A stretch of 64,000 nucleotides of DNA from Alphaproteobacteria bacterium (GTDB lineage: Bacteria; Planctomycetota; Phycisphaerae; UBA1845): assembly GCA_028285105.1 (NCBI GenBank), contig JANQQE010000011.1, forward strand, positions 383,856-447,855, written 5' to 3'. Positions within the stretch are counted from its first letter, which is position 1. Every line of letters begins with the position of its first letter. The translations under genes were made by a program, and so were the position numbers. Positions 1 to 64,000 of this stretch are shown piece by piece. The notes under the pieces were generated by a model that saw only the letters and a list, made by a program, of their open reading frames with translations, was not told where the DNA came from and ran no database searches.

Positions 1-2797
1 CGTATGGAAGGTTTTCGACTCCGATCACCTGGCCAAGGTCGTCGTCATCTTCGCGCACCGGGAACATTCCATCGGGAGCCAACTCGTCATGCGTCGCCAG
101 CTTGAAACTGACCGGACGCATCACTTCAAGCTTGTCGCCCATCGCTCCGATGATCGCCGCACGAACCAATTCCTTGTTCGATTCGACGGTAACAACTTCG
201 AATGCATGCCCTTCAGAGGCGTGTTCGCCGACGTCTGAAACGGTCTGAATGCGAGCACTTTTGAGGCGATTGACCGCGGATTCTACATAGTTCGCTGCGT
301 CGGCCAATCCTTGTTTGAAGGTTTCCAGGTCAATTGATACATCAACCACCTGGGGTGTCGTATCTTCGCCTTCCGAGCCTTCCGGAGAATCAACCGTCTC
401 CGATGTCGTCTTGGTCGCGAAGATTGCCGTATTGCCCGACGAGCTGAATCCACCCAACTCGAGGTATTCTTCAAACGTGGTACGAAGCAATGCGTTGATC
501 TCTGCCGGTTTCAAACCGGCTGCTGCCACTTTGAAATCACCGGAAATATCGCCCGGCGTGACCATCGCGTTGCGGAGGGATTCGGCCGCACTCTGCAGCC
601 AGTCTGTTGCACCCTTGCCCTCAAATTCGCCCTGTCCGGTGACCGCATGACGTGCTTTTTCGCCGGTCATCTCGATCCCCTCTGCCAGATCGATTTGAAC
701 GCTCGTACCACCGAGGAATTCAATATCGAAAATCGCCTCTTTGTTGGTGGTCCCGACCCTTACAAACAGGCCGATGCCAAGCACGACCGCCACAATCGAA
801 ACCGGCCAGAACATGCGACGCATTCCGATCCAGTCGATATTGGGACGACCGACCAGGTGCAACATCTTGAGCGACTTAACGATGCCCATGTCCATCAGCG
901 TCGTCAGTACCAGGCGCGTCACGAACAGCGACGTAAACATACTGGTGACGATACCGAACCCGAGCGTCATCGCGAAACCTTTGACCTCTTCGCTACCGAC
1001 GTAACCGAGAATCACACAGGTAATCAGCGTGGTGAGGTTGGCGTCGACGATCGTTGAGAACGCTTTTTCATAGCCGGCTCTCACTGCCTTGCGCAGCGGC
1101 ATGTCACGGGCGAGTTCTTCACGAATTCGCTCAAAAATCAGAACGTTGGCATCGACGGCCATACCGACCGTCAGCAGCAGACCGGCGATTCCGGGAAGCG
1201 TGAACGTCGCTTCCATCGTGGCCATGATCGCCAGCACAAAAACGATGTTCATCGCCAAAGCGATATCAGCGAGTACACCGACGAACAGGTAATACACCAA
1301 CATGAAAATGAGTACCGCCACGAGTCCGTACAGGGCGGCTTTCATACCCATCTCACGGTTCTTTTCACCCAGACTTGGGCCAGTCACCTTTTCCTGAAGC
1401 GGCGTATCTTTCAACCGCCCCGGGAGCGAACCAGCTTCGAGTTTTTGCACGATGTCCTGAACGCGCTGTTGCGTGAAACTTCCGGTGATTTGCCCACGCT
1501 CGACGATCATCGATTGAATCGTCGCATGAGAGACTGCCTGCGAGTCAAGGAAGATGGCCAACTGACGTTCCAGATTGTCCTTGGTCATCTTGGCGAATTG
1601 GGCACCACCGCGCGGATCCAACTGGAAATCGACTGCCGGCTGATTCGTTGCGTAGTCGACCGTCGCGAAAGCGCGCTTCAGCGACCACTTCGAACTGTTC
1701 TGCGTCAAACCGTATGAAGCCGATCCGTCATCCGCGTAGGCGAGTACGTAATATTTGCCTGCATATTTTTCAACAACGACAAGCCCATTCTTGATACGCT
1801 CTTCAGCCTCTTCCAAATCTGACGCATTCTGCATGAACGCCACGATGTCCTGCACTTCGTACCACTCATAGTTGTCGCCAGCCCGAGGACGCGGTCCACG
1901 CTTGCGCAACTGCTCAGTGTACTTGGCGATGGGCTCTCGCATGCGTGCGTTTTGCGGATCGGCAAGCATCGAAGGATTGGAAGCATCGCGCGTCGCCAGG
2001 ATTCGGAATTCCAAAACACCGGCTCCGCGAAGCAAACGCTTCAGGTCGGTCGAGTCTTCCAGCGATCCGCGCCCGCCTTCCGACCACTTGTCAAACGCAG
2101 CCAGCGTCGCATCAATATCGCCACCATAGGCTGGATTCTCCTTGCGAAGCTTGCTCAGTTCCGTCTCGCGAACGTTCGATTTGGCGGCAAGGACATCACC
2201 AAGACGCCCCAATCCGAGATTCGTCGAAAGAACATCCTCAACCGCTGCGATGTATGCGTCTTGAGCGGTCAATTCAGCCGCGATGTCGCCACCTCCTCGG
2301 GCACTGCTGTACGCATCCCATGCGGTCGCCACCTTTTCCAGTTTTTCCTTGCGTGCATCGACGCCTTTGACGAGCGAATCGAGTGCGGCTTGTCGATCGT
2401 CGCTGTTCGCAAGGGCCAACTCGATGTCAAGTTTTGAAACGTTGCGCTCCTTGATCTTTTCGCGAGCAGATTCGTACGCCTCACGACGTTCACGAGCGCC
2501 CTTGGGGGGGCGTGGCATTTGGATTTCGAGTCGGTTGTTTCCGATCGGCCGCCACACCAGATTGAATTGCGAGTTTGGATCGACGCGCGACTTGAGGATT
2601 TCCATGGCACGGGCGGCCAACCCGATCTTTTCGCTGGGTTTCATGCCCGCCGTATTGAACTCGTAGATCAGCGACGTGCCGCCAGCCAGGTCGATACCCG
2701 GTTTAAGTCGGTCTTCCGGCGGATAGAGCGCGAATATCGCCAGCGCCGTCACACCCAATACAAATATCCACTTCCACAATCTGTTCTTTTCGTTCAT
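1..2797 (-). CDS. secDF: Protein translocase subunit SecDF (fused SecD-SecF); the C-terminal part of the gene lies beyond the left window edge
   Basis: ATG at 2797..2795 with GGAG about 11 nt upstream. The N-terminal translation MNEKNRLWKWIFVLGVTALAIFALYPPEDRLKPGIDLAGG is SecD-like. An internal segment (revcomp of about 841-1080) reads AGYEKAFSTIVDANLTTLITCVILGYVGSEEVKGFAMTLGFGIVTSMFTSLFVTRLVL, matching the conserved SecD C-terminal TM region. It is followed without a stop by SecF-like ...NIDWIGMRRMF.... No stop-delimited ORF is listed in this frame, so the frame is open to position 1. Confidence 0.85.
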   Translation of the reverse strand, partial: MNEKNRLWKWIFVLGVTALAIFALYPPEDRLKPGIDLAGGTSLIYEFNTAGMKPSEKIGLAARAMEILKSRVDPNSQFNLVWRPIGNNRLEIQMPRPPKGARERREAYESAREKIKERNVSKLDIELALANSDDRQAALDSLVKGVDARKEKLEKVATAWDAYSSARGGGDIAAELTAQDAYIAAVEDVLSTNLGLGRLGDVLAAKSNVRETELSKLRKENPAYGGDIDATLAAFDKWSEGGRGSLEDSTDLKRLLRGAGVLEFRILATRDASNPSMLADPQNARMREPIAKYTEQLRKRGPRPRAGDNYEWYEVQDIVAFMQNASDLEEAEERIKNGLVVVEKYAGKYYVLAYADDGSASYGLTQNSSKWSLKRAFATVDYATNQPAVDFQLDPRGGAQFAKMTKDNLERQLAIFLDSQAVSHATIQSMIVERGQITGSFTQQRVQDIVQKLEAGSLPGRLKDTPLQEKVTGPSLGEKNREMGMKAALYGLVAVLIFMLVYYLFVGVLADIALAMNIVFVLAIMATMEATFTLPGIAGLLLTVGMAVDANVLIFERIREELARDMPLRKAVRAGYEKAFSTIVDANLTTLITCVILGYVGSEEVKGFAMTLGFGIVTSMFTSLFVTRLVLTTLMDMGIVKSLKMLHLVGRPNIDWIGMRRMFWPVSIVAVVLGIGLFVRVGTTNKEAIFDIEFLGGTSVQIDLAEGIEMTGEKARHAVTGQGEFEGKGATDWLQSAAESLRNAMVTPGDISGDFKVAAAGLKPAEINALLRTTFEEYLELGGFSSSGNTAIFATKTTSETVDSPEGSEGEDTTPQVVDVSIDLETFKQGLADAANYVESAVNRLKSARIQTVSDVGEHASEGHAFEVVTVESNKELVRAAIIGAMGDKLEVMRPVSFKLATHDELAPDGMFPVREDDDDLGQVIGVENLPY

Positions 2798-2972
2798 CTG
2801 ATTTTTAACTCCGCGCGCCTGCGCCAATGACTTGTATTCTCTGTCCGAAGCTTCGGACGGTGATTGCATTTGTTACGGTTGCTCGATGAAATGGCGAATC
2901 TGCCGCCCAGCCGCCATGGCTGAGTGCATGCAAACGACGTGTACGTATGCCGCATTTGCGATTCGATTCGTA

Positions 2973-3527
2973 CTAGCAGTTTTGAAACTGAGGTGGGCCA
3001 TTCGCTGGCGGTACGGCATTGGCGACCATGCGATGAAACACTGCGTGGACGGATGCATCCATCCCGTTCGCCGAGTATTCGGTAAGATGTGACTCCCATG
3101 AACGTGCGGGTACGCCAACTATTTTGCCGGTGAAATGCCTGGGAGTCGAATCAGAGGGTTTGACAACCCGATCCAGCAGAAACACAAGCTGCGAACCAGA
3201 GTCGCTCTGACCGTCGCCTTCTGCCGGATTTTCACAGTCGCCTAGGTCATCGACACCAGTTCTGTAAATCTCAGTTTGGCTTATGGCGTCGGCTGGTTTG
3301 GACGTCTCGATCGCGGCGGTTGGGCCATTAGCCTGATCAGGCCGATCTGCCATATCCGAATTGGGCAAATCCGAATTAGACAGTGATTCAAGTTTTCGGC
3401 ACGGGTTTTCCGAAGGATCGGATTTGATCAGTGGTACTGTAACGATACCGCCCTGCACGATGATGATCGCGCAAACATTGAAGTAGACAGCAACGGCTCG
3501 TCCCAGTTCCAGAATCGCACCAAACAT
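2973..3527 (-). CDS. Hypothetical protein with an N-terminal hydrophobic segment (signal or anchor); D/S/P-rich
   Basis: 184-aa ORF upstream of and co-directional with secDF. It has an N-terminal TM-like stretch AVAVYFNVCAIIIVQGGIVTV. I recognised no family. It does not look like YajC. Confidence 0.4.
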   Translation of the reverse strand: MFGAILELGRAVAVYFNVCAIIIVQGGIVTVPLIKSDPSENPCRKLESLSNSDLPNSDMADRPDQANGPTAAIETSKPADAISQTEIYRTGVDDLGDCENPAEGDGQSDSGSQLVFLLDRVVKPSDSTPRHFTGKIVGVPARSWESHLTEYSANGMDASVHAVFHRMVANAVPPANGPPQFQNC

Positions 3528-3974
3528 TGCCCCGAATTATAAGGAAACGATGCCCCCTCACAACCTAAGAAGTCCGCAAATTCAAGACCTTGCGCGGGTT
3601 AAACTAGGAATGATATAGGGAATGCCCTAGGGATTGACTCGCCAATGCTTTAACTCAAGAGCCACCCTTCAGCCCGCGAAATCATCATCATCAAAAGGGG
3701 CAAAATGGGGCGAACTTTGGGTCAATTCGGTCGTAAGAACAGAATGGAGAGACTGCGGTAAACTCATCTTTTGCAATGAGTTGTAAAGGTCATTCACATT
3801 TGGAAAAGAATCGACAAACAGTGCGATAATATTCTGGCAGATTAAATTGGGGGCAGCTATAATTCGGCAATTCAATCTGTGATGATGCTCGTCCTCTTGA
3901 GCGAGAGCTTCCTGTCGTGTACGGAGGCCCGTTTTTTTTCGGACGTTGCTTAAAGCGAAAGGCGAGGGACAACT

Positions 3975-4562
3975 GTGAGCGAAGGAATGTCCGTAGAACA
4001 GGGCCAAACCAAGCAAAGGATCGATGATCTACAGTTCTACTTGTATCAGCGATCCCTTCATCCGGAACTGTTCCGGATCAATCAGGTGAAGCGAATCGAA
4101 CAGCGTCGCTATACCGCCGAGATCTGGGTGGTCGGGTTGTCGCATGTTGTTTCATTGCAGTACGGCAAGCAGAGTCTGACAGAACTGATCACCGACGATA
4201 GCGAGATTCTTCCGCGCGCCGGTATGGCGACATCATTCCCGTTCCGTGGCGAACGCGATCACACGCAATCATTTGGCGACGACCTCCGTTATATTCTGTC
4301 GTGCCAGGTCGAGCGAATGACGCCAAATCTGTTCCCATCGTCCCACCGCGATCTGATGAAATACGCTCAGAAACGCGGCATCTTCATGATGTTTGAAGAA
4401 TGGCAGAACGATGGTATCGCCCCGTTCACCTTCGTCGATTACGAAGCCCGGGAGCAGGAACTGCACGTACACGCATTCCACGCCTTCCCGGATTCGACGA
4501 CGCTGCTGAAGACTCAGTCAATTTTCGAGATCGGGCCGGCTCGCGAGCCGAACTTTTTCTAG
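3975..4562 (+). CDS. Conserved hypothetical protein
   Basis: 195-aa ORF with ordinary coding composition. It is followed by a convincing intrinsic terminator. I recognised no family. Confidence 0.55.
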   Translation: MSEGMSVEQGQTKQRIDDLQFYLYQRSLHPELFRINQVKRIEQRRYTAEIWVVGLSHVVSLQYGKQSLTELITDDSEILPRAGMATSFPFRGERDHTQSFGDDLRYILSCQVERMTPNLFPSSHRDLMKYAQKRGIFMMFEEWQNDGIAPFTFVDYEAREQELHVHAFHAFPDSTTLLKTQSIFEIGPAREPNFF

Positions 4563-4591
4563 GCGGCTGCTGAACCTAAAGAAACTCACAA

Positions 4592-4627
4592 GGACGCGCG
4601 GTCGATTGATCGTGCGTCCTTTTTTTG
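4592..4627 (+). terminator. Rho-independent terminator: GC-rich hairpin plus T-run
   Basis: ggacgcgcg...cgtgcgtcc is a 9-bp stem with one mismatch, followed by ttttttt. It sits between convergent genes (3975..4562 on + and ogt on -). Confidence 0.5.
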
Positions 4628-4647
4628 TAGGCGATGATTAAAGGCGT

Positions 4648-5160
4648 CTATGCCAATACGTCCGCGCCTTCCAACTCAAGCATCGCCCGCTTCAACTCGG
4701 TTCCGCTGCTCGATGAAAACCCACCGATGCGATTGCCAGCCGCCACCACGCGATGACACGGAATAATCAATGGATGACGATTGCGGGCCATCACTGAACC
4801 TACCGCACGTGCCGCCCCAGGATTCCCCGCCCGCTTGGCCAATTCGCCATAACTGATCGTCGATCCATACGGAACGTTGCGGCATGCAAGTAGTATTCGT
4901 TCCTGAAACTCGGTCAAATCTTCCAACACCAAGCGCGACTTGAAGCGGACATCGGGCGTGCCTTCGAAATATTGCTGAATAGATTCTTGAAGTGACGGCA
5001 GAATCGAATTGTCTTCGACTGCCGCATATTCCGACTTTAATCGCGCAATGTGTCCGTCGATGTCGGACTCATCGGTGAGTTTCGTTTCAAGAAGCCGCGC
5101 GCCCTTGGCTGCCAGAAGAAACGGCCCCCACGATGTAGGTGTAACGCAGTAGCGAACCAT
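4648..5160 (-). CDS. ogt: Methylated-DNA--protein-cysteine methyltransferase
   Basis: C-terminal active-site motif IPCHRVV and the helix-turn-helix region YGELAKRAGNPGAARAVGSVMARN. Length 170 aa. Confidence 0.85.
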   Translation of the reverse strand: MVRYCVTPTSWGPFLLAAKGARLLETKLTDESDIDGHIARLKSEYAAVEDNSILPSLQESIQQYFEGTPDVRFKSRLVLEDLTEFQERILLACRNVPYGSTISYGELAKRAGNPGAARAVGSVMARNRHPLIIPCHRVVAAGNRIGGFSSSSGTELKRAMLELEGADVLA

Positions 5161-5171
5161 GGTGGCTCATT

Positions 5172-5966
5172 TTACTGATTCACCACGCGATATGCGACCT
5201 GACGTTTTTTACGGCGCCCGAGTTCCCTGTGATATTCCGAGACCACGCCAGCCAATGTCGCGAGAAGTTCACGTCCGTGCTCCGAGCATTCCAGTCCGAT
5301 GAATTGAATTCCCATCGAAGCAAGCCCATCCGACGTCAGTTGGAAGTGTCGAAACACACCTTCAATTACGATCGTTTCGCCCCGCGATCGCGGTCGGAAT
5401 GAAAATCCGATGACATCGCCCTCGGCAAAAGTATCCGGAGCCACATCCATCGAAAGGATTCGCATTCCGCCGGCAGAGAGGTCCACGAGCGTACCTGTCA
5501 TGATGCCATTGCCTTGATGTTCAGCTTCGCGGCGGTTGCAGACACCGCCCTCCCAGAACCGCACGGAAACGTGCCTTCCGATCGGGACTGCACGTTGGAA
5601 CGCCCTGCGTTGAAGTTCGTGGAGTGCGGTCGGCCATTCCAGTTCAACGACATTGATCAACTCGCCGTCGGATTCGACGGAAGTGGTACCCATCACCGTT
5701 GTGGAGAAAAGGCACTTTCGATGACCGCGTCGAAACGTGACGCCCACCAACTCGCCCGACAAATAGTCCAATGCCTGATCGCATCCCGCATCGACGGCCT
5801 CGACAAACATTCGGTCGGGACTCTCTTCGCTGAAGATGAATTTCGTTTTAGCCGATTCCCACGTTCCATTGGATCGATTCGTCAGCACGCAAAAAACATT
5901 GTTTTCACTAGCGTGCATTAGTACATCGTTTTTTTTCTGTTCATCAACTGGAAGCAGTGGCTTCAT
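5172..5966 (-). CDS. YcgR-like c-di-GMP binding protein (PilZN-like N-domain plus PilZ domain)
   Basis: PilZ signature RxxxR (QRRAFQR) followed by D/NxSxxG (DLSAGG). About 260 aa, typical of flagellar brake / YcgR-type effectors. Confidence 0.7.
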   Translation of the reverse strand: MKPLLPVDEQKKNDVLMHASENNVFCVLTNRSNGTWESAKTKFIFSEESPDRMFVEAVDAGCDQALDYLSGELVGVTFRRGHRKCLFSTTVMGTTSVESDGELINVVELEWPTALHELQRRAFQRAVPIGRHVSVRFWEGGVCNRREAEHQGNGIMTGTLVDLSAGGMRILSMDVAPDTFAEGDVIGFSFRPRSRGETIVIEGVFRHFQLTSDGLASMGIQFIGLECSEHGRELLATLAGVVSEYHRELGRRKKRQVAYRVVNQ

Positions 5967-6016
5967 GGTTCGATCCGTTTCTTGCTGGCGATTCTGTTAT
6001 TTTCTTGAGAAATGGC

Positions 6017-6706
6017 CTATGCGTTGAGCAATTGATTCAATGGGTTCGACGTGTCGGGATTACGGTCCAATTGAATCCCGACGATGATCGCGTTCGTGCT
6101 GCCAGCCGCCGTCTTGCTTTTGATCCGTCCGCAGCATTCGACGAGTGAATGTTCAGGTCCCAGTTCGAACTTCACGCCTACCATTTCGTTAATATCGACG
6201 CGATCTGCGACCTCACGTGTTAACCGACACGCGAGTCCGTCCTGGCTGACATTCAACATCGCCCCTTCACCTCGGACGTGGCGTGATCCGCCCATTTCGG
6301 TCAGGACGACGACAGCACTTTCCGCAACGCTTGCCCGTAAGAATCGACGACGCTGCCACGTATGCAACTGTTCGGGCCGGCCAACGACGATCTGAGAATC
6401 GCGGCACTCGATCGCGGTCGATGCGAAAAAATACTCTTGCCCATCCAGCCCGAACCTGACTTCAAGGCAAGTACTCGGAAGCATGTTGACGATTGCGTCT
6501 TTCTGTTGCGTGGCGAGATGCATTGTCTGAGCATCGGTGCTTTCTATCTCGACAGTAACCTCGCACGGTTGCTCGCATTGCGTAAATACCAGCGTGCCCT
6601 GCGACCGCGAACGATGCGCTCGCTCGAGCAACCTGGACGACGTTTGTGCGTCGAGTTCGATCGCGACCGCGTGGATGCTGGGACATGTCAGCCCTGCACT
6701 CGTCAT
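6017..6706 (-). CDS. YcgR-like PilZ domain protein (paralog 2)
   Basis: PilZ motifs QRRRFLR ... NVSQDG. The start is placed at ATG 6706..6704 (MTSAGL...). This ATG forms an ATGA overlap with the stop of the upstream PilZ gene. The ORF-track start at 6883 would overlap the upstream gene by 180 nt. Confidence 0.65.
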   Translation of the reverse strand: MTSAGLTCPSIHAVAIELDAQTSSRLLERAHRSRSQGTLVFTQCEQPCEVTVEIESTDAQTMHLATQQKDAIVNMLPSTCLEVRFGLDGQEYFFASTAIECRDSQIVVGRPEQLHTWQRRRFLRASVAESAVVVLTEMGGSRHVRGEGAMLNVSQDGLACRLTREVADRVDINEMVGVKFELGPEHSLVECCGRIKSKTAAGSTNAIIVGIQLDRNPDTSNPLNQLLNA

Positions 6707-7464
6707 CTCTTTCTCCTGAGCTTTTTTCGCTGAACGTCGGCGACGAATCGCGCGAGTTCGGCCTTCTGCTCTGCAAAATCGACCGTGGGCAAAGGAATCA
6801 AGCGCAAACCCCACAATTGCTTGTGTTCCGTCCCAATCGATTTCTTGTGACACAACTTGGCGGCTGCCACCTTTCGACCGCATTCATCGTCTAGCTCATA
6901 CTCGACAAAGAACGTCATCCCATTCTTTGCATCAAGCAGTTCTTTTGCGTGCAGGACGATTGCCATTCCTCTTGCACTGATGTCGCGTATCACGCAGGGA
7001 TGCGATGTCGTCGCAAGGTCGCAAGCGTTTTCAAATCGCGCACTCGCTCGCATGATTCGGCAGTACTGACCAAGCGACGCAACACCGACTCGGTAGTCGC
7101 GGCGCCGTTGCTGAATCTTAAGCTCTGCCGGAATCGCCAACGCCATCCCGACGACGCGTTTCTTATCGTTGAGCCGAACGAGTCGCCGCATTTTTTCGAC
7201 CCGTGACTCAAACGACCATTGATCGTTGCCCTGCGTAAAGTAAACCGTGATTCCCTCGCCGCTGTGTAAAGAAACATCCTCATCGATGTTGTGCGGCTGA
7301 TCGATACAAACGGCGTCTTTCTCAAGGGTCAGGAATCGAAACCGTGCTGTCTTGATCGGATTGGAATGGAGCGCGTAGTGGATATCGCCCGAAACGTTGC
7401 GCGCACAGAGTCCTTGCAGGACTTCGGTCACTTCGGACGTTTCGACAACGGAGCTTTCGGACAC
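6703..7464 (-). CDS. YcgR-like PilZ domain protein (paralog 3)
   Basis: PilZ motifs QQRRRDYR ... IRDISARG. 253 aa. Its stop overlaps the start of the downstream paralog (ATGA). Confidence 0.65.
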   Translation of the reverse strand: MSESSVVETSEVTEVLQGLCARNVSGDIHYALHSNPIKTARFRFLTLEKDAVCIDQPHNIDEDVSLHSGEGITVYFTQGNDQWSFESRVEKMRRLVRLNDKKRVVGMALAIPAELKIQQRRRDYRVGVASLGQYCRIMRASARFENACDLATTSHPCVIRDISARGMAIVLHAKELLDAKNGMTFFVEYELDDECGRKVAAAKLCHKKSIGTEHKQLWGLRLIPLPTVDFAEQKAELARFVADVQRKKLRRKR

Positions 7465-7707
7465 AATTCACGGTTCCATATCTCGTCGATCTAACCCTCC
7501 AGCCAGACACTCGATGCCCTTTACGTCGGAAGCAGAGCCGGTACTCTTGACATGGTCGATGCGCCCAGCTCACAGGAAACGCTTTGGGTAACCGGGCGCG
7601 ATCGAACCAGTACCGGTAACCATTGCGACATCAGGCGAAGTACGGGCGCACGTCCGAAAATCCAGCAGTGATCGGTTGTTATCGGAACCGGTTGAAGGCG
7701 TCGCGAC

Positions 7708-8982
7708 ATGCATGAAGATTGGAATTCAAACACACCCGCGAGCGGATTGTCGGCTGATGTCGCTGTTGTTGGTGGCGGAGCAGCCGGTTTGGCGACGGCG
7801 ATCTTTTGCGCGCAGCAGAACCCGTCGCTTTCGGTCCTGATCCTGGACGGTGCGGTTAAGCTGGGTGCGAAGATTCTCGTTTCCGGTGGCGGTCGATGCA
7901 ACGTTACCAACCGCAACGTCGGCCATTCCGATTTCTGGGGCGGCAAACCGAACGTCGTACGGCGCGTCCTCAACGCCCTGTCCGTAGATCGAACCGTGAA
8001 ATTTTTCGAGTCCATCGGTGTCAAACTTCAGGAAGAAGGCAGCATGGGGAAACTCTTTCCGGTTTCCAACGAGGCTCAGACGGTTCTCGACGCCCTGCTT
8101 GCGGAATCCGAACGACTCAACGTTCGCATCATGTGCGGTTGTCGTGTGACCGACATTCATCGCGACAAGGGTTGCTTCAGAATTCAAACATCCGGCGCAA
8201 CAGTCTCCGCCAATCGCGTCGTTCTGGCGACCGGTGGCAAATCGCTACCCAAGACCGGCAGCGATGGGTTTGGATATGAATTGGCTGAAAAACTTGGGGC
8301 GACGTTGATCCCGCGGACGCCCGGGCTCGATCCATTGATACTCGGTGGCGATTTTCATTCCCAACTTTCCGGTATCTCACACCCGGCGACAATATCGGTC
8401 GTCAAGCCGGGCGAAAACACAGTGCGTGTCTCGGGCGAGTTGCTATGGACTCACTTCGGTATCAGTGGACCTGTTTCATTGGATGCTTCTCGACACTGGC
8501 ATCGTGCCATCGCCGAAGCAAAACGCGCCGAAGTCCGAATCAGCTTCTTGCCAGGGTTCGATTCGGCAAGGCTTGGCGAGTGGTTTTTGGCATTTACAAA
8601 CGATCAACCGAAAGCCCAACTGGTCACAGCTTTGGGGCGACAATTGCCCAACCGCATCGCCCATTTGATTCTCAAAACATTGAACGTCGATGCGACCATT
8701 CAGATGTCACAGCTATCGAAACAGAACCGCAAGAAGGTTGTAGCCGCCCTACTGGATTGGCCGCTCGATGTCGTCGACGGACGTGGATACAAGTTCGCCG
8801 AAGTGACGGCAGGTGGCGTTTCCCTCTCAGACGTAAATCCCACAACGCTCGAATCGCGGAGTTGTCCGCGTGTGTATTACGTCGGAGAGATTCTCGATGT
8901 TGACGGACGAATCGGCGGGTTTAATTTTCAATGGGCGTGGTCGAGCGCCTGGGTCGCGGGGACCGCCATCGCCAAGAGTTGA
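7708..8982 (+). CDS. NAD(P)/FAD-dependent oxidoreductase, HI0933/BaiN-like flavoprotein family
   Basis: N-terminal Rossmann motif DVAVVGGGAAGLATAI. Family-typical VSGGGRCNVTN and C-terminal GEILDVDGRIGGFNFQWAWSSAWVAG. 424 aa. Confidence 0.85.
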   Translation: MHEDWNSNTPASGLSADVAVVGGGAAGLATAIFCAQQNPSLSVLILDGAVKLGAKILVSGGGRCNVTNRNVGHSDFWGGKPNVVRRVLNALSVDRTVKFFESIGVKLQEEGSMGKLFPVSNEAQTVLDALLAESERLNVRIMCGCRVTDIHRDKGCFRIQTSGATVSANRVVLATGGKSLPKTGSDGFGYELAEKLGATLIPRTPGLDPLILGGDFHSQLSGISHPATISVVKPGENTVRVSGELLWTHFGISGPVSLDASRHWHRAIAEAKRAEVRISFLPGFDSARLGEWFLAFTNDQPKAQLVTALGRQLPNRIAHLILKTLNVDATIQMSQLSKQNRKKVVAALLDWPLDVVDGRGYKFAEVTAGGVSLSDVNPTTLESRSCPRVYYVGEILDVDGRIGGFNFQWAWSSAWVAGTAIAKS

Positions 8983-8988
8983 GGTGCG

Positions 8989-9360
8989 TCAGGATGTACT
9001 ACGCATCGCGAGAAACTTCTTATTTGCCCCGGGGGCGAGTTGGGCCAGTATTTCTTCATACTCGGCGGACGACTGTGTCGTTGTTCGAATGACTGCAATG
9101 TAATCCATCGGCGGTAACTCATGCTGAATGCGTCGAAAGGCTTCGCGCAATCGCCGCCTCGCCTGAACACGTTGCGTCGCTCTGCCTGCCCGCTTGCCAA
9201 TACGAACGCCCAACCGCGCAAACCCCAGTCCGTTGGCATCGATGTAAAGACCGAGCGCCGAGACATGCACCGAACACCGACGCTTGAAAATCCGGTCGAA
9301 GTCAGCCGACGAACGAATTCGCTGCGCCCGTCGAAATCTATAATGTCGTCGACATTTTTC
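8989..9360 (-). CDS. rnpA: Ribonuclease P protein component
   Basis: RIRSSADFDRIFKRRCSVHVSALGLYI...RLGVRIGKRAGRATQRVQARRRLREAFRRIQHELPPMDYIAVIR aligns well with RnpA (E. coli RLLTPSQFTFVF...KRLTRESFRL). The start is uncertain: the ORF is open upstream to a TTG at 9615. I chose the internal ATG (MEKCRRH...), which gives about 124 aa. Confidence 0.7.
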   Translation of the reverse strand, partial: EKCRRHYRFRRAQRIRSSADFDRIFKRRCSVHVSALGLYIDANGLGFARLGVRIGKRAGRATQRVQARRRLREAFRRIQHELPPMDYIAVIRTTTQSSAEYEEILAQLAPGANKKFLAMRSTS

Positions 9361-9554
9361 CATTGCTGCCAAGCCCATTCGTACCGCGCCAACCCATTTC
9401 ATTGGCGTTTTCGTCCGTCTTGCCACACGGAGACGGCTCATGATGGTTCGGATACGAGCATAAACATATACTGTAGCAAGGCCAATGATTGAACCGATTG
9501 ACTTAGTAGACCTCGAACTGTTGGCAACTTGTCTAGGCAGGAGAATTCGACGCG

Positions 9555-11306
9555 ATGAATCGAACGGTTGCCACTGCGGTATCTTTGTTGATCGGATTGT
9601 TTTTGACGACGTCAAGTGGGTTCGCGCAATTGGCCCCAGGAAGCGACGGCCGTCTCCTCGATGCGAACAACCAGGTGGGGTCCGGGGGCATTAACACTGC
9701 CACTCCTCGTAATCTGTTCAACACGTCGAATCTGTATATCACCGGAAACACCACGCGCGGCACGGCGTTTCAAGGATTCTCGCCGGTCCGCAATCAGTTC
9801 AGTCTGTTTTCTACACTTCCTTCGACGGTTCTGGCCAACTTTGAGCGTGATTCGGTCGGATTAAATTCGATCACAGGTTACGGCGCGATCGGCGTTACCA
9901 ATCCCTATTTCAATCGAACGCAAACCGTCGCCAATGCCGGGGCCATCGGTGCGGGGTTGAATCAGATCGGATCGTCGATACCCGCCAACAACTACTTCGC
10001 GCCGACGCGCCAATCCTTGCCATCCAACTCACGCCTCTATGGTTTCAACACGCTTGCCGATCAGTACAACATCAACCCAACGGCTCCGAATGCAACGATT
10101 CCCGGAACGACTCCGTTGGCCGATTTTTCGGGTTATTCGAATTCACTTGATCAACTCCGCCTGACCCGCGAGACATCCGCTCTTCAGTCTAGCCCGCTTT
10201 TTCCGAATGCCCGCGATCGATTCTCATTGTCAGGCACGCCGGTGTACCAGAACCCTTACGTCAATCCTTACGGCGAAAGTACCGATTCGCTTCTTCGCGA
10301 AACGGCACCGTTGGGACGTTCGCAGCGCTCAATTGACAATCCGCTCCGCCGGCCCAACAGCGAAGAAATGTTGACGGCATCGAATGAACTGATTTCGCCG
10401 ACATCGGTCGCGCCCCGCCTGTTTCAATCGGCGCTGACTAATCAGCGACGCGACCCACTCACAGGCAGAACGCTTCCGGATGATTCGCGGTATCTTGCGA
10501 TTCAATCTGGAGAATCGGGCAACATGATTCAACCGTCTACGTTGACGCGACCGGCCAACGCATCGATGCCAGCAGGCGCAACAACTGCTTACGGTGAGGG
10601 ATCGATCGACATCGATACGATTGCAGCCGGAAACCGTGCCGCACGATTTGAGTCCTACACACCGGACTCAATCGCAGCCGCTAACAGCTTGCTTGAGCAG
10701 CTCCAATCCAAACCCAACGTGACGGACGCGCCTGGTGACGGTGAGATGCAGAATCAAATGTCGCGTGCGCAGTCCATTCTTGACCGGGCGACTACCGAAT
10801 CACTTTCGACTCTTGCAAGCACTGAACAAACGTCAAGTGCGCAACTCATTGCAGATGCCGAGAAGCGCGTTCTTGAAGGCAACTATTACCAAGCCGCCCA
10901 GCTATACGAAATGGCTTCTCGAAAGGCTCACAATGAGGCGATGCCGCGACTTGGTCATGCCCATGCCTTATTCGCAGCCGGCGAATTTATGACAGCCTAT
11001 CGACATCTTGTACGGGCGATCGAACTCTACCCGGCGTTTGGTTATCTCAATTTTGATTTGACGACGTTTATTCCCGACGCCAACTTGATCGACGTTCGTC
11101 GGGCCAAACTCGAAGAGCAGCTAAAGAACAAGGAAGATTACCGCCTCCGATTCCTGCTTGGGTATGTGGAATACTACATCGGATTGAAGCAGTTTGGATT
11201 GCCAAACCTGCGACGGGCTGCGGGCGATGCGCCGGAAGGCTCGATTCCGAAACGCTTCCCGGACATGCTCGAACGACCCGCATCCGCTGCGAAGCCTAAG
11301 AACTAG
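9555..11306 (+). CDS. Secreted protein with an N/S/T/P-rich low-complexity region and a C-terminal TPR-like helical domain
   Basis: Signal peptide MNRTVATAVSLLIGLFLTTSSGFAQ. Long polar low-complexity middle region. The C-terminus (YYQAAQLYEMASRKAHNEAMPRLGHAHALFAAGEFMTAYRHLVRAIELYP) is TPR-like. Confidence 0.6.
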   Translation: MNRTVATAVSLLIGLFLTTSSGFAQLAPGSDGRLLDANNQVGSGGINTATPRNLFNTSNLYITGNTTRGTAFQGFSPVRNQFSLFSTLPSTVLANFERDSVGLNSITGYGAIGVTNPYFNRTQTVANAGAIGAGLNQIGSSIPANNYFAPTRQSLPSNSRLYGFNTLADQYNINPTAPNATIPGTTPLADFSGYSNSLDQLRLTRETSALQSSPLFPNARDRFSLSGTPVYQNPYVNPYGESTDSLLRETAPLGRSQRSIDNPLRRPNSEEMLTASNELISPTSVAPRLFQSALTNQRRDPLTGRTLPDDSRYLAIQSGESGNMIQPSTLTRPANASMPAGATTAYGEGSIDIDTIAAGNRAARFESYTPDSIAAANSLLEQLQSKPNVTDAPGDGEMQNQMSRAQSILDRATTESLSTLASTEQTSSAQLIADAEKRVLEGNYYQAAQLYEMASRKAHNEAMPRLGHAHALFAAGEFMTAYRHLVRAIELYPAFGYLNFDLTTFIPDANLIDVRRAKLEEQLKNKEDYRLRFLLGYVEYYIGLKQFGLPNLRRAAGDAPEGSIPKRFPDMLERPASAAKPKN

Positions 11307-11354
11307 GATCGCGAATCAATCAATCCAACTTCAGATTGCGACAGGCGGGCTTCG

Positions 11355-11660
11355 CTAGTCAGCTAACCGTACCAGTTCGCGAAAACCGATTCGATCCTGC
11401 CGTTGGATGTTTCGCCTGGGCCGACGAATAGTTCGCGATTTTCTGCGAGCAGCCACGGGGACCATCGCCAACGCCACCAACCCGACAATTGCAACGACCA
11501 TGAACACCAAACCGAATCCAAAGATCAGGGCCCAAGTCGCCAACCAGCCTCCAAAAACGACGATCGAGAACAGTGCGAATGCACATGCTCGACCCAGCAC
11601 CGAATTTTCCAGTTCTTCCGACGTATTCTGCAACGTCATGTGGGGAGCTTGCGAGATCAT
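11355..11660 (-). CDS. Small membrane protein (two predicted TM helices)
   Basis: Hydrophobic stretches FALFSIVVFGGWLATWALIFGFGLVFMVVAIVGLVALAMV followed by a basic tail. Weak call. Confidence 0.3.
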   Translation of the reverse strand: MISQAPHMTLQNTSEELENSVLGRACAFALFSIVVFGGWLATWALIFGFGLVFMVVAIVGLVALAMVPVAARRKSRTIRRPRRNIQRQDRIGFRELVRLAD

Positions 11661-11954
11661 GCCGCCTCTATGCCTCCTACAAGATTAAGGGGGAATCTTG
11701 CTGAACTGAGTTCATGCTAGCGGGCGGCGTTGGCCAAGCCTATCGGGAATTCTCTGTACGATTAATTCAGATATGCGCACATTCAAGGCGTCATTGTGAT
11801 AATTGCATTACCACTTTCTGAACTGTGATATTTAAGGGGAAACGATACTCCTTCAATCAGTAAGGCGGGCCAAGATTAATAACCACTTCACTTTGGTCTG
11901 ACTTGAATCGTTATCCGCATATGAAAACAAATCCAGTATCGCACGCCAACCTGG

Positions 11955-14672
11955 CTACATTGGGTTGCCTTCGGGTGAGTATTCTTTGGGAGCGGGAAGG
12001 TTGAGTCCCTTGAGTTGTTCCAGGATCGTCTCCTTGTCGCCAACCAAAACCAGCACCGCATTCTCCAGTGCGATCGCGTCATGGGCCATCTTGTTGAGTT
12101 GGTCCGCTGATACTTTCTTGATCTCGGCAAGGTCGCTTGATAGCTCAGTCAACGGTCGGTTGTTGCGCACCAGATCTGCCGCGACACCAAGCAACCCAGC
12201 CAACCCCGCAAACGATTGAACGGTTTGCATTCGGACAGTCGCCTGCGATTTTGCAGTTTCTTGACCGGAGACATCGCCACTTCGGATCGCCTTGAATTCA
12301 TTGAGGAACTCGCTGATCGATGCCCCGGTGGCGTCGGCTCGAACCCTTGCCGACGCGGTGAAGTAACCGACGCTGGGATTCATTGTAAAGCTGCAACGAG
12401 CACCGTAGGTGTACCCTTTGTCTTCGCGTAGATTTTGATTCAACCGGCTTGTGAAACTGCCGCCGAGAATCGTTCCCAAAAGATCGAGCGCGTTGCGGTC
12501 GGGCGAATCGTAAGCTGGTGCCGGCATGTAGAACGACACCACCGTTTGCACCGCGCCGGGGCGATTGACCAACACCAAGCGCATCGGCTGATCGCCAGTT
12601 TGTCCGTAGTCAGGTGCATTCGTCGAATTCGCGTTTGCAGCCTTCCAATTTCCAAATCGCTTCTCCAACTTCGACTTAAGATCGTCAGTCGAGATGTCGC
12701 CCGCCGCGAGAATGACGACATTGTCGCTGCCGAACATCGTACTGTGCCAAGCCTTGGCATCGGCGATTGCAATCGAATCGACCGTCTCAACCGATCCGCC
12801 GCTGCTCCGACTGTACGGATGGGCGTCCCCGAAGAATATTCGCATGCCAACCCGCGACGCGACAGCGGCCGGAAAGTCCATTCGTCGCTTCAACTGCTCG
12901 ATGTGCAAACGATGAATACGATTCCATTCGGCTTCGTCGAATCGCGGTCGAAGAATGGCGTCGGCTGCGAGGTCGAGCGATTGCTCAAGATTTCGCCCCA
13001 GCGCCGACAATCGCGCCGTCGTCGATTCGTGACCGCTCCCGACCGAGAAGTTTGCACCCAATGTATCGAGTCGATCTGAAAACTCGATCGCACTCAAATC
13101 TCCTGCACCTTCGTTCAGCATCTTGGACGTCAACGAGTACAGACCTGACTTGTCCTCTGGATCGTAATCAGAACCGCTTGGCCACAAGAATCGAAGCTCG
13201 ACAAGCGGTAATTCGCTGCGCTGCCAGTGATGCACTTGTACACCGTTTGCGAGTGCGAATGACGACGGGGTGGGCGGATCGAACGCCTTGGCAGACACCG
13301 CATTGGGCCTTGTTTCTCTGGGGTTTTCGTCTGGTGTCTTGATCTCGGGAATGACCCGCATCACCAAACGGGCGTCGGGCGTCAGCACCTTTCGTGCCGC
13401 ATCGCGAACCGAGTTGGGTGTTGCGTTTCGGTATCGATCAAGGTCGGTCTTGAATGAGTTGGGTTCGCCGAAATAGAAATCGTACATGTTCAACCGATCG
13501 GCTTTGGTGAGAATGGACTGCAAACCGGAAACGGTTTGATACTCGAGTTGGGCTTTGAGTCGCTCAAGTTCTTCCTGGGTCGGTCCATCCTCGAGAAATG
13601 TCGCAACGGTATTGTCAATCGCATCTTCAATCGCTCGCAACTCGACGCCGGGTTTGGCCGTTGCTTCGATGTAGAATAACGATCCCAGCAGCGACGACGC
13701 CTGATAGGCGCTGACGTCTGTGGCGAGTTCGTTCTTATAGATCAACTGCTGATACAACCGACTTGAGATGCCCGAAGCGAGAACGTCGGCGGCCAGGTCC
13801 ATTTCGGCATCGCCTGGTTGGAAGCGGGCCGGACTGTGGTAGACAAGATGTGTCCGTGCGTTTTGGACGTTGTCGGTGTAAGTAAGCTTCTTGACGCCAT
13901 CCATCTTGACCGGTGCCGCTTCTGCATGAATCACTTCAGACCCGCGCGGCAGTGTTCCAAACAATCGGTCGATAAGCGGTTTGATTTCGTTGGAATCAAA
14001 ATCGCCTGCCACCACAAGTGACGCATTGCTCGGCACATAATACTTTGCGAAGAAATTCTTTACATCGTCAACCGTAGCCGCTTCCAAGTCTTCATGCGAA
14101 CCGATGACCGTTCCGTGATACGGATGCCCCTCGGGGTACATGATCTGGTAGATGGCGTGATTGGCTTTTCCGTAGGGAACGTTCTCGACACTTTGGCGGC
14201 GCTCATTGCGCACGACAGCCCGTTGCTTGTCGAGTTTCTCAAGGGTCATCTCCTTGCCAAGGTCTTCGAGGCGATCCGCATCAAGCCACAACAACATGGG
14301 CAATAACTCTGCCGGACCCATCGAAAAATAGTTGGTGCGATCATCGCTGGTCGTCGCATTGTTCCATCCACCACCGGATTCCATCAAGGTATCGAAGTCA
14401 CCACCCGGTACTCGCCGAGTGCCCATGAACATCAGGTGCTCGAACAGATGGGCGAATCCCGAACGCCCGACAGCCTCATCCTTGGCACCGACGCGATACC
14501 AGATGTTGATGCAGGCGGCTGGCAGCGAATGGTCTTCGTGCAGAATGACGGTCATACCGTTGTCCAGCACGTACTTCTCGTAATTGACATCTTGGGCCTT
14601 TGCCGGAACGACGGACAGCACCAACAGCAGACACATGGCAACGATCAGGCTTCTCATATTCAATGATCCCAT
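11955..14672 (-). CDS. M16 family zinc peptidase (insulinase/pitrilysin-like, two tandem M16 units), exported
   Basis: Inverted zinc motif HxxEH (GFAHLFEHLMFMG). Signal peptide MRSLIVAMCLLLVLSVVPAKA (ATG at 14672 or 14657). 905 aa is consistent with a doubled M16 architecture. Confidence 0.85.
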   Translation of the reverse strand: MGSLNMRSLIVAMCLLLVLSVVPAKAQDVNYEKYVLDNGMTVILHEDHSLPAACINIWYRVGAKDEAVGRSGFAHLFEHLMFMGTRRVPGGDFDTLMESGGGWNNATTSDDRTNYFSMGPAELLPMLLWLDADRLEDLGKEMTLEKLDKQRAVVRNERRQSVENVPYGKANHAIYQIMYPEGHPYHGTVIGSHEDLEAATVDDVKNFFAKYYVPSNASLVVAGDFDSNEIKPLIDRLFGTLPRGSEVIHAEAAPVKMDGVKKLTYTDNVQNARTHLVYHSPARFQPGDAEMDLAADVLASGISSRLYQQLIYKNELATDVSAYQASSLLGSLFYIEATAKPGVELRAIEDAIDNTVATFLEDGPTQEELERLKAQLEYQTVSGLQSILTKADRLNMYDFYFGEPNSFKTDLDRYRNATPNSVRDAARKVLTPDARLVMRVIPEIKTPDENPRETRPNAVSAKAFDPPTPSSFALANGVQVHHWQRSELPLVELRFLWPSGSDYDPEDKSGLYSLTSKMLNEGAGDLSAIEFSDRLDTLGANFSVGSGHESTTARLSALGRNLEQSLDLAADAILRPRFDEAEWNRIHRLHIEQLKRRMDFPAAVASRVGMRIFFGDAHPYSRSSGGSVETVDSIAIADAKAWHSTMFGSDNVVILAAGDISTDDLKSKLEKRFGNWKAANANSTNAPDYGQTGDQPMRLVLVNRPGAVQTVVSFYMPAPAYDSPDRNALDLLGTILGGSFTSRLNQNLREDKGYTYGARCSFTMNPSVGYFTASARVRADATGASISEFLNEFKAIRSGDVSGQETAKSQATVRMQTVQSFAGLAGLLGVAADLVRNNRPLTELSSDLAEIKKVSADQLNKMAHDAIALENAVLVLVGDKETILEQLKGLNLPAPKEYSPEGNPM

Positions 14673-14681
14673 TGGCTAAAA

Positions 14682-15692
14682 TTAGTGGATGAATTGGTTG
14701 AATAGCTCCCGTTTTGGAAAGAGGCCAAACACGCCCCCAGTATGTACAAACAGTACGTCGCCGTCAGGTTCGATCTGACCTTCGATAACCGAACGATCGA
14801 ATGCAAACAGCGTCTTGCCGGTGTAGACCGGGTCGAGAAACACGCCAGTCGATTTTGCAAAACGGGCAATGAACTTGATTTCGGCATCACTGCTCATTGC
14901 ATATCCTTTTCCGGCAGCCGAAATCAAATCGACGTTCATGTCTTCAACCTGAATGTCGAAGTGCCAGCGTTCGACGCATCGCTTCAGATAGCCATCCAAA
15001 GTCGAAAGCCAGGATTCAGGCGTGCCATCGACTGTCGCACCCACAATGCGAGTGCGCAAACCGAAAAGCTTCGCACCGATCAGCAGTCCGGCGTATGTAC
15101 CGCCACTTCCCACCGGTACGACAACGGTAGAAACATTGGGCGCAGCCCTGGGCAAACCTTCGGCGATCTCCTGCGCAGCTCGAACGTACCCGAGAACGCC
15201 AATGTCGTCAGAACCGCCCGAGGTGATCACGTACGGCCGCTTACCTTTTTCGCGAAGTTCATCGGCAACTTTGTGCATTCGCACTGCCCGCGCGTCGCCA
15301 TCTGCATCGGCGTGAATTCGGACGTCCGCTCCGCTCATTTTCGCCAGCAGTAAATTTCCATCACAGTCATTCGGCTCATCACCCGAAAGCACCAAGACAC
15401 AATCGAATCCCAGCCGACAAGCAACGATCGCCGTCGCCCGCGCATGGTTGGACTGCACGCCACCGCAAGTCACCAGCGTATCGCAATTCTGCGCCCGCGC
15501 ATCGCCCACCAGGTATTCGAGTTTGCGGAGCTTGTTGCCAGACATAGGACAATCGGTCAAGTCATCGCGCTTGACGAACAACCGACTTGAACCCCACCCG
15601 TACGAACTCGATTCGATGGGCGTCGGAAGGCGCGCAAGTTCATGCCGCGCGGCGTGATTCCACTGGGTACCTTGCACATTCGATTCCGACAT
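14682..15692 (-). CDS. PLP-dependent enzyme of the ACC deaminase / D-cysteine desulfhydrase family
   Basis: KRDDL...GNKLRKLEYLV lysine-PLP motif region and the glycine-rich PLP loop VGSGGTYAGL. The start is placed at ATG 15692 (MSESNV...), giving about 336 aa. The ORF-track N-terminal extension to 15875 looks spurious. Confidence 0.75.
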   Translation of the reverse strand: MSESNVQGTQWNHAARHELARLPTPIESSSYGWGSSRLFVKRDDLTDCPMSGNKLRKLEYLVGDARAQNCDTLVTCGGVQSNHARATAIVACRLGFDCVLVLSGDEPNDCDGNLLLAKMSGADVRIHADADGDARAVRMHKVADELREKGKRPYVITSGGSDDIGVLGYVRAAQEIAEGLPRAAPNVSTVVVPVGSGGTYAGLLIGAKLFGLRTRIVGATVDGTPESWLSTLDGYLKRCVERWHFDIQVEDMNVDLISAAGKGYAMSSDAEIKFIARFAKSTGVFLDPVYTGKTLFAFDRSVIEGQIEPDGDVLFVHTGGVFGLFPKRELFNQFIH

Positions 15693-15910
15693 GAAATTCA
15701 ACCAACAGGCCTCTTGATCTGCAAACCGCCTCATGATCTGCAAAACAATGTAACAGGCGATTGCACCCGAACAAGCCCATACAAATTCAGACATCGTCCA
15801 GGGATTGTTACCCTTATTCGTTGACTTGCCGATTGGCGATCCATTAGCCTGAGGGTAGCACCACCGGGCATTCAAGACGGTAACCCGTCATCTCAACCTG
15901 GAACCGAACC

Positions 15911-18715
15911 ATGTGCAAGTCGCTATGGACCATTGGCTGCATCCTTTCTACGACCGCTGCCGTTTCAAACTTTCTGTCAATGCCATTGATGGCCGATACC
16001 GGTGAAGACACATATCAACCTGCGCCTCAATTCGACATCGACCAGTTCGACAATCGCGAAAAACCCGATGATGCGTACCTACCCAATCGGCAGCTGCGCG
16101 AATCGGGAACCGTGGAACAACGGCAAACTTTTTCTCGCGGACCGTACGTTTCGGTGCAAGTCAATGTCAATGCACTGGGTGCCAACAGACAGGGAGACGC
16201 CGCAAACGAGCCTTCGATCGCTGTCAATCCTCTCAATCCAAACGAAGTGGTCATCGGTTGGCGGCAGTTTGATTCGGTGGCCTCTAATTTTCGACAAGCC
16301 GGTTGGGCTTATAGCCACGATCGTGGCCAAACCTGGACGTTTCCAGGATCGATCGAATCTGGACTGTTCCGAAGTGATCCGGTTCTGAACGTCAGTCCGG
16401 AGGGCGTGTTCTATTATTACAGCTTAAATTCTAATCTAGAATGCGACATGTTTCGATCATACGACGGTGGTGTCACATGGGGGCCCCGAATTTTTGCTTT
16501 TGGCGGCGACAAAGCCTGGATGACCGTTGACCACACAAATGGCCCGGGGCGAGGCAATGTCTACACATCCTGGAGTTTCATAGGTGGTTGTTGCGGAATA
16601 AATATCTTTACTCGATCGGTAGATAATGGATTAACCTACATCGTACCGATACAGCTTCCTCTCGGTCCAAGACATGGCCAACTCGATGTTGGCCCGAATG
16701 GGGAACTGTACATTTCCGGTCGTGCTTCTGACAACAATGCTGAAGTCATCAAGTCCTCAAACGCGCAAAACTCCCTTGAAACGCCGGTATTCGAAGTCTT
16801 TACAACGCCCTTCATTGGTGGCGATACGTCTTCAGGAGGCGTGAACCCCGCTGGCCTGTTGGGGCAAATGAATATCAGTGTGGATCGGTCTAACGGGCCA
16901 ACGCATGGATACGTCTATATTCTAGGGTCGGTTGATCCTCCCGGACCTGATCCGCTGGATGTCATGTTCGCACGCAGTACGGATGGCGGACTGAATTGGG
17001 ACCCGCCGGTTCGAGTCAACGACGACGCGCTTTCAACAAATGCTTTTCAATGGTTTGGAACGATGTCTGTCGCACCCAATGGACGCATCGATGTCGTTTT
17101 TAACGATACGCGCGAATTCCCGGATGACAGCCGATCCGAACTTTACTATGCAACGTCTTCGGATGGAGGCGTTACATGGGCCGAGAATATCCCAGTCAGT
17201 CCTTCGTTCGACCAAAGCTTGGGATATCCAAACCAGGACAAGCTGGGCGACTATTACGACATGGTCTCTGACAATATTGGCGTGGGCGTCGCCTACGCAG
17301 CAACCTTCAATGGCGAGCAGGACGTTTACTACTTGCGAATCAATCCTTTCGATTGCAATGAAAATGGCGTTGACGATTCGGATGACGTCAGCTTGGGGAC
17401 CAGCCTGGACTGCAACGAAAACTCTTTCCCAGATGAATGTGAAGGCGACTGCAATGCGTCAGGCATTCCCGACGACTGCGATGTCGCAAGCCAGACAAGC
17501 ACCGATTGCAACAGCAACGGTTTCCCGGATGAGTGTGAAACCGACTGCAATTCAAATGGCGTCCCGGACGATTGCGACATTCTGAACATGACCAGCGACG
17601 ACTGCAATCAGAGTTTCGTGCCGGATGAGTGCGAGCTTGTTGGCAGCGATTGCGATTTCAATCAGGTTCTGGACGAATGCCAGTTGGATGAATTGGCGGG
17701 TTCACTGACATCACCGACAGATCAATCCGTATGTCCCGGTAGCAGCTCGGTTTTTTCAGTCAGCTCGCCACTTGGAGGACTTGCCTATCAATGGGAGAAG
17801 AACGGCATTCCGCTTGTCGAAGGCGTCGATGGCAATGGTACAGCAACAGCCAACTTGACCCTCACAAACGTAGATGCGTCAGATGTGGGTTCTTACACCT
17901 GCGTCGTGAATTCAGGTTGCATTTCCACTGAGAGCGCCTCTGCCTTGCTCAGTCTGTTTGAACCCGTGGCGATCACCCAACAACCAACAGGTCTCTCACA
18001 GACCTGTGCGGGAAATACAGTCGTATTTGGGATAGAAACCGTCGGCGACAACGTTTCATACGTGTGGCAGAAGGACGGAATACCGCTGGTTGAAATGCCC
18101 GGATTAATTGAAGATGTCGATACCGCGCAACTTCGCATTCTCGACATTAGCGCATCGGATATCGGCGATTACAGTTGCGTCGTCGCCGACAGTTGCGGTG
18201 GCTCGGAGGAATCCGAATCTGCGACGTTTTCCGTTGGTAACGCCAGTTTTGTTGTTCAGCCAACACCCGTTTGCGTCGAAGCAGGTGACACGATTGCGTT
18301 GACAGCCACCCCTGATGCCGGCGGACTTTCAATCTTCCGACAATGGCATAAGGACGATGCTCCACTCTTTGACAGTGGCAATGTTTCCGGGGCGTTTACG
18401 GACACGCTGACAATCCAAAAAGCCTCCGTTGCAAACGAAGGCGAATATGCGTTGAGGGCGCTGGCCATTGGACCGAACTGTGTCACGTTCAGTGAGCCCG
18501 TCAATGTTGTTCTCGATTCGTGCGTTTGCAATTCACCAGGCGACATCGATGAGGACGGCGACATCGACCTGGCAGACCTTCATCGATTTACGCAGTGCTT
18601 TGGGAGCAATGTCGCCGTTGTCAATGTGTGCGCCTGTGCGAATATTGACGACACCGACGACATGGTCAATCTTTTTGATTGGACGCCTTATGCGCCTCTC
18701 GTGGACGGCCCCTGA
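15911..18715 (+). CDS. Giant secreted BNR/Asp-box repeat beta-propeller protein (sialidase-like fold) with DCNxNGxPDxCE repeats, three Ig-like domains and a C-terminal dockerin-like domain
   Basis: Signal peptide. Four Asp-boxes (SHDRGQTW, SYDGGVTW, STDGGLNW, SSDGGVTW). Tandem repeats DCNENG..DCNSNGFPDECETDCNSNGVPDDCD. Three repeats of the QWxKDGxPL Ig-like pattern. C-terminus GDIDEDGDIDLADLHRFTQCFG...NIDDTDDMVNLFDWTPYAPLVDGP. Confidence 0.75.
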   Translation: MCKSLWTIGCILSTTAAVSNFLSMPLMADTGEDTYQPAPQFDIDQFDNREKPDDAYLPNRQLRESGTVEQRQTFSRGPYVSVQVNVNALGANRQGDAANEPSIAVNPLNPNEVVIGWRQFDSVASNFRQAGWAYSHDRGQTWTFPGSIESGLFRSDPVLNVSPEGVFYYYSLNSNLECDMFRSYDGGVTWGPRIFAFGGDKAWMTVDHTNGPGRGNVYTSWSFIGGCCGINIFTRSVDNGLTYIVPIQLPLGPRHGQLDVGPNGELYISGRASDNNAEVIKSSNAQNSLETPVFEVFTTPFIGGDTSSGGVNPAGLLGQMNISVDRSNGPTHGYVYILGSVDPPGPDPLDVMFARSTDGGLNWDPPVRVNDDALSTNAFQWFGTMSVAPNGRIDVVFNDTREFPDDSRSELYYATSSDGGVTWAENIPVSPSFDQSLGYPNQDKLGDYYDMVSDNIGVGVAYAATFNGEQDVYYLRINPFDCNENGVDDSDDVSLGTSLDCNENSFPDECEGDCNASGIPDDCDVASQTSTDCNSNGFPDECETDCNSNGVPDDCDILNMTSDDCNQSFVPDECELVGSDCDFNQVLDECQLDELAGSLTSPTDQSVCPGSSSVFSVSSPLGGLAYQWEKNGIPLVEGVDGNGTATANLTLTNVDASDVGSYTCVVNSGCISTESASALLSLFEPVAITQQPTGLSQTCAGNTVVFGIETVGDNVSYVWQKDGIPLVEMPGLIEDVDTAQLRILDISASDIGDYSCVVADSCGGSEESESATFSVGNASFVVQPTPVCVEAGDTIALTATPDAGGLSIFRQWHKDDAPLFDSGNVSGAFTDTLTIQKASVANEGEYALRALAIGPNCVTFSEPVNVVLDSCVCNSPGDIDEDGDIDLADLHRFTQCFGSNVAVVNVCACANIDDTDDMVNLFDWTPYAPLVDGP

Positions 18716-19073
18716 GGCGCGGCAATCCGTCCGCGGCATTAAAGATACACTTCGGATACACGATACGTCGTTTATCGGCCAAAGACTGCAAATGCACGCT
18801 TGTAACAACACCTGCGCCTCCAATACAATGCATGTAGGTGTGTGATGGTCTTCGCTGTTGACCGGCAATTCTGATTCAGGGACAGAGCGCGCGTCAACCG
18901 ATCATCAATCGATAAAACCAGTCTGGACTCTTATAACCTAACCGGGCGACTCGGTATTCCGAGTAACTCGGTTTGTATGCGCGGTTCGCGCATCGATTGG
19001 CCGAGGCTTTGGTGCGGCTCAATTTGAACGAATTTGGAATTCACCAAGACAACCATTCGGAGACTGAATAAGC

Positions 19074-22000
19074 ATGTTTCTAAACCTCAGAAACCACTCA
19101 ACATCTTTCGCATTGCTATTCCTCGCCAGTGTTGCCGTAACGGCGCTGACTCAGCCCAATGACGCAAATGCAGAGCGCGTTTCCAAGGAACGAGCCGAAT
19201 TGCTCATGCCACTCGTATCGCAGGAGTTCGGACTGCGCGAATTCAGTATTCAACGCCTTGACTTGGCCAACGAGCAAAATCGGAGTACCTCCATGGTGCT
19301 TCAAATCGACGACGCAGATCGCGAAATCGTCCTATCGCCTCATCGCGTTTTCTCCCACGATTATAAACTGCTTGTTGACTTGGGTGACGGCCGTCTTGAA
19401 GAAGCTGACATGGGCGCAATCCGAACGTTTCGCGGAACCATGCCCGAAGTTCCCGGTAGCGTTGTGGCGGGCGGTTACTCCGACGAAGGTATGTCGGCAA
19501 AGATCGTCGCTGACAATGACAACATTTTCTGGGTCGAACCCTTGCGCGGGCGCGTTGCTGGGGCAGATGCATTTGAACATGTCGTTTATCGCTCAGGCAG
19601 TACGCTGCCCCATGGACGCACATGCGGTACGCTTGAAGAAGCGGTTGTCGAAAGAATTGCAGATCAAGGCGCTGAGAATGGTTCACGCGGATCGGGATGT
19701 GGCGGAGGTATTTGCGTCACGGATGTGGCCTGCGATGCCGACCTTGAATACTTCCAGGACTATGGAAGTGTCGCCAATGTTCAAAATCGCATTGGTACCG
19801 TCATCAACGCCATGAACGTTCAGTATGAGACGCAAGTCGGAATCACCCATCAGATCAACACCATTCTTGTCCGCACGACGCAGGTTTACACAAGCAACAA
19901 TGCCGGAACGCTGCTCGACCAGTTCAGATCGCGATGGCTAAACAACCATACGAATATTGCACGTGATATCGCGCATTTATTCACCGGAAAGAATCTGCAA
20001 GCGCCCACGATCGGTGTCGCTTGGCCCGGTACCATTTGCGCCAGTCTGACATCGGGATTGGGTTTCAGCCTAGTCGAATCGGACTTCAGCGGCAGTTTTG
20101 CATGTGCCACCGACCTTTCCGCTCACGAGCTTGGCCACAATTGGAGCGCCCTGCATTGCAGCTGCCCGTCACACACGATGAACCCCAGCATCACGTGTGC
20201 AAATAACTTCAACGCCTCGTTTACAATACCGGACATCATCAACCATCGCGATTCGCGCAGTTGCCTTAGTCCGTTTGAATCGGGTGTCGCAATACTTCCG
20301 TTCTTCGACGACTTCCCGTCGACGACGCTCGATCCAAGCAAATGGACGGGCATCGACGGCGCGGAAAGTAACAGCGCAGGCAGCGGGGAACCCAGCGCTT
20401 CCAATTCGCTAAACATCGACGGAAGCGATCAAATTCGTTCGGCCATCATTGATACGTCGGTACCGCTGGGGCTCGACATTTCGTACTTCTGGCAACGAAC
20501 AGGAACGGGCAATTCACCGGAAAACGGCGAAGACTTAATCGTCGAATATCTCGCCGCTTCGCAATTGTGGAATGTTATCGCAACCTATCCCGGCAGCGGT
20601 TCGGACTCAGACCCATACGCATTCGATTCGTTTGAACTGCCCGCAGATGCGCTTCATGACAATTTCCGTTTGCGCTTTCGCGGAATTTCATCAAATGCCG
20701 GTTTCGATGACTGGTTCATCGACGACATTGGCATTGACGCCTGCTTTGGCGCGACCGTTGCTCCTCAACCCCAGCCGGCTGAAGGGTGCCCAGGCAGCAA
20801 TCTACAGTTTTCGACAGTTGGAACAGGTGGAGAACCGATCAGTTATCAGTGGTTCAAGGACGACAACATACTTGTCGATGGCGGTGGCATCAGCGGCAGC
20901 TCCACGAACACGCTATCGATCGACGGTGTCGTCGATCCCAACGACGAGGGCGCATACTACTGCGAAATCACAAACGAGTGTGGAACGCTATTGAGCGACA
21001 GCGTTTCGCTTACCGTTTTCGATCCCGTCGGTATTACGGCTCAACCGCCCACACTCATCAGCGCATGTACCGGCGAAACTGAACTCATTCCAGTGGGCAC
21101 CGTTGGCGACAACCTAACTTATGAATGGCGCAAAGACGGTGTCCTTCTGGTTGATGGTGGCAACATTTCGGGTGCTACCACCGGAACCCTCAGCCTCACC
21201 AACGTCAGTACCGCTGAAGTGGCCAACAGTCCGGGATATGTCTGCACGGTGCTTGATGCGTGCGGTAATCTGGTCGAAAGCAATGCCACCGAGGTCGAGA
21301 TCGCCGGCGCCAACATTACAGGGCAACCGACCGACGATTGCGTGAATGACGGCGAGGTCGCAACGTTTACCGCAACGTATAACGTCCCGGGAGGCTTCAG
21401 TTCATTCGTTCAATGGCATAAAGATGGATCGCCTTTGAACGATGGTGGTAACATTTCCGGAGCGCTGACGGATACTTTAACCGTTGATCCTGCCTCACTG
21501 GCTGACGCTGGTGACTATTCCCTGCGCATTTTGGTGATTGGTCCAAATTGCATCATCTTCACTGACGAAGCCGCCTTGTCGATCGGCGACTGCGGATGCA
21601 CGTTGGACAGTGAATGCGAAGATGGCAATCCCTGCACCGACGACGTGTGCGACGGTGTCCTGGGTTGCATCAATCCCAACAACAGCGATCCGTGCGACGA
21701 TGGAGATGCTTGCACGACAGTGGACTCGTGCAGCGGTGGATCGTGCGTCGGTTCAAACCCTCTGGTCTGCGACGATACGAATCCTTGTACCGACGATTCA
21801 TGCGATCCCGGAAGCGGGTGCATCTTTACGAACAATACAGATTCGTGCGACGATGGCGACGCATGCACCACAGTGGATCAGTGCAACAGTGGTTCGTGCG
21901 TCGGCTCATCCCCGTTGGTGTGCGATGACACCAATCCTTGCACCGACGATTCATGCGATTCGGGTAGCGGTTGCGTGTTTGTCAATAATACCGATCCATG

Positions 22001-22373
22001 CGACGACGGCGATGCGTGTACAACGGTCGACTCGTGCAGTGGCGGTTCCTGCGTGGGTTCAGGCCCTCTTGCTTGCGACGACGGAGAATTCTGCAACGGT
22101 GTCGAATCATGCGACAGCGGAACAGGTTGCATCGCCGGTTCGGACCCCTGCGACGGTTCAAGCTGGTGCGATGAGCCCTCCGACGCCTGTGTGCCATACG
22201 GAAATGGAGACATCAATATCGACGGCAGCGTCGATTTGATCGATTTCGCCGCATTCCAGACGTGTTTTGGCTTGCCTGCTGGCGGCGGATGCGAGGCTTT
22301 GAATCTGACCGGTGACGCCATCGTGGATCTTGCAGACTTCGCGGCGTTGGAAGCGTTACTGACCGGTCCGTAG
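19074..22373 (+). CDS. Giant secreted M12B (reprolysin/adamalysin-like) metzincin with three Ig-like domains, Cys-rich CxDGNxCTxDxC repeats and a C-terminal dockerin-like domain
   Basis: Signal peptide. Zinc motif HELGHNWSALH (HExxHxxxxxH, close to reprolysin HELGHNLGxxHD) with Met (HTMNP) downstream. Three Ig-like repeats (QWFKDDNILVDGG, EWRKDGVLLVDGG, QWHKDGSPLNDGG). Five tandem Cys-rich repeats (CEDGNPCTDDVCDG...). C-terminus NGDINIDGSVDLIDFAAFQTCFG...DAIVDLADFAALEALLTGP. Confidence 0.75.
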   Translation: MFLNLRNHSTSFALLFLASVAVTALTQPNDANAERVSKERAELLMPLVSQEFGLREFSIQRLDLANEQNRSTSMVLQIDDADREIVLSPHRVFSHDYKLLVDLGDGRLEEADMGAIRTFRGTMPEVPGSVVAGGYSDEGMSAKIVADNDNIFWVEPLRGRVAGADAFEHVVYRSGSTLPHGRTCGTLEEAVVERIADQGAENGSRGSGCGGGICVTDVACDADLEYFQDYGSVANVQNRIGTVINAMNVQYETQVGITHQINTILVRTTQVYTSNNAGTLLDQFRSRWLNNHTNIARDIAHLFTGKNLQAPTIGVAWPGTICASLTSGLGFSLVESDFSGSFACATDLSAHELGHNWSALHCSCPSHTMNPSITCANNFNASFTIPDIINHRDSRSCLSPFESGVAILPFFDDFPSTTLDPSKWTGIDGAESNSAGSGEPSASNSLNIDGSDQIRSAIIDTSVPLGLDISYFWQRTGTGNSPENGEDLIVEYLAASQLWNVIATYPGSGSDSDPYAFDSFELPADALHDNFRLRFRGISSNAGFDDWFIDDIGIDACFGATVAPQPQPAEGCPGSNLQFSTVGTGGEPISYQWFKDDNILVDGGGISGSSTNTLSIDGVVDPNDEGAYYCEITNECGTLLSDSVSLTVFDPVGITAQPPTLISACTGETELIPVGTVGDNLTYEWRKDGVLLVDGGNISGATTGTLSLTNVSTAEVANSPGYVCTVLDACGNLVESNATEVEIAGANITGQPTDDCVNDGEVATFTATYNVPGGFSSFVQWHKDGSPLNDGGNISGALTDTLTVDPASLADAGDYSLRILVIGPNCIIFTDEAALSIGDCGCTLDSECEDGNPCTDDVCDGVLGCINPNNSDPCDDGDACTTVDSCSGGSCVGSNPLVCDDTNPCTDDSCDPGSGCIFTNNTDSCDDGDACTTVDQCNSGSCVGSSPLVCDDTNPCTDDSCDSGSGCVFVNNTDPCDDGDACTTVDSCSGGSCVGSGPLACDDGEFCNGVESCDSGTGCIAGSDPCDGSSWCDEPSDACVPYGNGDINIDGSVDLIDFAAFQTCFGLPAGGGCEALNLTGDAIVDLADFAALEALLTGP

Positions 22374-22467
22374 ATTCTGAATACTCAAAATGAAGCGACG
22401 ATTCTCGAGCCATCCGCCGTTGATAAAGCGTGCGGATGGCTCGTTTGATTGCGGTTTGTACAAACGC

Positions 22468-22496
22468 TTGACGCATCTGTCTCGATCTTGGATACT
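22468..22496 (+). promoter_or_regulatory. Sigma70-like promoter for cspA (-35 TTGACG, 17-nt spacer, -10 GATACT), leaving a 5' UTR of about 95 nt
   Basis: TTGACG at 22468..22473, then a 17-nt spacer, then GATACT at 22491..22496. cspA homologs typically carry long structured 5' UTRs. Confidence 0.4.
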
Positions 22497-22598
22497 TTTA
22501 CCCATCGATACATCGGATGCCGGAAGCTGTACTTCCCGAGAAGCAACGTTTGTTTCATCATGCCCCGGCCCGATGTCCCAGATGGTAGAGGTTTTATC

Positions 22599-22799
22599 AT
22601 GCAAGGCACGGTCAAGTGGTTCAATTCGACCAAGGGTTTCGGTTTCATTACTCCATCAGACGGTAGCGCTGACGTATTCGTACACTACAGTGCCATCACC
22701 GGCGACGGCTACAAAAGCCTCGACGAAGGCGCTGAAGTTGAATTCGAACTGGCCGACGGCGACAAAGGCCCGAAAGCCACAAACGTTCGCGCCGTATAG
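22599..22799 (+). CDS. cspA: Cold-shock protein (CspA family)
   Basis: [33 protein letters not shown]... carries the RNP1/RNP2 motifs (KGFGFI, VFVHY). 66 aa. SD AGAGG lies 9 nt upstream of ATG 22599. The ORF-track N-terminal extension is spurious. Confidence 0.9.
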
Positions 22800-22914
22800 A
22801 TTCGCGTGAAACCAATTAAGTTTTCAGCGTAGCGATTCGGTGGTGTTTTGTATGGCACCGAGTGGCGGTGGTGGTCTTTTGCGCCATCTCGGTTGAAGGC
22901 ATCAGAGTCGAATT

Positions 22915-24177
22915 CTAGGACTGAATCGAATGTCCGCGATCGCCCCACTCGAAGGGTTTTCGGGCGAGCGAGAACGGACGGTTCTGCGATACGCTGATCA
23001 GCAGTGCCGTTGCTACGAAGTTCGTCATCAAGCTACTCCCCCCATAGCTCACAAATGGCAAGGTCATACCGGTAATTGGCATCAACCCAACTGTCATCCC
23101 CACGTTGATGACCGTTTGCGCCGAAATCAAACACACGACCCCCATCGCCAACAACCGACCGCATGGTTCGGGCGTCACTGAGGCAATCTCAACGCCGGCT
23201 ATGACGATTGCCACGTAGCATCCCAAAACAAGCAAACATCCGAGATGCCCCCACTGATGCCCGACTATGGCGAAGACGAAATCGTTGTGCCGATCGGGCA
23301 GGAAGTTGTATTCAACGTACGTTCCTTTGCCCCAGCCTTGACCGAAAACGCCTCCACTACCCAGGGCGGCTTTGGAGCGAACCAGTTGCATTCCCGAAGA
23401 AACTTCCCATTCCTGAGCCTCGCGCTTGTTTACGCCTGTAAACGCATACTTTTCCGGGTCTGCTTCGATCTTGGCGCGGAACGTTTTTGACTGAAGTGCT
23501 ACGGCCATGATGCGACTTTTTTGGTACGAATGAAGCTTCATGAACGTAAACGGCGCGACTACCATACCGAGCAGAATGATCGCGCCGAGGTGTTTGATTC
23601 TTGCCCCTGCGACAAAAAGCATTCCAAAGAGTACAGGAATAAACAGCAGCACGGTACCCAGGTCCGGTTCAAAAAGGATGAGAACCATCGGGATGATCGA
23701 AAAGAGAATCGGCAGCATTAATCCATCGATTGTTCGATAGTTTTTGCGAAACCGTAGATACCACGCCATCGCCAAGATGTAGCTGACCTTCATGAACTCC
23801 GACGGTTGCAGCGAAAACCCGGGCAATCGAATCGAACGAAACGCACCGCGCGATTCAGGGACCAAACCACCGAAGGTGAATCCAAAATACTTTGAGACGA
23901 TCATCGGCAGCAACAAGATCAGGCAAATGAAAAAAATCGGATACGACATGCGCGCCAACTGCATGTATCCGATGCGGAGAATGAGGATCGACAACGCCAG
24001 ACAGGCCACTGCCACGCCCGCTTGTTTACCGGCCATCACTGCGCTGGAGACATTGCGCCCCCCCACAGGAACCGTGTTCGACGCGCAGATTGCGGCCAAA
24101 CCCATGGCAACGAGAATCGCAACCGCCACCGCGATCACCCAGCCGGGCTGCGTGAGATCGTAGACCGGTCGCCTCAT
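22915..24177 (-). CDS. rodA: Rod shape-determining protein RodA (SEDS family peptidoglycan glycosyltransferase)
   Basis: Polytopic membrane protein with the conserved SEDS motif PFVSYGGSSL. Lies immediately downstream of mrdA with an ATGA start/stop overlap (24174..24177). Confidence 0.85.
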   Translation of the reverse strand: MRRPVYDLTQPGWVIAVAVAILVAMGLAAICASNTVPVGGRNVSSAVMAGKQAGVAVACLALSILILRIGYMQLARMSYPIFFICLILLLPMIVSKYFGFTFGGLVPESRGAFRSIRLPGFSLQPSEFMKVSYILAMAWYLRFRKNYRTIDGLMLPILFSIIPMVLILFEPDLGTVLLFIPVLFGMLFVAGARIKHLGAIILLGMVVAPFTFMKLHSYQKSRIMAVALQSKTFRAKIEADPEKYAFTGVNKREAQEWEVSSGMQLVRSKAALGSGGVFGQGWGKGTYVEYNFLPDRHNDFVFAIVGHQWGHLGCLLVLGCYVAIVIAGVEIASVTPEPCGRLLAMGVVCLISAQTVINVGMTVGLMPITGMTLPFVSYGGSSLMTNFVATALLISVSQNRPFSLARKPFEWGDRGHSIQS

Positions 24178-26390
24178 GGTGACGTCTCGCGATCGGAGAC
24201 TGCTTCTGAACCGTCCCTGAAACGATCGGTTGAAGTCGAAAAATCCGGATCAAGGTCGGGTCCCAACACATTCAACAACACGTCGGCAACTCTTTGCGCG
24301 ATCGTCCCACTCACCCGCCCTCCACTTCCGCCGTATTCGACCATCACGGCAAAGGCGATCGAAGGCTTTTTGTCCCAGAGCGGTTGGCCCGCCGCATCGC
24401 ACTCTTGAAGATAGGCGACGAACCACGCATGCGAATGCTTACGCCCATTTTCTGCTGTCATGGATGTGGGCCAACGATCGGCGACTTCGATATCGCGCGG
24501 ATCGAACGTCGCATCCGGATAATCGTGCAGGAAAAATCCAATGGCGTCACTCTTCGTGTTGGCAAACACCAACTTGATACCGGTTTTGCCATCGATGTCT
24601 TCGTATGGGATTTCGTATGAAATGGGCGCGGGGACGGCTTCTGCGCTTCCGGTCTTTCCGAGCAAGACGTACCCGGATTCGGTCGGAATTCGGGCCTGCG
24701 TAAATGCGGTGCCATCGGTATCGTTAACGACCCCAAACATGCCCCGGCGGATAACGCGCCAGTAATTCGGATCACCAGGCAACTCCCAAACCGGCCCTTC
24801 ATCGTTGCTACAAACGAGCGACACGTGCCGGAATTCTCCGGTCGCGTAGGAGGCCATTAAGTTAGCGGCTTGGACGGGTGTGGCCGCCACTTCGGCTTGT
24901 CCGATGGCGAATTGTCTTGCGCTTCCCGGAGTAATGGGGCGAGCGATTGAGGCCATAAAACTCGGCGTAGGGTTGATGCCGCCAACCTCTTCACGCAACC
25001 CGGTACCGGACGCTTTGCCGAGACCGAACATGTCGAAGTAAGTGGTAAGCTTGTTAGCGCCGAGCAGTTGCCCGGTGCTGTACATGAAGATGTTGCATGA
25101 ATACTTGATTGCTTCCCAGGCGACGACAGGGCCATGCCGCCTCCGAACCGAACTGCCAGCCGCGGCCCAACATCGCCATCTGTCCGGTTTACTTGGAAAC
25201 AATGCTCCCTGACAATCGAACGTAGATGATGTCGTAATCTGTCCTTCGATCAAACCGGCTAAACAAACCAACGGTTTGACGATGGAACCCGGAGCGTAGT
25301 GCCTTGCCACGGCGCGAAACGCGAGGGGATTTCTCACCGTGTCGTCGCGCAACAAGTTATAGTGTTCGCCAAATGTTTGCGGGTCATACGAGGGGTATGA
25401 AACCATCGCAAGACACTCGCGCGACTGAGCGTCGAGTACAACAATGGACCCGGATCGCGAATAGGGCAACTCGGCAATCTGCTCGCCAAACATTTCAAAC
25501 AACCGGGTTTGCAGGTCGCTGCGTATCGTCAGTTGAACATCGCTGCCCGGAACCGGCGCCGTCGATGTAAGCACTTCGCCCGTTCGGGTTCCGTGAAATT
25601 CACCGCGTGTACCTCGCAACTGCGCTTCCATCGAATACTCGATACCCGCCCCTCCAATGCGATCCGTACCGGTAAGCGATCGCAGGCGGTCGTCTGCGTA
25701 GACGTCCGAATTCATATGCTCAGCCGTCACGGGAACGACCCGCCCGAGGATGTGCGCCAACGACATTCCACCGCGGTAGACACGTTTCGTCGAGTCTTCG
25801 ACCTTCACCCAGGAATATCGCGAGAAGATCGAACGCGCCCGAACCTGCTGCTGATCCGTCAAATTTTCAACGACGGCATGACCCATTCGCTCTTCGCGAA
25901 TCGGTGCGGTGAACCCGCGCCGTTTGGCGACGTCGACTTTGATGGCCTCGATACGATTGCAAATCGAATCGACTCTGTTAGCCATGTCATCGACACCACC
26001 GTCAAAGAACAAAGCCAAGTCCAGCCACATCTGTTTGACTTCGCCGTCGAATCGAACCGAAACGTCCTTTTCACTTGAGCTTCTGCCGTACTTGCCGTTT
26101 CGTTTCAACCGTCTGATCATTGCCTTGCGATAATCCGGATCGCCCGACAGGACACCATAGTCTACTTCGATGTCCCAACACGGTTCGTCCGAAACCAGCA
26201 ACTTTCCGGTTCGATCGAGGATGCGGCCACGAACCGTCGGAAGTGTCTTGGGGCGCAAGAGCAGAGCGCGGTCGGCTTGTTGCTCATAGACGTGAGCGTG
26301 AACGACCTGCATGTCGATCAAACGCACGACGAGAATCGCCAATGCGAATCCCATCATCGCCAAAAGAATTTTGATGCGTTGTTCAAACAT
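24174..26390 (-). CDS. mrdA: Penicillin-binding protein 2 (peptidoglycan D,D-transpeptidase)
   Basis: N-terminal TM anchor. Transpeptidase motifs SxxK (GSIVKP), SxN and KTG (LLGKTGSAE). Linked to rodA. Confidence 0.85.
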   Translation of the reverse strand: MFEQRIKILLAMMGFALAILVVRLIDMQVVHAHVYEQQADRALLLRPKTLPTVRGRILDRTGKLLVSDEPCWDIEVDYGVLSGDPDYRKAMIRRLKRNGKYGRSSSEKDVSVRFDGEVKQMWLDLALFFDGGVDDMANRVDSICNRIEAIKVDVAKRRGFTAPIREERMGHAVVENLTDQQQVRARSIFSRYSWVKVEDSTKRVYRGGMSLAHILGRVVPVTAEHMNSDVYADDRLRSLTGTDRIGGAGIEYSMEAQLRGTRGEFHGTRTGEVLTSTAPVPGSDVQLTIRSDLQTRLFEMFGEQIAELPYSRSGSIVVLDAQSRECLAMVSYPSYDPQTFGEHYNLLRDDTVRNPLAFRAVARHYAPGSIVKPLVCLAGLIEGQITTSSTFDCQGALFPSKPDRWRCWAAAGSSVRRRHGPVVAWEAIKYSCNIFMYSTGQLLGANKLTTYFDMFGLGKASGTGLREEVGGINPTPSFMASIARPITPGSARQFAIGQAEVAATPVQAANLMASYATGEFRHVSLVCSNDEGPVWELPGDPNYWRVIRRGMFGVVNDTDGTAFTQARIPTESGYVLLGKTGSAEAVPAPISYEIPYEDIDGKTGIKLVFANTKSDAIGFFLHDYPDATFDPRDIEVADRWPTSMTAENGRKHSHAWFVAYLQECDAAGQPLWDKKPSIAFAVMVEYGGSGGRVSGTIAQRVADVLLNVLGPDLDPDFSTSTDRFRDGSEAVSDRETSP

Positions 26391-26484
26391 GAGGGCCTGG
26401 TGTCGTTTCTAAATTGGCACCACTTGATTTCTGTGACCTTCGGGCGTCGGACCGTAGAGCGCGTGACTGCATGGGTTACTATGA

Positions 26485-27033
26485 CTACATCACGGTCGAA
26501 CGCGACCCGATCCGTCGCAAGCGCGCGTGCGAATATCGTGGCGCATCCAATCCGAGCCATCGCAGCATTCGCATCAACAGTGCATGCACCGGCGGAGCGC
26601 AAATCGCGGAATACAACGCAACTCCAACCGGACCGCCGACACTCGACCACGGCTGAGCATACGCCGATGCTGTCAGCATTGTGTCGTATATCCAGAAAAT
26701 CCCATGAATCGCAATCCCGGCAACGAACGTTACGCTGAAGTGCGTCAGCGGGTGATAACGAAACATCCAATCGCGCGACGACTGCACGCACAGCGCGACC
26801 GATGCATACGAAAGCGACATTAAACCGAATCGCTCCATCGAGGCCAGATCGGCCAACAACCCCAACGTCCAGCCGGCCATCACTGCGTCCCACTTGCGCC
26901 CGTGCATCGCAAAGAACACGACCGTCACGAGGATCGCATCGGGCCACGCGCCCCAGATTGCCATCCGCTGAGCCAACGTGGTGTGCATTGTCAGGCAAAA
27001 GACCGCCACAATTGCAAAGCTAAACCAACGCAT
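26485..27033 (-). CDS. mreD: Probable rod shape-determining protein MreD
   Basis: 182-aa polytopic membrane protein immediately upstream of mrdA-rodA, the canonical mreD position. Assignment is by synteny and topology only. Confidence 0.5.
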   Translation of the reverse strand: MRWFSFAIVAVFCLTMHTTLAQRMAIWGAWPDAILVTVVFFAMHGRKWDAVMAGWTLGLLADLASMERFGLMSLSYASVALCVQSSRDWMFRYHPLTHFSVTFVAGIAIHGIFWIYDTMLTASAYAQPWSSVGGPVGVALYSAICAPPVHALLMRMLRWLGLDAPRYSHARLRRIGSRSTVM

Positions 27034-27079
27034 TCAATTCATTCCGTCTAATCACATTGCAATCCTTCAACTTTCGCGG

Positions 27080-28099
27080 CTACAACATGCGCGAATTCTT
27101 TCGCTTCGGTCCGAGGATATCAATCAGGGCTTTTGCAGCCGCAATTTGCAACCTGGGATCGTCGGCATCGTTCATCATCGCTTCCAGTGGACCAACCGCT
27201 CGCCGATCGCGAATGGCTCCGAGCGTCGTCGCAGCCAACTGCCTTACGCGAAACGTTTGATTGTCCGCCGGGTCATTCTTCTCGTCCTTTTTTGCCTTAT
27301 AGCCCAAAGCGTTCAGCGCAAGATCGAATCCATCCTTGCTGCCAAGCAACCCCAGCGCCCGAGCGGCGGCCAACTTTGTTTCCAGGTGCTGCGCCGTTTT
27401 CATTTTGTCCGCAAAAATCTGGCGGTATTCGGAATCCTTCAAGCGACCCAGCACCGTGAGGGCGAACGTTTCTTCCGGCCCCAAACCGTTGTACACATTG
27501 GCGACCAGCGTGGCTTTCGCTTCCTTGGACCCGAGCATGGCCATCGACTCAAGGGCATTTGACCGAAGTCCGGGGTCTTTGGCGTTGACAACCCTGGCCA
27601 GAATTCTATTCGCACCCGGCTCGCCCAATCGCCCAAACACGAAAGCGGCGTGTCGACGGGCAGCTTCATTGGATCGGTCGAAAAGATACTCCGCAATTTT
27701 TCCCGATGCTGACGTATTTCCCAACAGATGCAACGCTCCAGCGGCTGCAATCTGGTCGCTTGCTTCGGAACTTCCGAGGAGCTTTTCGATCGATCCTTCC
27801 GCGGTACGATCCTTACGCTGCCCCAACGCCATGGCGGCTGCATATCGAACTGCCGGAGCGTCGTCATTCAACGCGAGGCGAATCCAGGGAAGCACCTCGT
27901 CGGACCCGCACTCGGCCAATGATTCCAACGCCTGCACGCGGGCGGTCGCTGAATGCTCATAAGGAAGATAGTATCGCAGGCACGACATCGCTCGTTCGGA
28001 CGTCTGCTTGACGTTGGCGCCACCCGCCGACGCACACCCACCCGCAAACAGAAGCGATTGAATGCCGAGCAAACAACACGTCAACCTCACGAAACTCAT
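27080..28099 (-). CDS. HEAT-repeat (PBS lyase-like) lipoprotein
   Basis: Start ATG 28099 (MSFVRLTCCLLGIQSLLFAGGC) gives a lipobox. Seven or more HEAT-like repeats follow (DDAPAVRYAAAMALGQ, DPGLRSNALESMAMLG, ETKLAAARALGLLG, PRLQIAAAKALIDIL). Its start overlaps the lnt stop. Confidence 0.65.
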   Translation of the reverse strand: MSFVRLTCCLLGIQSLLFAGGCASAGGANVKQTSERAMSCLRYYLPYEHSATARVQALESLAECGSDEVLPWIRLALNDDAPAVRYAAAMALGQRKDRTAEGSIEKLLGSSEASDQIAAAGALHLLGNTSASGKIAEYLFDRSNEAARRHAAFVFGRLGEPGANRILARVVNAKDPGLRSNALESMAMLGSKEAKATLVANVYNGLGPEETFALTVLGRLKDSEYRQIFADKMKTAQHLETKLAAARALGLLGSKDGFDLALNALGYKAKKDEKNDPADNQTFRVRQLAATTLGAIRDRRAVGPLEAMMNDADDPRLQIAAAKALIDILGPKRKNSRML

Positions 28100-29931
28100 G
28101 AACGCTCTCCCCTTCGACGGAAACCTGCAACAATACGCATCCCGACATAATCCAAGTAGAATAATCCCCAAAGCACCAGGCACAATCCTGAAAAAATATC
28201 GCCATATCTGGAATAGAGGCTGTGGCGCGAGTCGACCTTGATGTTAGCGACCTCGTAACCATCCACATCGGGCCCCACCACCACGCCATTTTTATTCACA
28301 CGGTGATGCACCCTGCCATCCGGATCGACAAAGCAACTGATGCCGGTATTGACCGCTCTCGCAACGCCCACGCGATTTTCCACGGCGCGAAAGACCGATG
28401 CCACAAGGTGCTGGGGCAGCTCGCCGGAATTCGGGAACCATCCATCATTGCTCATGTTCAGGAGAAAATCACAGCGCTTCGTACCATCTTCGCCGGTGAC
28501 AAACCTGCGCGGGATGTAGGGCATCACATTTTCGTAACAAATCGGCGTCGCAAAGCGGTACGCCTTGCCTTCCTGCGATGCCGCCTTCATGGAAAACATC
28601 GTAAATTCGGTGCCAGCCGTCAGCGAATACTCATAATCCGTGTCACCAAACGGCAAGAACTGATTTAACCATAAGTAAACGAATCGAAGCGGGCCATACC
28701 TAAATGGTACGTACTCGCCGATGAGTACGCGGTGGATCTTGTCGTATCGTCCGGGAACACCGCCTTCGGGTGTGAACACATATGCAGAGTTGTATCGACG
28801 CTGCGCAGCTCGAAGGTCGAGCGGGGTCGGTATATACGATGCTGCCCCTGTTACGATGTACGTCTTGTAGTCGACAGCGTGCAGACCAAATCGCTCATAG
28901 CAATACTCGGATGGATACGCTCCGTGGGGTGGCCTGCGCCGAAGTGCCAGATACTCGACATTGAGCTGCATGTGCCATGGTGTTTCCGGCAATAAGAACA
29001 GGTCGGGCGTCTGGGATTGCGCTTCACCGATTAATTGGAAGTAACGATCTGCTCGGTCGCGATGCGTAGGCTCGCGTTCATTTCGCGAAAAGTCAACGAA
29101 GTTCGGATAGTTCCCCTGAATGACCGCAATCATTGGCCCGTCCGAAATCGTACTGGATTGAAGCTGCACCGTTCCGTAACCGAACACGAACAACAAAACG
29201 CACGTCGAATATGCAACGCTCAACCACGCATGCTTCGGCGGTTCAACACCTTCGCCTTCGCATGGCCAACCCATCCGCACCAGAAGCAGATCGGTTACCA
29301 TGCCGTTTACGACAGCCACCATGAAACTAACGCCATACGCCCCAACGAGATCGGAAACCTGAATCGCCGCAAGGAATGGATGTTGGCTGTGACCGAGCAG
29401 GTGCCACGGCAATCCCGGCACGAACATCGAACGCATCGCCTCGCTGCCCACCCAAACGATCGGCAGTATAATCGCCAAAGGCCAGCGCCTGCGCCGGACG
29501 ATGTATCGCACCGGACATGCAACCAAGGGCATGTAAAAACCCAGGGCTAAGAACAGGATGATCGAACCGATACCGGTCACCATGAACATCCAGCGCATGG
29601 TGATGAAAAAGAACGCAGCGCCAATCAGATAACTGAAGACATAAACGCGACGAGCCCGGATCGTGTAACAAACCATCAATAGCCACGGTACAAGGCATAC
29701 ATACGCTGCCGGCCAAATGTCGTGCGGGGCGAAACTGATGATCGAGAGGCCCAACGACGCGATTGAGAGTGTCAGCGTCCATCGCCACTTGCCAAGCGTG
29801 GGTGTCATTTCAGCGTCGGCGAGCGTAGTTGAACCGGACGCATCGTTCGCGCTGCGCTTGGATTTGGAGTATGATGAATTCCGTCTGGCGTTCAACGCTG
29901 CCCCATCCTTGGTGGCGTTAGACCATCTCAT
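28096..29931 (-). CDS. lnt: Apolipoprotein N-acyltransferase
   Basis: N-terminal multi-TM region plus a C-terminal CN-hydrolase domain with catalytic Cys in ATPICYENVMP. The start is uncertain: ATG at 29931 was chosen to avoid overlapping moeA. Alternatives are 29808 or the track start 30078. Confidence 0.8.
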   Translation of the reverse strand: MRWSNATKDGAALNARRNSSYSKSKRSANDASGSTTLADAEMTPTLGKWRWTLTLSIASLGLSIISFAPHDIWPAAYVCLVPWLLMVCYTIRARRVYVFSYLIGAAFFFITMRWMFMVTGIGSIILFLALGFYMPLVACPVRYIVRRRRWPLAIILPIVWVGSEAMRSMFVPGLPWHLLGHSQHPFLAAIQVSDLVGAYGVSFMVAVVNGMVTDLLLVRMGWPCEGEGVEPPKHAWLSVAYSTCVLLFVFGYGTVQLQSSTISDGPMIAVIQGNYPNFVDFSRNEREPTHRDRADRYFQLIGEAQSQTPDLFLLPETPWHMQLNVEYLALRRRPPHGAYPSEYCYERFGLHAVDYKTYIVTGAASYIPTPLDLRAAQRRYNSAYVFTPEGGVPGRYDKIHRVLIGEYVPFRYGPLRFVYLWLNQFLPFGDTDYEYSLTAGTEFTMFSMKAASQEGKAYRFATPICYENVMPYIPRRFVTGEDGTKRCDFLLNMSNDGWFPNSGELPQHLVASVFRAVENRVGVARAVNTGISCFVDPDGRVHHRVNKNGVVVGPDVDGYEVANIKVDSRHSLYSRYGDIFSGLCLVLWGLFYLDYVGMRIVAGFRRRGERS

Positions 29932-29954
29932 TAACCGACCGATGGGACGGTCAG

Positions 29955-31202
29955 TTAGATTCTTTCCAGAATTATCACTTGCACCACGTCGCCATCGGTG
30001 GCGGCTGGCGATCCTGTCGGTCGAACGATCCACCCATTGGCACTTCCCATACCGAACGGATCGCCTGACCCCCGCCACGATAACGCGCTCGCCGTCAGCC
30101 GGCCACCTTCATCCGCTTCTATGCTGGCTGGCCAATAGCTCGCGCGGTCGCCAGCCTGCTTTTGATTACCGATCAGGCGCGCTTCGATCATCTTTGGAAC
30201 CTCACCCGTTCGACCCTGCATTGCCGCAATCGCCGGTCGCACCAGCAACCAATACCCAACCATCGCGCTGATCGGATTGCCAGGAAGCCCAAAAACGCAT
30301 GTTCCCTTCTCCGTCGTTCCGAAGAGCGTCGGCTTGCCGGGCTTAGCCGCCATTTTGTGAAAATGCACTTCAACGCCGCACTTGGTCAGCACCTCTGGCA
30401 CGAAATCATACGCCCCCATCGAAACCCCACCGCTGATGCAGAGTCCGTCGCATTCGAGACCATACTGAATGCATTTAGTCAAGCCAGCCACATCGTCCGG
30501 TGCGATCCCCAGAGAGACCACATCCACGCCGTCGTCACTGAGCAATGCGGCGAGCATCGGCGTGTTGGAATTGCGAATCTGAGCGCCGGTTGGTATTTGG
30601 TCGATGTCCACAAGTTCATTACCGGTGGCCAGCACTGCAAAAACCGGTCGCTTGTAGACGCTCACTTGCGACGCCCCGGCAGCGGCTGCGACGGCGATCT
30701 GCGAAGGCCCGAGACGCATACCTTTGGACAAAACGACAGTGCCTGCCGCTAGGTAATCCGCTCGATCGCATATGTTCTTCCCAGCCGATGCTGCCACTTT
30801 GAGCGCGATCGACCCGCCGTCATCGGACCACTGCGTGTCTTCGATGCGAATGACCGCGTCGGCACCTGACGGAACGGGTGCCCCCGTGTTGATTCGCACA
30901 GCCGCCCCCGCCTCGACAGGAACGTCGGCCGAACTTCCCGCCGCAACATGATCGATCACCCTGAGCGTCGCACCCGGAGCAGTTGCATCGGCGGATCGCA
31001 ATGCAAACCCATCCATCATCGCCTTGTCGAACGGCGGCATATCGATGTCGCACGAAATTTCTTCCGCGAGGGTCAGGCCTAACGCCTGCATCAGATCAGT
31101 TGATTCGACAGCGACCAGTTGCACATGATCAAGCACGATTCGCTGAGCGTTGGCGACAGAGATGAGGCTTTGCTTTGATTCACTCATGTCTGCATTTTGC
31201 AA
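29955..31202 (-). CDS. moeA: Molybdopterin molybdenumtransferase MoeA
   Basis: MoeA domain order with the conserved GGVSMG motif and the LATGNEL region. 415 aa. Confidence 0.85.
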   Translation of the reverse strand: MQNADMSESKQSLISVANAQRIVLDHVQLVAVESTDLMQALGLTLAEEISCDIDMPPFDKAMMDGFALRSADATAPGATLRVIDHVAAGSSADVPVEAGAAVRINTGAPVPSGADAVIRIEDTQWSDDGGSIALKVAASAGKNICDRADYLAAGTVVLSKGMRLGPSQIAVAAAAGASQVSVYKRPVFAVLATGNELVDIDQIPTGAQIRNSNTPMLAALLSDDGVDVVSLGIAPDDVAGLTKCIQYGLECDGLCISGGVSMGAYDFVPEVLTKCGVEVHFHKMAAKPGKPTLFGTTEKGTCVFGLPGNPISAMVGYWLLVRPAIAAMQGRTGEVPKMIEARLIGNQKQAGDRASYWPASIEADEGGRLTASALSWRGSGDPFGMGSANGWIVRPTGSPAATDGDVVQVIILERI

Positions 31203-31330
31203 GTGTAGATGCGTGCGGTCAATCGATCTTCATCGCAAACCCGTGAATGAAATAAGCACAGACTCACTTGGAGCCTGTGCTTATGTTGATTCTATTTGCG
31301 CTGTTCGCAGAGCAGTGGCACGAACTTGGT

Positions 31331-32671
31331 TCAAACCGACTTGCTTTCCTGCGTTGTGACTTTGTCGCCGTTCTTCTTTCCGATGTTACCGGCGATGGCC
31401 TGACTCAGGTCGCGCAGGTCCACGCCGAGGACGCTTTCGATTGTGGCCATTGACTCGCTGAGCATGCGAGCTTTGCCCATTGCTGCGCCTGCAATGGCAT
31501 TGCCGTTTCCGCCGTCGATGACCGTCACGTCGCCGAGATTGACACCTTGAATGGTCTTGGTCATTTCCGTTACGACGCTGGGCATCATCTCGACGAGCAT
31601 GACCTTCAGTGCCTCTGGGTGCTTTTGGATGGTTTGACCGATCTGCTCGATCGCCATGGCCCGGGCTTTACCCTCTTCAAGGATGGTTGCGGCTTCACCC
31701 TCTGCTTTGGCGCGGGCGACATCGCGATCGGCGACGGCTTGGGCGACCTCGGTGGCTTGCAGACGTTCGCGTTCCGATTCTGCGGCGGCCTTGTTGCGTT
31801 CGGCTTCTTTAATCGCGGCTTCCCGGGCGAGTTCGGCTTTTCGAATCCGCAGATCGTTGTCGGCTTCGGCGATGGCCTTGTCGGCGTGCAAGCGGGCTTC
31901 CTCGGCCTTTTGTCGTGACGAGGCTTCGGCGGCTTTCGCTTCGGCGTCTCGGATGGCCTGTGCTTGCCGTGAAGACGATCCTGCTTCGGCTTCTTTGATG
32001 TCGGCTTCTGCTTTGCGCTGGGCTTCGTACTGACGGGCTTGGGCGCGAACCTCTGCCGATGCCTTGCGTGCGATCGACTCGAGATACTGATCGTCGTCGT
32101 GAACGTTTTGAATGTTCACACTGTCGATGATCAGACCCAGCTTGCGAAAGTCATCGGTGACTTCGTTCATCACCGTGGTGACGAACTTATCGCGATCTTC
32201 GACGATTTCTTCTGGCGTCATCTTTCCGATCACCGCACGCAAACCACCTTCGAGCGTTTCGCGGGCGACACGCTGCATCTCGACTTGCGGTTGATTAAGG
32301 AATCGCTCGACCGCATTGCCCCGCGTGTCCGGTTCTGATGAAACCTTCACGTTGGCCACGCCCGTAACGAGGATCGGGATCATCGTGCCGCCACCGGCTT
32401 GGGCCTTCACTTCGAGACCGACCTGCATGTTGCGCAGACTGATTTTTGCAACCTGCTCGATAATCGGCCAAACGACCGTTCGACCGCCGATCAACGTGCG
32501 ATAGCCTTCATTCGGACCAGAACGCTTACCGCTGATCACGAGCAACTCACTTGGATCGCCCACAACCATGATCTTTGCGACAAACGCGGCAAACGCGATG
32601 GCCACAAAAAGTATTCCACCGCCCAATACCATGTACGGTGTAAATGACTTCGCCAGGAGTATCGATGCCAT
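31331..32671 (-). CDS. Flotillin-like SPFH/band 7 protein with a long Ala/Glu/Lys-rich coiled coil
   Basis: Start ATG 32671 with GGAGG 5 nt upstream. N-terminal TM. SPFH domain followed by an EA-rich repeat (AEAKAAEASSRQKAEEARLHADKAIAEA...) typical of FloT/YqiK-type flotillins. Confidence 0.8.
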   Translation of the reverse strand: MASILLAKSFTPYMVLGGGILFVAIAFAAFVAKIMVVGDPSELLVISGKRSGPNEGYRTLIGGRTVVWPIIEQVAKISLRNMQVGLEVKAQAGGGTMIPILVTGVANVKVSSEPDTRGNAVERFLNQPQVEMQRVARETLEGGLRAVIGKMTPEEIVEDRDKFVTTVMNEVTDDFRKLGLIIDSVNIQNVHDDDQYLESIARKASAEVRAQARQYEAQRKAEADIKEAEAGSSSRQAQAIRDAEAKAAEASSRQKAEEARLHADKAIAEADNDLRIRKAELAREAAIKEAERNKAAAESERERLQATEVAQAVADRDVARAKAEGEAATILEEGKARAMAIEQIGQTIQKHPEALKVMLVEMMPSVVTEMTKTIQGVNLGDVTVIDGGNGNAIAGAAMGKARMLSESMATIESVLGVDLRDLSQAIAGNIGKKNGDKVTTQESKSV

Positions 32672-32684
32672 AAGTGCCTCCATT

Positions 32685-33434
32685 CTACGAGTTATTGATA
32701 AAGTCGTGTTCCTTCCGCGACACAACGACTGCCAGACCACCGGAGTAGTCTACGATCGCCACAGCCTCTCCGCGTTTGAACGAATCGTCCTCACGCTGAG
32801 CGATGGCTGAAACGTAATGCTCTCTGTTGCCGATGCGAACCCCGACTTCACCGCGCGACGGCGGTGTGATCGCAACCGTCACGCGACCGGGCTGCCCGAC
32901 GAAATCTTTGATCGAAATCTGACTATTGCCACCGCTGCTCTTGAGCGCACGAATGGCTTGATGAACGCCCTGCCCAACACCCAGCCCCGCAAAAAACGAA
33001 GTCAGCAAAACCCAAAGAGGCGTCACATCGGTCATGTGCGTCAACACCGTACCGGTCAAACCGAACGATGCCGCAAAGTACACAAGGAAACTGACCGAAA
33101 ACCACGTCGAAAGATCGAGCAGTCCGTGATGATGTTCAACACCGCCGAATTCGTGATCGTGCCCGACGCCATCTGCATCGAGATCGACACCGCCATCCAG
33201 ATCAGCGCCGCCATCGAGATCCAAACCACCGTCGAGATCAACGTCCATTTCCATATCGACGTCGAGGTCCATGTCCATGTCGAGATCGAGATCTGCATCG
33301 ACCGAACCGGAATGATCGCCGCCGAAGACAGTCGAGATCACCAGCAGCCCGCCACCGACAATCAGGCAAACAATGTAGAGGCCCGAAAGAGATGGCATCG
33401 CCAGAGTAGCCAGTAAGATGACCGGGATAGACAT
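32685..33434 (-). CDS. NfeD-family membrane protein (partner of flotillin) with an unusual Asp-Leu/Asp-Met acidic repeat
   Basis: Start ATG 33434 with GGAGG 8 nt upstream. TM helices. C-terminal OB-fold-like GQPGRVTVAITPPSRGEVGVRIGNREHYVSAIAQ. Lies immediately upstream of the flotillin gene, the classic nfeD-floT / yqiJ-yqiK arrangement. Confidence 0.7.
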   Translation of the reverse strand: MSIPVILLATLAMPSLSGLYIVCLIVGGGLLVISTVFGGDHSGSVDADLDLDMDMDLDVDMEMDVDLDGGLDLDGGADLDGGVDLDADGVGHDHEFGGVEHHHGLLDLSTWFSVSFLVYFAASFGLTGTVLTHMTDVTPLWVLLTSFFAGLGVGQGVHQAIRALKSSGGNSQISIKDFVGQPGRVTVAITPPSRGEVGVRIGNREHYVSAIAQREDDSFKRGEAVAIVDYSGGLAVVVSRKEHDFINNS

Positions 33435-33691
33435 TTCGCGTCCTCCGCGCAATGAACCGTATCGCGGTTACGTCGAACCGGACGCCCGAGATAATCGTAA
33501 CCACCCAACACCAAAAGCTTAATACACGCCCGATTTGGTGGATACTACAACTGTTCGTGAACTTTCTAACGGCTCGTGGGATCGCCCAAATTGGGCTAGA
33601 ATGCCCGAAAATCGGCGTGAATTTCAAAATCGGACCTATTCGTCCGCGAATTTCAGCCGTACTCACACCTGCGTTCATGGAGAATCGGCAT

Positions 33692-34861
33692 ATGAAGGTG
33701 CTTTATTTTGACTGCTTTAACGGGGCGGCTGGCGACATGTTGGCCGGGGCGCTGATCGATTCGGGCGTGCCCATTGATCGGATACGCTCCGAACTCGAAG
33801 CGCTCAATGTTTCCGGTTACACCGTCGAAGCCGAAAGCATCCGCAAGCAAGGTTTCGCCGCGACGAAGTTTCACGTCCACATGGATGCTTCCAAAGATCA
33901 ACCGCACCGCCACCTGCACCACATCGAAAAAATCATCGCCGATTCGACGTTATCGGATGGTGTGCGTAAACGCGTGATGGAAGTCTTCGAGCGACTGGCC
34001 GACGCCGAAGCTGCCGCCCATGGCACGACGCGCGACAAAGTTCACTTTCACGAAGTCGGAGCTATCGATGCGATTGTGGATATCGTTTCGGTTTGTCTTG
34101 CGGTCGAAATCATCGCGCCGGATCGCATCGTCGCATCGCATCTGCCGGTCGGTTCCGGAACGGTCAAATGCGAACACGGCATCATGCCGGTCCCCGCGCC
34201 CGCAACCGCGATCCTTCTCAAGGGCGTACCCATTCAACAAATCGAAGAAACCGGCGAACTCTTAACACCAACTGCTGCCGCCCTGTTGACGACGCTTTGC
34301 GACGAGTTCGGCGCGATGCCGTCGATGCACATCGAACAAATCGGGATCGGATCCGGCACGCGCGACGGCAAAACGCGTCCGAATATCCTGCGGGCAATGG
34401 TCGGCACGTCGGCTGATCAATCCGCTACCGATACTGTCGCCGTATTGGAAGCCAACCTCGATGACGCCCCTGGGGAGTGGGTTGGGCACTGTATAAACCG
34501 CCTTCTCGATGCTGGTGTACTCGATGCCTACACGGTGCCGATATACATGAAGAAGGGGCGGCCCGGGGTGGTTCTGTCGGTGATTTGCGAGCCGAAAGAT
34601 CAGCCGCGTGTCGAGAGCATCATCTTCGGGGAAACGTCGACGTTTGGCATTCGGCATCGATTGATGCAGCGTACGAAGCTGCAACGCGAACATCGAACCG
34701 TTGAAACGAAGTACGGACAGATTCGCATCAAGGTCGGCTCGCGCGAAGGCGAAGTGACAACCGCCTCCCCGGAATACGAAGACTGTGCAGCCGCCGCAAA
34801 GAAACATGACGTCGCACTGCGGAAGGTCATTGCGGCAGCAATCAAAGCACATTCGTCGTAG
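33692..34861 (+). CDS. larC: LarC-family nickel insertion protein (DUF111, pyridinium-3,5-bisthiocarboxylic acid mononucleotide nickel chelatase family)
   Basis: Start ATG 33692 (MKVLYFDCFNGAAGDMLAGALIDSGV is the hallmark DUF111 N-terminus). About 390 aa. The ORF-track extension from 33452 is spurious. Confidence 0.8.
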   Translation: MKVLYFDCFNGAAGDMLAGALIDSGVPIDRIRSELEALNVSGYTVEAESIRKQGFAATKFHVHMDASKDQPHRHLHHIEKIIADSTLSDGVRKRVMEVFERLADAEAAAHGTTRDKVHFHEVGAIDAIVDIVSVCLAVEIIAPDRIVASHLPVGSGTVKCEHGIMPVPAPATAILLKGVPIQQIEETGELLTPTAAALLTTLCDEFGAMPSMHIEQIGIGSGTRDGKTRPNILRAMVGTSADQSATDTVAVLEANLDDAPGEWVGHCINRLLDAGVLDAYTVPIYMKKGRPGVVLSVICEPKDQPRVESIIFGETSTFGIRHRLMQRTKLQREHRTVETKYGQIRIKVGSREGEVTTASPEYEDCAAAAKKHDVALRKVIAAAIKAHSS

Positions 34862-34893
34862 CGCCGCACGACATTATCAGAGGGATTGAGAAC

Positions 34894-35340
34894 ATGGACG
34901 TTTCAAGATTCCTATTGGGCACAACTGAATCGAGCAGCACACCGTTACCGTTCCTACTCGCCCTGCTGATTATGACGCCGATACTGGTCATCTCGACGCG
35001 TCGTCGAATGCGTCGCAGCAACCGCCCCGCCAAACAGCCCGAGCGCACACGAACTTCCAACATCCTCGAACGGGCTGACGCCATCCGCCGCAAGCGATCG
35101 ACCGAAGCCGCATCAGGTGCAGCGATGCTTGAATTCCAGGAATACGCCCGCACCATTCAGGCACAAATCGACAACCGTTATCAGAAACTCGAAAAAGCGG
35201 CTGCCCATGCCGATCAGAAAATCGCGGAATTGCGGGCGCTGCTGGCTCAGTCGGGTTCAAATGCGGACGGCGACCCACCGGGTGTTGACCCCAATATGGA
35301 CGTCTGGCACACCATTGCCAATGCTCGCACGCAGGATTAG
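34894..35340 (+). CDS. Hypothetical membrane-anchored coiled-coil protein
   Basis: N-terminal TM (LPFLLALLIMTPILVI), basic stretch, then coiled-coil-like QAQIDNRYQKLEKAAAHADQKIAELRALLAQ. Confidence 0.4.
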   Translation: MDVSRFLLGTTESSSTPLPFLLALLIMTPILVISTRRRMRRSNRPAKQPERTRTSNILERADAIRRKRSTEAASGAAMLEFQEYARTIQAQIDNRYQKLEKAAAHADQKIAELRALLAQSGSNADGDPPGVDPNMDVWHTIANARTQD

Positions 35341-35463
35341 CAAATAAATCCTTGCGACATGGCCATCCGATGTAGTCCCGCCGATTTTCGCTGCCTAGAA
35401 TCGGGCGTCAGGGTATGCATTCGAATTCTCTCACACTCTCATGAATAGGTTGAATCCGGGCTT

Positions 35464-36279
35464 ATGGGACTGACCGTTTCACTCGTCACTGGACCGAGAC
35501 AAGCCGGGAAGACTTCCCTTATCCGCATCATCAAGGACGAGGTCTGCAAATCGACCCCGCACCTTTTGCGGCTGATCCCTGCCAATCAATCACGACTTTC
35601 CGCCGCCGGTTCGAACAAGCGTTCATTTCAAAGCGATGCCGGTTTCGAGAACGTCATCTATGAACCCGACCGTGTGTTCGAAACGCTGCCCGAAATCCTG
35701 ACGCGGATTCATGCGGAGGATCGGTACGGCTGCGTGATTGTCGAGGGCGACACCGATCCGAATCTGCTACAGGCGTACCCGTACGATTTTGAAATCTTCA
35801 TCATGCCCGCGCCGGAGTGCGAGGATGAAATCTTCCGCTCGAAGGATCAGGTGAAGAAGGCGTTTGAAGATGCGATGAACGATACAGCCGCGTTTACCAG
35901 CGAGATATTCGGGGTGGTTGGCGTCGAAGATTCGTGGACGGGTGAAACCAAAACGCCCAAACCCAACATGAGCGACACGCAGATGCTTCGGGCGATGGAT
36001 TCGCCTTTGGGGCAGGAGTTGGCGTCGCGGATTCAATGCCTGCCGGACTACCGCGGTTTGATCGACAGCAACGCGATCGTCGTCAACACCGGCATCGGCG
36101 GAACGTCAGGGGCAGCCGACGCCGTGGTGGCCCGCCTGGAAAAGCTCATAAGCAAGCACAACCCATCCAATCGCAATCAATCGGTGTACTGCTGCGACGT
36201 TCTCGACCCGCACGACCCACGCCGAAAGAAGTTGCTAAGCCAGTTGACCCATGAGCATCCACTTCCCCATAGTGCGTAA
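35464..36279 (+). CDS. Uncharacterised P-loop NTPase
   Basis: Walker A GPRQAGKTSL at the N-terminus, with a possible Walker B-like hydrophobic strand CVIVEGD. The family is not recognised. Confidence 0.5.
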   Translation: MGLTVSLVTGPRQAGKTSLIRIIKDEVCKSTPHLLRLIPANQSRLSAAGSNKRSFQSDAGFENVIYEPDRVFETLPEILTRIHAEDRYGCVIVEGDTDPNLLQAYPYDFEIFIMPAPECEDEIFRSKDQVKKAFEDAMNDTAAFTSEIFGVVGVEDSWTGETKTPKPNMSDTQMLRAMDSPLGQELASRIQCLPDYRGLIDSNAIVVNTGIGGTSGAADAVVARLEKLISKHNPSNRNQSVYCCDVLDPHDPRRKKLLSQLTHEHPLPHSA

Positions 36280-36306
36280 GTGCGTTCAATCGGATTGAAT
36301 TTGAGT

Positions 36307-36573
36307 CTAACGCCAGAACTTGCCGTGCGCTGGTTTAGCCGCGCTGAATTCGGCGGGCCGCAACATCGGACGGGCGGCCCAAGGCTTCTTGGGCTTAGCC
36401 GGACGAATCACATCGATCGCCTGAAGCACGCCGCGTTGCTGATGCGGAGAAAGCGTGCGGTAGCGGACGATCATCCGAACCTCTTCAATGGTCAAGTTAA
36501 AAACATCATTGACATCGGCATCGTTGATCCCGGCGTGTTCGATCGTCGTATTTGGCGATAGCGTTGGACTCAT
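36307..36573 (-). CDS. Small hypothetical protein
   Basis: ATG 36573 with GAGGG SD. 88 aa. No recognisable domain. Confidence 0.35.
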   Translation of the reverse strand: MSPTLSPNTTIEHAGINDADVNDVFNLTIEEVRMIVRYRTLSPHQQRGVLQAIDVIRPAKPKKPWAARPMLRPAEFSAAKPAHGKFWR

Positions 36574-36695
36574 GTTGCTGCCCTCACTTGTGTGATAGCG
36601 TTTCAAAACCCGCCGGAATTCAACGTCACCGGGGACTGAAATGGTTATCGGAAGTTAAGGCGAACAAGTTTTGGGCAGCCGGCAGAGTGGGCGAT

Positions 36696-38195
36696 TCAGT
36701 TCAGGTCGAAGAATACCTGCAATTCGGCGAAGTCGGCTAGATCAACCGCCGTGTCAACATTGAAATCAAAGCATTCGCACTCAAGACCCAGCCCGGTCGG
36801 CGATTGTGCGAGGCATGCTGCGAATGCGTTGTAGTCCGTGATGTCCACGTTGATGTCGGCATTGCAGTCGCCTTCGATATCCAAGATTGCATCGTAGCTT
36901 GCGAGGGGGTCACCGATGACGACCGATTGCCAGCTTAGAAATGGAAGCGATGCGTAGGCGGCTTCTGCCCAGGTGCGTTGGTTGACCAGCATTCGGGTCA
37001 TGAGAAATTCGTTGTCGGGCTGGGCGACGGAAAACGGTTCGAAGACGTTGCCCACTGCAAACGTTCCGCCGGCGGCTACGAAGTCTGTGACCTGCTCTTG
37101 ATTGAACAGCGTGCCCAGACCGTTCAGCGCGCGGGCGTTGTATGACTCGACCGTGTTGAAGATCGCACCCTTGGCGAAGTTGAAATTGTTGATGTACGTT
37201 CCCGAGCCCGGCGGATTCGCGCCAGCCCCCTCGTTGCTGTGGTTTTCGCCGTAGGAAGCATAGCCAATCAGCGGCCGCGGCTCCTCGCTGGATTCGATGA
37301 AGTCAAACGTGCCATCATACCGCACGTTCCAGCCGTTGATGGCGAGCACAAAAAACGTGTCCTCGTAGTCGTCGCCCGGATCGATGAAAAACGGATCGTC
37401 GTCGAGTTCGTTACCGACCGTCACATCGAATTCGTCAAGAAGGATGTGCGTCGTCTCACGGTTGACGGTGATATCCTGCGAATGCGTGATCAAGTTGAGC
37501 GCATCCGTTTGCGAATTGCCGTCGATGCGACAGACAAGGTACATATCTCCCGGCGTCAATCGCGCCGACCCGCTGCTCGTCACCGCCCACCCTATGTTCG
37601 ACACATTCGCGAACGTCTTTGCAAATGTAATGAACCCACGCGAAAACGCATCGATCGCCGTCGCGCTGGTGTGGTACGGATTCTGGATCATGTTGTCGGC
37701 AAGGCTGTCCATCTGCCCGCCGGCTTCTCCGTTGCTGAGATTCTGCCACAGCAGAACGAGTTCGGAGTCGACCGATGCATAGGTGATGTCGCCGTCATTG
37801 ATTTCCGTGATGGCAGCGCCCGGATTGTCGCCCACAAGCGCGATGTCGCTGTCAAGAATGCGGTGCGGTATCGGCCGGATCAACACGATGGCAATGATGT
37901 CGCTCGGTTGCGGGATACCTGCTGCACTCAAGTGATTGCGAATCGGATCACGAACCTTGGAATTGAAATCGGCGATTGAAAGATCGGCGGTCAGCAGCGA
38001 TGCGTCATTGAGATCGACGACATTCGATGCACCGATGCCGGCGTGAGCAGCCAGATAAGCATCTTTAAGCGCCGTCCCATCGGATGACGCTGAATTGTAG
38101 ACTACGAGCGTCTGACTCTCCGAGATACCGCCAAACGCTTCGCAAGCAAGCACAACTACAAACGCGCACACCTGACCGACTCGATTTAATTGCAT
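36696..38195 (-). CDS. Secreted protein with a C-terminal dockerin-like domain
   Basis: Signal peptide MQLNRVGQVCAFVVVLACEAFG. C-terminus GDCNADINVDITDYNAFAACL...ECECFDFNVDTAVDLADFAELQ resembles the dockerin-like tails of the three giant hydrolases. Confidence 0.6.
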   Translation of the reverse strand: MQLNRVGQVCAFVVVLACEAFGGISESQTLVVYNSASSDGTALKDAYLAAHAGIGASNVVDLNDASLLTADLSIADFNSKVRDPIRNHLSAAGIPQPSDIIAIVLIRPIPHRILDSDIALVGDNPGAAITEINDGDITYASVDSELVLLWQNLSNGEAGGQMDSLADNMIQNPYHTSATAIDAFSRGFITFAKTFANVSNIGWAVTSSGSARLTPGDMYLVCRIDGNSQTDALNLITHSQDITVNRETTHILLDEFDVTVGNELDDDPFFIDPGDDYEDTFFVLAINGWNVRYDGTFDFIESSEEPRPLIGYASYGENHSNEGAGANPPGSGTYINNFNFAKGAIFNTVESYNARALNGLGTLFNQEQVTDFVAAGGTFAVGNVFEPFSVAQPDNEFLMTRMLVNQRTWAEAAYASLPFLSWQSVVIGDPLASYDAILDIEGDCNADINVDITDYNAFAACLAQSPTGLGLECECFDFNVDTAVDLADFAELQVFFDLN

Positions 38196-38322
38196 GGTTC
38201 TTTCCCCGACTCATAATCCGATGGTACGCGCGGACCGCACATCTCACGCCCTACTGCCATCGTACCTATTGCGCGCCGGGCAGTTCAAGTCATTCAGTAT
38301 GGATGGAATTCGTGGTTTCGCG

Positions 38323-38634
38323 TCAGTCGTCGTAACGATCTTCGCAGCGGTCCAACCTGCGTTCGCAATCGTCGTTGTCCTGCTTCAACTCGCGTTCCTT
38401 CCGCTCGAGGCGTTGATTGCGTTCGCGGAGTTCGTCGATTTCAGCGTAGGCGTCAGCCAACCTGCGCCGGGCATCGTCGTGGCTGCTGGTCGGTGGAACG
38501 GAGCGGGTGTTGGTGGTGCCGCGTCGCGATCTTCCGACGTTGATGCGCTCCGGCGCTTTGACCGAAACGCAGCCCATCATTGCCAACGAGGCGACAAACA
38601 CCGAAACCAATGTGATGATTTGAAGACGCTTCAT
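38323..38634 (-). CDS. Small lipoprotein with a C-terminal charged coiled coil
   Basis: ATG 38634 preceded by AAGGAG. MKRLQIITLVSVFVASLAMMGC gives a lipobox. The C-terminal RRRLADAYAEIDELRERNQRLERKERELKQDND is coiled-coil-like. Confidence 0.5.
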   Translation of the reverse strand: MKRLQIITLVSVFVASLAMMGCVSVKAPERINVGRSRRGTTNTRSVPPTSSHDDARRRLADAYAEIDELRERNQRLERKERELKQDNDDCERRLDRCEDRYDD

Positions 38635-38835
38635 TTCAGACTCCTTTCGTCCATTCTGCGTTTCGCAGCCTGTGGTGAACATGGCGTCCACGAATGCTAC
38701 CCTTCTTCGCCCTACCGCGTCAACAATCATGAATTGCCAAATGCGGCAGATGGCGATCATGGCTGGTCACCATTCGTCTGCCGACTAGACTACAGGATCG
38801 TGTCTCAAAGTTTCAATTCCTGATCTTGGCATTCG

Positions 38836-40071
38836 TTGATGAACCGAAGCGAACGCTCCATTCTGATTGTTACAGGCATCGGACACGCTTTGTGCCATTG
38901 GTGGGCGTTGCTCGTTACGGGAATCTTTGAGCCCTTGCGCGCCGACTTCGGACTGACTGGATTTCAGGTTTCGGTGCTTCCGGTGATCGGTTATGTCCTC
39001 ATGGGTGCAGGTGCATTGCCGGCTGGCTACTTTACGGATCGAATCGGTCCGAAACCGATGTTGCTTGTTTACTTTGTTTCGACGGCACTGGCGTGTGTGT
39101 CTGCCGTGCTGGCTTCGTCGGCTGTCTCGTTTGCAATTTCACTGACCTTTCTCGGAGCCGCCATCAGCCTGTACCACCCCACCGGTCTCGCGATGATTTC
39201 GCATGGATTTGAAAAACGTGGACAGGCGATGGGCATTCATGGAATTGCCGGTTCCCTTGGACTATGCGGCGGACCGTTGGCCATGAACCTTGCGAATCTC
39301 GGTGACTGGCGTCTGAGCTATTGGGTGATGGCTGGCGTCTCTTTCTTGTCAATGGTTATTCTCTTGATGCTTCCGATCGAACTTCGCGAAGATCCTAGCA
39401 AACCAGCCGAATCGACCGAGGCCCCTGTCGAAACGATCAAACCATCGTATCGCCTGTTGGCGTTTCTCTTTGTGCCGATGATGTTGACGGGGATTAATTA
39501 CCGAGCGGTGATGACGGCGCTGCCGACGTATCTTTCCGGTGGCGATGGCGATTCGACACTGGCGAAATTCTTACTGTTTCTTGTGTTCCTTGCCGGCGGG
39601 GCGAGCCAGTTCTTGATGGGACGACGTGCCGATCGGTCGCATCCGTCGAAACTGTATGCCAACCTGATCGCGTTGAGTATCCCGTTGGCGCTGCTGCTCG
39701 CCTGGTCTGGCGGTGGAAGTTACCTTGCCATCGCGATCGCGCTGGTCTTGGCTGTCGTCCACTTCGGAACCCAGCCAGTCGAAAACCTGCTTATCGCCGA
39801 ACACACGCCACATTCCCTTCGCAGCATCTCGTACGGTTTGAAGTTCACATTAACGTTCGGTCTTGGTCCGGTGGCTGTGCCATTGGTGGGCTACTTTTGG
39901 GACGAAACGGGCACATTGGCTTGGACATTCGTATTGTTTGCGTTGATTGCAACCGTGGTTGCGATGCTGATCATGCGGTTGGTTAAACTCGTAGACGCGC
40001 AATCGCTGTCTACAGGAGCGCCCGCGATCGAATCCGCGGTCAGCTTAGGGACCGTCGATCAAACCGGATAG
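38836..40071 (+). CDS. MFS transporter
   Basis: 411 aa with 12 predicted TM segments in two 6-TM halves separated by a central loop. MFS-like motif region GYFTDRIGPK. Confidence 0.8.
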   Translation: MMNRSERSILIVTGIGHALCHWWALLVTGIFEPLRADFGLTGFQVSVLPVIGYVLMGAGALPAGYFTDRIGPKPMLLVYFVSTALACVSAVLASSAVSFAISLTFLGAAISLYHPTGLAMISHGFEKRGQAMGIHGIAGSLGLCGGPLAMNLANLGDWRLSYWVMAGVSFLSMVILLMLPIELREDPSKPAESTEAPVETIKPSYRLLAFLFVPMMLTGINYRAVMTALPTYLSGGDGDSTLAKFLLFLVFLAGGASQFLMGRRADRSHPSKLYANLIALSIPLALLLAWSGGGSYLAIAIALVLAVVHFGTQPVENLLIAEHTPHSLRSISYGLKFTLTFGLGPVAVPLVGYFWDETGTLAWTFVLFALIATVVAMLIMRLVKLVDAQSLSTGAPAIESAVSLGTVDQTG

Positions 40072-43000
40072 CGCATCCCAGTCGCCTTGATTTATCACGT
40101 CGCTGATACCGTCTATATCTGCGCATCCGCAACTGGGATTGACGAAGATGTTCTGCCCGAAACAGATCGAAAACAGATGCATGTCGAACAGATCGTAGTC
40201 GCCGTCGCTGTCCATATCGCCCGGTGCCAAACAGCAATCACCCACAGTCAGCTCAGCCTCCTCACTAAATTGGAAGCAATTTGGCCCAATGGTCAGAGCA
40301 CGCTGTTCGTAGACTCCTGCATCGGACGCCTGAATCGGATCGATGGTCAGCGTATCGGTGAATGAGCCTGTGACGCGGGACGAATCCACGATGGGATTTC
40401 CGTCTTTAAACCACTGCGTAAACTGCGTTAGTCCATCGGGCGAAACGGCGGTCGCAGTCATCGTTGCCACCTCACCGGGATCGGCGCAGGTATCGGTCGG
40501 CTGATTCGTGAATATCGGCCCAACGATGCTCAACGTCATTGCCTCGGACTCGACGCTCCGCCCGCAGCCGTCGGTAATTACGCATGAGTACCCGGGCTGG
40601 TCGGCTTGATCCTCAGACGACAAATCGTCAATTGTCAGCGATGCAGACTTTGCACCGCTTACTCGCTGGCTGTTCAGAATGGGTTCGCCATCTTTAAGCC
40701 ACTGATATTGCAATTGGTACCCCACGGCTTCGATCACCACGATGACCGTAGTATCAGTGCAACTCGAATCGGAGGCTGGCGGCTGAGTCACAATGGATGG
40801 TTCAGGCGATATCGCCAATTCGACGACATCGCTTTCAAGATTCATGCAACCAATTGAAACCACGCAATGGTATGAGCCAACCGCACTTTCTCCGGCATTC
40901 GCGATTGAAAGAATCGCCGCCATCGAACCGGACACATTGACGCTGTCCGCAAGCGGCAGGCCATCTTGATACCATTGAAAGGCCGTGGCCTGCGGCGCAT
41001 TAACCACAAACTGCGCCGTTGCCAGCGGACAGACCGAAGTCGATAGCGGCTGAGCAAGGATTAAGTCGCCCGTCTCGCAGTCGTCTGGGATATCGTTTTC
41101 GTTGCAATCCGGTTCGTCGCAAACGTCTGGCTTGCCATTGCCATTGCAATCGTCATGCGCCTCGCACACATCGAGTACGCCGCTGTCGTCGCAGTCCGGA
41201 TCGATCGCATCTTCGCATGAACCACAACCGAACTGCTCGACGAGCCCCACACAGAATTCGTCCCACTCGTCATCGCAGCACGAAGGCGCATCATCACATA
41301 CACACGCCTGAATAGTGGGGTTCGAACAACCGGGTCCATGTTCGATTTCGCAGCAGTCGCCCGGACCGATGATTTCAATTTCGCAATCGTCAGGCACGAG
41401 GTTCTCATTGCAATCGCTGGAAGTCTCGCCGGCAAGATCACATTCGTCCAACACACCGTTGCCATTGCAATCGGGCGTTTCGCATTCGTCCGGAATCGCA
41501 TTGACGTTGCAGTCGGTGCTGGTCGCGCCACCAATATCGCACGCATCAACGATACCGTTGGCGTTGCAGTCGGCTTCGCATTCGTCGGGAATGCTGTTGG
41601 AGTCGCAATCGACCGGGACGGTACATGTCCCGCAGCCATACTGCTCAACGCGATAGGCACAGATACCGTCCCAGTTGACCTCGCAGCAATAAGGGTCGGT
41701 GGCGCAAACGCACGCCTCAATCGATGCGTCTGAGCATCCTTTACCTACACTACCTTCACAGCAATCGTGTCCAAATGCACCGTCTACTTCGCACGCATCG
41801 GGCACGATGTTTTCGTTGCAATCCGGCTCGCCGGTAGCGATGTCGCAGTCGTCGGGAATACCATTGCCATTGCAATCGGTCTCGCAATCGTCGGGCAAAT
41901 GGTTCGCATTGCAATCGCTGCTTGTCGGACCGATGATGTCGCAACTGTCGGCTATACCATTGTCGTTGCAATCGGACTCGCACTCATCGGGAACTCCGTT
42001 TCCGCTGCAATCGTCGCTCGATTTGTTGGCGATGTCGCAGATGTCTTGTACACCGTTGGTGTTGCAATCGTCCTGCGGTTGGCATTCGTCCGGCACACCG
42101 TCACCGTCACAATCCGGTGAAATGCCCATCCCGATATCTTCAAAATCTGGCACACCATTGGTGTTACAGTCCGGAGGCTCGGATGCGACGCTTCCGGTGG
42201 CGATGAGCGCGAAACCTTGCGCCCCTTGATTAACGACCGTCCCTTTAATCCGAATGGTCCATTCACCCACGGTCGGACCCGATACGTGAACCTGTTCGAC
42301 GTTGTTGACGCTGTCTGCCGAACCGTTGGGAGCGGATTGCCCGTTGACGAAAACGTTTCCGCGATAAAGTTGTGCCTCGGGCGAAACGACTTCGAGGTCG
42401 AGGTTGTTGACAAGCGCCGCACTGCTTCCGGTTGACGCGGAGGCCGGCGGATCGGTATAAACGAGGGTCACGCGCAACTGTTCCTCATTTTCTAGCACGG
42501 TGACGGCGTATTCCTCAACCTGCTCAGTCGAAAGTCCGGATGCGTTGCGCAGATCGTCGAGTACCACAAGATGGGTGGCATCGCCGGCAAAGTACACCGC
42601 GTTGTCTGCCAGCAACCGCCCCCACCCCTCAAGATTCGACGGGTAGCCGCCAATCCCGGTCATGTCGACGGCGGAGTTGATGAGTACCGCTTTGATCAGA
42701 GCCCCGCTTGGCGTAAAGGCATCGTCGAGATTCGCTACGCCGGAAGGATAAAATCCCTCCATAAAATACTGCCGCACCAGCGTCGCAGTTCCCGCGACGG
42801 CTGGGCACGCCATCGACGTTCCCGTACTGGGCAGCACGTTGCAGGCACTCGGCACTGCCGAAATCGTATTGCACCCAGGCGCGTAGATTTCTGGCTTACG
42901 GCGCCCATCCGCCGTTGGACCAATGCCGCCACTACAATGATTCTGCTGATTCGGCGTATCCTGCGAAGCGCCGACCGCAAGAAGGTTTTTGGCATTTTCT

Positions 43001-44130
43001 GGATTGCGGAGCGTTGAACCGTTCGTCACCGCAAGGCACGCAAAATCGTCTTCATTTTGGTACAGAAAATCATCAAAACCGCGGCAGAGTCCGTTGTACG
43101 CAGTCGTGCCGTCGTCGCCCCAACTGTTCGTATGGATTCGGGCACCCTGACTGTGATGCAGTTCGAGGTTGGTCGAGATACCGGATTCCGTAAAACTCGG
43201 TACCGGGCTGAACACCATCTTTGAACCGTAGGCGACACCGCGGCGGCTGTCATCGACGCCATTGTTGCCAGCCGCCGTGCAGGCTACGTGTGTACCGTGT
43301 GAACTGTTACCGTCGAACGAGTTGTAAAATAGAAACTTTCCGCCATCCAGCGAACAATGGTGGACATCGGGCCGGCCGTCCATAATTCCGATGATTTGAT
43401 TTTCGCCGCGAAGACCATGATCGTAAAACGGAAATTCCTGTGACACATTGCTCTGCACAATCCACCGCGTGGTGTTGTTTCGCAAGGTGATCTCAGGTGC
43501 TTCCTCAACCAACTGCACGGTCTTGATGTCTGCCAGCGATTCGACGCGATCTTCGGAGATATCTGCGAAAATGACGACACTGTCTGCAACACGCTCACGC
43601 CCATGGACCGTCGCCCCTCGCTTCCGCAACGCTACGATTGCAGTCTTGGGATCCTCATGTGCAAACAGAGTGATCATCAGACGAACCCGACCGGACTCGG
43701 CCAGTTCAATGCGCTCCGGCGTCTCAAGCGGAGCGATACGCTTCCCAATTCGCGGAGAGCATTTCCATTCGCGGCGGTACTCTCCCAACCATTGGACAAA
43801 TGGAATCGCAGCCAACTCGTCGCGCGATACACGCTTGACATCAGCAATGTAGGCATGGTCGGGCACGTATTCGTGCAGTACAACGCCAAGTTTTTGAAGT
43901 CGCGTTCGTTGACGCGCATTGATCGGCCCGGTCAATTGCAGAATCACGCGATGGGTCTTGGCAAAATCAAACTTGCGCGCGTCAAGCAAGCTGGATTCCC
44001 ATCGGGTGTCCAGTTCGCCAGCTTGCAGGAGCAGTCGGCATGACGCTTCACCGGTTTGTGGCGTTTGTTGCCCGAGCGCAGACGCGCCAAAAAAACAAGC
44101 AATAAGAATTGACAAGAAAGCGCGACGCAT
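40045..44130 (-). CDS. Giant secreted S8 subtilisin-family serine protease with DCNxNGxPDxCE repeats, two copies of a 10-Cys module, three Ig-like domains and a C-terminal dockerin-like domain
   Basis: Signal peptide. Catalytic residues in subtilase order: Asp (IGIMDGR), His (HGTHVACTAAG), Ser (GTSMACPAVAG). Tandem DCN..NG..PD.CE repeats. Duplicated module CC-x6-GC-x7-CVC-x4-CC-x3-WD-x2-C-x7-GCGxC. Three Ig-like repeats (FQWYQDG, YQWLKDG, TQWFKDG). C-terminus GDMDSDGDYDLFDMHLFSICFG...DIDGISDVINQGDWDALSGLIDGP. Confidence 0.85.
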   Translation of the reverse strand: MRRAFLSILIACFFGASALGQQTPQTGEASCRLLLQAGELDTRWESSLLDARKFDFAKTHRVILQLTGPINARQRTRLQKLGVVLHEYVPDHAYIADVKRVSRDELAAIPFVQWLGEYRREWKCSPRIGKRIAPLETPERIELAESGRVRLMITLFAHEDPKTAIVALRKRGATVHGRERVADSVVIFADISEDRVESLADIKTVQLVEEAPEITLRNNTTRWIVQSNVSQEFPFYDHGLRGENQIIGIMDGRPDVHHCSLDGGKFLFYNSFDGNSSHGTHVACTAAGNNGVDDSRRGVAYGSKMVFSPVPSFTESGISTNLELHHSQGARIHTNSWGDDGTTAYNGLCRGFDDFLYQNEDDFACLAVTNGSTLRNPENAKNLLAVGASQDTPNQQNHCSGGIGPTADGRRKPEIYAPGCNTISAVPSACNVLPSTGTSMACPAVAGTATLVRQYFMEGFYPSGVANLDDAFTPSGALIKAVLINSAVDMTGIGGYPSNLEGWGRLLADNAVYFAGDATHLVVLDDLRNASGLSTEQVEEYAVTVLENEEQLRVTLVYTDPPASASTGSSAALVNNLDLEVVSPEAQLYRGNVFVNGQSAPNGSADSVNNVEQVHVSGPTVGEWTIRIKGTVVNQGAQGFALIATGSVASEPPDCNTNGVPDFEDIGMGISPDCDGDGVPDECQPQDDCNTNGVQDICDIANKSSDDCSGNGVPDECESDCNDNGIADSCDIIGPTSSDCNANHLPDDCETDCNGNGIPDDCDIATGEPDCNENIVPDACEVDGAFGHDCCEGSVGKGCSDASIEACVCATDPYCCEVNWDGICAYRVEQYGCGTCTVPVDCDSNSIPDECEADCNANGIVDACDIGGATSTDCNVNAIPDECETPDCNGNGVLDECDLAGETSSDCNENLVPDDCEIEIIGPGDCCEIEHGPGCSNPTIQACVCDDAPSCCDDEWDEFCVGLVEQFGCGSCEDAIDPDCDDSGVLDVCEAHDDCNGNGKPDVCDEPDCNENDIPDDCETGDLILAQPLSTSVCPLATAQFVVNAPQATAFQWYQDGLPLADSVNVSGSMAAILSIANAGESAVGSYHCVVSIGCMNLESDVVELAISPEPSIVTQPPASDSSCTDTTVIVVIEAVGYQLQYQWLKDGEPILNSQRVSGAKSASLTIDDLSSEDQADQPGYSCVITDGCGRSVESEAMTLSIVGPIFTNQPTDTCADPGEVATMTATAVSPDGLTQFTQWFKDGNPIVDSSRVTGSFTDTLTIDPIQASDAGVYEQRALTIGPNCFQFSEEAELTVGDCCLAPGDMDSDGDYDLFDMHLFSICFGQNIFVNPSCGCADIDGISDVINQGDWDALSGLIDGP

Positions 44131-44541
44131 TCGCTGAATACTCTTATTTGCAGAACGAAGAAAGTCTTAAATCCTACGATCCGCCCTCGTTGCGACATCC
44201 ACTCAAAATGAACCCTGACCGGTGAGATTGTACACCAATCGTGCTGTGCGATTATAGGTATGCAATCAAACTGTATCCAAGCTTCATTCACCGCCCGATC
44301 GTTGCGACGCACTGGACAGTTTGCCTGCCGGACGCTTGCCTTGAATTCAAACCGTTAATGTGTCTGAAATTTATCCGAACTGAAGAATCCAAATGCACCC
44401 AGTACACCACTCAAACCACTCATCGCGACTGAAAAACCGATGCGGGTTGCTCGATCTCCGTCAGGCGAGCAAAATGTGTCCAAATAAATTGTGCCAATTG
44501 GGCCGGATGATTCAACTTTACTTAAACATAAGGAGTTCATC

Positions 44542-45150
44542 GTGAAAAAGACGATCGTCATTTCTGCGTTGGTTCTGGGAATGCTCTCGATTACGCTGAC
44601 CGCCGACGAAGGCGATAAACCCGCCGCCACGCCGCCAGATGCTGACATGAAGGCCGCCATGGAAAGGGTCAAGGGTTTCACCGACCCCGGCCCGAATCAC
44701 AAAGTTCTCGAACGCTTCCTCGGAAAGTGGAATACAGAAACAAGTTTCTTTATGGCCGGAAACGCTACGCCTCCGGAAAAAGGGGTATCGGAGTTCTCAT
44801 GGTTGATGGAGAATCGCTGGCTCAAATGCGAATACAGCAACTCGATGATGGGCATGGCCTACAATGGTTTTACGCTGATGGGTTATGACAATTTCAAGAA
44901 AAGCTACGTCATGACTTCCGTCACCGACATTGACACCATGATGATGCGCTCGGAAGGCGACATGGACCCATCCGGTCAATCATTGATTCTCTACGGAACG
45001 CTGGATGAATACTTGTCGGGCGAGCATGACAAGATGGTCAAGTCGGTTTGGCGGTTTGAGTCACCCACGAAGATGGTACTGGAGATTCACGATCTGCCCA
45101 TCGGCGAAAAAAACACAAAGGTCGTCGAAGTCACGTTCAACAAAGAGTAA
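44542..45150 (+). CDS. Secreted hypothetical protein
   Basis: GTG start at 44542 preceded by AAGGAG. Signal peptide VKKTIVISALVLGMLSITLTA. About 200 aa. The family is not confidently recognised. Confidence 0.5.
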   Translation: MKKTIVISALVLGMLSITLTADEGDKPAATPPDADMKAAMERVKGFTDPGPNHKVLERFLGKWNTETSFFMAGNATPPEKGVSEFSWLMENRWLKCEYSNSMMGMAYNGFTLMGYDNFKKSYVMTSVTDIDTMMMRSEGDMDPSGQSLILYGTLDEYLSGEHDKMVKSVWRFESPTKMVLEIHDLPIGEKNTKVVEVTFNKE

Positions 45151-45180
45151 TCGAGTTGCGCGATCCTTCAACTGTTAAGC

Positions 45181-46056
45181 CTATGTCTGCAAGACGACCT
45201 GAGCGTCGGCCAACAGTTCCGGTATTTCGTCGCGGATTTCGACCAATTGCTCAACGGTAACGCCCACGCAATCCAGCAGTTCTTGCGTGAATTCTTCGGT
45301 GGCTGCCGTCAATGAGAATCCATGCTGTTCCTGACAACAGAGAATGTCGGCGGTGTGTACGATCATGCCGATGCGCTTCAATTCGTCCGAGAGCTCTTCG
45401 GGATTGTGATGGTAACCCACCGCCGCCCGAAGATGCCTCGGGAATTTCCACTTGGTCGTCAACGCATCGCCAAGTTCTTGATGCGTCGGGCCGATCAGTT
45501 CACGTTCAAGGTCCAACCACGATTCCGAACCGTCGGCGCTACGACGCGCGATTTCATTCAACTGATCCGGAAACGCCTGACGCTCGATCAGAATCCCCAG
45601 GTCGTGAATCAGACCCGCCAGAAACACTTCATCATGACCGGCAACATCGCCGGCTGCAATGCAGATTCGCTTCGCGCAAACCGAGACCGCAAGGCTATGC
45701 ACCCACATCTGCTTGGCGTCAAAGTATTCAAGTTGATTGCCGCTTTTGAACATGCGTGAGATCGACGCTGCGATTGAAATGTTCTTGACCGCAGACAAGC
45801 CCAACAGAACGATCGCGCGATCGACACTCGCCACCTGTCCGGGCAGACCATAAAACGCCGAGTTCACGACCTTCAACACCTTCGCCGAAAGCGCCGGGTC
45901 CTGCTTGATGACATTGTGCAGATCGCGGGCCGTGCCTTTTGGATCTTCCACAACTTCGATGATCTTCACAGTCACCTCGGGAAGCGTTGCGATTTCACCC
46001 ACAGCAGCAATGGCCTTGGCAACAATGGCTTTGTTGTCTTCCGTTTGTACTTGCAT
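45181..46056 (-). CDS. HDOD domain signalling protein
   Basis: Start ATG 46056 with AGGAG 7 nt upstream. HDOD-like helical domain with an HD-type motif (GHDEVFLAGLIHDLG). About 290 aa. Confidence 0.65.
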   Translation of the reverse strand: MQVQTEDNKAIVAKAIAAVGEIATLPEVTVKIIEVVEDPKGTARDLHNVIKQDPALSAKVLKVVNSAFYGLPGQVASVDRAIVLLGLSAVKNISIAASISRMFKSGNQLEYFDAKQMWVHSLAVSVCAKRICIAAGDVAGHDEVFLAGLIHDLGILIERQAFPDQLNEIARRSADGSESWLDLERELIGPTHQELGDALTTKWKFPRHLRAAVGYHHNPEELSDELKRIGMIVHTADILCCQEQHGFSLTAATEEFTQELLDCVGVTVEQLVEIRDEIPELLADAQVVLQT

Positions 46057-46229
46057 GATGGCTCCTACGAGCAGCGCCTGGGCGATCCCTCGCCGATCAA
46101 TTCGGCATGGCCCTACGTCCGTGTTGTACTTCGGCACGGGTTTGGGGTGTATTTAGAAGCTAATATATTGCGACTTGAAGTGAATGCGCCGTTCGATAAC
46201 GCCGCCGACAATATCGGGCGTTTTCGATT

Positions 46230-46844
46230 TCACTTTTCGAATACGCGCTGGCGTCCCATCCACATGCTTTCTCCAACGGCGGCCAAAGCAAGCAATGGTA
46301 ACGTCCAGAAAAATGTGACGGACCAGGAAGCGATCGGTGTTTGCAATTCGACCGGTTGGGTTATCGGGACTTCATGCCGCATCAATGCCAGCGCCAACGT
46401 CAATCCGATCGCGGGAAGTTCCAATAAATTCAGCAGCATTCCGATGCTGACGACAGGATCGGCGGAATTTGAAGCAGATAATTCAGCGTCATTTTTTTCC
46501 CCTTCGATATTCCACCCGAATTCCACCACCATCACACGAAGCGCCGCACCAATGGCCAAACCTGCCGCCGCGATCGTAAACCACGGAAGCAATGGCACCG
46601 ACCCACTCGCCACCAGCAGCACGCAGATGGACGCATTGTTAACAAAGATCGCCATCGCGCGCAGTGGTAGCGACGGACGCTTCAGTACCGGAACAAGCAC
46701 CCCCAACACCCACCACCGCATGACCTTCGTCAGAACGAATTCGCCAGTCGCGCACATCCCCCATCCCGAAATTGCCCCCAGCAAAAGAACGATTCCGCCA
46801 AATATTCCGGGCTTAAACAGAACTTGGATGCTTTCGACAATCAT
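46230..46844 (-). CDS. Integral membrane protein, function unknown
   Basis: 204 aa with about six hydrophobic segments. Preceded by the REP-like hairpin immediately upstream of its ATG. Confidence 0.5.
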   Translation of the reverse strand: MIVESIQVLFKPGIFGGIVLLLGAISGWGMCATGEFVLTKVMRWWVLGVLVPVLKRPSLPLRAMAIFVNNASICVLLVASGSVPLLPWFTIAAAGLAIGAALRVMVVEFGWNIEGEKNDAELSASNSADPVVSIGMLLNLLELPAIGLTLALALMRHEVPITQPVELQTPIASWSVTFFWTLPLLALAAVGESMWMGRQRVFEK

Positions 46845-46850
46845 TTAATT

Positions 46851-46875
46851 GTAGGGTCCGCTATGCGGACCCTAC
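46851..46875. repeat. REP-like perfect palindrome GTAGGGTCCGC-TAT-GCGGACCCTAC (copy 1 of 2)
   Basis: 11-bp perfect inverted repeat with a 3-nt loop, located between the HslV-like gene stop and the membrane protein start. A near-identical core recurs at 61823..61843. Confidence 0.5.
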
Positions 46876-46896
46876 CATTCGCGGCAATCATCTGCG

Positions 46897-47475
46897 CTAG
46901 CGTACCCGAATCACAACGACGTCAGTTGTTCCACCGCACGTCTGTTCGAAATGAACGGCTGCTTCGACCGCAGCTTTTGCGATCTGTTCGGCCGTTCGCT
47001 TGCTCTTGTAGAGCGCGTGCATCGCCCCATAGGCATATTTTTCACCGGAACCAATCGCCGCATACTGCGTAAACTCCATCACGCTGAGATCGCGCGATAC
47101 CGAGAAGATACCCTTGGGACTGCCGATCATGAATTCGGCATCGATGTCGGCGAAGGGCGAACGATCGTCGCGGTCCGGCTGATCGTTGACGACCTGGTAC
47201 TTCTTGCGAATCGCCTTCCAGAATTTCAAGAAGAACTCGAACACCCGCTGCTCAGAATTCAAAGATGGCGCGCGGCTAAACGTGCCCAGATAGTGGTCAA
47301 GGATGTTGTCATAAACCGACCAACCCACGCCGCCCATGCAGCACGCACCCACTTTGCGCAACTTGGTCGATGCAACAAGATTCTCCTCATGCTCCCGCCG
47401 CGATCCGGAAGAATGCATCCGGTCGGCAGCCAAAGCTATTTGATCGCCCTTGCGGACGGCAACAATGATCGACAT
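46897..47475 (-). CDS. Orphan HslV-like Ntn-hydrolase (T1 peptidase family) with Ser at the position of the nucleophilic Thr
   Basis: Start ATG 47475 (MSIIVAVRKGDQIALAADRM) parallels HslV TTIVSVRRNGHVVIAGDGQ. C-terminal AAIGSGEKYAYGAMHAL parallels HslV AIGSGGPYAQAAARAL. About 192 aa. No hslU is present in the window. Confidence 0.65.
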   Translation of the reverse strand: MSIIVAVRKGDQIALAADRMHSSGSRREHEENLVASTKLRKVGACCMGGVGWSVYDNILDHYLGTFSRAPSLNSEQRVFEFFLKFWKAIRKKYQVVNDQPDRDDRSPFADIDAEFMIGSPKGIFSVSRDLSVMEFTQYAAIGSGEKYAYGAMHALYKSKRTAEQIAKAAVEAAVHFEQTCGGTTDVVVIRVR

Positions 47476-47703
47476 CAAAGATACTCCATCTAGAGATACC
47501 ACAATCAAGTCGAGAAGGATGATCGAATGATGCCGTACGGTCAATGGGCCCAGACGCATGCATACATGCGGTCAATTAAGTCCCGAGGCTTATCGCCAAG
47601 TCGACACTTGCCTCCGGCTTATATGCGCCGGTAGAATTCATGGCATGGACGGGCTCGGTCAGAATGCCATCATGGCATTCGCCTGCAACAGGAGACATCC
47701 AAC

Positions 47704-48411
47704 ATGCACACCAATACCACTTGGTATCACCGCGCCGTGGGAACGCTGATGGTGGCGGGAATTCTGTCCATTACCATGGGTGCCGCCGAGGAGGACCAAT
47801 CCAAAGCAAACAAACGCGATTTTAATGCCGCACCCAAAGTTGGCGAGGACGCGCCAAACTTCAGACTCAAGCGCCACGACGACGAGTCCAAGGCAGTCGA
47901 ACTCGCGTCATTCAAGGGAAAGAAACCGGTTGTGCTGATTTTTGGAAGTTATACGTGACCGCCCTTTCGGCGTCAGGTTGGCGCCCTCAACAAACTGTAC
48001 AAAGACTACGGTGACGCAGCCGAGTTTTTTGTCGTCTACATTCGCGAAGCCCACGCGGCAGACAGCGATTGGCCGATGCCCGTCCCCGATCGAACAATCA
48101 ACACCCCAAAATCGATCAAGGATCGTCGTGAAGTTGCCAAAACATGTGTGAAGGATCTGGGCATCAAGATTCCCTGTCTCATAGACGACATCAAAAACAC
48201 AACCGACGGAAAATACAAAGGCTGGCCCGACCGCCTCTTCGTGGTAGACAAAGAAGGAAAGATCGCCGTAGCCGGCAAACCTGGTCCGTGGGGATTCAAA
48301 CCGGATGAAGTGCGAGCCTGGTTGGCCAATGAATTCTCTAACGCAAAGTCTGTTGATTCAATGACAAGAGATAATCCGGTCGAGAGCACGACGGGAAATC
48401 AGGATCGTTAG
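47704..48411 (+). CDS. Candidate selenoprotein: iodothyronine deiodinase-like thioredoxin-fold protein with an in-frame TGA (Sec) at 47956..47958
   Basis: The two ORF-track ORFs 47704..47958 and 48076..48411 are in the same frame. The 117 nt between them contains no stop. TGA falls exactly in the deiodinase active-site motif IFGSYT-U-PPFRR (compare the vertebrate DIO motif FGSCT-U-PPF). The downstream FFVVYIREAHAADSDWPMP matches the DIO YIxEAHxxDGW motif. The N-terminus has a hydrophobic anchor. Confidence 0.6.
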
Positions 48412-48454
48412 GTGAGGGTAGCCGGCGCAACGTCAATGTGGAGGCAGTGCAACG

Positions 48455-49204
48455 ATGCAACCGGGGTTCGATGGCGGAGACAATCTGGATCTTGAATTCG
48501 TTCTTGAAAGGGCGTTTGGAGTAAAGCTCGGTGGCCTGCTTGACATCGAACAAAACTCGGTCGATGGCGTCTATGAGTTCATAGGTCATCGAATTGAGTT
48601 GAAGGATCCAAAAAACCTTGACTTCATGTCTTGCCCGACATCTCGGGCGTATTTGTATTTCAAAGAAATCCTTCTTCAGTGCAATCCGAGTTTCGATTCG
48701 CAACTGGCGCCGAGTACCGACCTGGAAAAATTGATTCCCGAAGACGTTCGCCCAGTTGTCTGGCGGGAACTATCAAACAAAGGACTTCGACTCCCCGACT
48801 TGGGTATACCGGCTTGGTGCAGCTCGTTGGCATTCCTGATTGCATTAATGACTGCGGGCGCATTCGTAGCTTATGTGGTCACAACGGCGCTCTATTTGGC
48901 ATGCGTAATGTTTATCGGTGTGCCTATGGCGATCACCACTGGTCTAACCTTTGCCCCTCGTATTTTCTGGAAATGGGGACGCAAGATTCCGCGTCCGCTC
49001 AATACAGCCAGAGGAATGGCAACTTTTCTGGCCTATCGAAACTGCGAACCGGAATGGATTCCGCGAATGACAAGGCGTCAAGTCAAGGACGTAATTAGAC
49101 TGGTTGCAGCGCTCGAATACGATGTCCCTCTTGAAGACATCGACGATTTCAGGCTCCCATTTCCGCGCAGCGAGAAATACATTCCCGAACCCAGGAAATG
49201 TTGA
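48455..49204 (+). CDS. Hypothetical membrane protein in a visibly more AT-rich segment
   Basis: 249 aa with central hydrophobic helices (LAFLIALMTAGAFVAYVVTTALYLACVMFIGVPMAITTGL). No recognised domain. Composition differs from the flanking genes. Confidence 0.45.
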   Translation: MQPGFDGGDNLDLEFVLERAFGVKLGGLLDIEQNSVDGVYEFIGHRIELKDPKNLDFMSCPTSRAYLYFKEILLQCNPSFDSQLAPSTDLEKLIPEDVRPVVWRELSNKGLRLPDLGIPAWCSSLAFLIALMTAGAFVAYVVTTALYLACVMFIGVPMAITTGLTFAPRIFWKWGRKIPRPLNTARGMATFLAYRNCEPEWIPRMTRRQVKDVIRLVAALEYDVPLEDIDDFRLPFPRSEKYIPEPRKC

Positions 49205-49309
49205 TTGCTATCGCTGCTTGATCACAGATCGTCCTCCCGAAACGTATCCGCTTGATTCAAGTCTTGTACGTCGAGTCATCGACCCGACAGATTTGTTGAA
49301 TACACGTCA

Positions 49310-50509
49310 CTACCGCGACGCCAGATATGCAAAGCCGCCCGCTGCGGCTAATCCGGTTAGAATTGCGAATGTGATCTTCACCCAACTGTAGGGCCGGTCG
49401 CCTTGCACTTCCGCCGTTGTGGCGTTGACGACTACTTGGTAGACCTTGTCGGCGTAGCGGTAGCCCAACATCCATATCGGTAGGAGCAGATGTTTGTAGG
49501 TGATGGCGTTGTACTGCGTGTCGATGTTGTGGATGCGTTGGGTGTCACCGCCAATGTGAGAGCGGACGTCGGCCTCGATGGCCTTTTCGAAACGCAGTTT
49601 GGCTGTGGCGAACCCTTCGTCGAGTTCTACGTCGTACGTACGGGCCAGGAAACCGGCGAGCATTTCCTGATTGAACGGGCGACAATCCCTAAGCGGCCAG
49701 GGTTGTAAGGCGTCGAGGCGTTTGACCGGTACGCCCGATGCTGCCACGATCAATTCATCGTCGAAGAAGCGCTGAAACGTGCCCGATGCCGGCGACCAGC
49801 GTGTCTTTCGCACGCGTCGCTTATTCTTACCGGAACCGGTCGTCACGTAATAATAATCGCCGCGCTGCCCGTCGTAGTGCGTGGTGGTCAGTGTGTCGAA
49901 GGTCCAATATGGCGTGTACAGCCCCGAGAATTTCCCTTCGATACCTTCCTTCTTGAATCGGTTCGGGGCGAACCACCGCGACTTGATCCAGCCGGCCAGC
50001 GCTTCATGGGCTTTTATTCGATCGACGCGAAAAGCCATCACGCCATCGACCGGTACACGATTGTCGGCATCGTGAACATCTTCCAACTGAAGGGCCACGC
50101 CGCAATAGGCACACGCGCTACTCGTCAGCGTTCCCTGAAACTGCACCTTTGCACCGCAGGTCGAACATGGCACTTCGCTCAGTCCGCTGGTCTGATCAGA
50201 CTTGTCATTCCTCCACGTCGCGATCTGTTCGAGGGTCGCAGCGTAGTTCTGTTCATCGACGGATAACTCAGGATTGAATTCGAGTTCTTTGACGAATCCG
50301 CAGTACGAGCACTTTAGGCTTTGGACGCCGATGCTGAATTGCAAATCGGCCCCGCAACCTTCGCACGGGAACATGTGCCCGGAGCCATCTGTCGAGAATT
50401 GCGCGGAGGCATCATTCGGACCAGAACTCTGCGCATACGGCTCATCCCCGTCCGGATTGCTCTCATGGCGCGATGACTCGTCTGACATGCTTTGTTTGGT
50501 TTCGCTCAT
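49310..50509 (-). CDS. Zinc-ribbon protein (two CxxC...CxxC ribbons) with a C-terminal TM anchor
   Basis: FPCEGCGADLQF...KCSYCGF and VPCSTCGAKVQF...CAYCGV ribbons. C-terminal TM WVKITFAILTGLAAAGGFAYL. Co-directional with the two upstream genes, separated by a 19-nt gap. Confidence 0.55.
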   Translation of the reverse strand: MSETKQSMSDESSRHESNPDGDEPYAQSSGPNDASAQFSTDGSGHMFPCEGCGADLQFSIGVQSLKCSYCGFVKELEFNPELSVDEQNYAATLEQIATWRNDKSDQTSGLSEVPCSTCGAKVQFQGTLTSSACAYCGVALQLEDVHDADNRVPVDGVMAFRVDRIKAHEALAGWIKSRWFAPNRFKKEGIEGKFSGLYTPYWTFDTLTTTHYDGQRGDYYYVTTGSGKNKRRVRKTRWSPASGTFQRFFDDELIVAASGVPVKRLDALQPWPLRDCRPFNQEMLAGFLARTYDVELDEGFATAKLRFEKAIEADVRSHIGGDTQRIHNIDTQYNAITYKHLLLPIWMLGYRYADKVYQVVVNATTAEVQGDRPYSWVKITFAILTGLAAAGGFAYLASR

Positions 50510-50527
50510 GCAGGTTGCCGTTGACGG

Positions 50528-51199
50528 TTAGAACAAAATGTCGGCGATTGAACGGACGGCTCGAAATAAGTCCGATGCATCGATGATGGTCTCGGTGCGA
50601 TACTCGCGCGTGAAGATTGGGCGATCGTCGATCGGGCCAGTAAGCTTGGGCTTGCTCTGTTCGGCTTCGCGGGCCTTTCGCTTCTGCTCGTGAATCTGCC
50701 CGCCGGCTTTCGTCCACTTCAAGAGCGTATGCAACTCGCGCCCGTCGAGCCATACGCCGTGGTCACGACACTGGTCGACTATTACGCCCGACCGCGACCC
50801 ATAAGCCTTGCGATTCATGAACTTCTTGCAGTCGGGGCACTTGATATACTTGACGTCCTTGAGAGTCTCGATGCCCTCCTCCTCAACCAGCGTTGCCAAT
50901 CGTGGATAATCGACTTCGTACACTTTCGAGACCGATTCATCCAAAACCGATTCAAGTTCGCCAGGGTCGAAGAAAATGCCATGACACTTCAAGCATCGAT
51001 CCACACCAAATCCACCGTCAACTTCGAGTTGAACAATTTGCAACACTTCCTCGCAGCGTGGGCAGTCGCGCGAACCGGTCTCTCGGTTCCCATCGACGCG
51101 GCGGGCAACGTTTCGCAAATCGACGTCGTTGAGCGTCTTGCAGAATGTGCATCGGATGGACTTGGGTGGTAATGGCGCGCCGCAATTTGTGCAGTTCAT
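50528..51199 (-). CDS. Tandem TFIIB-type zinc-ribbon (zf-TFIIB-like) protein
   Basis: Two copies of the pattern DCPxC...C.CHG.W.D.GEL (DCPRCEEVL...CLKCHGIFFDPGELESVL and KCPDCKKFM...QCRDHGVWLDGRELHTLL), plus an N-terminal CxxC...CxxC. Confidence 0.6.
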   Translation of the reverse strand: MNCTNCGAPLPPKSIRCTFCKTLNDVDLRNVARRVDGNRETGSRDCPRCEEVLQIVQLEVDGGFGVDRCLKCHGIFFDPGELESVLDESVSKVYEVDYPRLATLVEEEGIETLKDVKYIKCPDCKKFMNRKAYGSRSGVIVDQCRDHGVWLDGRELHTLLKWTKAGGQIHEQKRKAREAEQSKPKLTGPIDDRPIFTREYRTETIIDASDLFRAVRSIADILF

Positions 51200-51256
51200 G
51201 ACTGGACCTGTATCAAAATGCGTTCGGTCGTATCCAGCAACCTATCCAAATGAACG

Positions 51257-52381
51257 TTACTTCGCTGGTGGCGGCGGCGGAGGTGCGGCGTTAAAGAAGG
51301 ACGCGAGTTGAGGAACCTGACCCGCCGCCATCCACGAACCCATCCCAGCGCTCCACACCATCGTATCGGGCGCGATCTTTCCCTGCGCGATCATCGCCGG
51401 AATCTGCGCCATCGCACATTGGCCCTGAACCGCACCATTTGCCGCGATGTGCCAAATTCCACCTGGCGGTGGCGGAGGCATCCCGCCCGGCATCTGTCCA
51501 CCTGGCGCTTGGCCACCGGCCATGTTCGAACCGTCCATCATTCTGCCGGCCATCGCAAATCCCATGCCGAGGCCCATGCCTTCAGCCGCCCCGCCGCCTG
51601 CGGGATTCTCAGCCGCGGCAGTCATTGCCTGACCCATCTGATATTGCTGGAAGCGTCCCATGTCGCCGATGACGCCCATGCTGGTGCGCGTGTCGAGCGC
51701 TTTTTCGACGGCTTCGGGCAGGGAAATGTTGACGATGTATAGCTGCGGAATGTCGAAACCGAATTCATCGTCGATGCGTTCGACGGCACTCTTGCGAAGC
51801 AGTTCCGAGAATTCCTGATACTTCGATGCGAGATCGAGCGCTGCGATTTTAGACTCGCCGATGACGTCGGCGAAAGCGGTGTTGATCACCGATCGAATGA
51901 ATTCATGAATCTCATCGGTGTCGAAGCTGGCGTCGGTTCCGACGAGTTCCTTCAAGAGCGCCCGAGGGTCTGCGGCTTTGAGCGCGTAGGTTCCAAACGC
52001 CCGCAAGCGGATCGGCCCGAACTCCGGATCGCGCAACATAATCGGATTCGGCGTACCCCATTTCAAATCGGTGACCTGCCGCGTGTTGACGAAATACACC
52101 TCAGACTTAAACGGACTGTCGAACCCGTGCTTCCAACCTTGCAGCGTGCTGAGGATCGGCAGGTTGTCGGTCCGCAGTTCATAATGACCCGGTTCAAACA
52201 CGTCAGCCAACTCGCCACGATGGACGAAGACAGCCACCTGCCCCGGGCGAACAATGAGTTGTGCGCCATTCTTAATCTGGTTGTGGTAACGGGGGAATCG
52301 CCACACGAGTGTGTCGCGCGTGTGGTCCAGCCACTCAACAATATCAACCAATTCACCGCGAAGTTTGTCCAAAAACCCCAT
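51257..52381 (-). CDS. SPFH/band 7 (Band_7_1-type) protein with a Gly/Met/Pro-rich linker and a C-terminal GYF-like/DUF4339-like domain
   Basis: Start ATG at 52381 by codon arithmetic (MGFLDKLRGE..., GGAG 8 nt upstream). SPFH-like core. Low-complexity GMGLGMGFAMAGRMMDGSNMAGGQAPGGQMPGGMPPPPPGG. C-terminal WHIAANGAVQGQCAMAQIPAMIAQGKIAPDTMVWSAGMGSWMAAGQVPQL. The ORF-track start at 52600 is a GTG extension. Confidence 0.7.
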   Translation of the reverse strand: MGFLDKLRGELVDIVEWLDHTRDTLVWRFPRYHNQIKNGAQLIVRPGQVAVFVHRGELADVFEPGHYELRTDNLPILSTLQGWKHGFDSPFKSEVYFVNTRQVTDLKWGTPNPIMLRDPEFGPIRLRAFGTYALKAADPRALLKELVGTDASFDTDEIHEFIRSVINTAFADVIGESKIAALDLASKYQEFSELLRKSAVERIDDEFGFDIPQLYIVNISLPEAVEKALDTRTSMGVIGDMGRFQQYQMGQAMTAAAENPAGGGAAEGMGLGMGFAMAGRMMDGSNMAGGQAPGGQMPGGMPPPPPGGIWHIAANGAVQGQCAMAQIPAMIAQGKIAPDTMVWSAGMGSWMAAGQVPQLASFFNAAPPPPPPAK

Positions 52382-52532
52382 GCCGATTCTCCTATGCCAC
52401 ACCCGAATTCGGCCCGCATCCCGAGCGAAACTGCGTGTTGGCCAATGCCTGTGTGAGTCAAGCCTACCGGTGCCGTTTGGAGGGGTCAAGGCGGGCGCAA
52501 AATCGGATGGATTCTGACGCGATTCGACAGAA

Positions 52533-54125
52533 TCAGTTGGCAAATTGGTAGCGGGTGTCGCTGGGATCCTGGCCCGATGCGACTTTGACACCGCGATCAC
52601 CGTTGTGGGCCAAGCGATTGAGTATCTTGTAAATCCATTCGACGCGCTCGGGTTTTTGAATGCACTCTGCCAACTCGGCGGCTGACATTGCCTGGTCGGG
52701 ATGGTCGCGCAGGTATGTCAGCACTTTGCTCTGCACGTCCAGCACTTCCGTCGCGGCGCGCTTGCCAGCCTCGACGCCGGGTTGGTGGTAGGCGTTGATG
52801 CGGACCAGAAATGCGTACAGACCTACAGCGCGTTCATAAAGCGCAATCAGTGCCCCGATGCGATGGGCATTGACCTTATCGATCTGAATGGTGATCGATT
52901 CGCGATCTTTCTCTGTGAGGGCTTCGCGGGTTCCCAGCAGGAATCCGGCAAGGTAGTCGCCTGTCTTGATCGATTCGTCCGCGTCGATCGATTCGCCTTC
53001 GCGATCGCTCAACACATCAACGAATGTTACGTAAAAGTTGTTCATACCCTCACGCAGTTGCTGCACATACGCATGCTGGTCGGTGGAACCCTTGTTGCCG
53101 TAAACGCTGATCCCCTCTTCGACGACATTACCGTCGAGGTCGAATTCCTTACCCAGCGATTCCATGATGAGTTGTTGCAGGTATCGCGACATCAGCGAGA
53201 GACGATCCTTGTAAGGGATGACCACCATGTCGCGCAATCCGCGTGATTTGGCCGCATCGTACCACATCGCTGCCAACAAGGCGGCTGGGTTGGATCGCAG
53301 GTCATGCTGGCGAGTGCATTCGTCCATTGCCTTCGCGCCGGAAAGCAATTCGTCGATGTCGATTCCGCACAATGCGGCTGGCAGCAATCCGACTGCCGAC
53401 ATCTGCGACGTTCGCCCGCCGACCCAGTCCCACATCGGAAAGCGCTTGAGCCAACCGCGGGACTTGCTCAACTCGTCGAGGGCACTGCCTTCACCGGTGA
53501 TCGCGACGGCGCACTTGGCAAAGTCCAAACCGCGCACTTTGAACGCATGGGCCACTTCGAGCATGCCGTTACGCGTTTCTTTCGTTCCGCCGCTCTTTGA
53601 GACAACAAGGGACAAGGTCTCATTCAACCGATCGCCCAACTGCGCGACGATCCGGTCGATGCCGTCAGGGTCGGTGTTGTCGATGTAGTGAATCTGCATC
53701 GGATCGTCGGGATTACCCAGGGCGTCAGCCACGAATTGCGGGCCGAGCGCCGAACCGCCAATACCGATTTGCAAGACTTGCGTGAAGCGTCCACCGGATG
53801 GTGTAGCGATCGCCCCGCCATGCACTTCAGCCGCAAATCTCTTAATGTCACTGACAGTCGATTCAATCGCATGTGAGAGGTCGGCACTGGGTGCTCGACT
53901 TGCATCGCGCAGCCAATAGTGGCCTACCATTCGATTCTCATCGGGGTTGGCGATTGCGCCGGATTCCAATGCGTCCATCGCACCGAAAGCCACTTCCATT
54001 GGTTGGGTCAAGTCATCGAGAAACGACGGTGCAAATTTCATGCGCGACACGTCGAGACGCAGACCCGTTGCCTCGCAGTTGCAAAGGTACTCGCAATACC
54101 GCTTCCAAAGATCAATTGCTTCCAT
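52533..54125 (-). CDS. pgi: Glucose-6-phosphate isomerase
   Basis: Start ATG 54125 ([10 protein letters not shown]...). Conserved PGI regions [30 protein letters not shown] and [11 protein letters not shown]. About 530 aa. Confidence 0.9.
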
Positions 54126-54127
54126 GC

Positions 54128-54706
54128 CTACTTGCCTTTTTTGCTGCGAACTTTGCGGGTTGGTTTCGGAGTCGATTCGGCGATGGGACGAACGGCTTTT
54201 AAGACTTCCCAATCGGTGTAGACGTTTTGCCGTATGAACGCGAGACAGCACTCGCGTACGTCGCCCTCCTTCAAATTCGACGCCCGCAGCACGCGCTTGG
54301 AGACGCTTAAATCATCCGGGCATTCTGCTGGCGGAATGCGTACCATCTCATCTTCGAGGCGACTGAAAAACTCAATTTCGCCCAACTGCTTCCAGATTTT
54401 GGGTATCGCCGCATCGATATCTTCGCTGCGTGGCTGTTTGAGGTATTCGTCGATCGATTCGCCCGGGGTCAATTCCAGCCACACCGCTCCCTGGCAGTGC
54501 TTCTCGAAATAATCGCCGGGAATCATTCGGGCGACTTTGCGAAACCGCTCTTCCAGCAGCAAGTCATCGAAGCCCTTCCACCGAAACGTAAAGCACAGGC
54601 GATCCCACCGCGGGTTGACACCGACTTCAAGTTCAATGCCGTCGCAAAGTTTGCCGACATAGCCGAGCAAATCTTTTTGTAACTGTCCGTGGGTTTTCTT
54701 CGACAT
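54128..54706 (-). CDS. Hypothetical protein, translationally coupled to pgi
   Basis: ATG 54706 with AAGGGAG upstream. 192 aa. Its stop overlaps the pgi start (ATGA). The longer ORF-track N-terminus is probably spurious. Confidence 0.45.
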
Positions 54707-54794
54707 GGTACGCTCAACTCCCTTGGGCGTCTTCAAGTCGTTTGATGTGTTGAAAGAAGCCAGCCGATCCATTCGGGGCCATACGCGATGTCGA

Positions 54795-56042
54795 TCAGTT
54801 TTCGGACGGGTGAAACACAAACGTGCGAACCCATTCGGCATCGCCGCCGTCAATCTGCACTGTCCACAGATCGTACCCGCCTTCCAAACGATTTCCATCC
54901 TCATCCGGTACAAACGATCCCGACACGCCGGCATACCCTTGAAGCACGTTCGGTAAAGCAGCCCGCAGCAGAATCGGGTCACTGCGGTCAGCCACCTGGT
55001 TGATCGTCAAAGCAGCGATCCATAGCGCGTCGTACGCGACCACCGCCAGCGATGATCCTACGCGACCGATGGCGTCTTCAATGCCCTGCTGAACCGCTCG
55101 AAATCCGTTGCTGTCGGCTTCGTAATACAGAGGCGCAGTGTATCTCGTTTGATTTGCAAACGATGCCGCGTCACTTGAAGCCAGCACTTCCGGAATGCGA
55201 CTCATTGCGCTGCTGCCATACCAATTGACCCGCCCAAGGACCGAAGTGGGATCGGCTTGTTCAAGCAATTGCACGCCTTCATCCTGAGCGAGTACGACAA
55301 CCGCAACCGTATCAGCGCCAAACGAATTGATCCCGCCTTCGACCAGCCCCGTCAATTCAGCCAGTTCGTCACCAAAATCGTTCACATCATTGGCAAATGC
55401 ATCGTACAGCACAGCACCCCGCACCGTACCACCGCGATCGATCAGGCGGTCGGCCAAGATGTCGATATACGCCACCGACCAATCGCCCTCGCGCCCGATG
55501 AATGCCACGTGATCGATACCGTTGGAATCAATCTCAGCCGCGAGTGCGTCAACTTCGCGTTCCAAACCTGGAAACAACCTGGCTAGGCGATCATTGTCCT
55601 GCTCGGTATTCGGAATCAGCGGAGCCGATGCCAGCAGGAGCGTACTCAGCCGATCAGCCAGGGGGGCAGCCAGCACAATCGAATCGGAATCATAGGGGCC
55701 AACCACGATGCGAATGCCATCTTCCGACATCATTCGCAGTTTCTCGAACGCCTGCTCGGGGTCGCTGTTGGAGTCTTCAACGCGAAGATCGATCCGCCAC
55801 GGCGAATCGACTTCGGCCAAGTCCACGTTGATGATATTCACCGCCAACCGCAGCGAAGCCTCAACAGCTTCACCGAGTGACGACTGCCCACCGGTAAGTG
55901 GAACCAGCGCCCCCACGGTTACCACTTCGGCGCTGGGATCGCTGACCGCGCCGCACGACCCGCAACACATCGCAACCGCACAAACCATCAACGTTGTCAA
56001 GCGCCTAAACCAACCGCGCCGCGTCGAAACCATTCGATTCAA
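54795..56042 (-). CDS. Periplasmic substrate-binding lipoprotein (type 1 PBP fold, LivK/branched-chain amino acid-binding-like)
   Basis: Lipoprotein signal LMVCAVAMCCGSCGA. PBP1-like alternation with GALVPLTGGQSSLGEA typical of Leu/Ile/Val-binding-like proteins. Confidence 0.65.
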   Translation of the reverse strand: MNRMVSTRRGWFRRLTTLMVCAVAMCCGSCGAVSDPSAEVVTVGALVPLTGGQSSLGEAVEASLRLAVNIINVDLAEVDSPWRIDLRVEDSNSDPEQAFEKLRMMSEDGIRIVVGPYDSDSIVLAAPLADRLSTLLLASAPLIPNTEQDNDRLARLFPGLEREVDALAAEIDSNGIDHVAFIGREGDWSVAYIDILADRLIDRGGTVRGAVLYDAFANDVNDFGDELAELTGLVEGGINSFGADTVAVVVLAQDEGVQLLEQADPTSVLGRVNWYGSSAMSRIPEVLASSDAASFANQTRYTAPLYYEADSNGFRAVQQGIEDAIGRVGSSLAVVAYDALWIAALTINQVADRSDPILLRAALPNVLQGYAGVSGSFVPDEDGNRLEGGYDLWTVQIDGGDAEWVRTFVFHPSEN

Positions 56043-56056
56043 CTCATGTCCCCTAC

Positions 56057-57751
56057 TTAAGATGGATTGCCTTGCCGTGCCAGCGGACTCGGTACAAACG
56101 GCGGTTTGTCGAAGTCACTGTCCACCGGTGCAAGGTCGAGTTCCTCAAACAAAAGTGCCGGCGCGATCACTGACTGACCGCCATCGCCACCCAACACGTT
56201 CATCACCGCCGGTTTGTCACCTACGGCCAGTATTCGCTTGAACGCCCTGGCGTCTGCGCGAATGCCGCTCACCCCGCGCACCAGTTCCTCGCGACCATCG
56301 GGATACACTTTGTAGACTTCCAACGGCGAACGACCGCTTAGCGAGGCAACGCGGATGCCGAACTCGTTGTCTTCATCTTGAAATGCATCGATGAACTCTT
56401 CAAGCATCGCCTCTTGGGTCAACGGATCGGTCGATGACAACATCAGATTCGAGGTTTTCGCAGTCGGACGCGATGAACCGCGGCCATGCCCGGTGGATTT
56501 CTTGAATTCCTTCGACGGATTTCGCGACATGACCAATTCCTTGAGGCGACCTTTCTCAACAAGCGTTTGCTTCTGAGCCTTCACACCCTGATCGTCATAG
56601 TCGTACTCGCCCAGCAAAATTTCGCCGTTGAACTCTTTCAAGCCGGGATCGTCCACCACCGTCACCGATCGCGGCAAAATGCGCTTTCCCAGTTTCTTTT
56701 CGAAATCGTCCGACCGACTCTGACTGCCCACGGGTCTTTGGCCACCCGCAAATCGATTGGCAAACGTTCCACCAAAAAGGGCCGACGCAGCCGACGCATC
56801 CACGAGTACTGGACCGGTGTACGTCGATTCCAGTTTTGAGGCGCTGCGAATCATCATCAGTCGATCGGTCATCTCGCGAATCTTTGGTTCAAGTTCTTTG
56901 GCTGTGGGCATTTCGAGCGGTTCGCCGACATAGACCGACATCGAATCGCTGAGTCGCATGCCGTCGTCGGCTTGCACCAATGCGACTACCATGATCTCCA
57001 GGACTGCTCCCTGGGTTCGCAATCGCGTGCCTTCGGTGTTGACCAGGTATTCGTTTCCCCCACCACCGCGAATTCGAACGACCGACCGCTGCACATCGGG
57101 ATAGTCGCGAAAAACAGCTGACAATTCGATCGCGAGCGACTCCATCTCGGTAACGGGCACCTTCAAATCGCGCAATGGTTCAATCGCGACCGTAGGTTCC
57201 TCACGCGTGAAATCGACCGGTTTGTCTTCAATGACTTTGCTTTCCATCAGCGCCTGCTTTCGCGGGAACGCTTCTGCCGCACTCTTGTAACTGCGGTCCG
57301 TAGCCCACCAGATCGCCTGACGAATGGCTTTGTAGTCGTCTTCAATTGGCAATGACGCCCGGGCCAATCCGGAGTAACCGCCACCGACAAAGTTCGTATT
57401 GTCAAGCTCGTATGACCCGACGCGCGTCTCGACGCGAAGTTGCCGGACATGTTGATCGTCGCGCTCCAGCACCGAACCGAGCGATGCAGTGACACTTGCA
57501 TACCGTGCGTCTTGCGCGCCGTACTCGATAAAGTAAGGCCGCTTCAAATCTTCAAGCTTCAGCCCGGCCAATCCGCGATCGAGTTCATCGACCATCGTGC
57601 GGAGCAGCACGTCTTTGGTCATGACTTTCTTGACGTCCGTGATCGCCGAATTTTCGGCATCCGCAGGCGCAACCCACACGGTCAACGCGATCATTCCGCA
57701 CGTCACCGCGCATGTCCACACCTGGTTTCGATTCGATGCGATCCAACTCAT
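56057..57751 (-). CDS. pmbA: TldE/PmbA-family metallopeptidase-like protein, exported
   Basis: Start ATG 57751 gives signal peptide MSWIASNRNQVWTCAVTCGMIALTVWVAPADA. PmbA_TldD family region with GHGRGSSRP. Its start overlaps the tldD stop (ATGA). Confidence 0.75.
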   Translation of the reverse strand: MSWIASNRNQVWTCAVTCGMIALTVWVAPADAENSAITDVKKVMTKDVLLRTMVDELDRGLAGLKLEDLKRPYFIEYGAQDARYASVTASLGSVLERDDQHVRQLRVETRVGSYELDNTNFVGGGYSGLARASLPIEDDYKAIRQAIWWATDRSYKSAAEAFPRKQALMESKVIEDKPVDFTREEPTVAIEPLRDLKVPVTEMESLAIELSAVFRDYPDVQRSVVRIRGGGGNEYLVNTEGTRLRTQGAVLEIMVVALVQADDGMRLSDSMSVYVGEPLEMPTAKELEPKIREMTDRLMMIRSASKLESTYTGPVLVDASAASALFGGTFANRFAGGQRPVGSQSRSDDFEKKLGKRILPRSVTVVDDPGLKEFNGEILLGEYDYDDQGVKAQKQTLVEKGRLKELVMSRNPSKEFKKSTGHGRGSSRPTAKTSNLMLSSTDPLTQEAMLEEFIDAFQDEDNEFGIRVASLSGRSPLEVYKVYPDGREELVRGVSGIRADARAFKRILAVGDKPAVMNVLGGDGGQSVIAPALLFEELDLAPVDSDFDKPPFVPSPLARQGNPS

Positions 57752-59490
57752 TGAGCGGTCTCCATGGAAGTGGCGGTTGAACCCTTGGCAATCGGAGCGG
57801 GCAGAATCGGCGGGCGATCCTGCGATTTCTGTTTTTTCTCGATCTCGATTTGTTCGACCAGAATGCTTGGCGAAATCGCAGACACGGGAACGGAACCTGA
57901 TTCCGCCCCGCACACGCCGTTGAAAATACCCGGGTCATCGCCGGTGTAAAGAATCTTGGAAAAGCACGTCAGCGGAGTTCCGACTATATCAACACCGCGT
58001 ACCAACTCGTCGGGCCGACCATCAACGTAGACCTTGTACACAATGATCGGCAACACCTTGAAAGCCTGCGGTCCGCGTCTTTGCGTGGTCGTAAAGCCAC
58101 CGGAGATATCCTCGAACAACAATCCGTATTCCTTATCCTGTCGCTTGGCTTCTTCAATCAGTTTCGCGCGAAGTTCTTCAAACGGAACCTGCTTTGCCGA
58201 CTCGACGATCAGGTTGCCTTGTCGAGCGACCACGCGCCGGCCCGGTTGACGACGGCCATGCCCGTTCGACTGCGTGAATCCACGCGTCGGCGAGCGCGAC
58301 AGCAGAAACGTTTTGAGAATTCCGTTATCCACAAGGCGTACCGGCTGAGCAGCCATCGCTTCCTGATCGAATTCGTAGAATCCGTTGAGTTCGACATCGT
58401 CCCACTTTTGGCGGGACGGATCGTCCACGATGCTCAAGAATTCTGGCAGCACCGATTGCTCGATTTTCTTGGCGAAAGTCTGTCCTTCGTCCACATCCTT
58501 TTGACGATGCCCTTCGATGCGGTGTCCGAAGATCTCGTGAAAGAACACACCGCTTGCACGATTGCGCAGTATCGCTGGACCGGTGTACGGTTCGACAACG
58601 GGGGCCTCTCGAAGGGCCATCACCTGATGGATCAACTCTTCGATGCCTGCCGTCACCGTCGCATCGTCGGGCAGACCATCGGGCGAATGAGCATCGAATG
58701 CGGTGTACTGCCACAACTCCATGCCGTCATCGGCAACGGTGGACGCCCGAACCCCAATTCGCCACCACGACCGGCCAACCTGTAGTTTGCTTCCTTCGCT
58801 GGATACCATCAACTCATTCGTCGTGGTGCCAGTGAGTGTCACTTGCGAATCGAAAATCAACGGATGATCGCGAAACATCGCCGAATACTTGCGAATGCGA
58901 TCAGCCATCGCGGTTTCGTCGTACGACACTTTCACCCATGGGTTGATCTTGACGTTGGGCTTTTCTTTCGAGAAGTCGTCGGACTGGTCTTCCTCCTCGA
59001 CCTTGACTTTGATGTTGGCTTTGACCTGACCGAGGCGCTTGACAGCGTCTTTGAAACGGGCATCGGTCGCCAACCAGATACGCTGCCTTGAGGCAACCGG
59101 ATTACCGTCGAGCGCCAACTCCGTTCGACCGCCGCCAAAATCATAACCGCGACCACGACCACGTATCTGATGCGAATTGTCCAGTTGATAGTCGCCGCAG
59201 CGCAGGTCGATATCCAACCAGCGGTCGTGTGACTCGTCATCGCTGACCAGCGCTCCCAACTTTGCTTGCACGCTCAGTTGTTTTTGGTCGGTCACCGTGT
59301 ATTGAATGAAGTAAGGCTTGGTGCCCTCTGGCGAAACGAGTTTGTTCATTGACAGGTTCAATTCGTCCTGCATCAACGAAAGCAGAGGGTGTGCGCCGGC
59401 GGCAAGTGCCGACGTTGGCGGAAGAAAGTTGACTGCGCAGACAAGGCATGTTGCCATTCCTGCAATTCGCGTCTTGCCATACGATTTCAT
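57748..59490 (-). CDS. tldD: TldD-family zinc metallopeptidase, exported
   Basis: ATG 59490 with AAGGTGAG upstream gives a signal peptide MKSYGKTRIAGMATCLVCAVNFLPPTSALAAG. Motif HEIFGHRIEGH matches TldD HExxxH. GHGRRQPG is family-typical. Confidence 0.8.
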   Translation of the reverse strand: MKSYGKTRIAGMATCLVCAVNFLPPTSALAAGAHPLLSLMQDELNLSMNKLVSPEGTKPYFIQYTVTDQKQLSVQAKLGALVSDDESHDRWLDIDLRCGDYQLDNSHQIRGRGRGYDFGGGRTELALDGNPVASRQRIWLATDARFKDAVKRLGQVKANIKVKVEEEDQSDDFSKEKPNVKINPWVKVSYDETAMADRIRKYSAMFRDHPLIFDSQVTLTGTTTNELMVSSEGSKLQVGRSWWRIGVRASTVADDGMELWQYTAFDAHSPDGLPDDATVTAGIEELIHQVMALREAPVVEPYTGPAILRNRASGVFFHEIFGHRIEGHRQKDVDEGQTFAKKIEQSVLPEFLSIVDDPSRQKWDDVELNGFYEFDQEAMAAQPVRLVDNGILKTFLLSRSPTRGFTQSNGHGRRQPGRRVVARQGNLIVESAKQVPFEELRAKLIEEAKRQDKEYGLLFEDISGGFTTTQRRGPQAFKVLPIIVYKVYVDGRPDELVRGVDIVGTPLTCFSKILYTGDDPGIFNGVCGAESGSVPVSAISPSILVEQIEIEKKQKSQDRPPILPAPIAKGSTATSMETAQ

Positions 59491-59686
59491 TTGACTCACC
59501 TTTACCAAAAGGGATTGGAACGACTCTGTGCCGATGGCGAGTTGTTATACACCCTCGACCAGCCAATGCAAAACAAACGAACGCCTGGGTATGCGATTGT
59601 TACGTCGCAGCCGGACAATTGGTTTCGGAGCATTTGAACGATCTTAAGTCACGCGGCCCCGCAGGTCCGCCAATGATCGGAGAAGT

Positions 59687-61021
59687 TTGAGAATCATGCA
59701 CAGCGTATACACGTTTCGACAATTCAATTTGCGAATAAATCCAATCGTAGGGCTGGCCTGTTGGGCGACGATGACATTCTGTCCCGGTCCGCTTGTGGCG
59801 GCTGAACGCCACCTTTCGAAAATGACATATTCTGAAAAAAAGAAACTCGCTCCCGCCGTTTGGCACCAACACGCGAGCGACAAAAGCATACCGTGGGAAA
59901 TTGACATCATCGAGGTCGACATCGCCAGTCCTGAAATCGAAGTCGTGTCGATCGACGCCATCAACGAATCGCGGCGCGAAAAAGTGATTGACTTGGCCAA
60001 GAGGAGCCGGGCCATCGCCGCCATCAATGCCGGCTTCTTCAATATGAAAACGGGCGCATCGAGCAGCCACTTCGAACTCGACGATGTCATGCATGCCGTC
60101 AATCATCCCGACGCACCTCCACGCTCTACGATGGGATTGACGGATGGCGAATCGCAGTCTGCGGTGATGTCCATCCTTGATTCCAAAGGCAAACCGCTAT
60201 TCAACGAAGACGGCTGGAAGCACGTCGCCCACGCGATCGGTGGCGGCCCCGGATTGATTCGCGACGGGAAGCACACGGTGATGAACAATTTTGAAGGATT
60301 CGGCAAGGAAGACTTCGTCGAAAAGCGGCATCCCCGCACTGCCGTGGGTTTCAATTCAAGAACGAAACGAATGTTCTGGGTCACGGTGGATGGCCGTCAA
60401 CCCGGATGGAGCGAAGGTATGAGCCTGATCGAGTTGACGCAATTGATGTCCGATCTCGGTTGCGACAACGCCATGAACTTCGACGGCGGCGGGTCGTCCA
60501 CATGCGTCGTCAATGGCAAAGTCATCAATCGCGTGTCAGGAAAAGAACGCAGTGAGCGGGCAGTATCCAACGCATGGGTCGTACGGAGATCTTTGCCCAC
60601 CATCACCATCGATAACGATGACCAAGGAGTAACCCAAATCGGTGACTGGCAAACTTCGACCAAAGATGGTTGCTACGAGGAAGACATGCTGATTTGCCAA
60701 ATTGCCCCCGGTAGTGGAGAAAGGGGAAGGGTTTCTTGGAAAGCCAATATCCCGAAATCCGGTGAGTATTTGATCGAAGCCTGGTGGGTGGCAGACAACG
60801 ATCGAGCCAATGGGGCCGAATACAGCGTAAACATGGGCGGCGCGTCAACCTCCATCATGGTGAATCAACGGAAATACGGAAGCCGGTGGAATTCGCTCGG
60901 CACATTCACCGTCCAAGACGGCCAAACTCCCAAAATTGAATTGACCGCCAACGGAATTGAATCCGCAACGCTTGCTGCTGATGCGATCCGTTTCACTCGA
61001 CTTGGACCGGCTGAGGAGTAA
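59687..61021 (+). CDS. Phosphodiester glycosidase family protein (NAGPA/DUF2233-like) with a C-terminal golvesin-like domain
   Basis: Core region GFNSRTKRMFWVTVDGRQPGWSEGMSLIELTQLMSDLGCDNAMNFDGGGSST is characteristic of the phosphodiester glycosidase family. The C-terminal ~120 aa (EAWWVADNDRANGAEYSV) resembles the golvesin C-terminal-like domain. Confidence 0.65.
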   Translation: MRIMHSVYTFRQFNLRINPIVGLACWATMTFCPGPLVAAERHLSKMTYSEKKKLAPAVWHQHASDKSIPWEIDIIEVDIASPEIEVVSIDAINESRREKVIDLAKRSRAIAAINAGFFNMKTGASSSHFELDDVMHAVNHPDAPPRSTMGLTDGESQSAVMSILDSKGKPLFNEDGWKHVAHAIGGGPGLIRDGKHTVMNNFEGFGKEDFVEKRHPRTAVGFNSRTKRMFWVTVDGRQPGWSEGMSLIELTQLMSDLGCDNAMNFDGGGSSTCVVNGKVINRVSGKERSERAVSNAWVVRRSLPTITIDNDDQGVTQIGDWQTSTKDGCYEEDMLICQIAPGSGERGRVSWKANIPKSGEYLIEAWWVADNDRANGAEYSVNMGGASTSIMVNQRKYGSRWNSLGTFTVQDGQTPKIELTANGIESATLAADAIRFTRLGPAEE

Positions 61022-61199
61022 ATCGGTACCACGAGAGGGCGCCCCAAGCGATCGCGGCTGCTCGGTACCCCTACACTGATGCCAAGAAGATGATATAAGG
61101 TATGACATTGTGTATTGAGGCGAAAATTAAGTAAAATGTTCGGGGCAACATGATCCTTTTGCGTTCTTCTTGAGTTGGGCCACTCAACTAACTGTTACC

Positions 61200-61826
61200 A
61201 TGATTGATGCGAAAAACCACTACCGAGAAAAGATCGAACACTTCAAATCCGAAACTGCCGAGTCCGGCGGGATTGTCCTGCTGGGCTCTTCTCATTTTGA
61301 ATGGTTCGATACGGATAAACTGCTGCCGCAATGGCGATTCGTGAACCGCGGGATTGCGTCAGACCGCATTGGCGTGACGGATCGCGGCATTCTGCATCGG
61401 CTTGATGTTTCGGTTTTTGACCTGTCGCCCGCTTGCGTGATCCTGCAAAACGGGGTCAATGATCTTGGCGAATTGTGGCGCACCGGCGAGCCATCCGTCG
61501 AGCAGGTGGTCGATTGCTACGAGCACGTGGTTTCGCGAATTCAGCAGAGATTACCCGACACCCCATTTGCTATCGTCAGCATCCTGCCGACCAGCGGAGA
61601 ATTCGCCGGTCTCACGCCTTGGATCGCCCCGTTCAACCGCGAACTCAAACGCATCGCAACCGATGCCGGCATCGAATTCATCGACTTCTACCCGGACGTC
61701 GTCGGCCCCGACAAACAGTTTCGCGCCGAGCTAACCTACGACGGCCTTCACTTAAATGAAGATGGATACAAGCTCTTTGCCAAGCGAATCAATCAATACT
61801 TATCAACATTGAAATTGAATTCGTAG
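61200..61826 (+). CDS. SGNH/GDSL family hydrolase
   Basis: Block I GSS(H) in IVLLGSSHFE, block III GVNDL, block V DGLHLNEDGY. About 208 aa from ATG 61200. An alternative TTG start lies at 61170. Confidence 0.7.
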   Translation: MIDAKNHYREKIEHFKSETAESGGIVLLGSSHFEWFDTDKLLPQWRFVNRGIASDRIGVTDRGILHRLDVSVFDLSPACVILQNGVNDLGELWRTGEPSVEQVVDCYEHVVSRIQQRLPDTPFAIVSILPTSGEFAGLTPWIAPFNRELKRIATDAGIEFIDFYPDVVGPDKQFRAELTYDGLHLNEDGYKLFAKRINQYLSTLKLNS

Positions 61827-61843
61827 GGTCCGCTGTGCGGACC
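61823..61843. repeat. REP-like palindrome GTAGGGTCCGC-TGT-GCGGACC (copy 2 of 2)
   Basis: Shares the 11-nt left arm and GCGGACC right arm with 46851..46875. It lies between convergent genes (SGNH hydrolase, lipoprotein). No T-run follows. Confidence 0.45.
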
Positions 61844-61976
61844 ATCTCACTGTATAAAACGAAATAAGGGCGTCCTCGATCCGCGAATCGAAGACGCCCC
61901 ACTCTTTTGCTGTCCGCCCTTTGTTCGCTTCCACGAGGGCAGATCAGGTTTTGATTGCAACTAGCTCAGAATCAAG

Positions 61977-63344
61977 TTAGTTCAGAATGATGTACCCGAC
62001 CTTGGTGTTTGTACCAGCCGTCGTTCCGTCACCCGTCTTGAAGCCGACGAGGCTGTTGCTTGCGTGTGCATCCGTTGCGGGCAAACCGTATGGGCTTGAA
62101 CCATCAACGTCTGGTACGAGCGCCCAACTGCCGTCGTATGACTGCAAGAATTCACCTGAACCGATTGACGTGGTTCCCGAGAGGAAGCGGTACATGCCAT
62201 TGGGCGAAATCGTGCAGGTCTGACTCCAACCGACGAAACCGTTGTTGGTGGTCGAACCGTCGATTTCCTCGTCGCCAGAAAGTTGCGGGTTGAGTCCCGG
62301 TGAATCACCGGTGGCTCCACGAGCGTCTCCACCGTTTCTGTCGTCGGCATCGCGATCGACATAGTAGATGTACTGACCACCGGCATAGCACTGCTCACCG
62401 GTTGACGGGTTTTCCGCCAACATCGTGCTGGTTCCGTCGGCTGTGTTCAACCAACGAACATTTCCAAATGCTTCATTGTCTTCGTAGAAGATGTAGCCAG
62501 CATCGGCGTAGTAAAGGTTGTCTCCGATACCGCCAATGTCGGTCGTATCCCAAATAACCGGGGCGGCTTCGGGGTTTTCGATATCGTAAATGTAAAACAT
62601 GTTGCCGACCTTCACAGCGAGTTCCATGTTTGTGGCATCGATCTCGATGTGCTGAACGTTGTCTTCCGGATCGTTTGTGAAGCTGATGATTTCCGGCGTT
62701 TCACCATTGACATCGATCGCAATGATCTTGTTGCCACCGTTGGTTCCTGGATCATTGCGACAAACAACGTAACCAGCCGCTGCCCGGATGATGCCCTGAG
62801 CATAAAGACCGCCGGGGTTGTTGACGAGGCGGATCGTTTCTTCCGGAATCTCGGTCGATGTACCCGTTTCGGAATCAAAAATCGTAACGAGGAAGTTGCT
62901 CAGCAGGGCAGCTTTGTTCCCCGTAACTGCGAATGAACTGGCGACGTAATTTTCGCCGTTCGGCAGACCGCGACCTTCGGTGTCACCTTGCGACGGGATG
63001 ATGTAGTCGACACCGGCGAAACCACCGTATCCATAGACGAGCAGGTCGTCGCCGACGGCAATGCGTCCGCCGTTATGTACGTCGATGTTGGTTTTGACAG
63101 CCGCCCCAAATGCTGCGCCGCCATTGTTACCACCATTGTTTCCGCCGTTGTTGCCACCATTATTGCCACCGTTGTCGGCTCCGTTGGTGCCCATGTCGCC
63201 ACCGCCGTTACCGCCACCGTTTCCACCGCCACCACTATTTCCACCACCGTTGTCGCCGCCCATCATCATTTCACATCCGGTGTGTGTACTGAGGATCAGC
63301 GCAAAAGCGGCTACCCATGCCATACCATTCTTCTTCTGAATCAT
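61977..63344 (-). CDS. Lipoprotein with a Gly/Asn-rich low-complexity linker and a beta-rich C-terminal domain
   Basis: Lipobox LILSTHTGC. GGDNGGGNSGGGGNGGGNGGG...NGGNNGGNNGGNNGGNNGG is encoded by near-perfect 12-nt tandem repeats. The remainder looks beta-propeller-like, with YIYD/YIFYED/YIYYVD segments. Confidence 0.55.
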   Translation of the reverse strand: MIQKKNGMAWVAAFALILSTHTGCEMMMGGDNGGGNSGGGGNGGGNGGGDMGTNGADNGGNNGGNNGGNNGGNNGGAAFGAAVKTNIDVHNGGRIAVGDDLLVYGYGGFAGVDYIIPSQGDTEGRGLPNGENYVASSFAVTGNKAALLSNFLVTIFDSETGTSTEIPEETIRLVNNPGGLYAQGIIRAAAGYVVCRNDPGTNGGNKIIAIDVNGETPEIISFTNDPEDNVQHIEIDATNMELAVKVGNMFYIYDIENPEAAPVIWDTTDIGGIGDNLYYADAGYIFYEDNEAFGNVRWLNTADGTSTMLAENPSTGEQCYAGGQYIYYVDRDADDRNGGDARGATGDSPGLNPQLSGDEEIDGSTTNNGFVGWSQTCTISPNGMYRFLSGTTSIGSGEFLQSYDGSWALVPDVDGSSPYGLPATDAHASNSLVGFKTGDGTTAGTNTKVGYIILN

Positions 63345-63687
63345 CTAAGTCGTAACCTCCAGTTAGAACTTACCCTGCGGCGGTTGACACAAACCATTTG
63401 CCAGGACAAACCTTTACGCACCCAGCGCGCAGGCTGCACCGCTCAACCGCCTAGAATTCTATTTTCGTTTGTTCTTCAGATTGAGGAGATCGCCGCGCCA
63501 CACGACCCACACCCTCAATCCGATGAGATGAGGAGAATAACAGAACCAAATCTCCCGACAAGTCAACGCTTTTTGGCAAAATACACAGCTTGGGGGGGCT
63601 TTCCAATGGATATCGACGAAATTGACTTGACCACCAGTGATTGCACAAAAGGCAGGCGGGCGTTTTGTATGCACACCGCAGAATCGC

Positions 63688-64000
63688 TTATTTTTTCTTA
63701 CCTATCTTCACAATCTTTGGATCGCTCATCTTACTGGTCCGCCCGACCGACCTGACCGCGACAAGATCGCAGCGAACGTCGCCCTGCTGCCGGTTGACTT
63801 GAATACCGCGAGTGCTTCCGGGCAAGATCTGGAGATCCCACTTCAAGCCGTATCGTGATTGAACAACCCAATGCGCCACCTCAGTCTTATCGCCAGGCTT
63901 TACTTTGAGATGAGTCATCCCATCTCGCGATTTGCGCAGTTTTTCAACGTCAGGCATTGCTGGTAATTCGACATCGAGCCACGACGTCTCCGGAATGAGT
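63688..64000 (-). CDS. C-terminal part of a longer gene whose start lies beyond the right window edge; hypothetical
   Basis: The reading frame is open from 64000 down to the stop at 63688 (...LIPETSWLDVELPAMPDVEKLRKSRDGMTHLKVKPGDKTEVAHWV...). The ATG at 63957 is probably internal. Confidence 0.35.
   Translation of the reverse strand, partial: LIPETSWLDVELPAMPDVEKLRKSRDGMTHLKVKPGDKTEVAHWVVQSRYGLKWDLQILPGSTRGIQVNRQQGDVRCDLVAVRSVGRTSKMSDPKIVKIGKKK

Follow-up and report, generated by a model that had tools for sequence, protein, structure and literature searches.

Why should neighboring genes whose products begin in unrelated ways end alike? In the 64-kb window, the whole stretch of DNA analyzed here, which belongs to a genome of the Phycisphaerae (Planctomycetota), an earlier note described two adjacent genes of this kind, and both open reading frames are as it gave them: 934 aa at 15911..18715 and 1099 aa at 19074..22373, each on the forward strand. 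Their N-terminal parts are indeed unrelated, with Asp-boxes and a Pfam BNR match in the first and a reprolysin domain in the second.

Two neighboring genes with different cargos

The 15911..18715 gene encodes a putatively secreted BNR/Asp-box propeller protein bearing a full C-terminal cassette. The protein starts with a hydrophobic stretch, MCKSLWTIGCILSTTAAVSNFLSMPLMA, taken here for a Sec signal, and the N-termini of all four cassette or tail carriers in the window are hydrophobic. Four clear Asp-boxes are present (SHDRGQTW, SYDGGVTW, STDGGLNW and SSDGGVTW). The Pfam BNR score is borderline (28.1 bits against a cutoff of 27; BNR_2, 26.7 against 31.4), and the match to sialidases in the PDB covers 80 aa only (E = 0.005), so that the label of hydrolase, initially applied to both proteins, is overstated here. 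The product of 19074..22373 is a putatively secreted M12B (reprolysin-like) metalloprotease. Its catalytic domain (aa 215-379; 19716..20210, + strand) matches Pfam Reprolysin_5 (66.3 bits) and Reprolysin_3 (54.4 bits) above cutoff, as well as Reprolysin_4 and Reprolysin, and the zinc motif HExxHxxGxxH is present as HELGHNWSALH, with Ser replacing the usual Gly. Loci L001 and L002 hold syntenic orthologues of the BNR gene, adjoined by orthologues of the M12B gene.

A shared C-terminal cassette

Both proteins contain the three Ig-like domains originally reported (I-set/Ig_3, E = 1e-15 to 1e-19), at aa 598-868 of the BNR protein (17702..18514, + strand) and aa 564-837 of the M12B protein (20763..21584, + strand), and these align in register, Ig1 with Ig1, at 41-43% identity. 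The three Ig copies pass the Pfam cutoff (I-set 70.1, 55.5 and 57.2 bits; Ig_3 67.8, 58.0 and 63.8 bits), the first value of each series being that of the BNR protein. Each protein then ends in a tail of ~62 aa, at aa 871-934 (18521..18712, + strand) and aa 1039-1099 (22188..22370, + strand), respectively, and stops directly after DGP or TGP, as had been noted. The order of three Ig domains followed by the tail applies to the BNR protein, whereas in the M12B protein a run of ~200 aa (aa 838-1036; 21585..22181, + strand), made up of Dicty_CTDC-like repeats rich in Cys (Pfam Dicty_CTDC 57.4 bits), separates Ig3 from the tail. The DNA counterpart of these repeats is a 153-bp tandem repeat (2.7 copies) at 21676-22082.

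A third gene, on the reverse strand at 40045..44130, encodes a putatively secreted 1361-aa S8 subtilase (Peptidase_S8 105.8 bits) with the full cassette: three Ig-like domains (aa 1026-1296; 40243..41055, - strand), identified by Pfam and alignment, and a tail (aa 1298-1361; 40048..40239, - strand) that also ends in DGP and is 49% identical to the BNR tail. The cassette had been called identical to that of the neighboring pair; the identity is only 44%. The fourth carrier, a putatively secreted 499-aa protein of the TIGR03790 family (36696..38195, - strand; NCBIfam TIGR03790 77.6 bits), has the tail alone, without the Ig set, as the earlier note had it, and its tail (aa 441-499; 36699..36875, - strand) ends in DLN rather than GP.

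Upstream of the Ig domains, a regular expression finds five DCNxNGxPDxCE repeats in the BNR protein (aa 478-592; 17342..17686, + strand) and eleven in the S8 protein, the latter together with two ~47-aa Cys-rich inserts (aa ~650-1020; 41071..42183, - strand). Neither repeat region has a Pfam match. Each BNR repeat looks like a Cys-clamped EF-hand-like loop. With these repeats, the unit shared by the BNR and S8 proteins extends to ~450 aa. The claim of a same architecture thus stands for the three Ig domains and the tail, common to the BNR, M12B and S8 proteins, and is overstated in view of the M12B insert and of the DCN repeats in the BNR and S8 proteins.

The BNR protein matches protein P0119 over 454 aa without gaps at 58% identity, including the five repeats, and their N-termini are unrelated. 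Because of this match, and because cassette identities cross cargo types, the cassette is read as a shuffled unit that has been moved whole onto unrelated catalytic domains, mostly those of peptidases. The cargos include S8, M12B, C10, HEIGH metalloprotease, FG-GAP, PPC-containing, astacin, lysyl-endopeptidase-like and Exo_endo_phos proteins, which bears out the proposal of one module grafted onto diverse exoenzymes. Carrier genes are often neighbors, standing in tandem in loci L083, L084, L005, L001 and L002, and all carriers whose source is named come from Phycisphaerae or Planctomycetota MAGs. A profile built from the third Ig domain of carriers in other genomes only scores the Ig3 domains of the BNR, M12B and S8 proteins at 108.9, 100.8 and 93.5 bits, and Ig1 and Ig2 at 20-50 bits; Ig3 of type-A carriers (defined below) is thus distinct and kept in position.

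The tails are homologous and conserved

The tails fall into two types. Type A (BNR and S8) follows the pattern CxC..PGDMDxDGDxDL..CFG..CxCAN..DW..GP, from which type B (M12B and 36696..38195) departs. All four are Asp-rich and Pfam misses two of them, so that their likeness might be put down to chance in low-complexity sequence, a reading to which we give almost no credence. The earlier note would have been refuted by tails that align in Asp content alone, and these align well beyond it. A profile built from non-window tails only, searched against 712 six-frame ORFs, retrieves the BNR (E = 3e-29), S8 (9e-23), M12B (1e-11) and 36696..38195 (1.4e-5) tails, with the next best ORF at 0.019. The invariant non-acidic positions of type A (five Cys, F, W, G and P) and a confident fold prediction that matches only dockerins likewise refute chance likeness.

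In type-A loop 1, D is invariant at EF-hand positions 1, 3, 5, 7, 9 and 12 in 16 of 16 tails, which suggests that the Ca2+ ligands are conserved. The M12B tail is 74-90% identical to those of its orthologues. Since orthologous tails overall (64-90% identity) are conserved as much as the catalytic domain (67-72%) or more, the tail is under purifying selection.

The tail is predicted to adopt a dockerin fold

When the tail profile is compared with the PDB, the best matches are all dockerins, aligned along the entire domain (2y3n_B, E = 7e-4; 5lxv_B; 2vn5_B; 2b59_B; 8x39_A). Structure prediction, the check proposed at the outset, agrees: the AlphaFold model of the tail (pLDDT 92, pTM 0.76; helices 17-26, 35-40 and 51-60) resembles dockerins only, and the modeled ~60-70-aa domain has two EF-hand-like Ca2+ loops with a helix after each, which is what defines a dockerin. 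Of the four tails, the Pfam Dockerin_1 cutoff of 22.9 bits is passed only by that of 36696..38195, with 23.9 bits when scanned alone and 18.6 in the whole protein; the other type-B tail, that of M12B, stays below it at 20.2 bits (E = 7e-4). Type-A tails give no Dockerin_1 match even at E = 10 and no passing score with NCBIfam dockerin models.

The two halves of the tail differ between types. Type-B halves are ~36% identical, whereas the type-A segments GDIDEDGDIDLADLHRFTQCF and ANIDDTDDMVNLFDWTPYAPLV have, by inspection, few residues in common and differ in loop length, the second loop carrying a one-residue insertion. The dual binding mode of type I dockerins depends on two segments that nearly duplicate each other. 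Given the dissimilar type-A halves and longer second loop, the canonical dual-mode cohesin interface cannot be assumed.

Docking tag, standalone domain or sorting signal

We lean slightly toward reading the cassette tail as a docking tag, with the dockerin domain binding a cell-surface partner after export and the enzymes held on the Ig stalk. The 12-residue DxNxNGxPDxxE loops, each clamped by two cysteines, would be Ca2+-binding spacers resembling thrombospondin type 3 repeats, and the three I-set Ig domains in fixed order would form a stalk of ~10-12 nm. The 62-aa domain, predicted to consist of two Ca2+-loop/helix 'F-hands', has five invariant cysteines, probably in disulfides, and an invariant Gly-Pro cap. 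Following export, its binding to the surface partner would be Ca2+-dependent; the gene for this partner would lie outside the window, and its product would be either cohesin-like or a functional equivalent. Held at the tip of the Ig stalk, the enzymes could then digest proteinaceous or glycoprotein polymers near the cell in a 'planctosome'-like manner (see below).

The absence of cohesin from the window, already remarked upon, is borne out: Pfam cohesin models match 0 of 44 scanned ORFs in the 64 kb, and no cohesin occurs among the precomputed Pfam matches of genes flanking four carriers elsewhere (L081-L085). These results are consistent with a dockerin fold that does not dock to cohesin and instead forms an autonomous terminal domain stabilized by Ca2+ and disulfides, a reading that we consider rather unlikely overall. 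Such a domain might shield the C-terminal end of the stalk from proteases, aid folding, or bind glycans of the envelope or substrate, and the Ig domains and DCN repeats would then be substrate-adhesion or spacer modules. The helix positions that would face a partner vary between carriers, which also favors it. So does the size of the dockerin-like family, with 14,182 cluster representatives (E <= 1e-3). Several copies occur in many of these proteins, and the profile match in such cases often lies away from the C-terminus, suggesting roles beyond enzyme tagging. For many non-cellulosomal dockerin-like modules no partner is known.

Alternatively, the GP tail could be a C-terminal sorting or processing signal, comparable to PEP-CTERM/exosortase, LPXTG/sortase or T9SS CTD systems, with Gly-Pro as the site of cleavage or covalent attachment. 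In every one of 16 type-A carriers the last or last-but-one residues are G and P, GP is commoner in terminal (31/68) than in internal copies (55/338), and NCBIfam names a separate Phycisphaerae tail ending in Gly-Cys 'GC-type dockerin domain-anchored'. Sorting signals pair a signature motif with a hydrophobic helix and a basic end, or are ~80-100-aa CTDs with a beta-sandwich fold. The tails, however, have neither a transmembrane segment nor a basic end, and their last 20 residues form, in the model, the acidic, amphipathic second dockerin helix. The 36696..38195 tail lacks GP, NCBIfam sorting-signal models do not match the window carriers, and no gene resembling a sortase or exosortase was seen in the 64 kb. 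Moreover, in multi-dockerin proteins GP also ends internal copies, with linkers and more domains after it (P0030, P0037 and P0054). We consequently regard a sorting signal, which the earlier note had entertained, as improbable, and GP rather as a domain-end motif, since it also closes internal dockerin copies.

Relation to known dockerin systems

The docking reading places the cassette beside several described systems. A 'planctosome', a cellulosome-like protein-degrading complex, was proposed for the Phycisphaerae Nemodlikiaceae, with dockerin-tagged M12B and M14 peptidases and cohesin scaffolds (Andrei et al. 2019, ISME J; PMC6461901). The likeness lies in the bacterial class, in the dockerin-tagged M12B reprolysin-like peptidases and in thrombospondin-type-3-like Ca2+ repeats (PMC6461901). 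That hypothesis rests on recognizable cohesin and dockerin domains and on an LTD/P-domain anchor protein (PMC6461901), whereas the 64 kb hold dockerin-tagged M12B and S8 proteins, and no cohesin, adaptor, or LTD or P-domain anchor protein was found there. Dockerin-tagged S8 and C25 peptidases have also been proposed for Ca. Stygibacter of the Cloacimonadota (PMC8542988). There, too, S8 and other peptidases combine a signal peptide with a C-terminal dockerin; a 3,755-aa cohesin scaffoldin was however identified, and the phylum, dockerin subtype and accessory modules differ (PMC8542988).

Type-A tails depart from type I cellulosomal dockerins (PF00404; 2ccl_B, 2vn5_B and 8x39) in failing the Pfam model and in their five invariant cysteines, terminal Gly-Pro, dissimilar halves and extra residue in the second loop. 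Peptidases predominate among the cargos, in place of the glycoside hydrolases of those systems, and the host, unlike theirs, is a Gram-negative planctomycete, with no cohesin found in the window. NCBIfam NF041540 ('GC-type dockerin domain-anchored protein') is similar as a Phycisphaerae C-terminal dockerin-like domain with a terminal dipeptide and internal cysteines, but the window tails score <=12.8 bits against its cutoff of 29 and end in Gly-Pro, not Gly-Cys; L039, a true member used as positive control, scores 38.4 bits. Type-A carriers finally recall the X-module-dockerin dyads of type II dockerins (2b59 and 3kcp) in placing an Ig-like beta-sandwich just before the dockerin with almost no linker. 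The model of the Ig3-dockerin pair, however, does not show a rigid unit with confidence (pLDDT 76.6, pTM 0.62, dockerin part 48-70), leaving its orientation uncertain, and in the M12B protein Ig3 is 200 aa away from the tail.

A dockerin-tagged peptidase complex in Phycisphaerae was thus put forward as early as 2019, and that description includes neither the three-Ig stalk nor the Cys-rich GP dockerin. On the sequence data presented here, the organism from which the window derives most likely equips a subset of its Sec-secreted enzymes with a lineage-specific C-terminal display cassette.

Carrier proteins

The two neighboring genes singled out in an earlier note are present exactly as described (15911..18715, + strand, 934 aa, and 19074..22373, + strand, 1099 aa), and their products both start with signal-like hydrophobic N-termini. 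The first, termed here the BNR protein, comprises four clear Asp-boxes and matches Pfam BNR at a borderline 28.1 bits (cutoff 27) and BNR_2 under threshold; its sole matches among PDB sequences are sialidases, over 80 aa (E 0.005). The second, the M12B protein, is a reprolysin-type metzincin (Pfam Reprolysin_5, 66.3 bits) with the zinc motif HELGHNWSALH. The S8 protease (40045..44130, − strand) and the TIGR03790-family protein (36696..38195, − strand) also exist as noted.

The M12B architecture departs from the proposed Ig triplet followed by a tail, as ~200 aa of Cys-rich Dicty_CTDC-like repeats (Pfam Dicty_CTDC, 57.4 bits) separate its tail from the third Ig domain (Ig3). The corresponding DNA is a 153-bp tandem repeat (2.7 copies, 21676-22082, + strand, 76% matches) encoding 51-aa Cys-rich units of this type. 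The orthologue at L001, a locus of another genome, is 80 aa longer (1179 versus 1099 aa), which suggests that the copy number of the unit varies. The reprolysin domain is separated from Ig1 by a ~180-aa domain without Pfam match (aa ~381-560; 20214-20760, + strand), which, with 77-78% identity among orthologues, is the second most conserved region of the protein.

A gene for a PLP-dependent enzyme (14682-15875, − strand) lies upstream of the BNR gene; translated from its listed start codon, TTG, it yields 397 aa, versus 341 aa in the L001 orthologue. The true start is probably downstream of this TTG, which would lengthen the divergent intergenic region.

A dockerin-fold tail

All four proteins share a C-terminal tail of ~62 aa, in agreement with the initial reading. 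A profile that drew solely on tails from other genomes, when run on 712 window ORFs, found the four window tails with E-values of 3e-29, 9e-23, 1e-11 and 1.4e-5, versus 0.019 for the best unrelated ORF. Since this independent profile recovers all four, the tails align beyond their Asp content and low complexity is ruled out as the source of their likeness; the same gap in E-values refutes chance similarity. Another profile match, at 9464..9691 (E 0.001-0.019), was discarded as noise because it is short and partial; it sits in a small alternative-frame ORF overlapping the start of the gene at 9555..11306.

The tails fall into two subtypes, type A (BNR and S8) and type B (M12B and the TIGR03790-family protein), the latter being nearer to canonical dockerins. 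Type A follows the pattern CxC-x2-PGDMDxDGDxDLxD-x3-F-x2-CFG-x8-CxCAN-x11-DW-x8-GP, whose five Cys, F, W and GP do not vary across 16 sequences, and has a one-residue insertion in the second loop and two dissimilar halves. The Pfam Dockerin_1 cutoff (22.9 bits) is passed solely by the TIGR03790-family tail scanned alone (23.9 bits); the M12B tail scores 20.2 bits, under the cutoff, and the BNR and S8 tails do not match this model. The NCBIfam model of the GC-type dockerin (NF041540), which comes from the same class but describes a different tail ending in GC, gives at best 12.8 bits with the window tails (cutoff 29), and matches the GC-ending tail of another Phycisphaerae locus, L039, with 38.4 bits. 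Our literature search found no paper on the term GC-type dockerin.

A search of the PDB with a 12-tail profile returned dockerins as best matches, aligned across the whole domain (2y3n_B, E 7e-4, then 5lxv_B, 2vn5_B, 2b59_B and 8x39_A). For the BNR tail, which Pfam misses, AlphaFold2 predicted a loop-helix, a short helix and a second loop-helix (pLDDT 92, pTM 0.76). In loop 1 of the tail, Asp is the sole residue at EF-hand positions 1, 3, 5, 7, 9 and 12. The profile matches and the predicted fold agree with the dockerin-like assignment of the earlier note and identify the tail, at the level of sequence and model, as a divergent, cysteine-bearing dockerin-fold domain, in which Ca2+ binding and disulfide formation would be expected. 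A joint prediction of Ig3 and the dockerin, in which an X-module-like rigid pair was sought, gave no such pair with confidence (pLDDT 76.6, pTM 0.62), the dockerin part being modeled poorly.

The initial description of the tail as ending in DGP or TGP stands in part: in type A carriers G and P are invariant, with at most one residue after them, and the tail of 36696..38195 ends in DLN. A C-terminal sorting signal, as had been suggested for the tail, would account for a fixed motif at the protein end. TGP, however, also closes internal copies in the multi-dockerin proteins P0030, P0037 and P0054, GP stands at the domain end of 55 of 338 internal versus 31 of 68 terminal copies, and the tail terminus has neither a hydrophobic nor a basic segment. 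Because internal copies carry it and the terminus lacks such segments, the reading that fits GP best is that it caps the domain structurally rather than serving as a sorting signal.

An ordered Ig triplet preceded by Cys-bearing repeats

Pfam detects the anticipated three I-set/Ig_3 domains in each of the BNR, M12B and S8 proteins, where they align in register with 41-43% identity. A profile built solely from the third Ig domain of carriers in other genomes scores 93-109 bits with Ig3 of the window proteins versus 20-50 bits with Ig1 and Ig2. As the profile singles out Ig3, the triplet is an ordered unit rather than a set of interchangeable repeats. The S8 cassette, initially described as identical, shares 44% identity with that of the BNR protein.

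In the BNR and S8 proteins, the shared unit begins further upstream and takes in DCNxNGxPDxCE repeats, with 5 copies in BNR (17342-17686, + strand) and 11 in S8 (41071-42183, − strand). Each repeat conforms to the 12-residue pattern of EF-hand loops (D1, N3, N5, G6, D9, E/D12). Cys residues occupy positions 2 and 11, and the combination suggests Ca2+ loops clamped by disulfides and akin to thrombospondin type 3 repeats. The DCNxNGxPDxCE repeats match neither Pfam nor NCBIfam models. Among the S8 repeats lie two copies of one ~47-aa Cys-rich element, CCEGSVGKGCSDASIEACVCATDPYCCEVNWDGICAYRVEQYGCGTC (41623-41763, − strand) and CCEIEHGPGCSNPTIQACVCDDAPSCCDDEWDEFCVGLVEQFGCGSC (41215-41358, − strand), neither of which has a Pfam match.

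Distribution, cargos and selection

The loci closest to the window come from Phycisphaerae MAGs. L001 has the same gene order as the window (M16 peptidase, PLP enzyme, BNR, M12B, RodA). In both L001 and a second locus, L002, the BNR gene lies next to the M12B gene, and each of the two encodes its tail. Among orthologues, tail identity (64-90%) is comparable to or higher than that of the catalytic domains (67-72%), which indicates selection on the tail.

When 1.84 billion cluster representatives were searched exhaustively with a HMMER profile, 14,182 proteins passed E<=1e-3 and 1,118 passed E<=1e-10. The dockerin-like family in the wider sense is therefore large, and many proteins in it hold several copies. 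In word-indexed protein searches, the cassette gave 8 matches, the tails 20 and the Ig3-dockerin pair 6, mostly short fragments; these low counts are uninformative on rarity, because clear relatives found by HMMER, such as P0119, were missed.

Eight of the top HMMER matches are full carriers, in which the three-Ig cassette is joined by one GP-ended terminal tail. Six of them extend far enough to cover what precedes the Ig domains, and DCNxNGxPDxCE repeats occur in every full-length carrier from other genomes (6/6 among the matches listed). Cargos include S8, a HEIGH metalloprotease, FG-GAP repeats, a C10 peptidase, a PPC-containing protein and domains of unknown type, as well as astacin, a lysyl-endopeptidase-like domain and an Exo_endo_phos enzyme. 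Cassette identities run across cargo types. The last 454 aa of the BNR protein and P0119 are 58% identical without gaps, and their N-termini are unrelated. The range of cargos and this pair, alike only over the C-terminal 454 aa, bear out the proposal of a module shared by diverse exoenzymes. Sources annotate the carriers as "hypothetical" or "S8 family", and all those with names are Phycisphaerae, Phycisphaerales or Planctomycetota MAGs.

Carrier genes often occur in tandem, with two in L005, three consecutive dockerin-tailed genes in L084 (two with the Ig cassette) and three consecutive carriers in the Phycisphaerales MAG locus L083 (10001-20206; S8, lysyl-endopeptidase-like and one of unknown type). 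Some 3 kb downstream of the L083 carriers is a serpin gene (23102-23525), which may form a protease/inhibitor neighborhood with them.

Other features of the window

Three consecutive PilZ-domain genes (5172-7464, − strand; 264, 288 and 253 aa) may encode c-di-GMP receptors. Two adjacent, partly overlapping ORFs (56057-59508, − strand) match PmbA/TldD metallopeptidase C-terminal domains and look like a TldD/PmbA pair. A membrane protein without Pfam match (32685-33452, − strand) contains a striking run, DADLDLDMDMDLDVDMEMDVDLDGGLDLDGGADLDGGVDLDADG; its gene is immediately downstream of, and overlaps, an SPFH/Band 7 gene (31331-32740), and its product may be an NfeD-like partner. A 455-aa protein without Pfam match (61977-63344, − strand) begins with a lipoprotein-like N-terminus (...STHTGC), after which comes an extended low-complexity linker, (GGN)n. 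The first 5 kb (1-5170) contain only short ORFs (longest <=195 aa), among them matches to DUF2617 (3975-4562) and to the MGMT DNA-binding domain (4648-5160); an rRNA operon was rejected here, as an Rfam scan of the window gave no matches.

Discussion

Phycisphaerae are abundant polymer degraders in marine and freshwater settings. Non-cellulosomal dockerins have been known for long. Our data best support the cassette being a lineage-specific display device. In this reading, a spacer of Ca2+ loops, a stalk of three Ig domains and a dockerin-fold tip would be attached to Sec-exported enzymes. The tip would dock on a surface partner encoded elsewhere and thereby keep the enzymes, mostly proteolytic, near the cell. 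A rival reading takes the tail as an autonomous stabilizing or glycan-binding domain.

As first observed, the window shows no cohesin-like partner: Pfam detects none among its 44 ORFs over 64 kb, which does not imply genome-wide absence, and none is listed for genes flanking carriers in other genomes. The search for a partner also covered an unannotated 583-aa secreted protein (9555..11306, + strand), with an N/S/T/P-rich N-terminal half, a helical C-terminal half and no Pfam match; it is unrelated to an unannotated 554-aa neighbor of the L083 carriers. More speculatively, and in our estimate improbably, the Cys-rich GP dockerin and the fixed Ig3 would be the tag of an undescribed Phycisphaerae surface-display system, acting through a non-cohesin receptor, which could be an outer-membrane or S-layer component, or through dockerin-Ig self-assembly. 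Either form, if true, would mean that protease arrays are organized on the cell surface.

Andrei et al. (PMC6461901) proposed a Phycisphaerae "planctosome", in which cohesins and thrombospondin type 3 repeats accompany dockerin-tagged peptidases of families M12B and M14; this proposal is unproven, and the other five of six papers using the term are its preprint and works with a single mention. Similar ideas exist for Cloacimonadota (PMC8542988). As non-cellulosomal dockerin-tagged peptidases are already in the literature, our advance is incremental: we define a conserved ~450-aa cassette, its cargo breadth and tandem gene arrangement, and a Cys-rich GP dockerin subtype. This variant, which probably bears disulfides, could interest engineers of cohesin-dockerin parts. 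The DCNxNGxPDxCE repeats, three Ig domains and GP-ended dockerin together form a compact, recognizable tag that current Pfam and NCBIfam models miss. A dedicated profile would list the tagged secretome, mostly proteases, in any Phycisphaerae genome, and would supply both a bait for the receptor and a direct test of the "planctosome" idea.

Follow-up and report, generated by a model that had tools for sequence, protein, structure and literature searches.

The locus at positions 47704..48411 on the forward strand of the 64-kb window (the whole stretch of DNA analyzed here, a segment of a Phycisphaerae-like Planctomycetota chromosome) raises the question of whether a TGA codon lying inside a deiodinase-like reading frame terminates a broken gene or specifies selenocysteine (Sec). 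A mechanical ORF list divides the locus into two pieces, 47704..47958 (84 aa) and 48076..48411 (111 aa), which share one frame and are separated by 117 nt (39 codons) free of both stop and start codons. Read from the sequence, the frame comprises 235 codons, from an ATG at 47704 to a terminal TAG at 48409-48411, with TGA at 47956-47958 as its sole internal stop, and its translation carries the motifs FGSYT-[TGA]-PPFRR and VVYIREAHAADSDW. The first-pass annotation, which had joined the two ORFs into one candidate deiodinase-like selenoprotein gene interrupted only by this TGA, thus gave coordinates and sequence correctly. Upstream of the start codon, a Shine-Dalgarno-like AGGAG (47690..47694, forward strand) was read from the sequence 9 nt 5' of the ATG, and a weak sigma-70-like promoter match on the same strand (47608..47637; TTGCCT and TAGAAT, 18 nt apart) was found about 67 nt upstream, agreeing at 9 of 12 hexamer positions and counting as a match to the consensus only, not as functional evidence. 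A sequencing error at the TGA is unlikely, because positions 46310-53509 of the window (7.2 kb), TGA included, recur at 100% identity in the Logan assembly of run SRR20820731, which may share its reads with the window. The gene caller applied to that assembly produced the identical split into 84 and 111 aa.

The deduced product consists of 235 residues, with U as residue 85; for the Pfam comparison, U was replaced by C. Residues 34-209 (47803..48330, forward strand) matched the Pfam T4_deiodinase model (PF00837) at 120.2 bits against a cut-off of 27 (E = 1.1e-34), so the resemblance to deiodinases is not due to chance, and the overlapping AhpC-TSA and Redoxin models scored lower (48 and 45 bits, respectively). 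The best two PDB sequence matches were the catalytic cores of mouse Dio3 (4tr3, E = 2e-21) and of Dio2 (9h48, E = 4e-19), with thiol-disulfide oxidoreductases of the ResA type matching far lower. In the alignment with 4tr3, the catalytic core of mouse Dio3 as a Sec170Cys mutant, the TGA at 47956..47958 falls exactly on Sec170, and the surrounding FGSYT-U-PPF differs little from the FGSCT-C-PPF of the reference, bearing out the near-identity with the deiodinase active site that had been proposed from the sequence. The second deiodinase hallmark proposed at the same time, VVYIREAHAADSDW, was likewise recovered, YIREAH..W aligning with YIEEAHPSDGW of mouse Dio3. Forms reading EAHPSDxW at this motif occur in Acidobacteriota. 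Ser82 and Thr84 align with Dio3 Ser167 and Thr169, whereas Tyr112, Glu115, His117 and Trp123, all within the motif YIREAHAADSDW at the edge of the deiodinase insertion (48037..48072, forward strand), align with Dio3 Tyr197, Glu200, His202 and Trp207, respectively. Among 30 homologs, Tyr112 and Glu115 are invariant and His117 nearly so. The Tyr, Glu, His and Trp residues, together with the Ser and Thr preceding Sec, have been assigned to the proton relay of deiodinases and to the borders of their specific loop D (PMC11592359). In the same 4tr3 alignment, no counterpart was found for the second relay histidine or for the substrate clamp, Dio3 His219 and Arg275 being replaced by Pro135 and Pro193, respectively, although an Arg occupies the position of Arg275 in many close homologs; the proximal Dio3 Cys168 is replaced by Tyr83. 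The window protein contains no CxxC, T-x-x-C or PxxxTxxC motif, its site reading VVLIFGSYT-U-PPFR, and 90% or more of close homologs retain its Cys148.

Structural comparison was made with the AlphaFold2 model of P0001, a Cys homolog of 60% identity, which has a mean pLDDT of 85, exceeding 90 in the catalytic domain, and is disordered to about residue 55 at its N-terminus. The top PDB folds retrieved with this model were mouse Dio3 (4tr3, E = 1.8e-14, TM 0.78) and Dio2 (9h48), followed by ResA, DsbE and Bcp. From its own sequence and the predicted structure of this close homolog, the product is assigned as a deiodinase-family enzyme with a thioredoxin fold, the putative catalytic domain being delimited by the Pfam match and the P0001 model. 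The NCBIfam model NF038285 (deiodinase_rel) scored 171.8 bits, below its cut-off of 250, with only model positions 173-337 of 347 matched; the C-terminal catalytic domain is common to both, and the N-terminal part of the model, about 170 positions, is absent from the window protein. The family is large, with 818 cluster representatives at E <= 1e-30.

The column occupied by the TGA was followed across relatives in two sets. When GTDB was scanned with a single genome for each species, 322 related stretches were obtained, of which the best 80, at 38-80% identity, were kept; they derive mostly from Planctomycetota metagenome-assembled genomes (MAGs), with some from Acidobacteriota, and the closest of them are Phycisphaerae and Planctomycetota MAGs, several MAGs carrying two Sec copies of the gene. 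All of these 80 best loci have TGA at the Sec85 column, and all of them, like the window gene, read U-P-x-F there (UPPF in 79 of the 80). Among the best 120 of the database matches listed, FGSxT-C-PPF is present in 78, and most of the remaining full-length homologs also have Cys; one close Cys form, P0001, has a TGC codon. The expectation that homologs would carry either Sec or Cys at this column is therefore borne out, by in-frame TGA in 80/80 loci and by Cys in at least 78 homologs. About 35 of the same 120 are fragments of 130-180 aa beginning just past the column, the signature of genes cut at the TGA by gene callers. Four database entries (P0003, P0005, P0015 and P0016) have W or G at the column, which shows that some pipelines translated the TGA with codes in which it is a sense codon.

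The sequence beyond the TGA was compared with that of the locus encoding the closest relative of the window protein (L001, 80% identity). Over the 120 codons past the TGA, dN/dS was 0.05/1.53 (~0.03), and over the 45 codons before it 0.136/1.16, dS exceeding 1 so that synonymous sites are saturated. These values support strong purifying selection on the part downstream of the TGA, and hence a translation that probably continues past it. The assignment of the whole interval 47704..48411 as a single CDS draws on this constraint together with the uninterrupted frame, PF00837 and the PDB relatives. In the window, TGA terminates 12 of 35 other long ORFs and is thus an ordinary stop codon there, indicating that the code has not been reassigned.

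A bacterial SECIS (bSECIS) is a stem-loop that closely follows the UGA and whose small apical loop contains a G (PMC1088965). In the window gene, a hairpin of this kind, GGCGUCA-GGU-UGGCGCC, occupies positions 47969..47985 on the forward strand, with a 7-bp stem that begins 10 nt past the UGA and a GGU apical loop. All 81 sequences (the window gene and the 80 loci) can form a hairpin of at least 5 bp beginning 10-22 nt in, counted from the U of the UGA, and the apical loop contains GGU in 64 of the 81. Two registers occur, type A, to which the window gene belongs, with the GGU loop at nt 21-23, and type B, with a GGUC loop at nt 25-28. In 21 type-A sequences, both-side changes were observed in 6 of the 7 pairs, with compensated stems such as GGCGGGA/UCCCGCC, GGUCCCA/UGGGACC and GACGCGA/UCGCGUC. 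Pairing in this set reached 98%, compared with 39-58% when the 3' partners were slid by 1-3 columns, the 98% being partly circular; because the 21 sequences had been picked for pairing, the compensatory changes, and not that percentage, are the informative part. When PPFRRQVGAL was recoded synonymously with the codon usage of the window, all seven pairs formed in register with P = 0.009 (0.9%). The folding energy of the hairpin is unexceptional, both against shuffles (z = -0.42) and against synonymous recodings (p = 0.28), and no bacterial SECIS model of Rfam matched it; over the entire window, Rfam gave nothing at gathering scores and only two chance-level matches near the gene. Since folding energy alone is not significant, support for the hairpin comes from its position, its loop motif and its covariation, all of which are consistent with action as a bSECIS and agree with the expectation of such an element just past the UGA.

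The genes required for Sec insertion were sought in the window and around the related loci. Pfam scans of approximately 40 ORFs of the 64-kb window revealed no selA, selB or selD, the window contains no tRNA genes, tRNA-Sec included, and no sel genes or tRNA-Sec were found in the 9 kb past its right end. Among the relatives, selB-selA adjoin the TGA-containing gene in six (L003, L004, L005, L016, L059 and L068), and in two of these, L059 and L068, a tRNA-Sec lies between them, an ARAGORN call that Rfam RF01852 confirms with 66-69 bits. A 'tRNA-???' called by ARAGORN at another locus (L021) was not confirmed by Rfam. The Cys form P0002 also adjoins selB-selA. The Sec trait of the source genome itself is suggested by the maintained UGA, the hairpin and the downstream coding constraint. 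A scan of the window for other selenoprotein genes gave 108 in-frame-TGA candidates, essentially noise; the sole tidy case joins 38194..38823 to 38836..40071 in one frame and shows neither a redox motif nor a convincing hairpin.

Upstream of the locus, and also present at the two loci L001 and L002, are an HDOD gene (45181-46137), a SpoIIM-like gene (46230-46844) and a proteasome-like gene (46897-47559), all on the reverse strand; a membrane protein gene downstream (48455-49204) is not common to these two loci. Across the 80 best loci, the only recurrent neighbors are selB, selA and an unrelated kinase, and neither there nor at the window locus did any neighbor hint at a substrate, a reductant or electron donor, or halogen metabolism. 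The deiodinase-like gene seems to stand alone as a unit, with the weak promoter-like site at 47608-47637.

Two other explanations of the interrupted frame have to be weighed against a selenoprotein. The locus might be a pseudogene in which the TGA arose by mutation of a Cys codon (TGC or TGT), so that only the 84-residue fragment is made, as the 84 + 111 aa split by gene callers, the failure to find Sec machinery in the 64-kb window and the existence of close Cys forms such as P0001 (TGC, 60% identity) would allow. Such a lesion, however, would hardly recur as an identical TGA column in 80/80 best loci of different species, nor would it leave a dN/dS of ~0.03 past the TGA (with synonymous sites saturated) or a SECIS-like hairpin that is both conserved and covarying, and the same TGA is present in the Logan assembly, although possibly from the same reads. 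The view already expressed on first inspection, that a Cys-to-stop pseudogene does not suffice to explain the locus, is upheld by these data, and a pseudogene is very improbable. Alternatively, the UGA might be read through without Sec, by near-cognate insertion of Trp or Cys or through a lineage-specific reassignment of UGA, as the W or G in the four database entries could suggest. Those entries, however, derive from sites of the Cys/Sec type, and neither Trp nor Gly could serve as the nucleophile of a thioredoxin fold; moreover, TGA ends 12 of the 35 long ORFs in the window, the position of the hairpin and its small G-containing apical loop match published bacterial SECIS elements, and selB-selA are linked to the gene in six relatives, with tRNA-Sec in two of them. 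Readthrough of this kind is accordingly as implausible as a pseudogene. The pairing of Sec with Cys among homologs, the hairpin, the purifying selection, the selB-selA linkage in relatives and the standard code all favor the deiodinase-like selenoprotein proposed by the first-pass annotation, and we estimate at about 0.9 the probability that 47704..48411 is a genuine selenoprotein gene of the deiodinase family.

In bacterial Sec insertion, SelB loaded with GTP and Sec-tRNA(Sec) attaches to the loop of the hairpin when the UGA occupies the A site. In the selenoprotein gene proposed here, the UGA at 47956-47958 would be recoded co-translationally as Sec85, the hairpin at 47969-47985 would recruit SelB carrying Sec-tRNA(Sec) to the ribosome, and translation would run on after Sec insertion to the TAG at 48409.

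The N-terminus of the product, encoded by 47704..47787 on the forward strand, was read from the sequence as MHTNTTWYHR-AVGTLMVAGILSITMGAA followed by an acidic linker; it opens with a basic stretch, continues through a hydrophobic core of 18 residues and reaches the small residues G-A-A ahead of EE. Comparable N-termini are present in the relatives L001-L003 and in Cys homologs. Like the N-termini of most homologs, the segment resembles a signal peptide of the Sec pathway or an anchor that stays uncleaved, and the catalytic domain is therefore expected on the periplasmic side. An N-terminal membrane anchor with a periplasm- or membrane-facing function had been anticipated for this protein, and the hydrophobic segment that such a location would need is indeed present, whether as an export signal or as an anchor.

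Deiodinase homologs with bacterial SECIS elements have been known since the analysis of Sargasso Sea sequences by Zhang, Fomenko and Gladyshev in 2005 (four Sec and six Cys sequences; PMC1088965), and the family was found again in the GOS data in 2008 (22 Sec and 21 Cys sequences; PMC2398784). Reviews of 2022 and 2026 list it as 'Deiodinase-like protein, PF00837', with the family motif UxxC and a function still unknown (PMC9312934, PMC13188914), in agreement with the first-pass description of the bacterial family as functionally uncharacterized. The gene belongs to this family and is neither of a new nor of a rare kind; the rarity in bacteria that had been ascribed to it is contradicted by the 322 stretches found across the GTDB species genomes and by the abundance and frequent duplication of the family in Planctomycetota. 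The window gene shares with the prokaryotic deiodinase-like selenoproteins the PF00837 domain, the pairing of in-frame UGA with Cys, a stem-loop of the bacterial SECIS type downstream and a bacterial origin, but reads U-P-P-F where the family is listed as UxxC, and a Cys at +3 from U was found neither in the window gene nor in any of the 80 best loci. Furthermore, whereas the published prokaryotic sets consist of a few marine metagenome reads, the window gene can be placed on a chromosome segment of a Phycisphaerae-like member of the Planctomycetota, and linkage to selB-selA is frequent among its relatives. No report tying deiodinase homologs to Planctomycetota was found in the literature searched.

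With animal DIO1-3, the window protein has in common the thioredoxin fold, the deiodinase insertion, the motifs S-x-T-U-P-P-F and Y-I-x-E-A-H...W, the family invariants Arg141, Asp161, Tyr171, Arg177 and GPxG, and an N-terminal hydrophobic segment. It differs from them in that identity amounts to only ~30%, that the distal Dio3 Cys239 is matched only inexactly, by Cys158 at an offset of two positions, and that its putative SECIS is of the bacterial type and located within the CDS, whereas the eukaryotic SECIS is in the 3'-UTR. Peroxiredoxins of the AhpC-TSA type and ResA/TlpA proteins are likewise exported proteins of thioredoxin fold whose nucleophile sits at the N-terminus of helix alpha-1, but the window protein lacks their CxxC or PxxxTxxC and possesses a deiodinase insertion of ~40 residues.

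For the chemistry, a two-step redox cycle of the deiodinase/peroxiredoxin type, taking place outside the cytoplasm, can be envisaged. The selenolate of Sec85, tuned by a network of the conserved Ser82, Thr84, Tyr112, Glu115 and His117, would attack an electrophilic atom of the substrate, which may be oxygen, in a peroxide or sulfenate, or halogen, in a halogenated aromatic compound. From the Se-OH or Se-halide so formed, the selenolate would be regenerated via a selenenyl-sulfide, the thiol coming perhaps from semi-conserved Cys148 or Cys158, perhaps from a periplasmic thiol reductant outside the protein.

As to the substrate class, the candidates are a peroxide, a sulfenate or disulfide, and a halogenated aromatic; we tentatively lean towards a peroxide or thiol-type reductase, at somewhat less than even odds, and thyroid hormone is an unlikely substrate. 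A general redox role is favored by the replacement of the residues equivalent to Dio3 His219 and Arg275 and by the view of the original describers, while deiodinase-like chemistry is favored by a U-P-P-F site of the animal type and by retention of the deiodinase insertion. The enzyme could on the latter grounds be a periplasmic reductive dehalogenase (deiodinase or debrominase) of halogenated phenolics: its closest characterized relatives by sequence and fold are the iodothyronine deiodinases, ahead of peroxiredoxins and ResA, the edges of the deiodinase-specific insertion and most relay residues (Ser, Thr, Tyr, Glu, His and Trp) are conserved, and its U-P-P-F is that of animal deiodinases and not the UxxC of redox-type relatives. 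The loss of both Dio3 residues, the lack of halogen-metabolism genes among the neighbors and the greater likelihood accorded to a general redox role by the original describers (PMC1088965) nevertheless weigh against a dehalogenase, and no assay of any bacterial member was found in the literature searched; we consider this activity somewhat less probable than that of a peroxide or thiol-type reductase. A more speculative proposal, to which we give a low probability, is that the UPPF-type homologs, which in several Phycisphaerae-like genomes directly adjoin selB-selA and sometimes tRNA-Sec, are the main reason why these lineages keep their Sec machinery, or that they act as periplasmic dehalogenases of natural iodo- or bromo-aromatics.

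Because the family has been known since 2005, the gene is a well-supported but fairly ordinary find, which by itself would not surprise a specialist in selenoproteins. Its recognition corrects a split annotation of two hypothetical proteins (84 and 111 aa) and marks the organism as a probable user of selenocysteine. The deiodinase-like selenoproteins of Planctomycetota are common, carry an animal-type U-P-P-F site and are repeatedly linked to selB-selA, and as a group they offer a convenient bacterial model for the 20-year-old question of what role the non-animal deiodinase homologs play and how the thyroid-hormone deiodinases originated. If they are true dehalogenases, the UPPF-type homologs would be bacterial functional ancestors of the thyroid-hormone deiodinases.

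Among the loci L001-L080, the best 80 of 322 related stretches and all carrying the in-frame TGA, the 40 nt that follow the UGA contain a SECIS-like hairpin in two registers, which track protein subgroups. In type A hairpins nt 21-23 form the loop, GGU, and the encoded peptides are, for example, RRQVGAL or RREVPAL, whereas the near-invariant type B hairpin, UCAGCC-GGUC-GGCUGA, occupies nt 18-35 and encodes peptides of the RxSAGRL kind; the offset between the two is 4 nt, which is not a multiple of three. Among the homologs with Cys in place of Sec are P0002 and P0001, whose genes have TGC at this codon. In P0002, whose gene lies beside selB-selA and is divergent to it (L082/L083, 1442-5684), the downstream hairpin is gone. 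The TGC gene of P0001 (locus L081) retains it, which suggests a recent Sec-to-Cys conversion.

Public protein predictions P0003, P0005 and P0015 show Trp, and P0016 Gly, at the Sec column; evidently, genetic code 4 or 25 was applied to the TGA of these entries, which are therefore mis-annotated selenoproteins. In the related locus L021, the ARAGORN call at 1515-1611 (-), a 'tRNA-???', spans 97 nt and has tggg as its anticodon, four bases long. It lies roughly 1.4 kb away from a gene for a Sec deiodinase-like protein, and Rfam matches it to neither tRNA nor tRNA-Sec.

Elsewhere in the window, an ORF without Pfam match (38194..38823, +) stops at TGA, and an MFS transporter gene (38836..40071, +) starts 12 nt past it in the same frame. 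The shared frame is probably coincidence, since neither a redox motif nor a convincing hairpin is present at this site. Three very large, predicted secreted proteins (15911-18715, 19074-22373, 40045-44130) join eukaryote-type immunoglobulin I-set/Ig_3 domains to hydrolase domains (BNR/sialidase-like, reprolysin M12B, subtilase S8), one of them additionally having a Dictyostelium CTDC repeat. Three PilZ-domain genes and two PmbA/TldD-type metallopeptidase genes, each set in tandem, were located at 5172-7464 (-) and 56057-59508 (-).

Several single MAGs harbor two separate Sec-containing deiodinase-like genes (L006/L010, L011/L048, L051/L058, L053/L067, L054/L073 and L020/L066), and the 8-Mb chromosome OZ245006.1 is among the cases. 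The selenoprotein gene of the window is divergent from a gene with a weak Proteasome-subunit match (46897-47559, -; PF00227, 30 bits), whose synteny with genes for a SpoIIM-like membrane protein and an HDOD protein is common to L001 and L002. In six related Planctomycetota genomes, selB-selA directly adjoins the TGA-containing deiodinase-like gene (L003, 144-2237; L004, 152-2284; L005, 521-2485 and 1-816; L016, 811-2766 and 3-848; L059, 4-1955 and 2635-2730; L068, 3648-6475), accompanied in L059 and L068 by tRNA-Sec. This adjacency is lost in the lineage of the window, L001 and L002. In the six relatives, the arrangement resembles that of Proteobacteria, where fdhA accompanies the sel operon.
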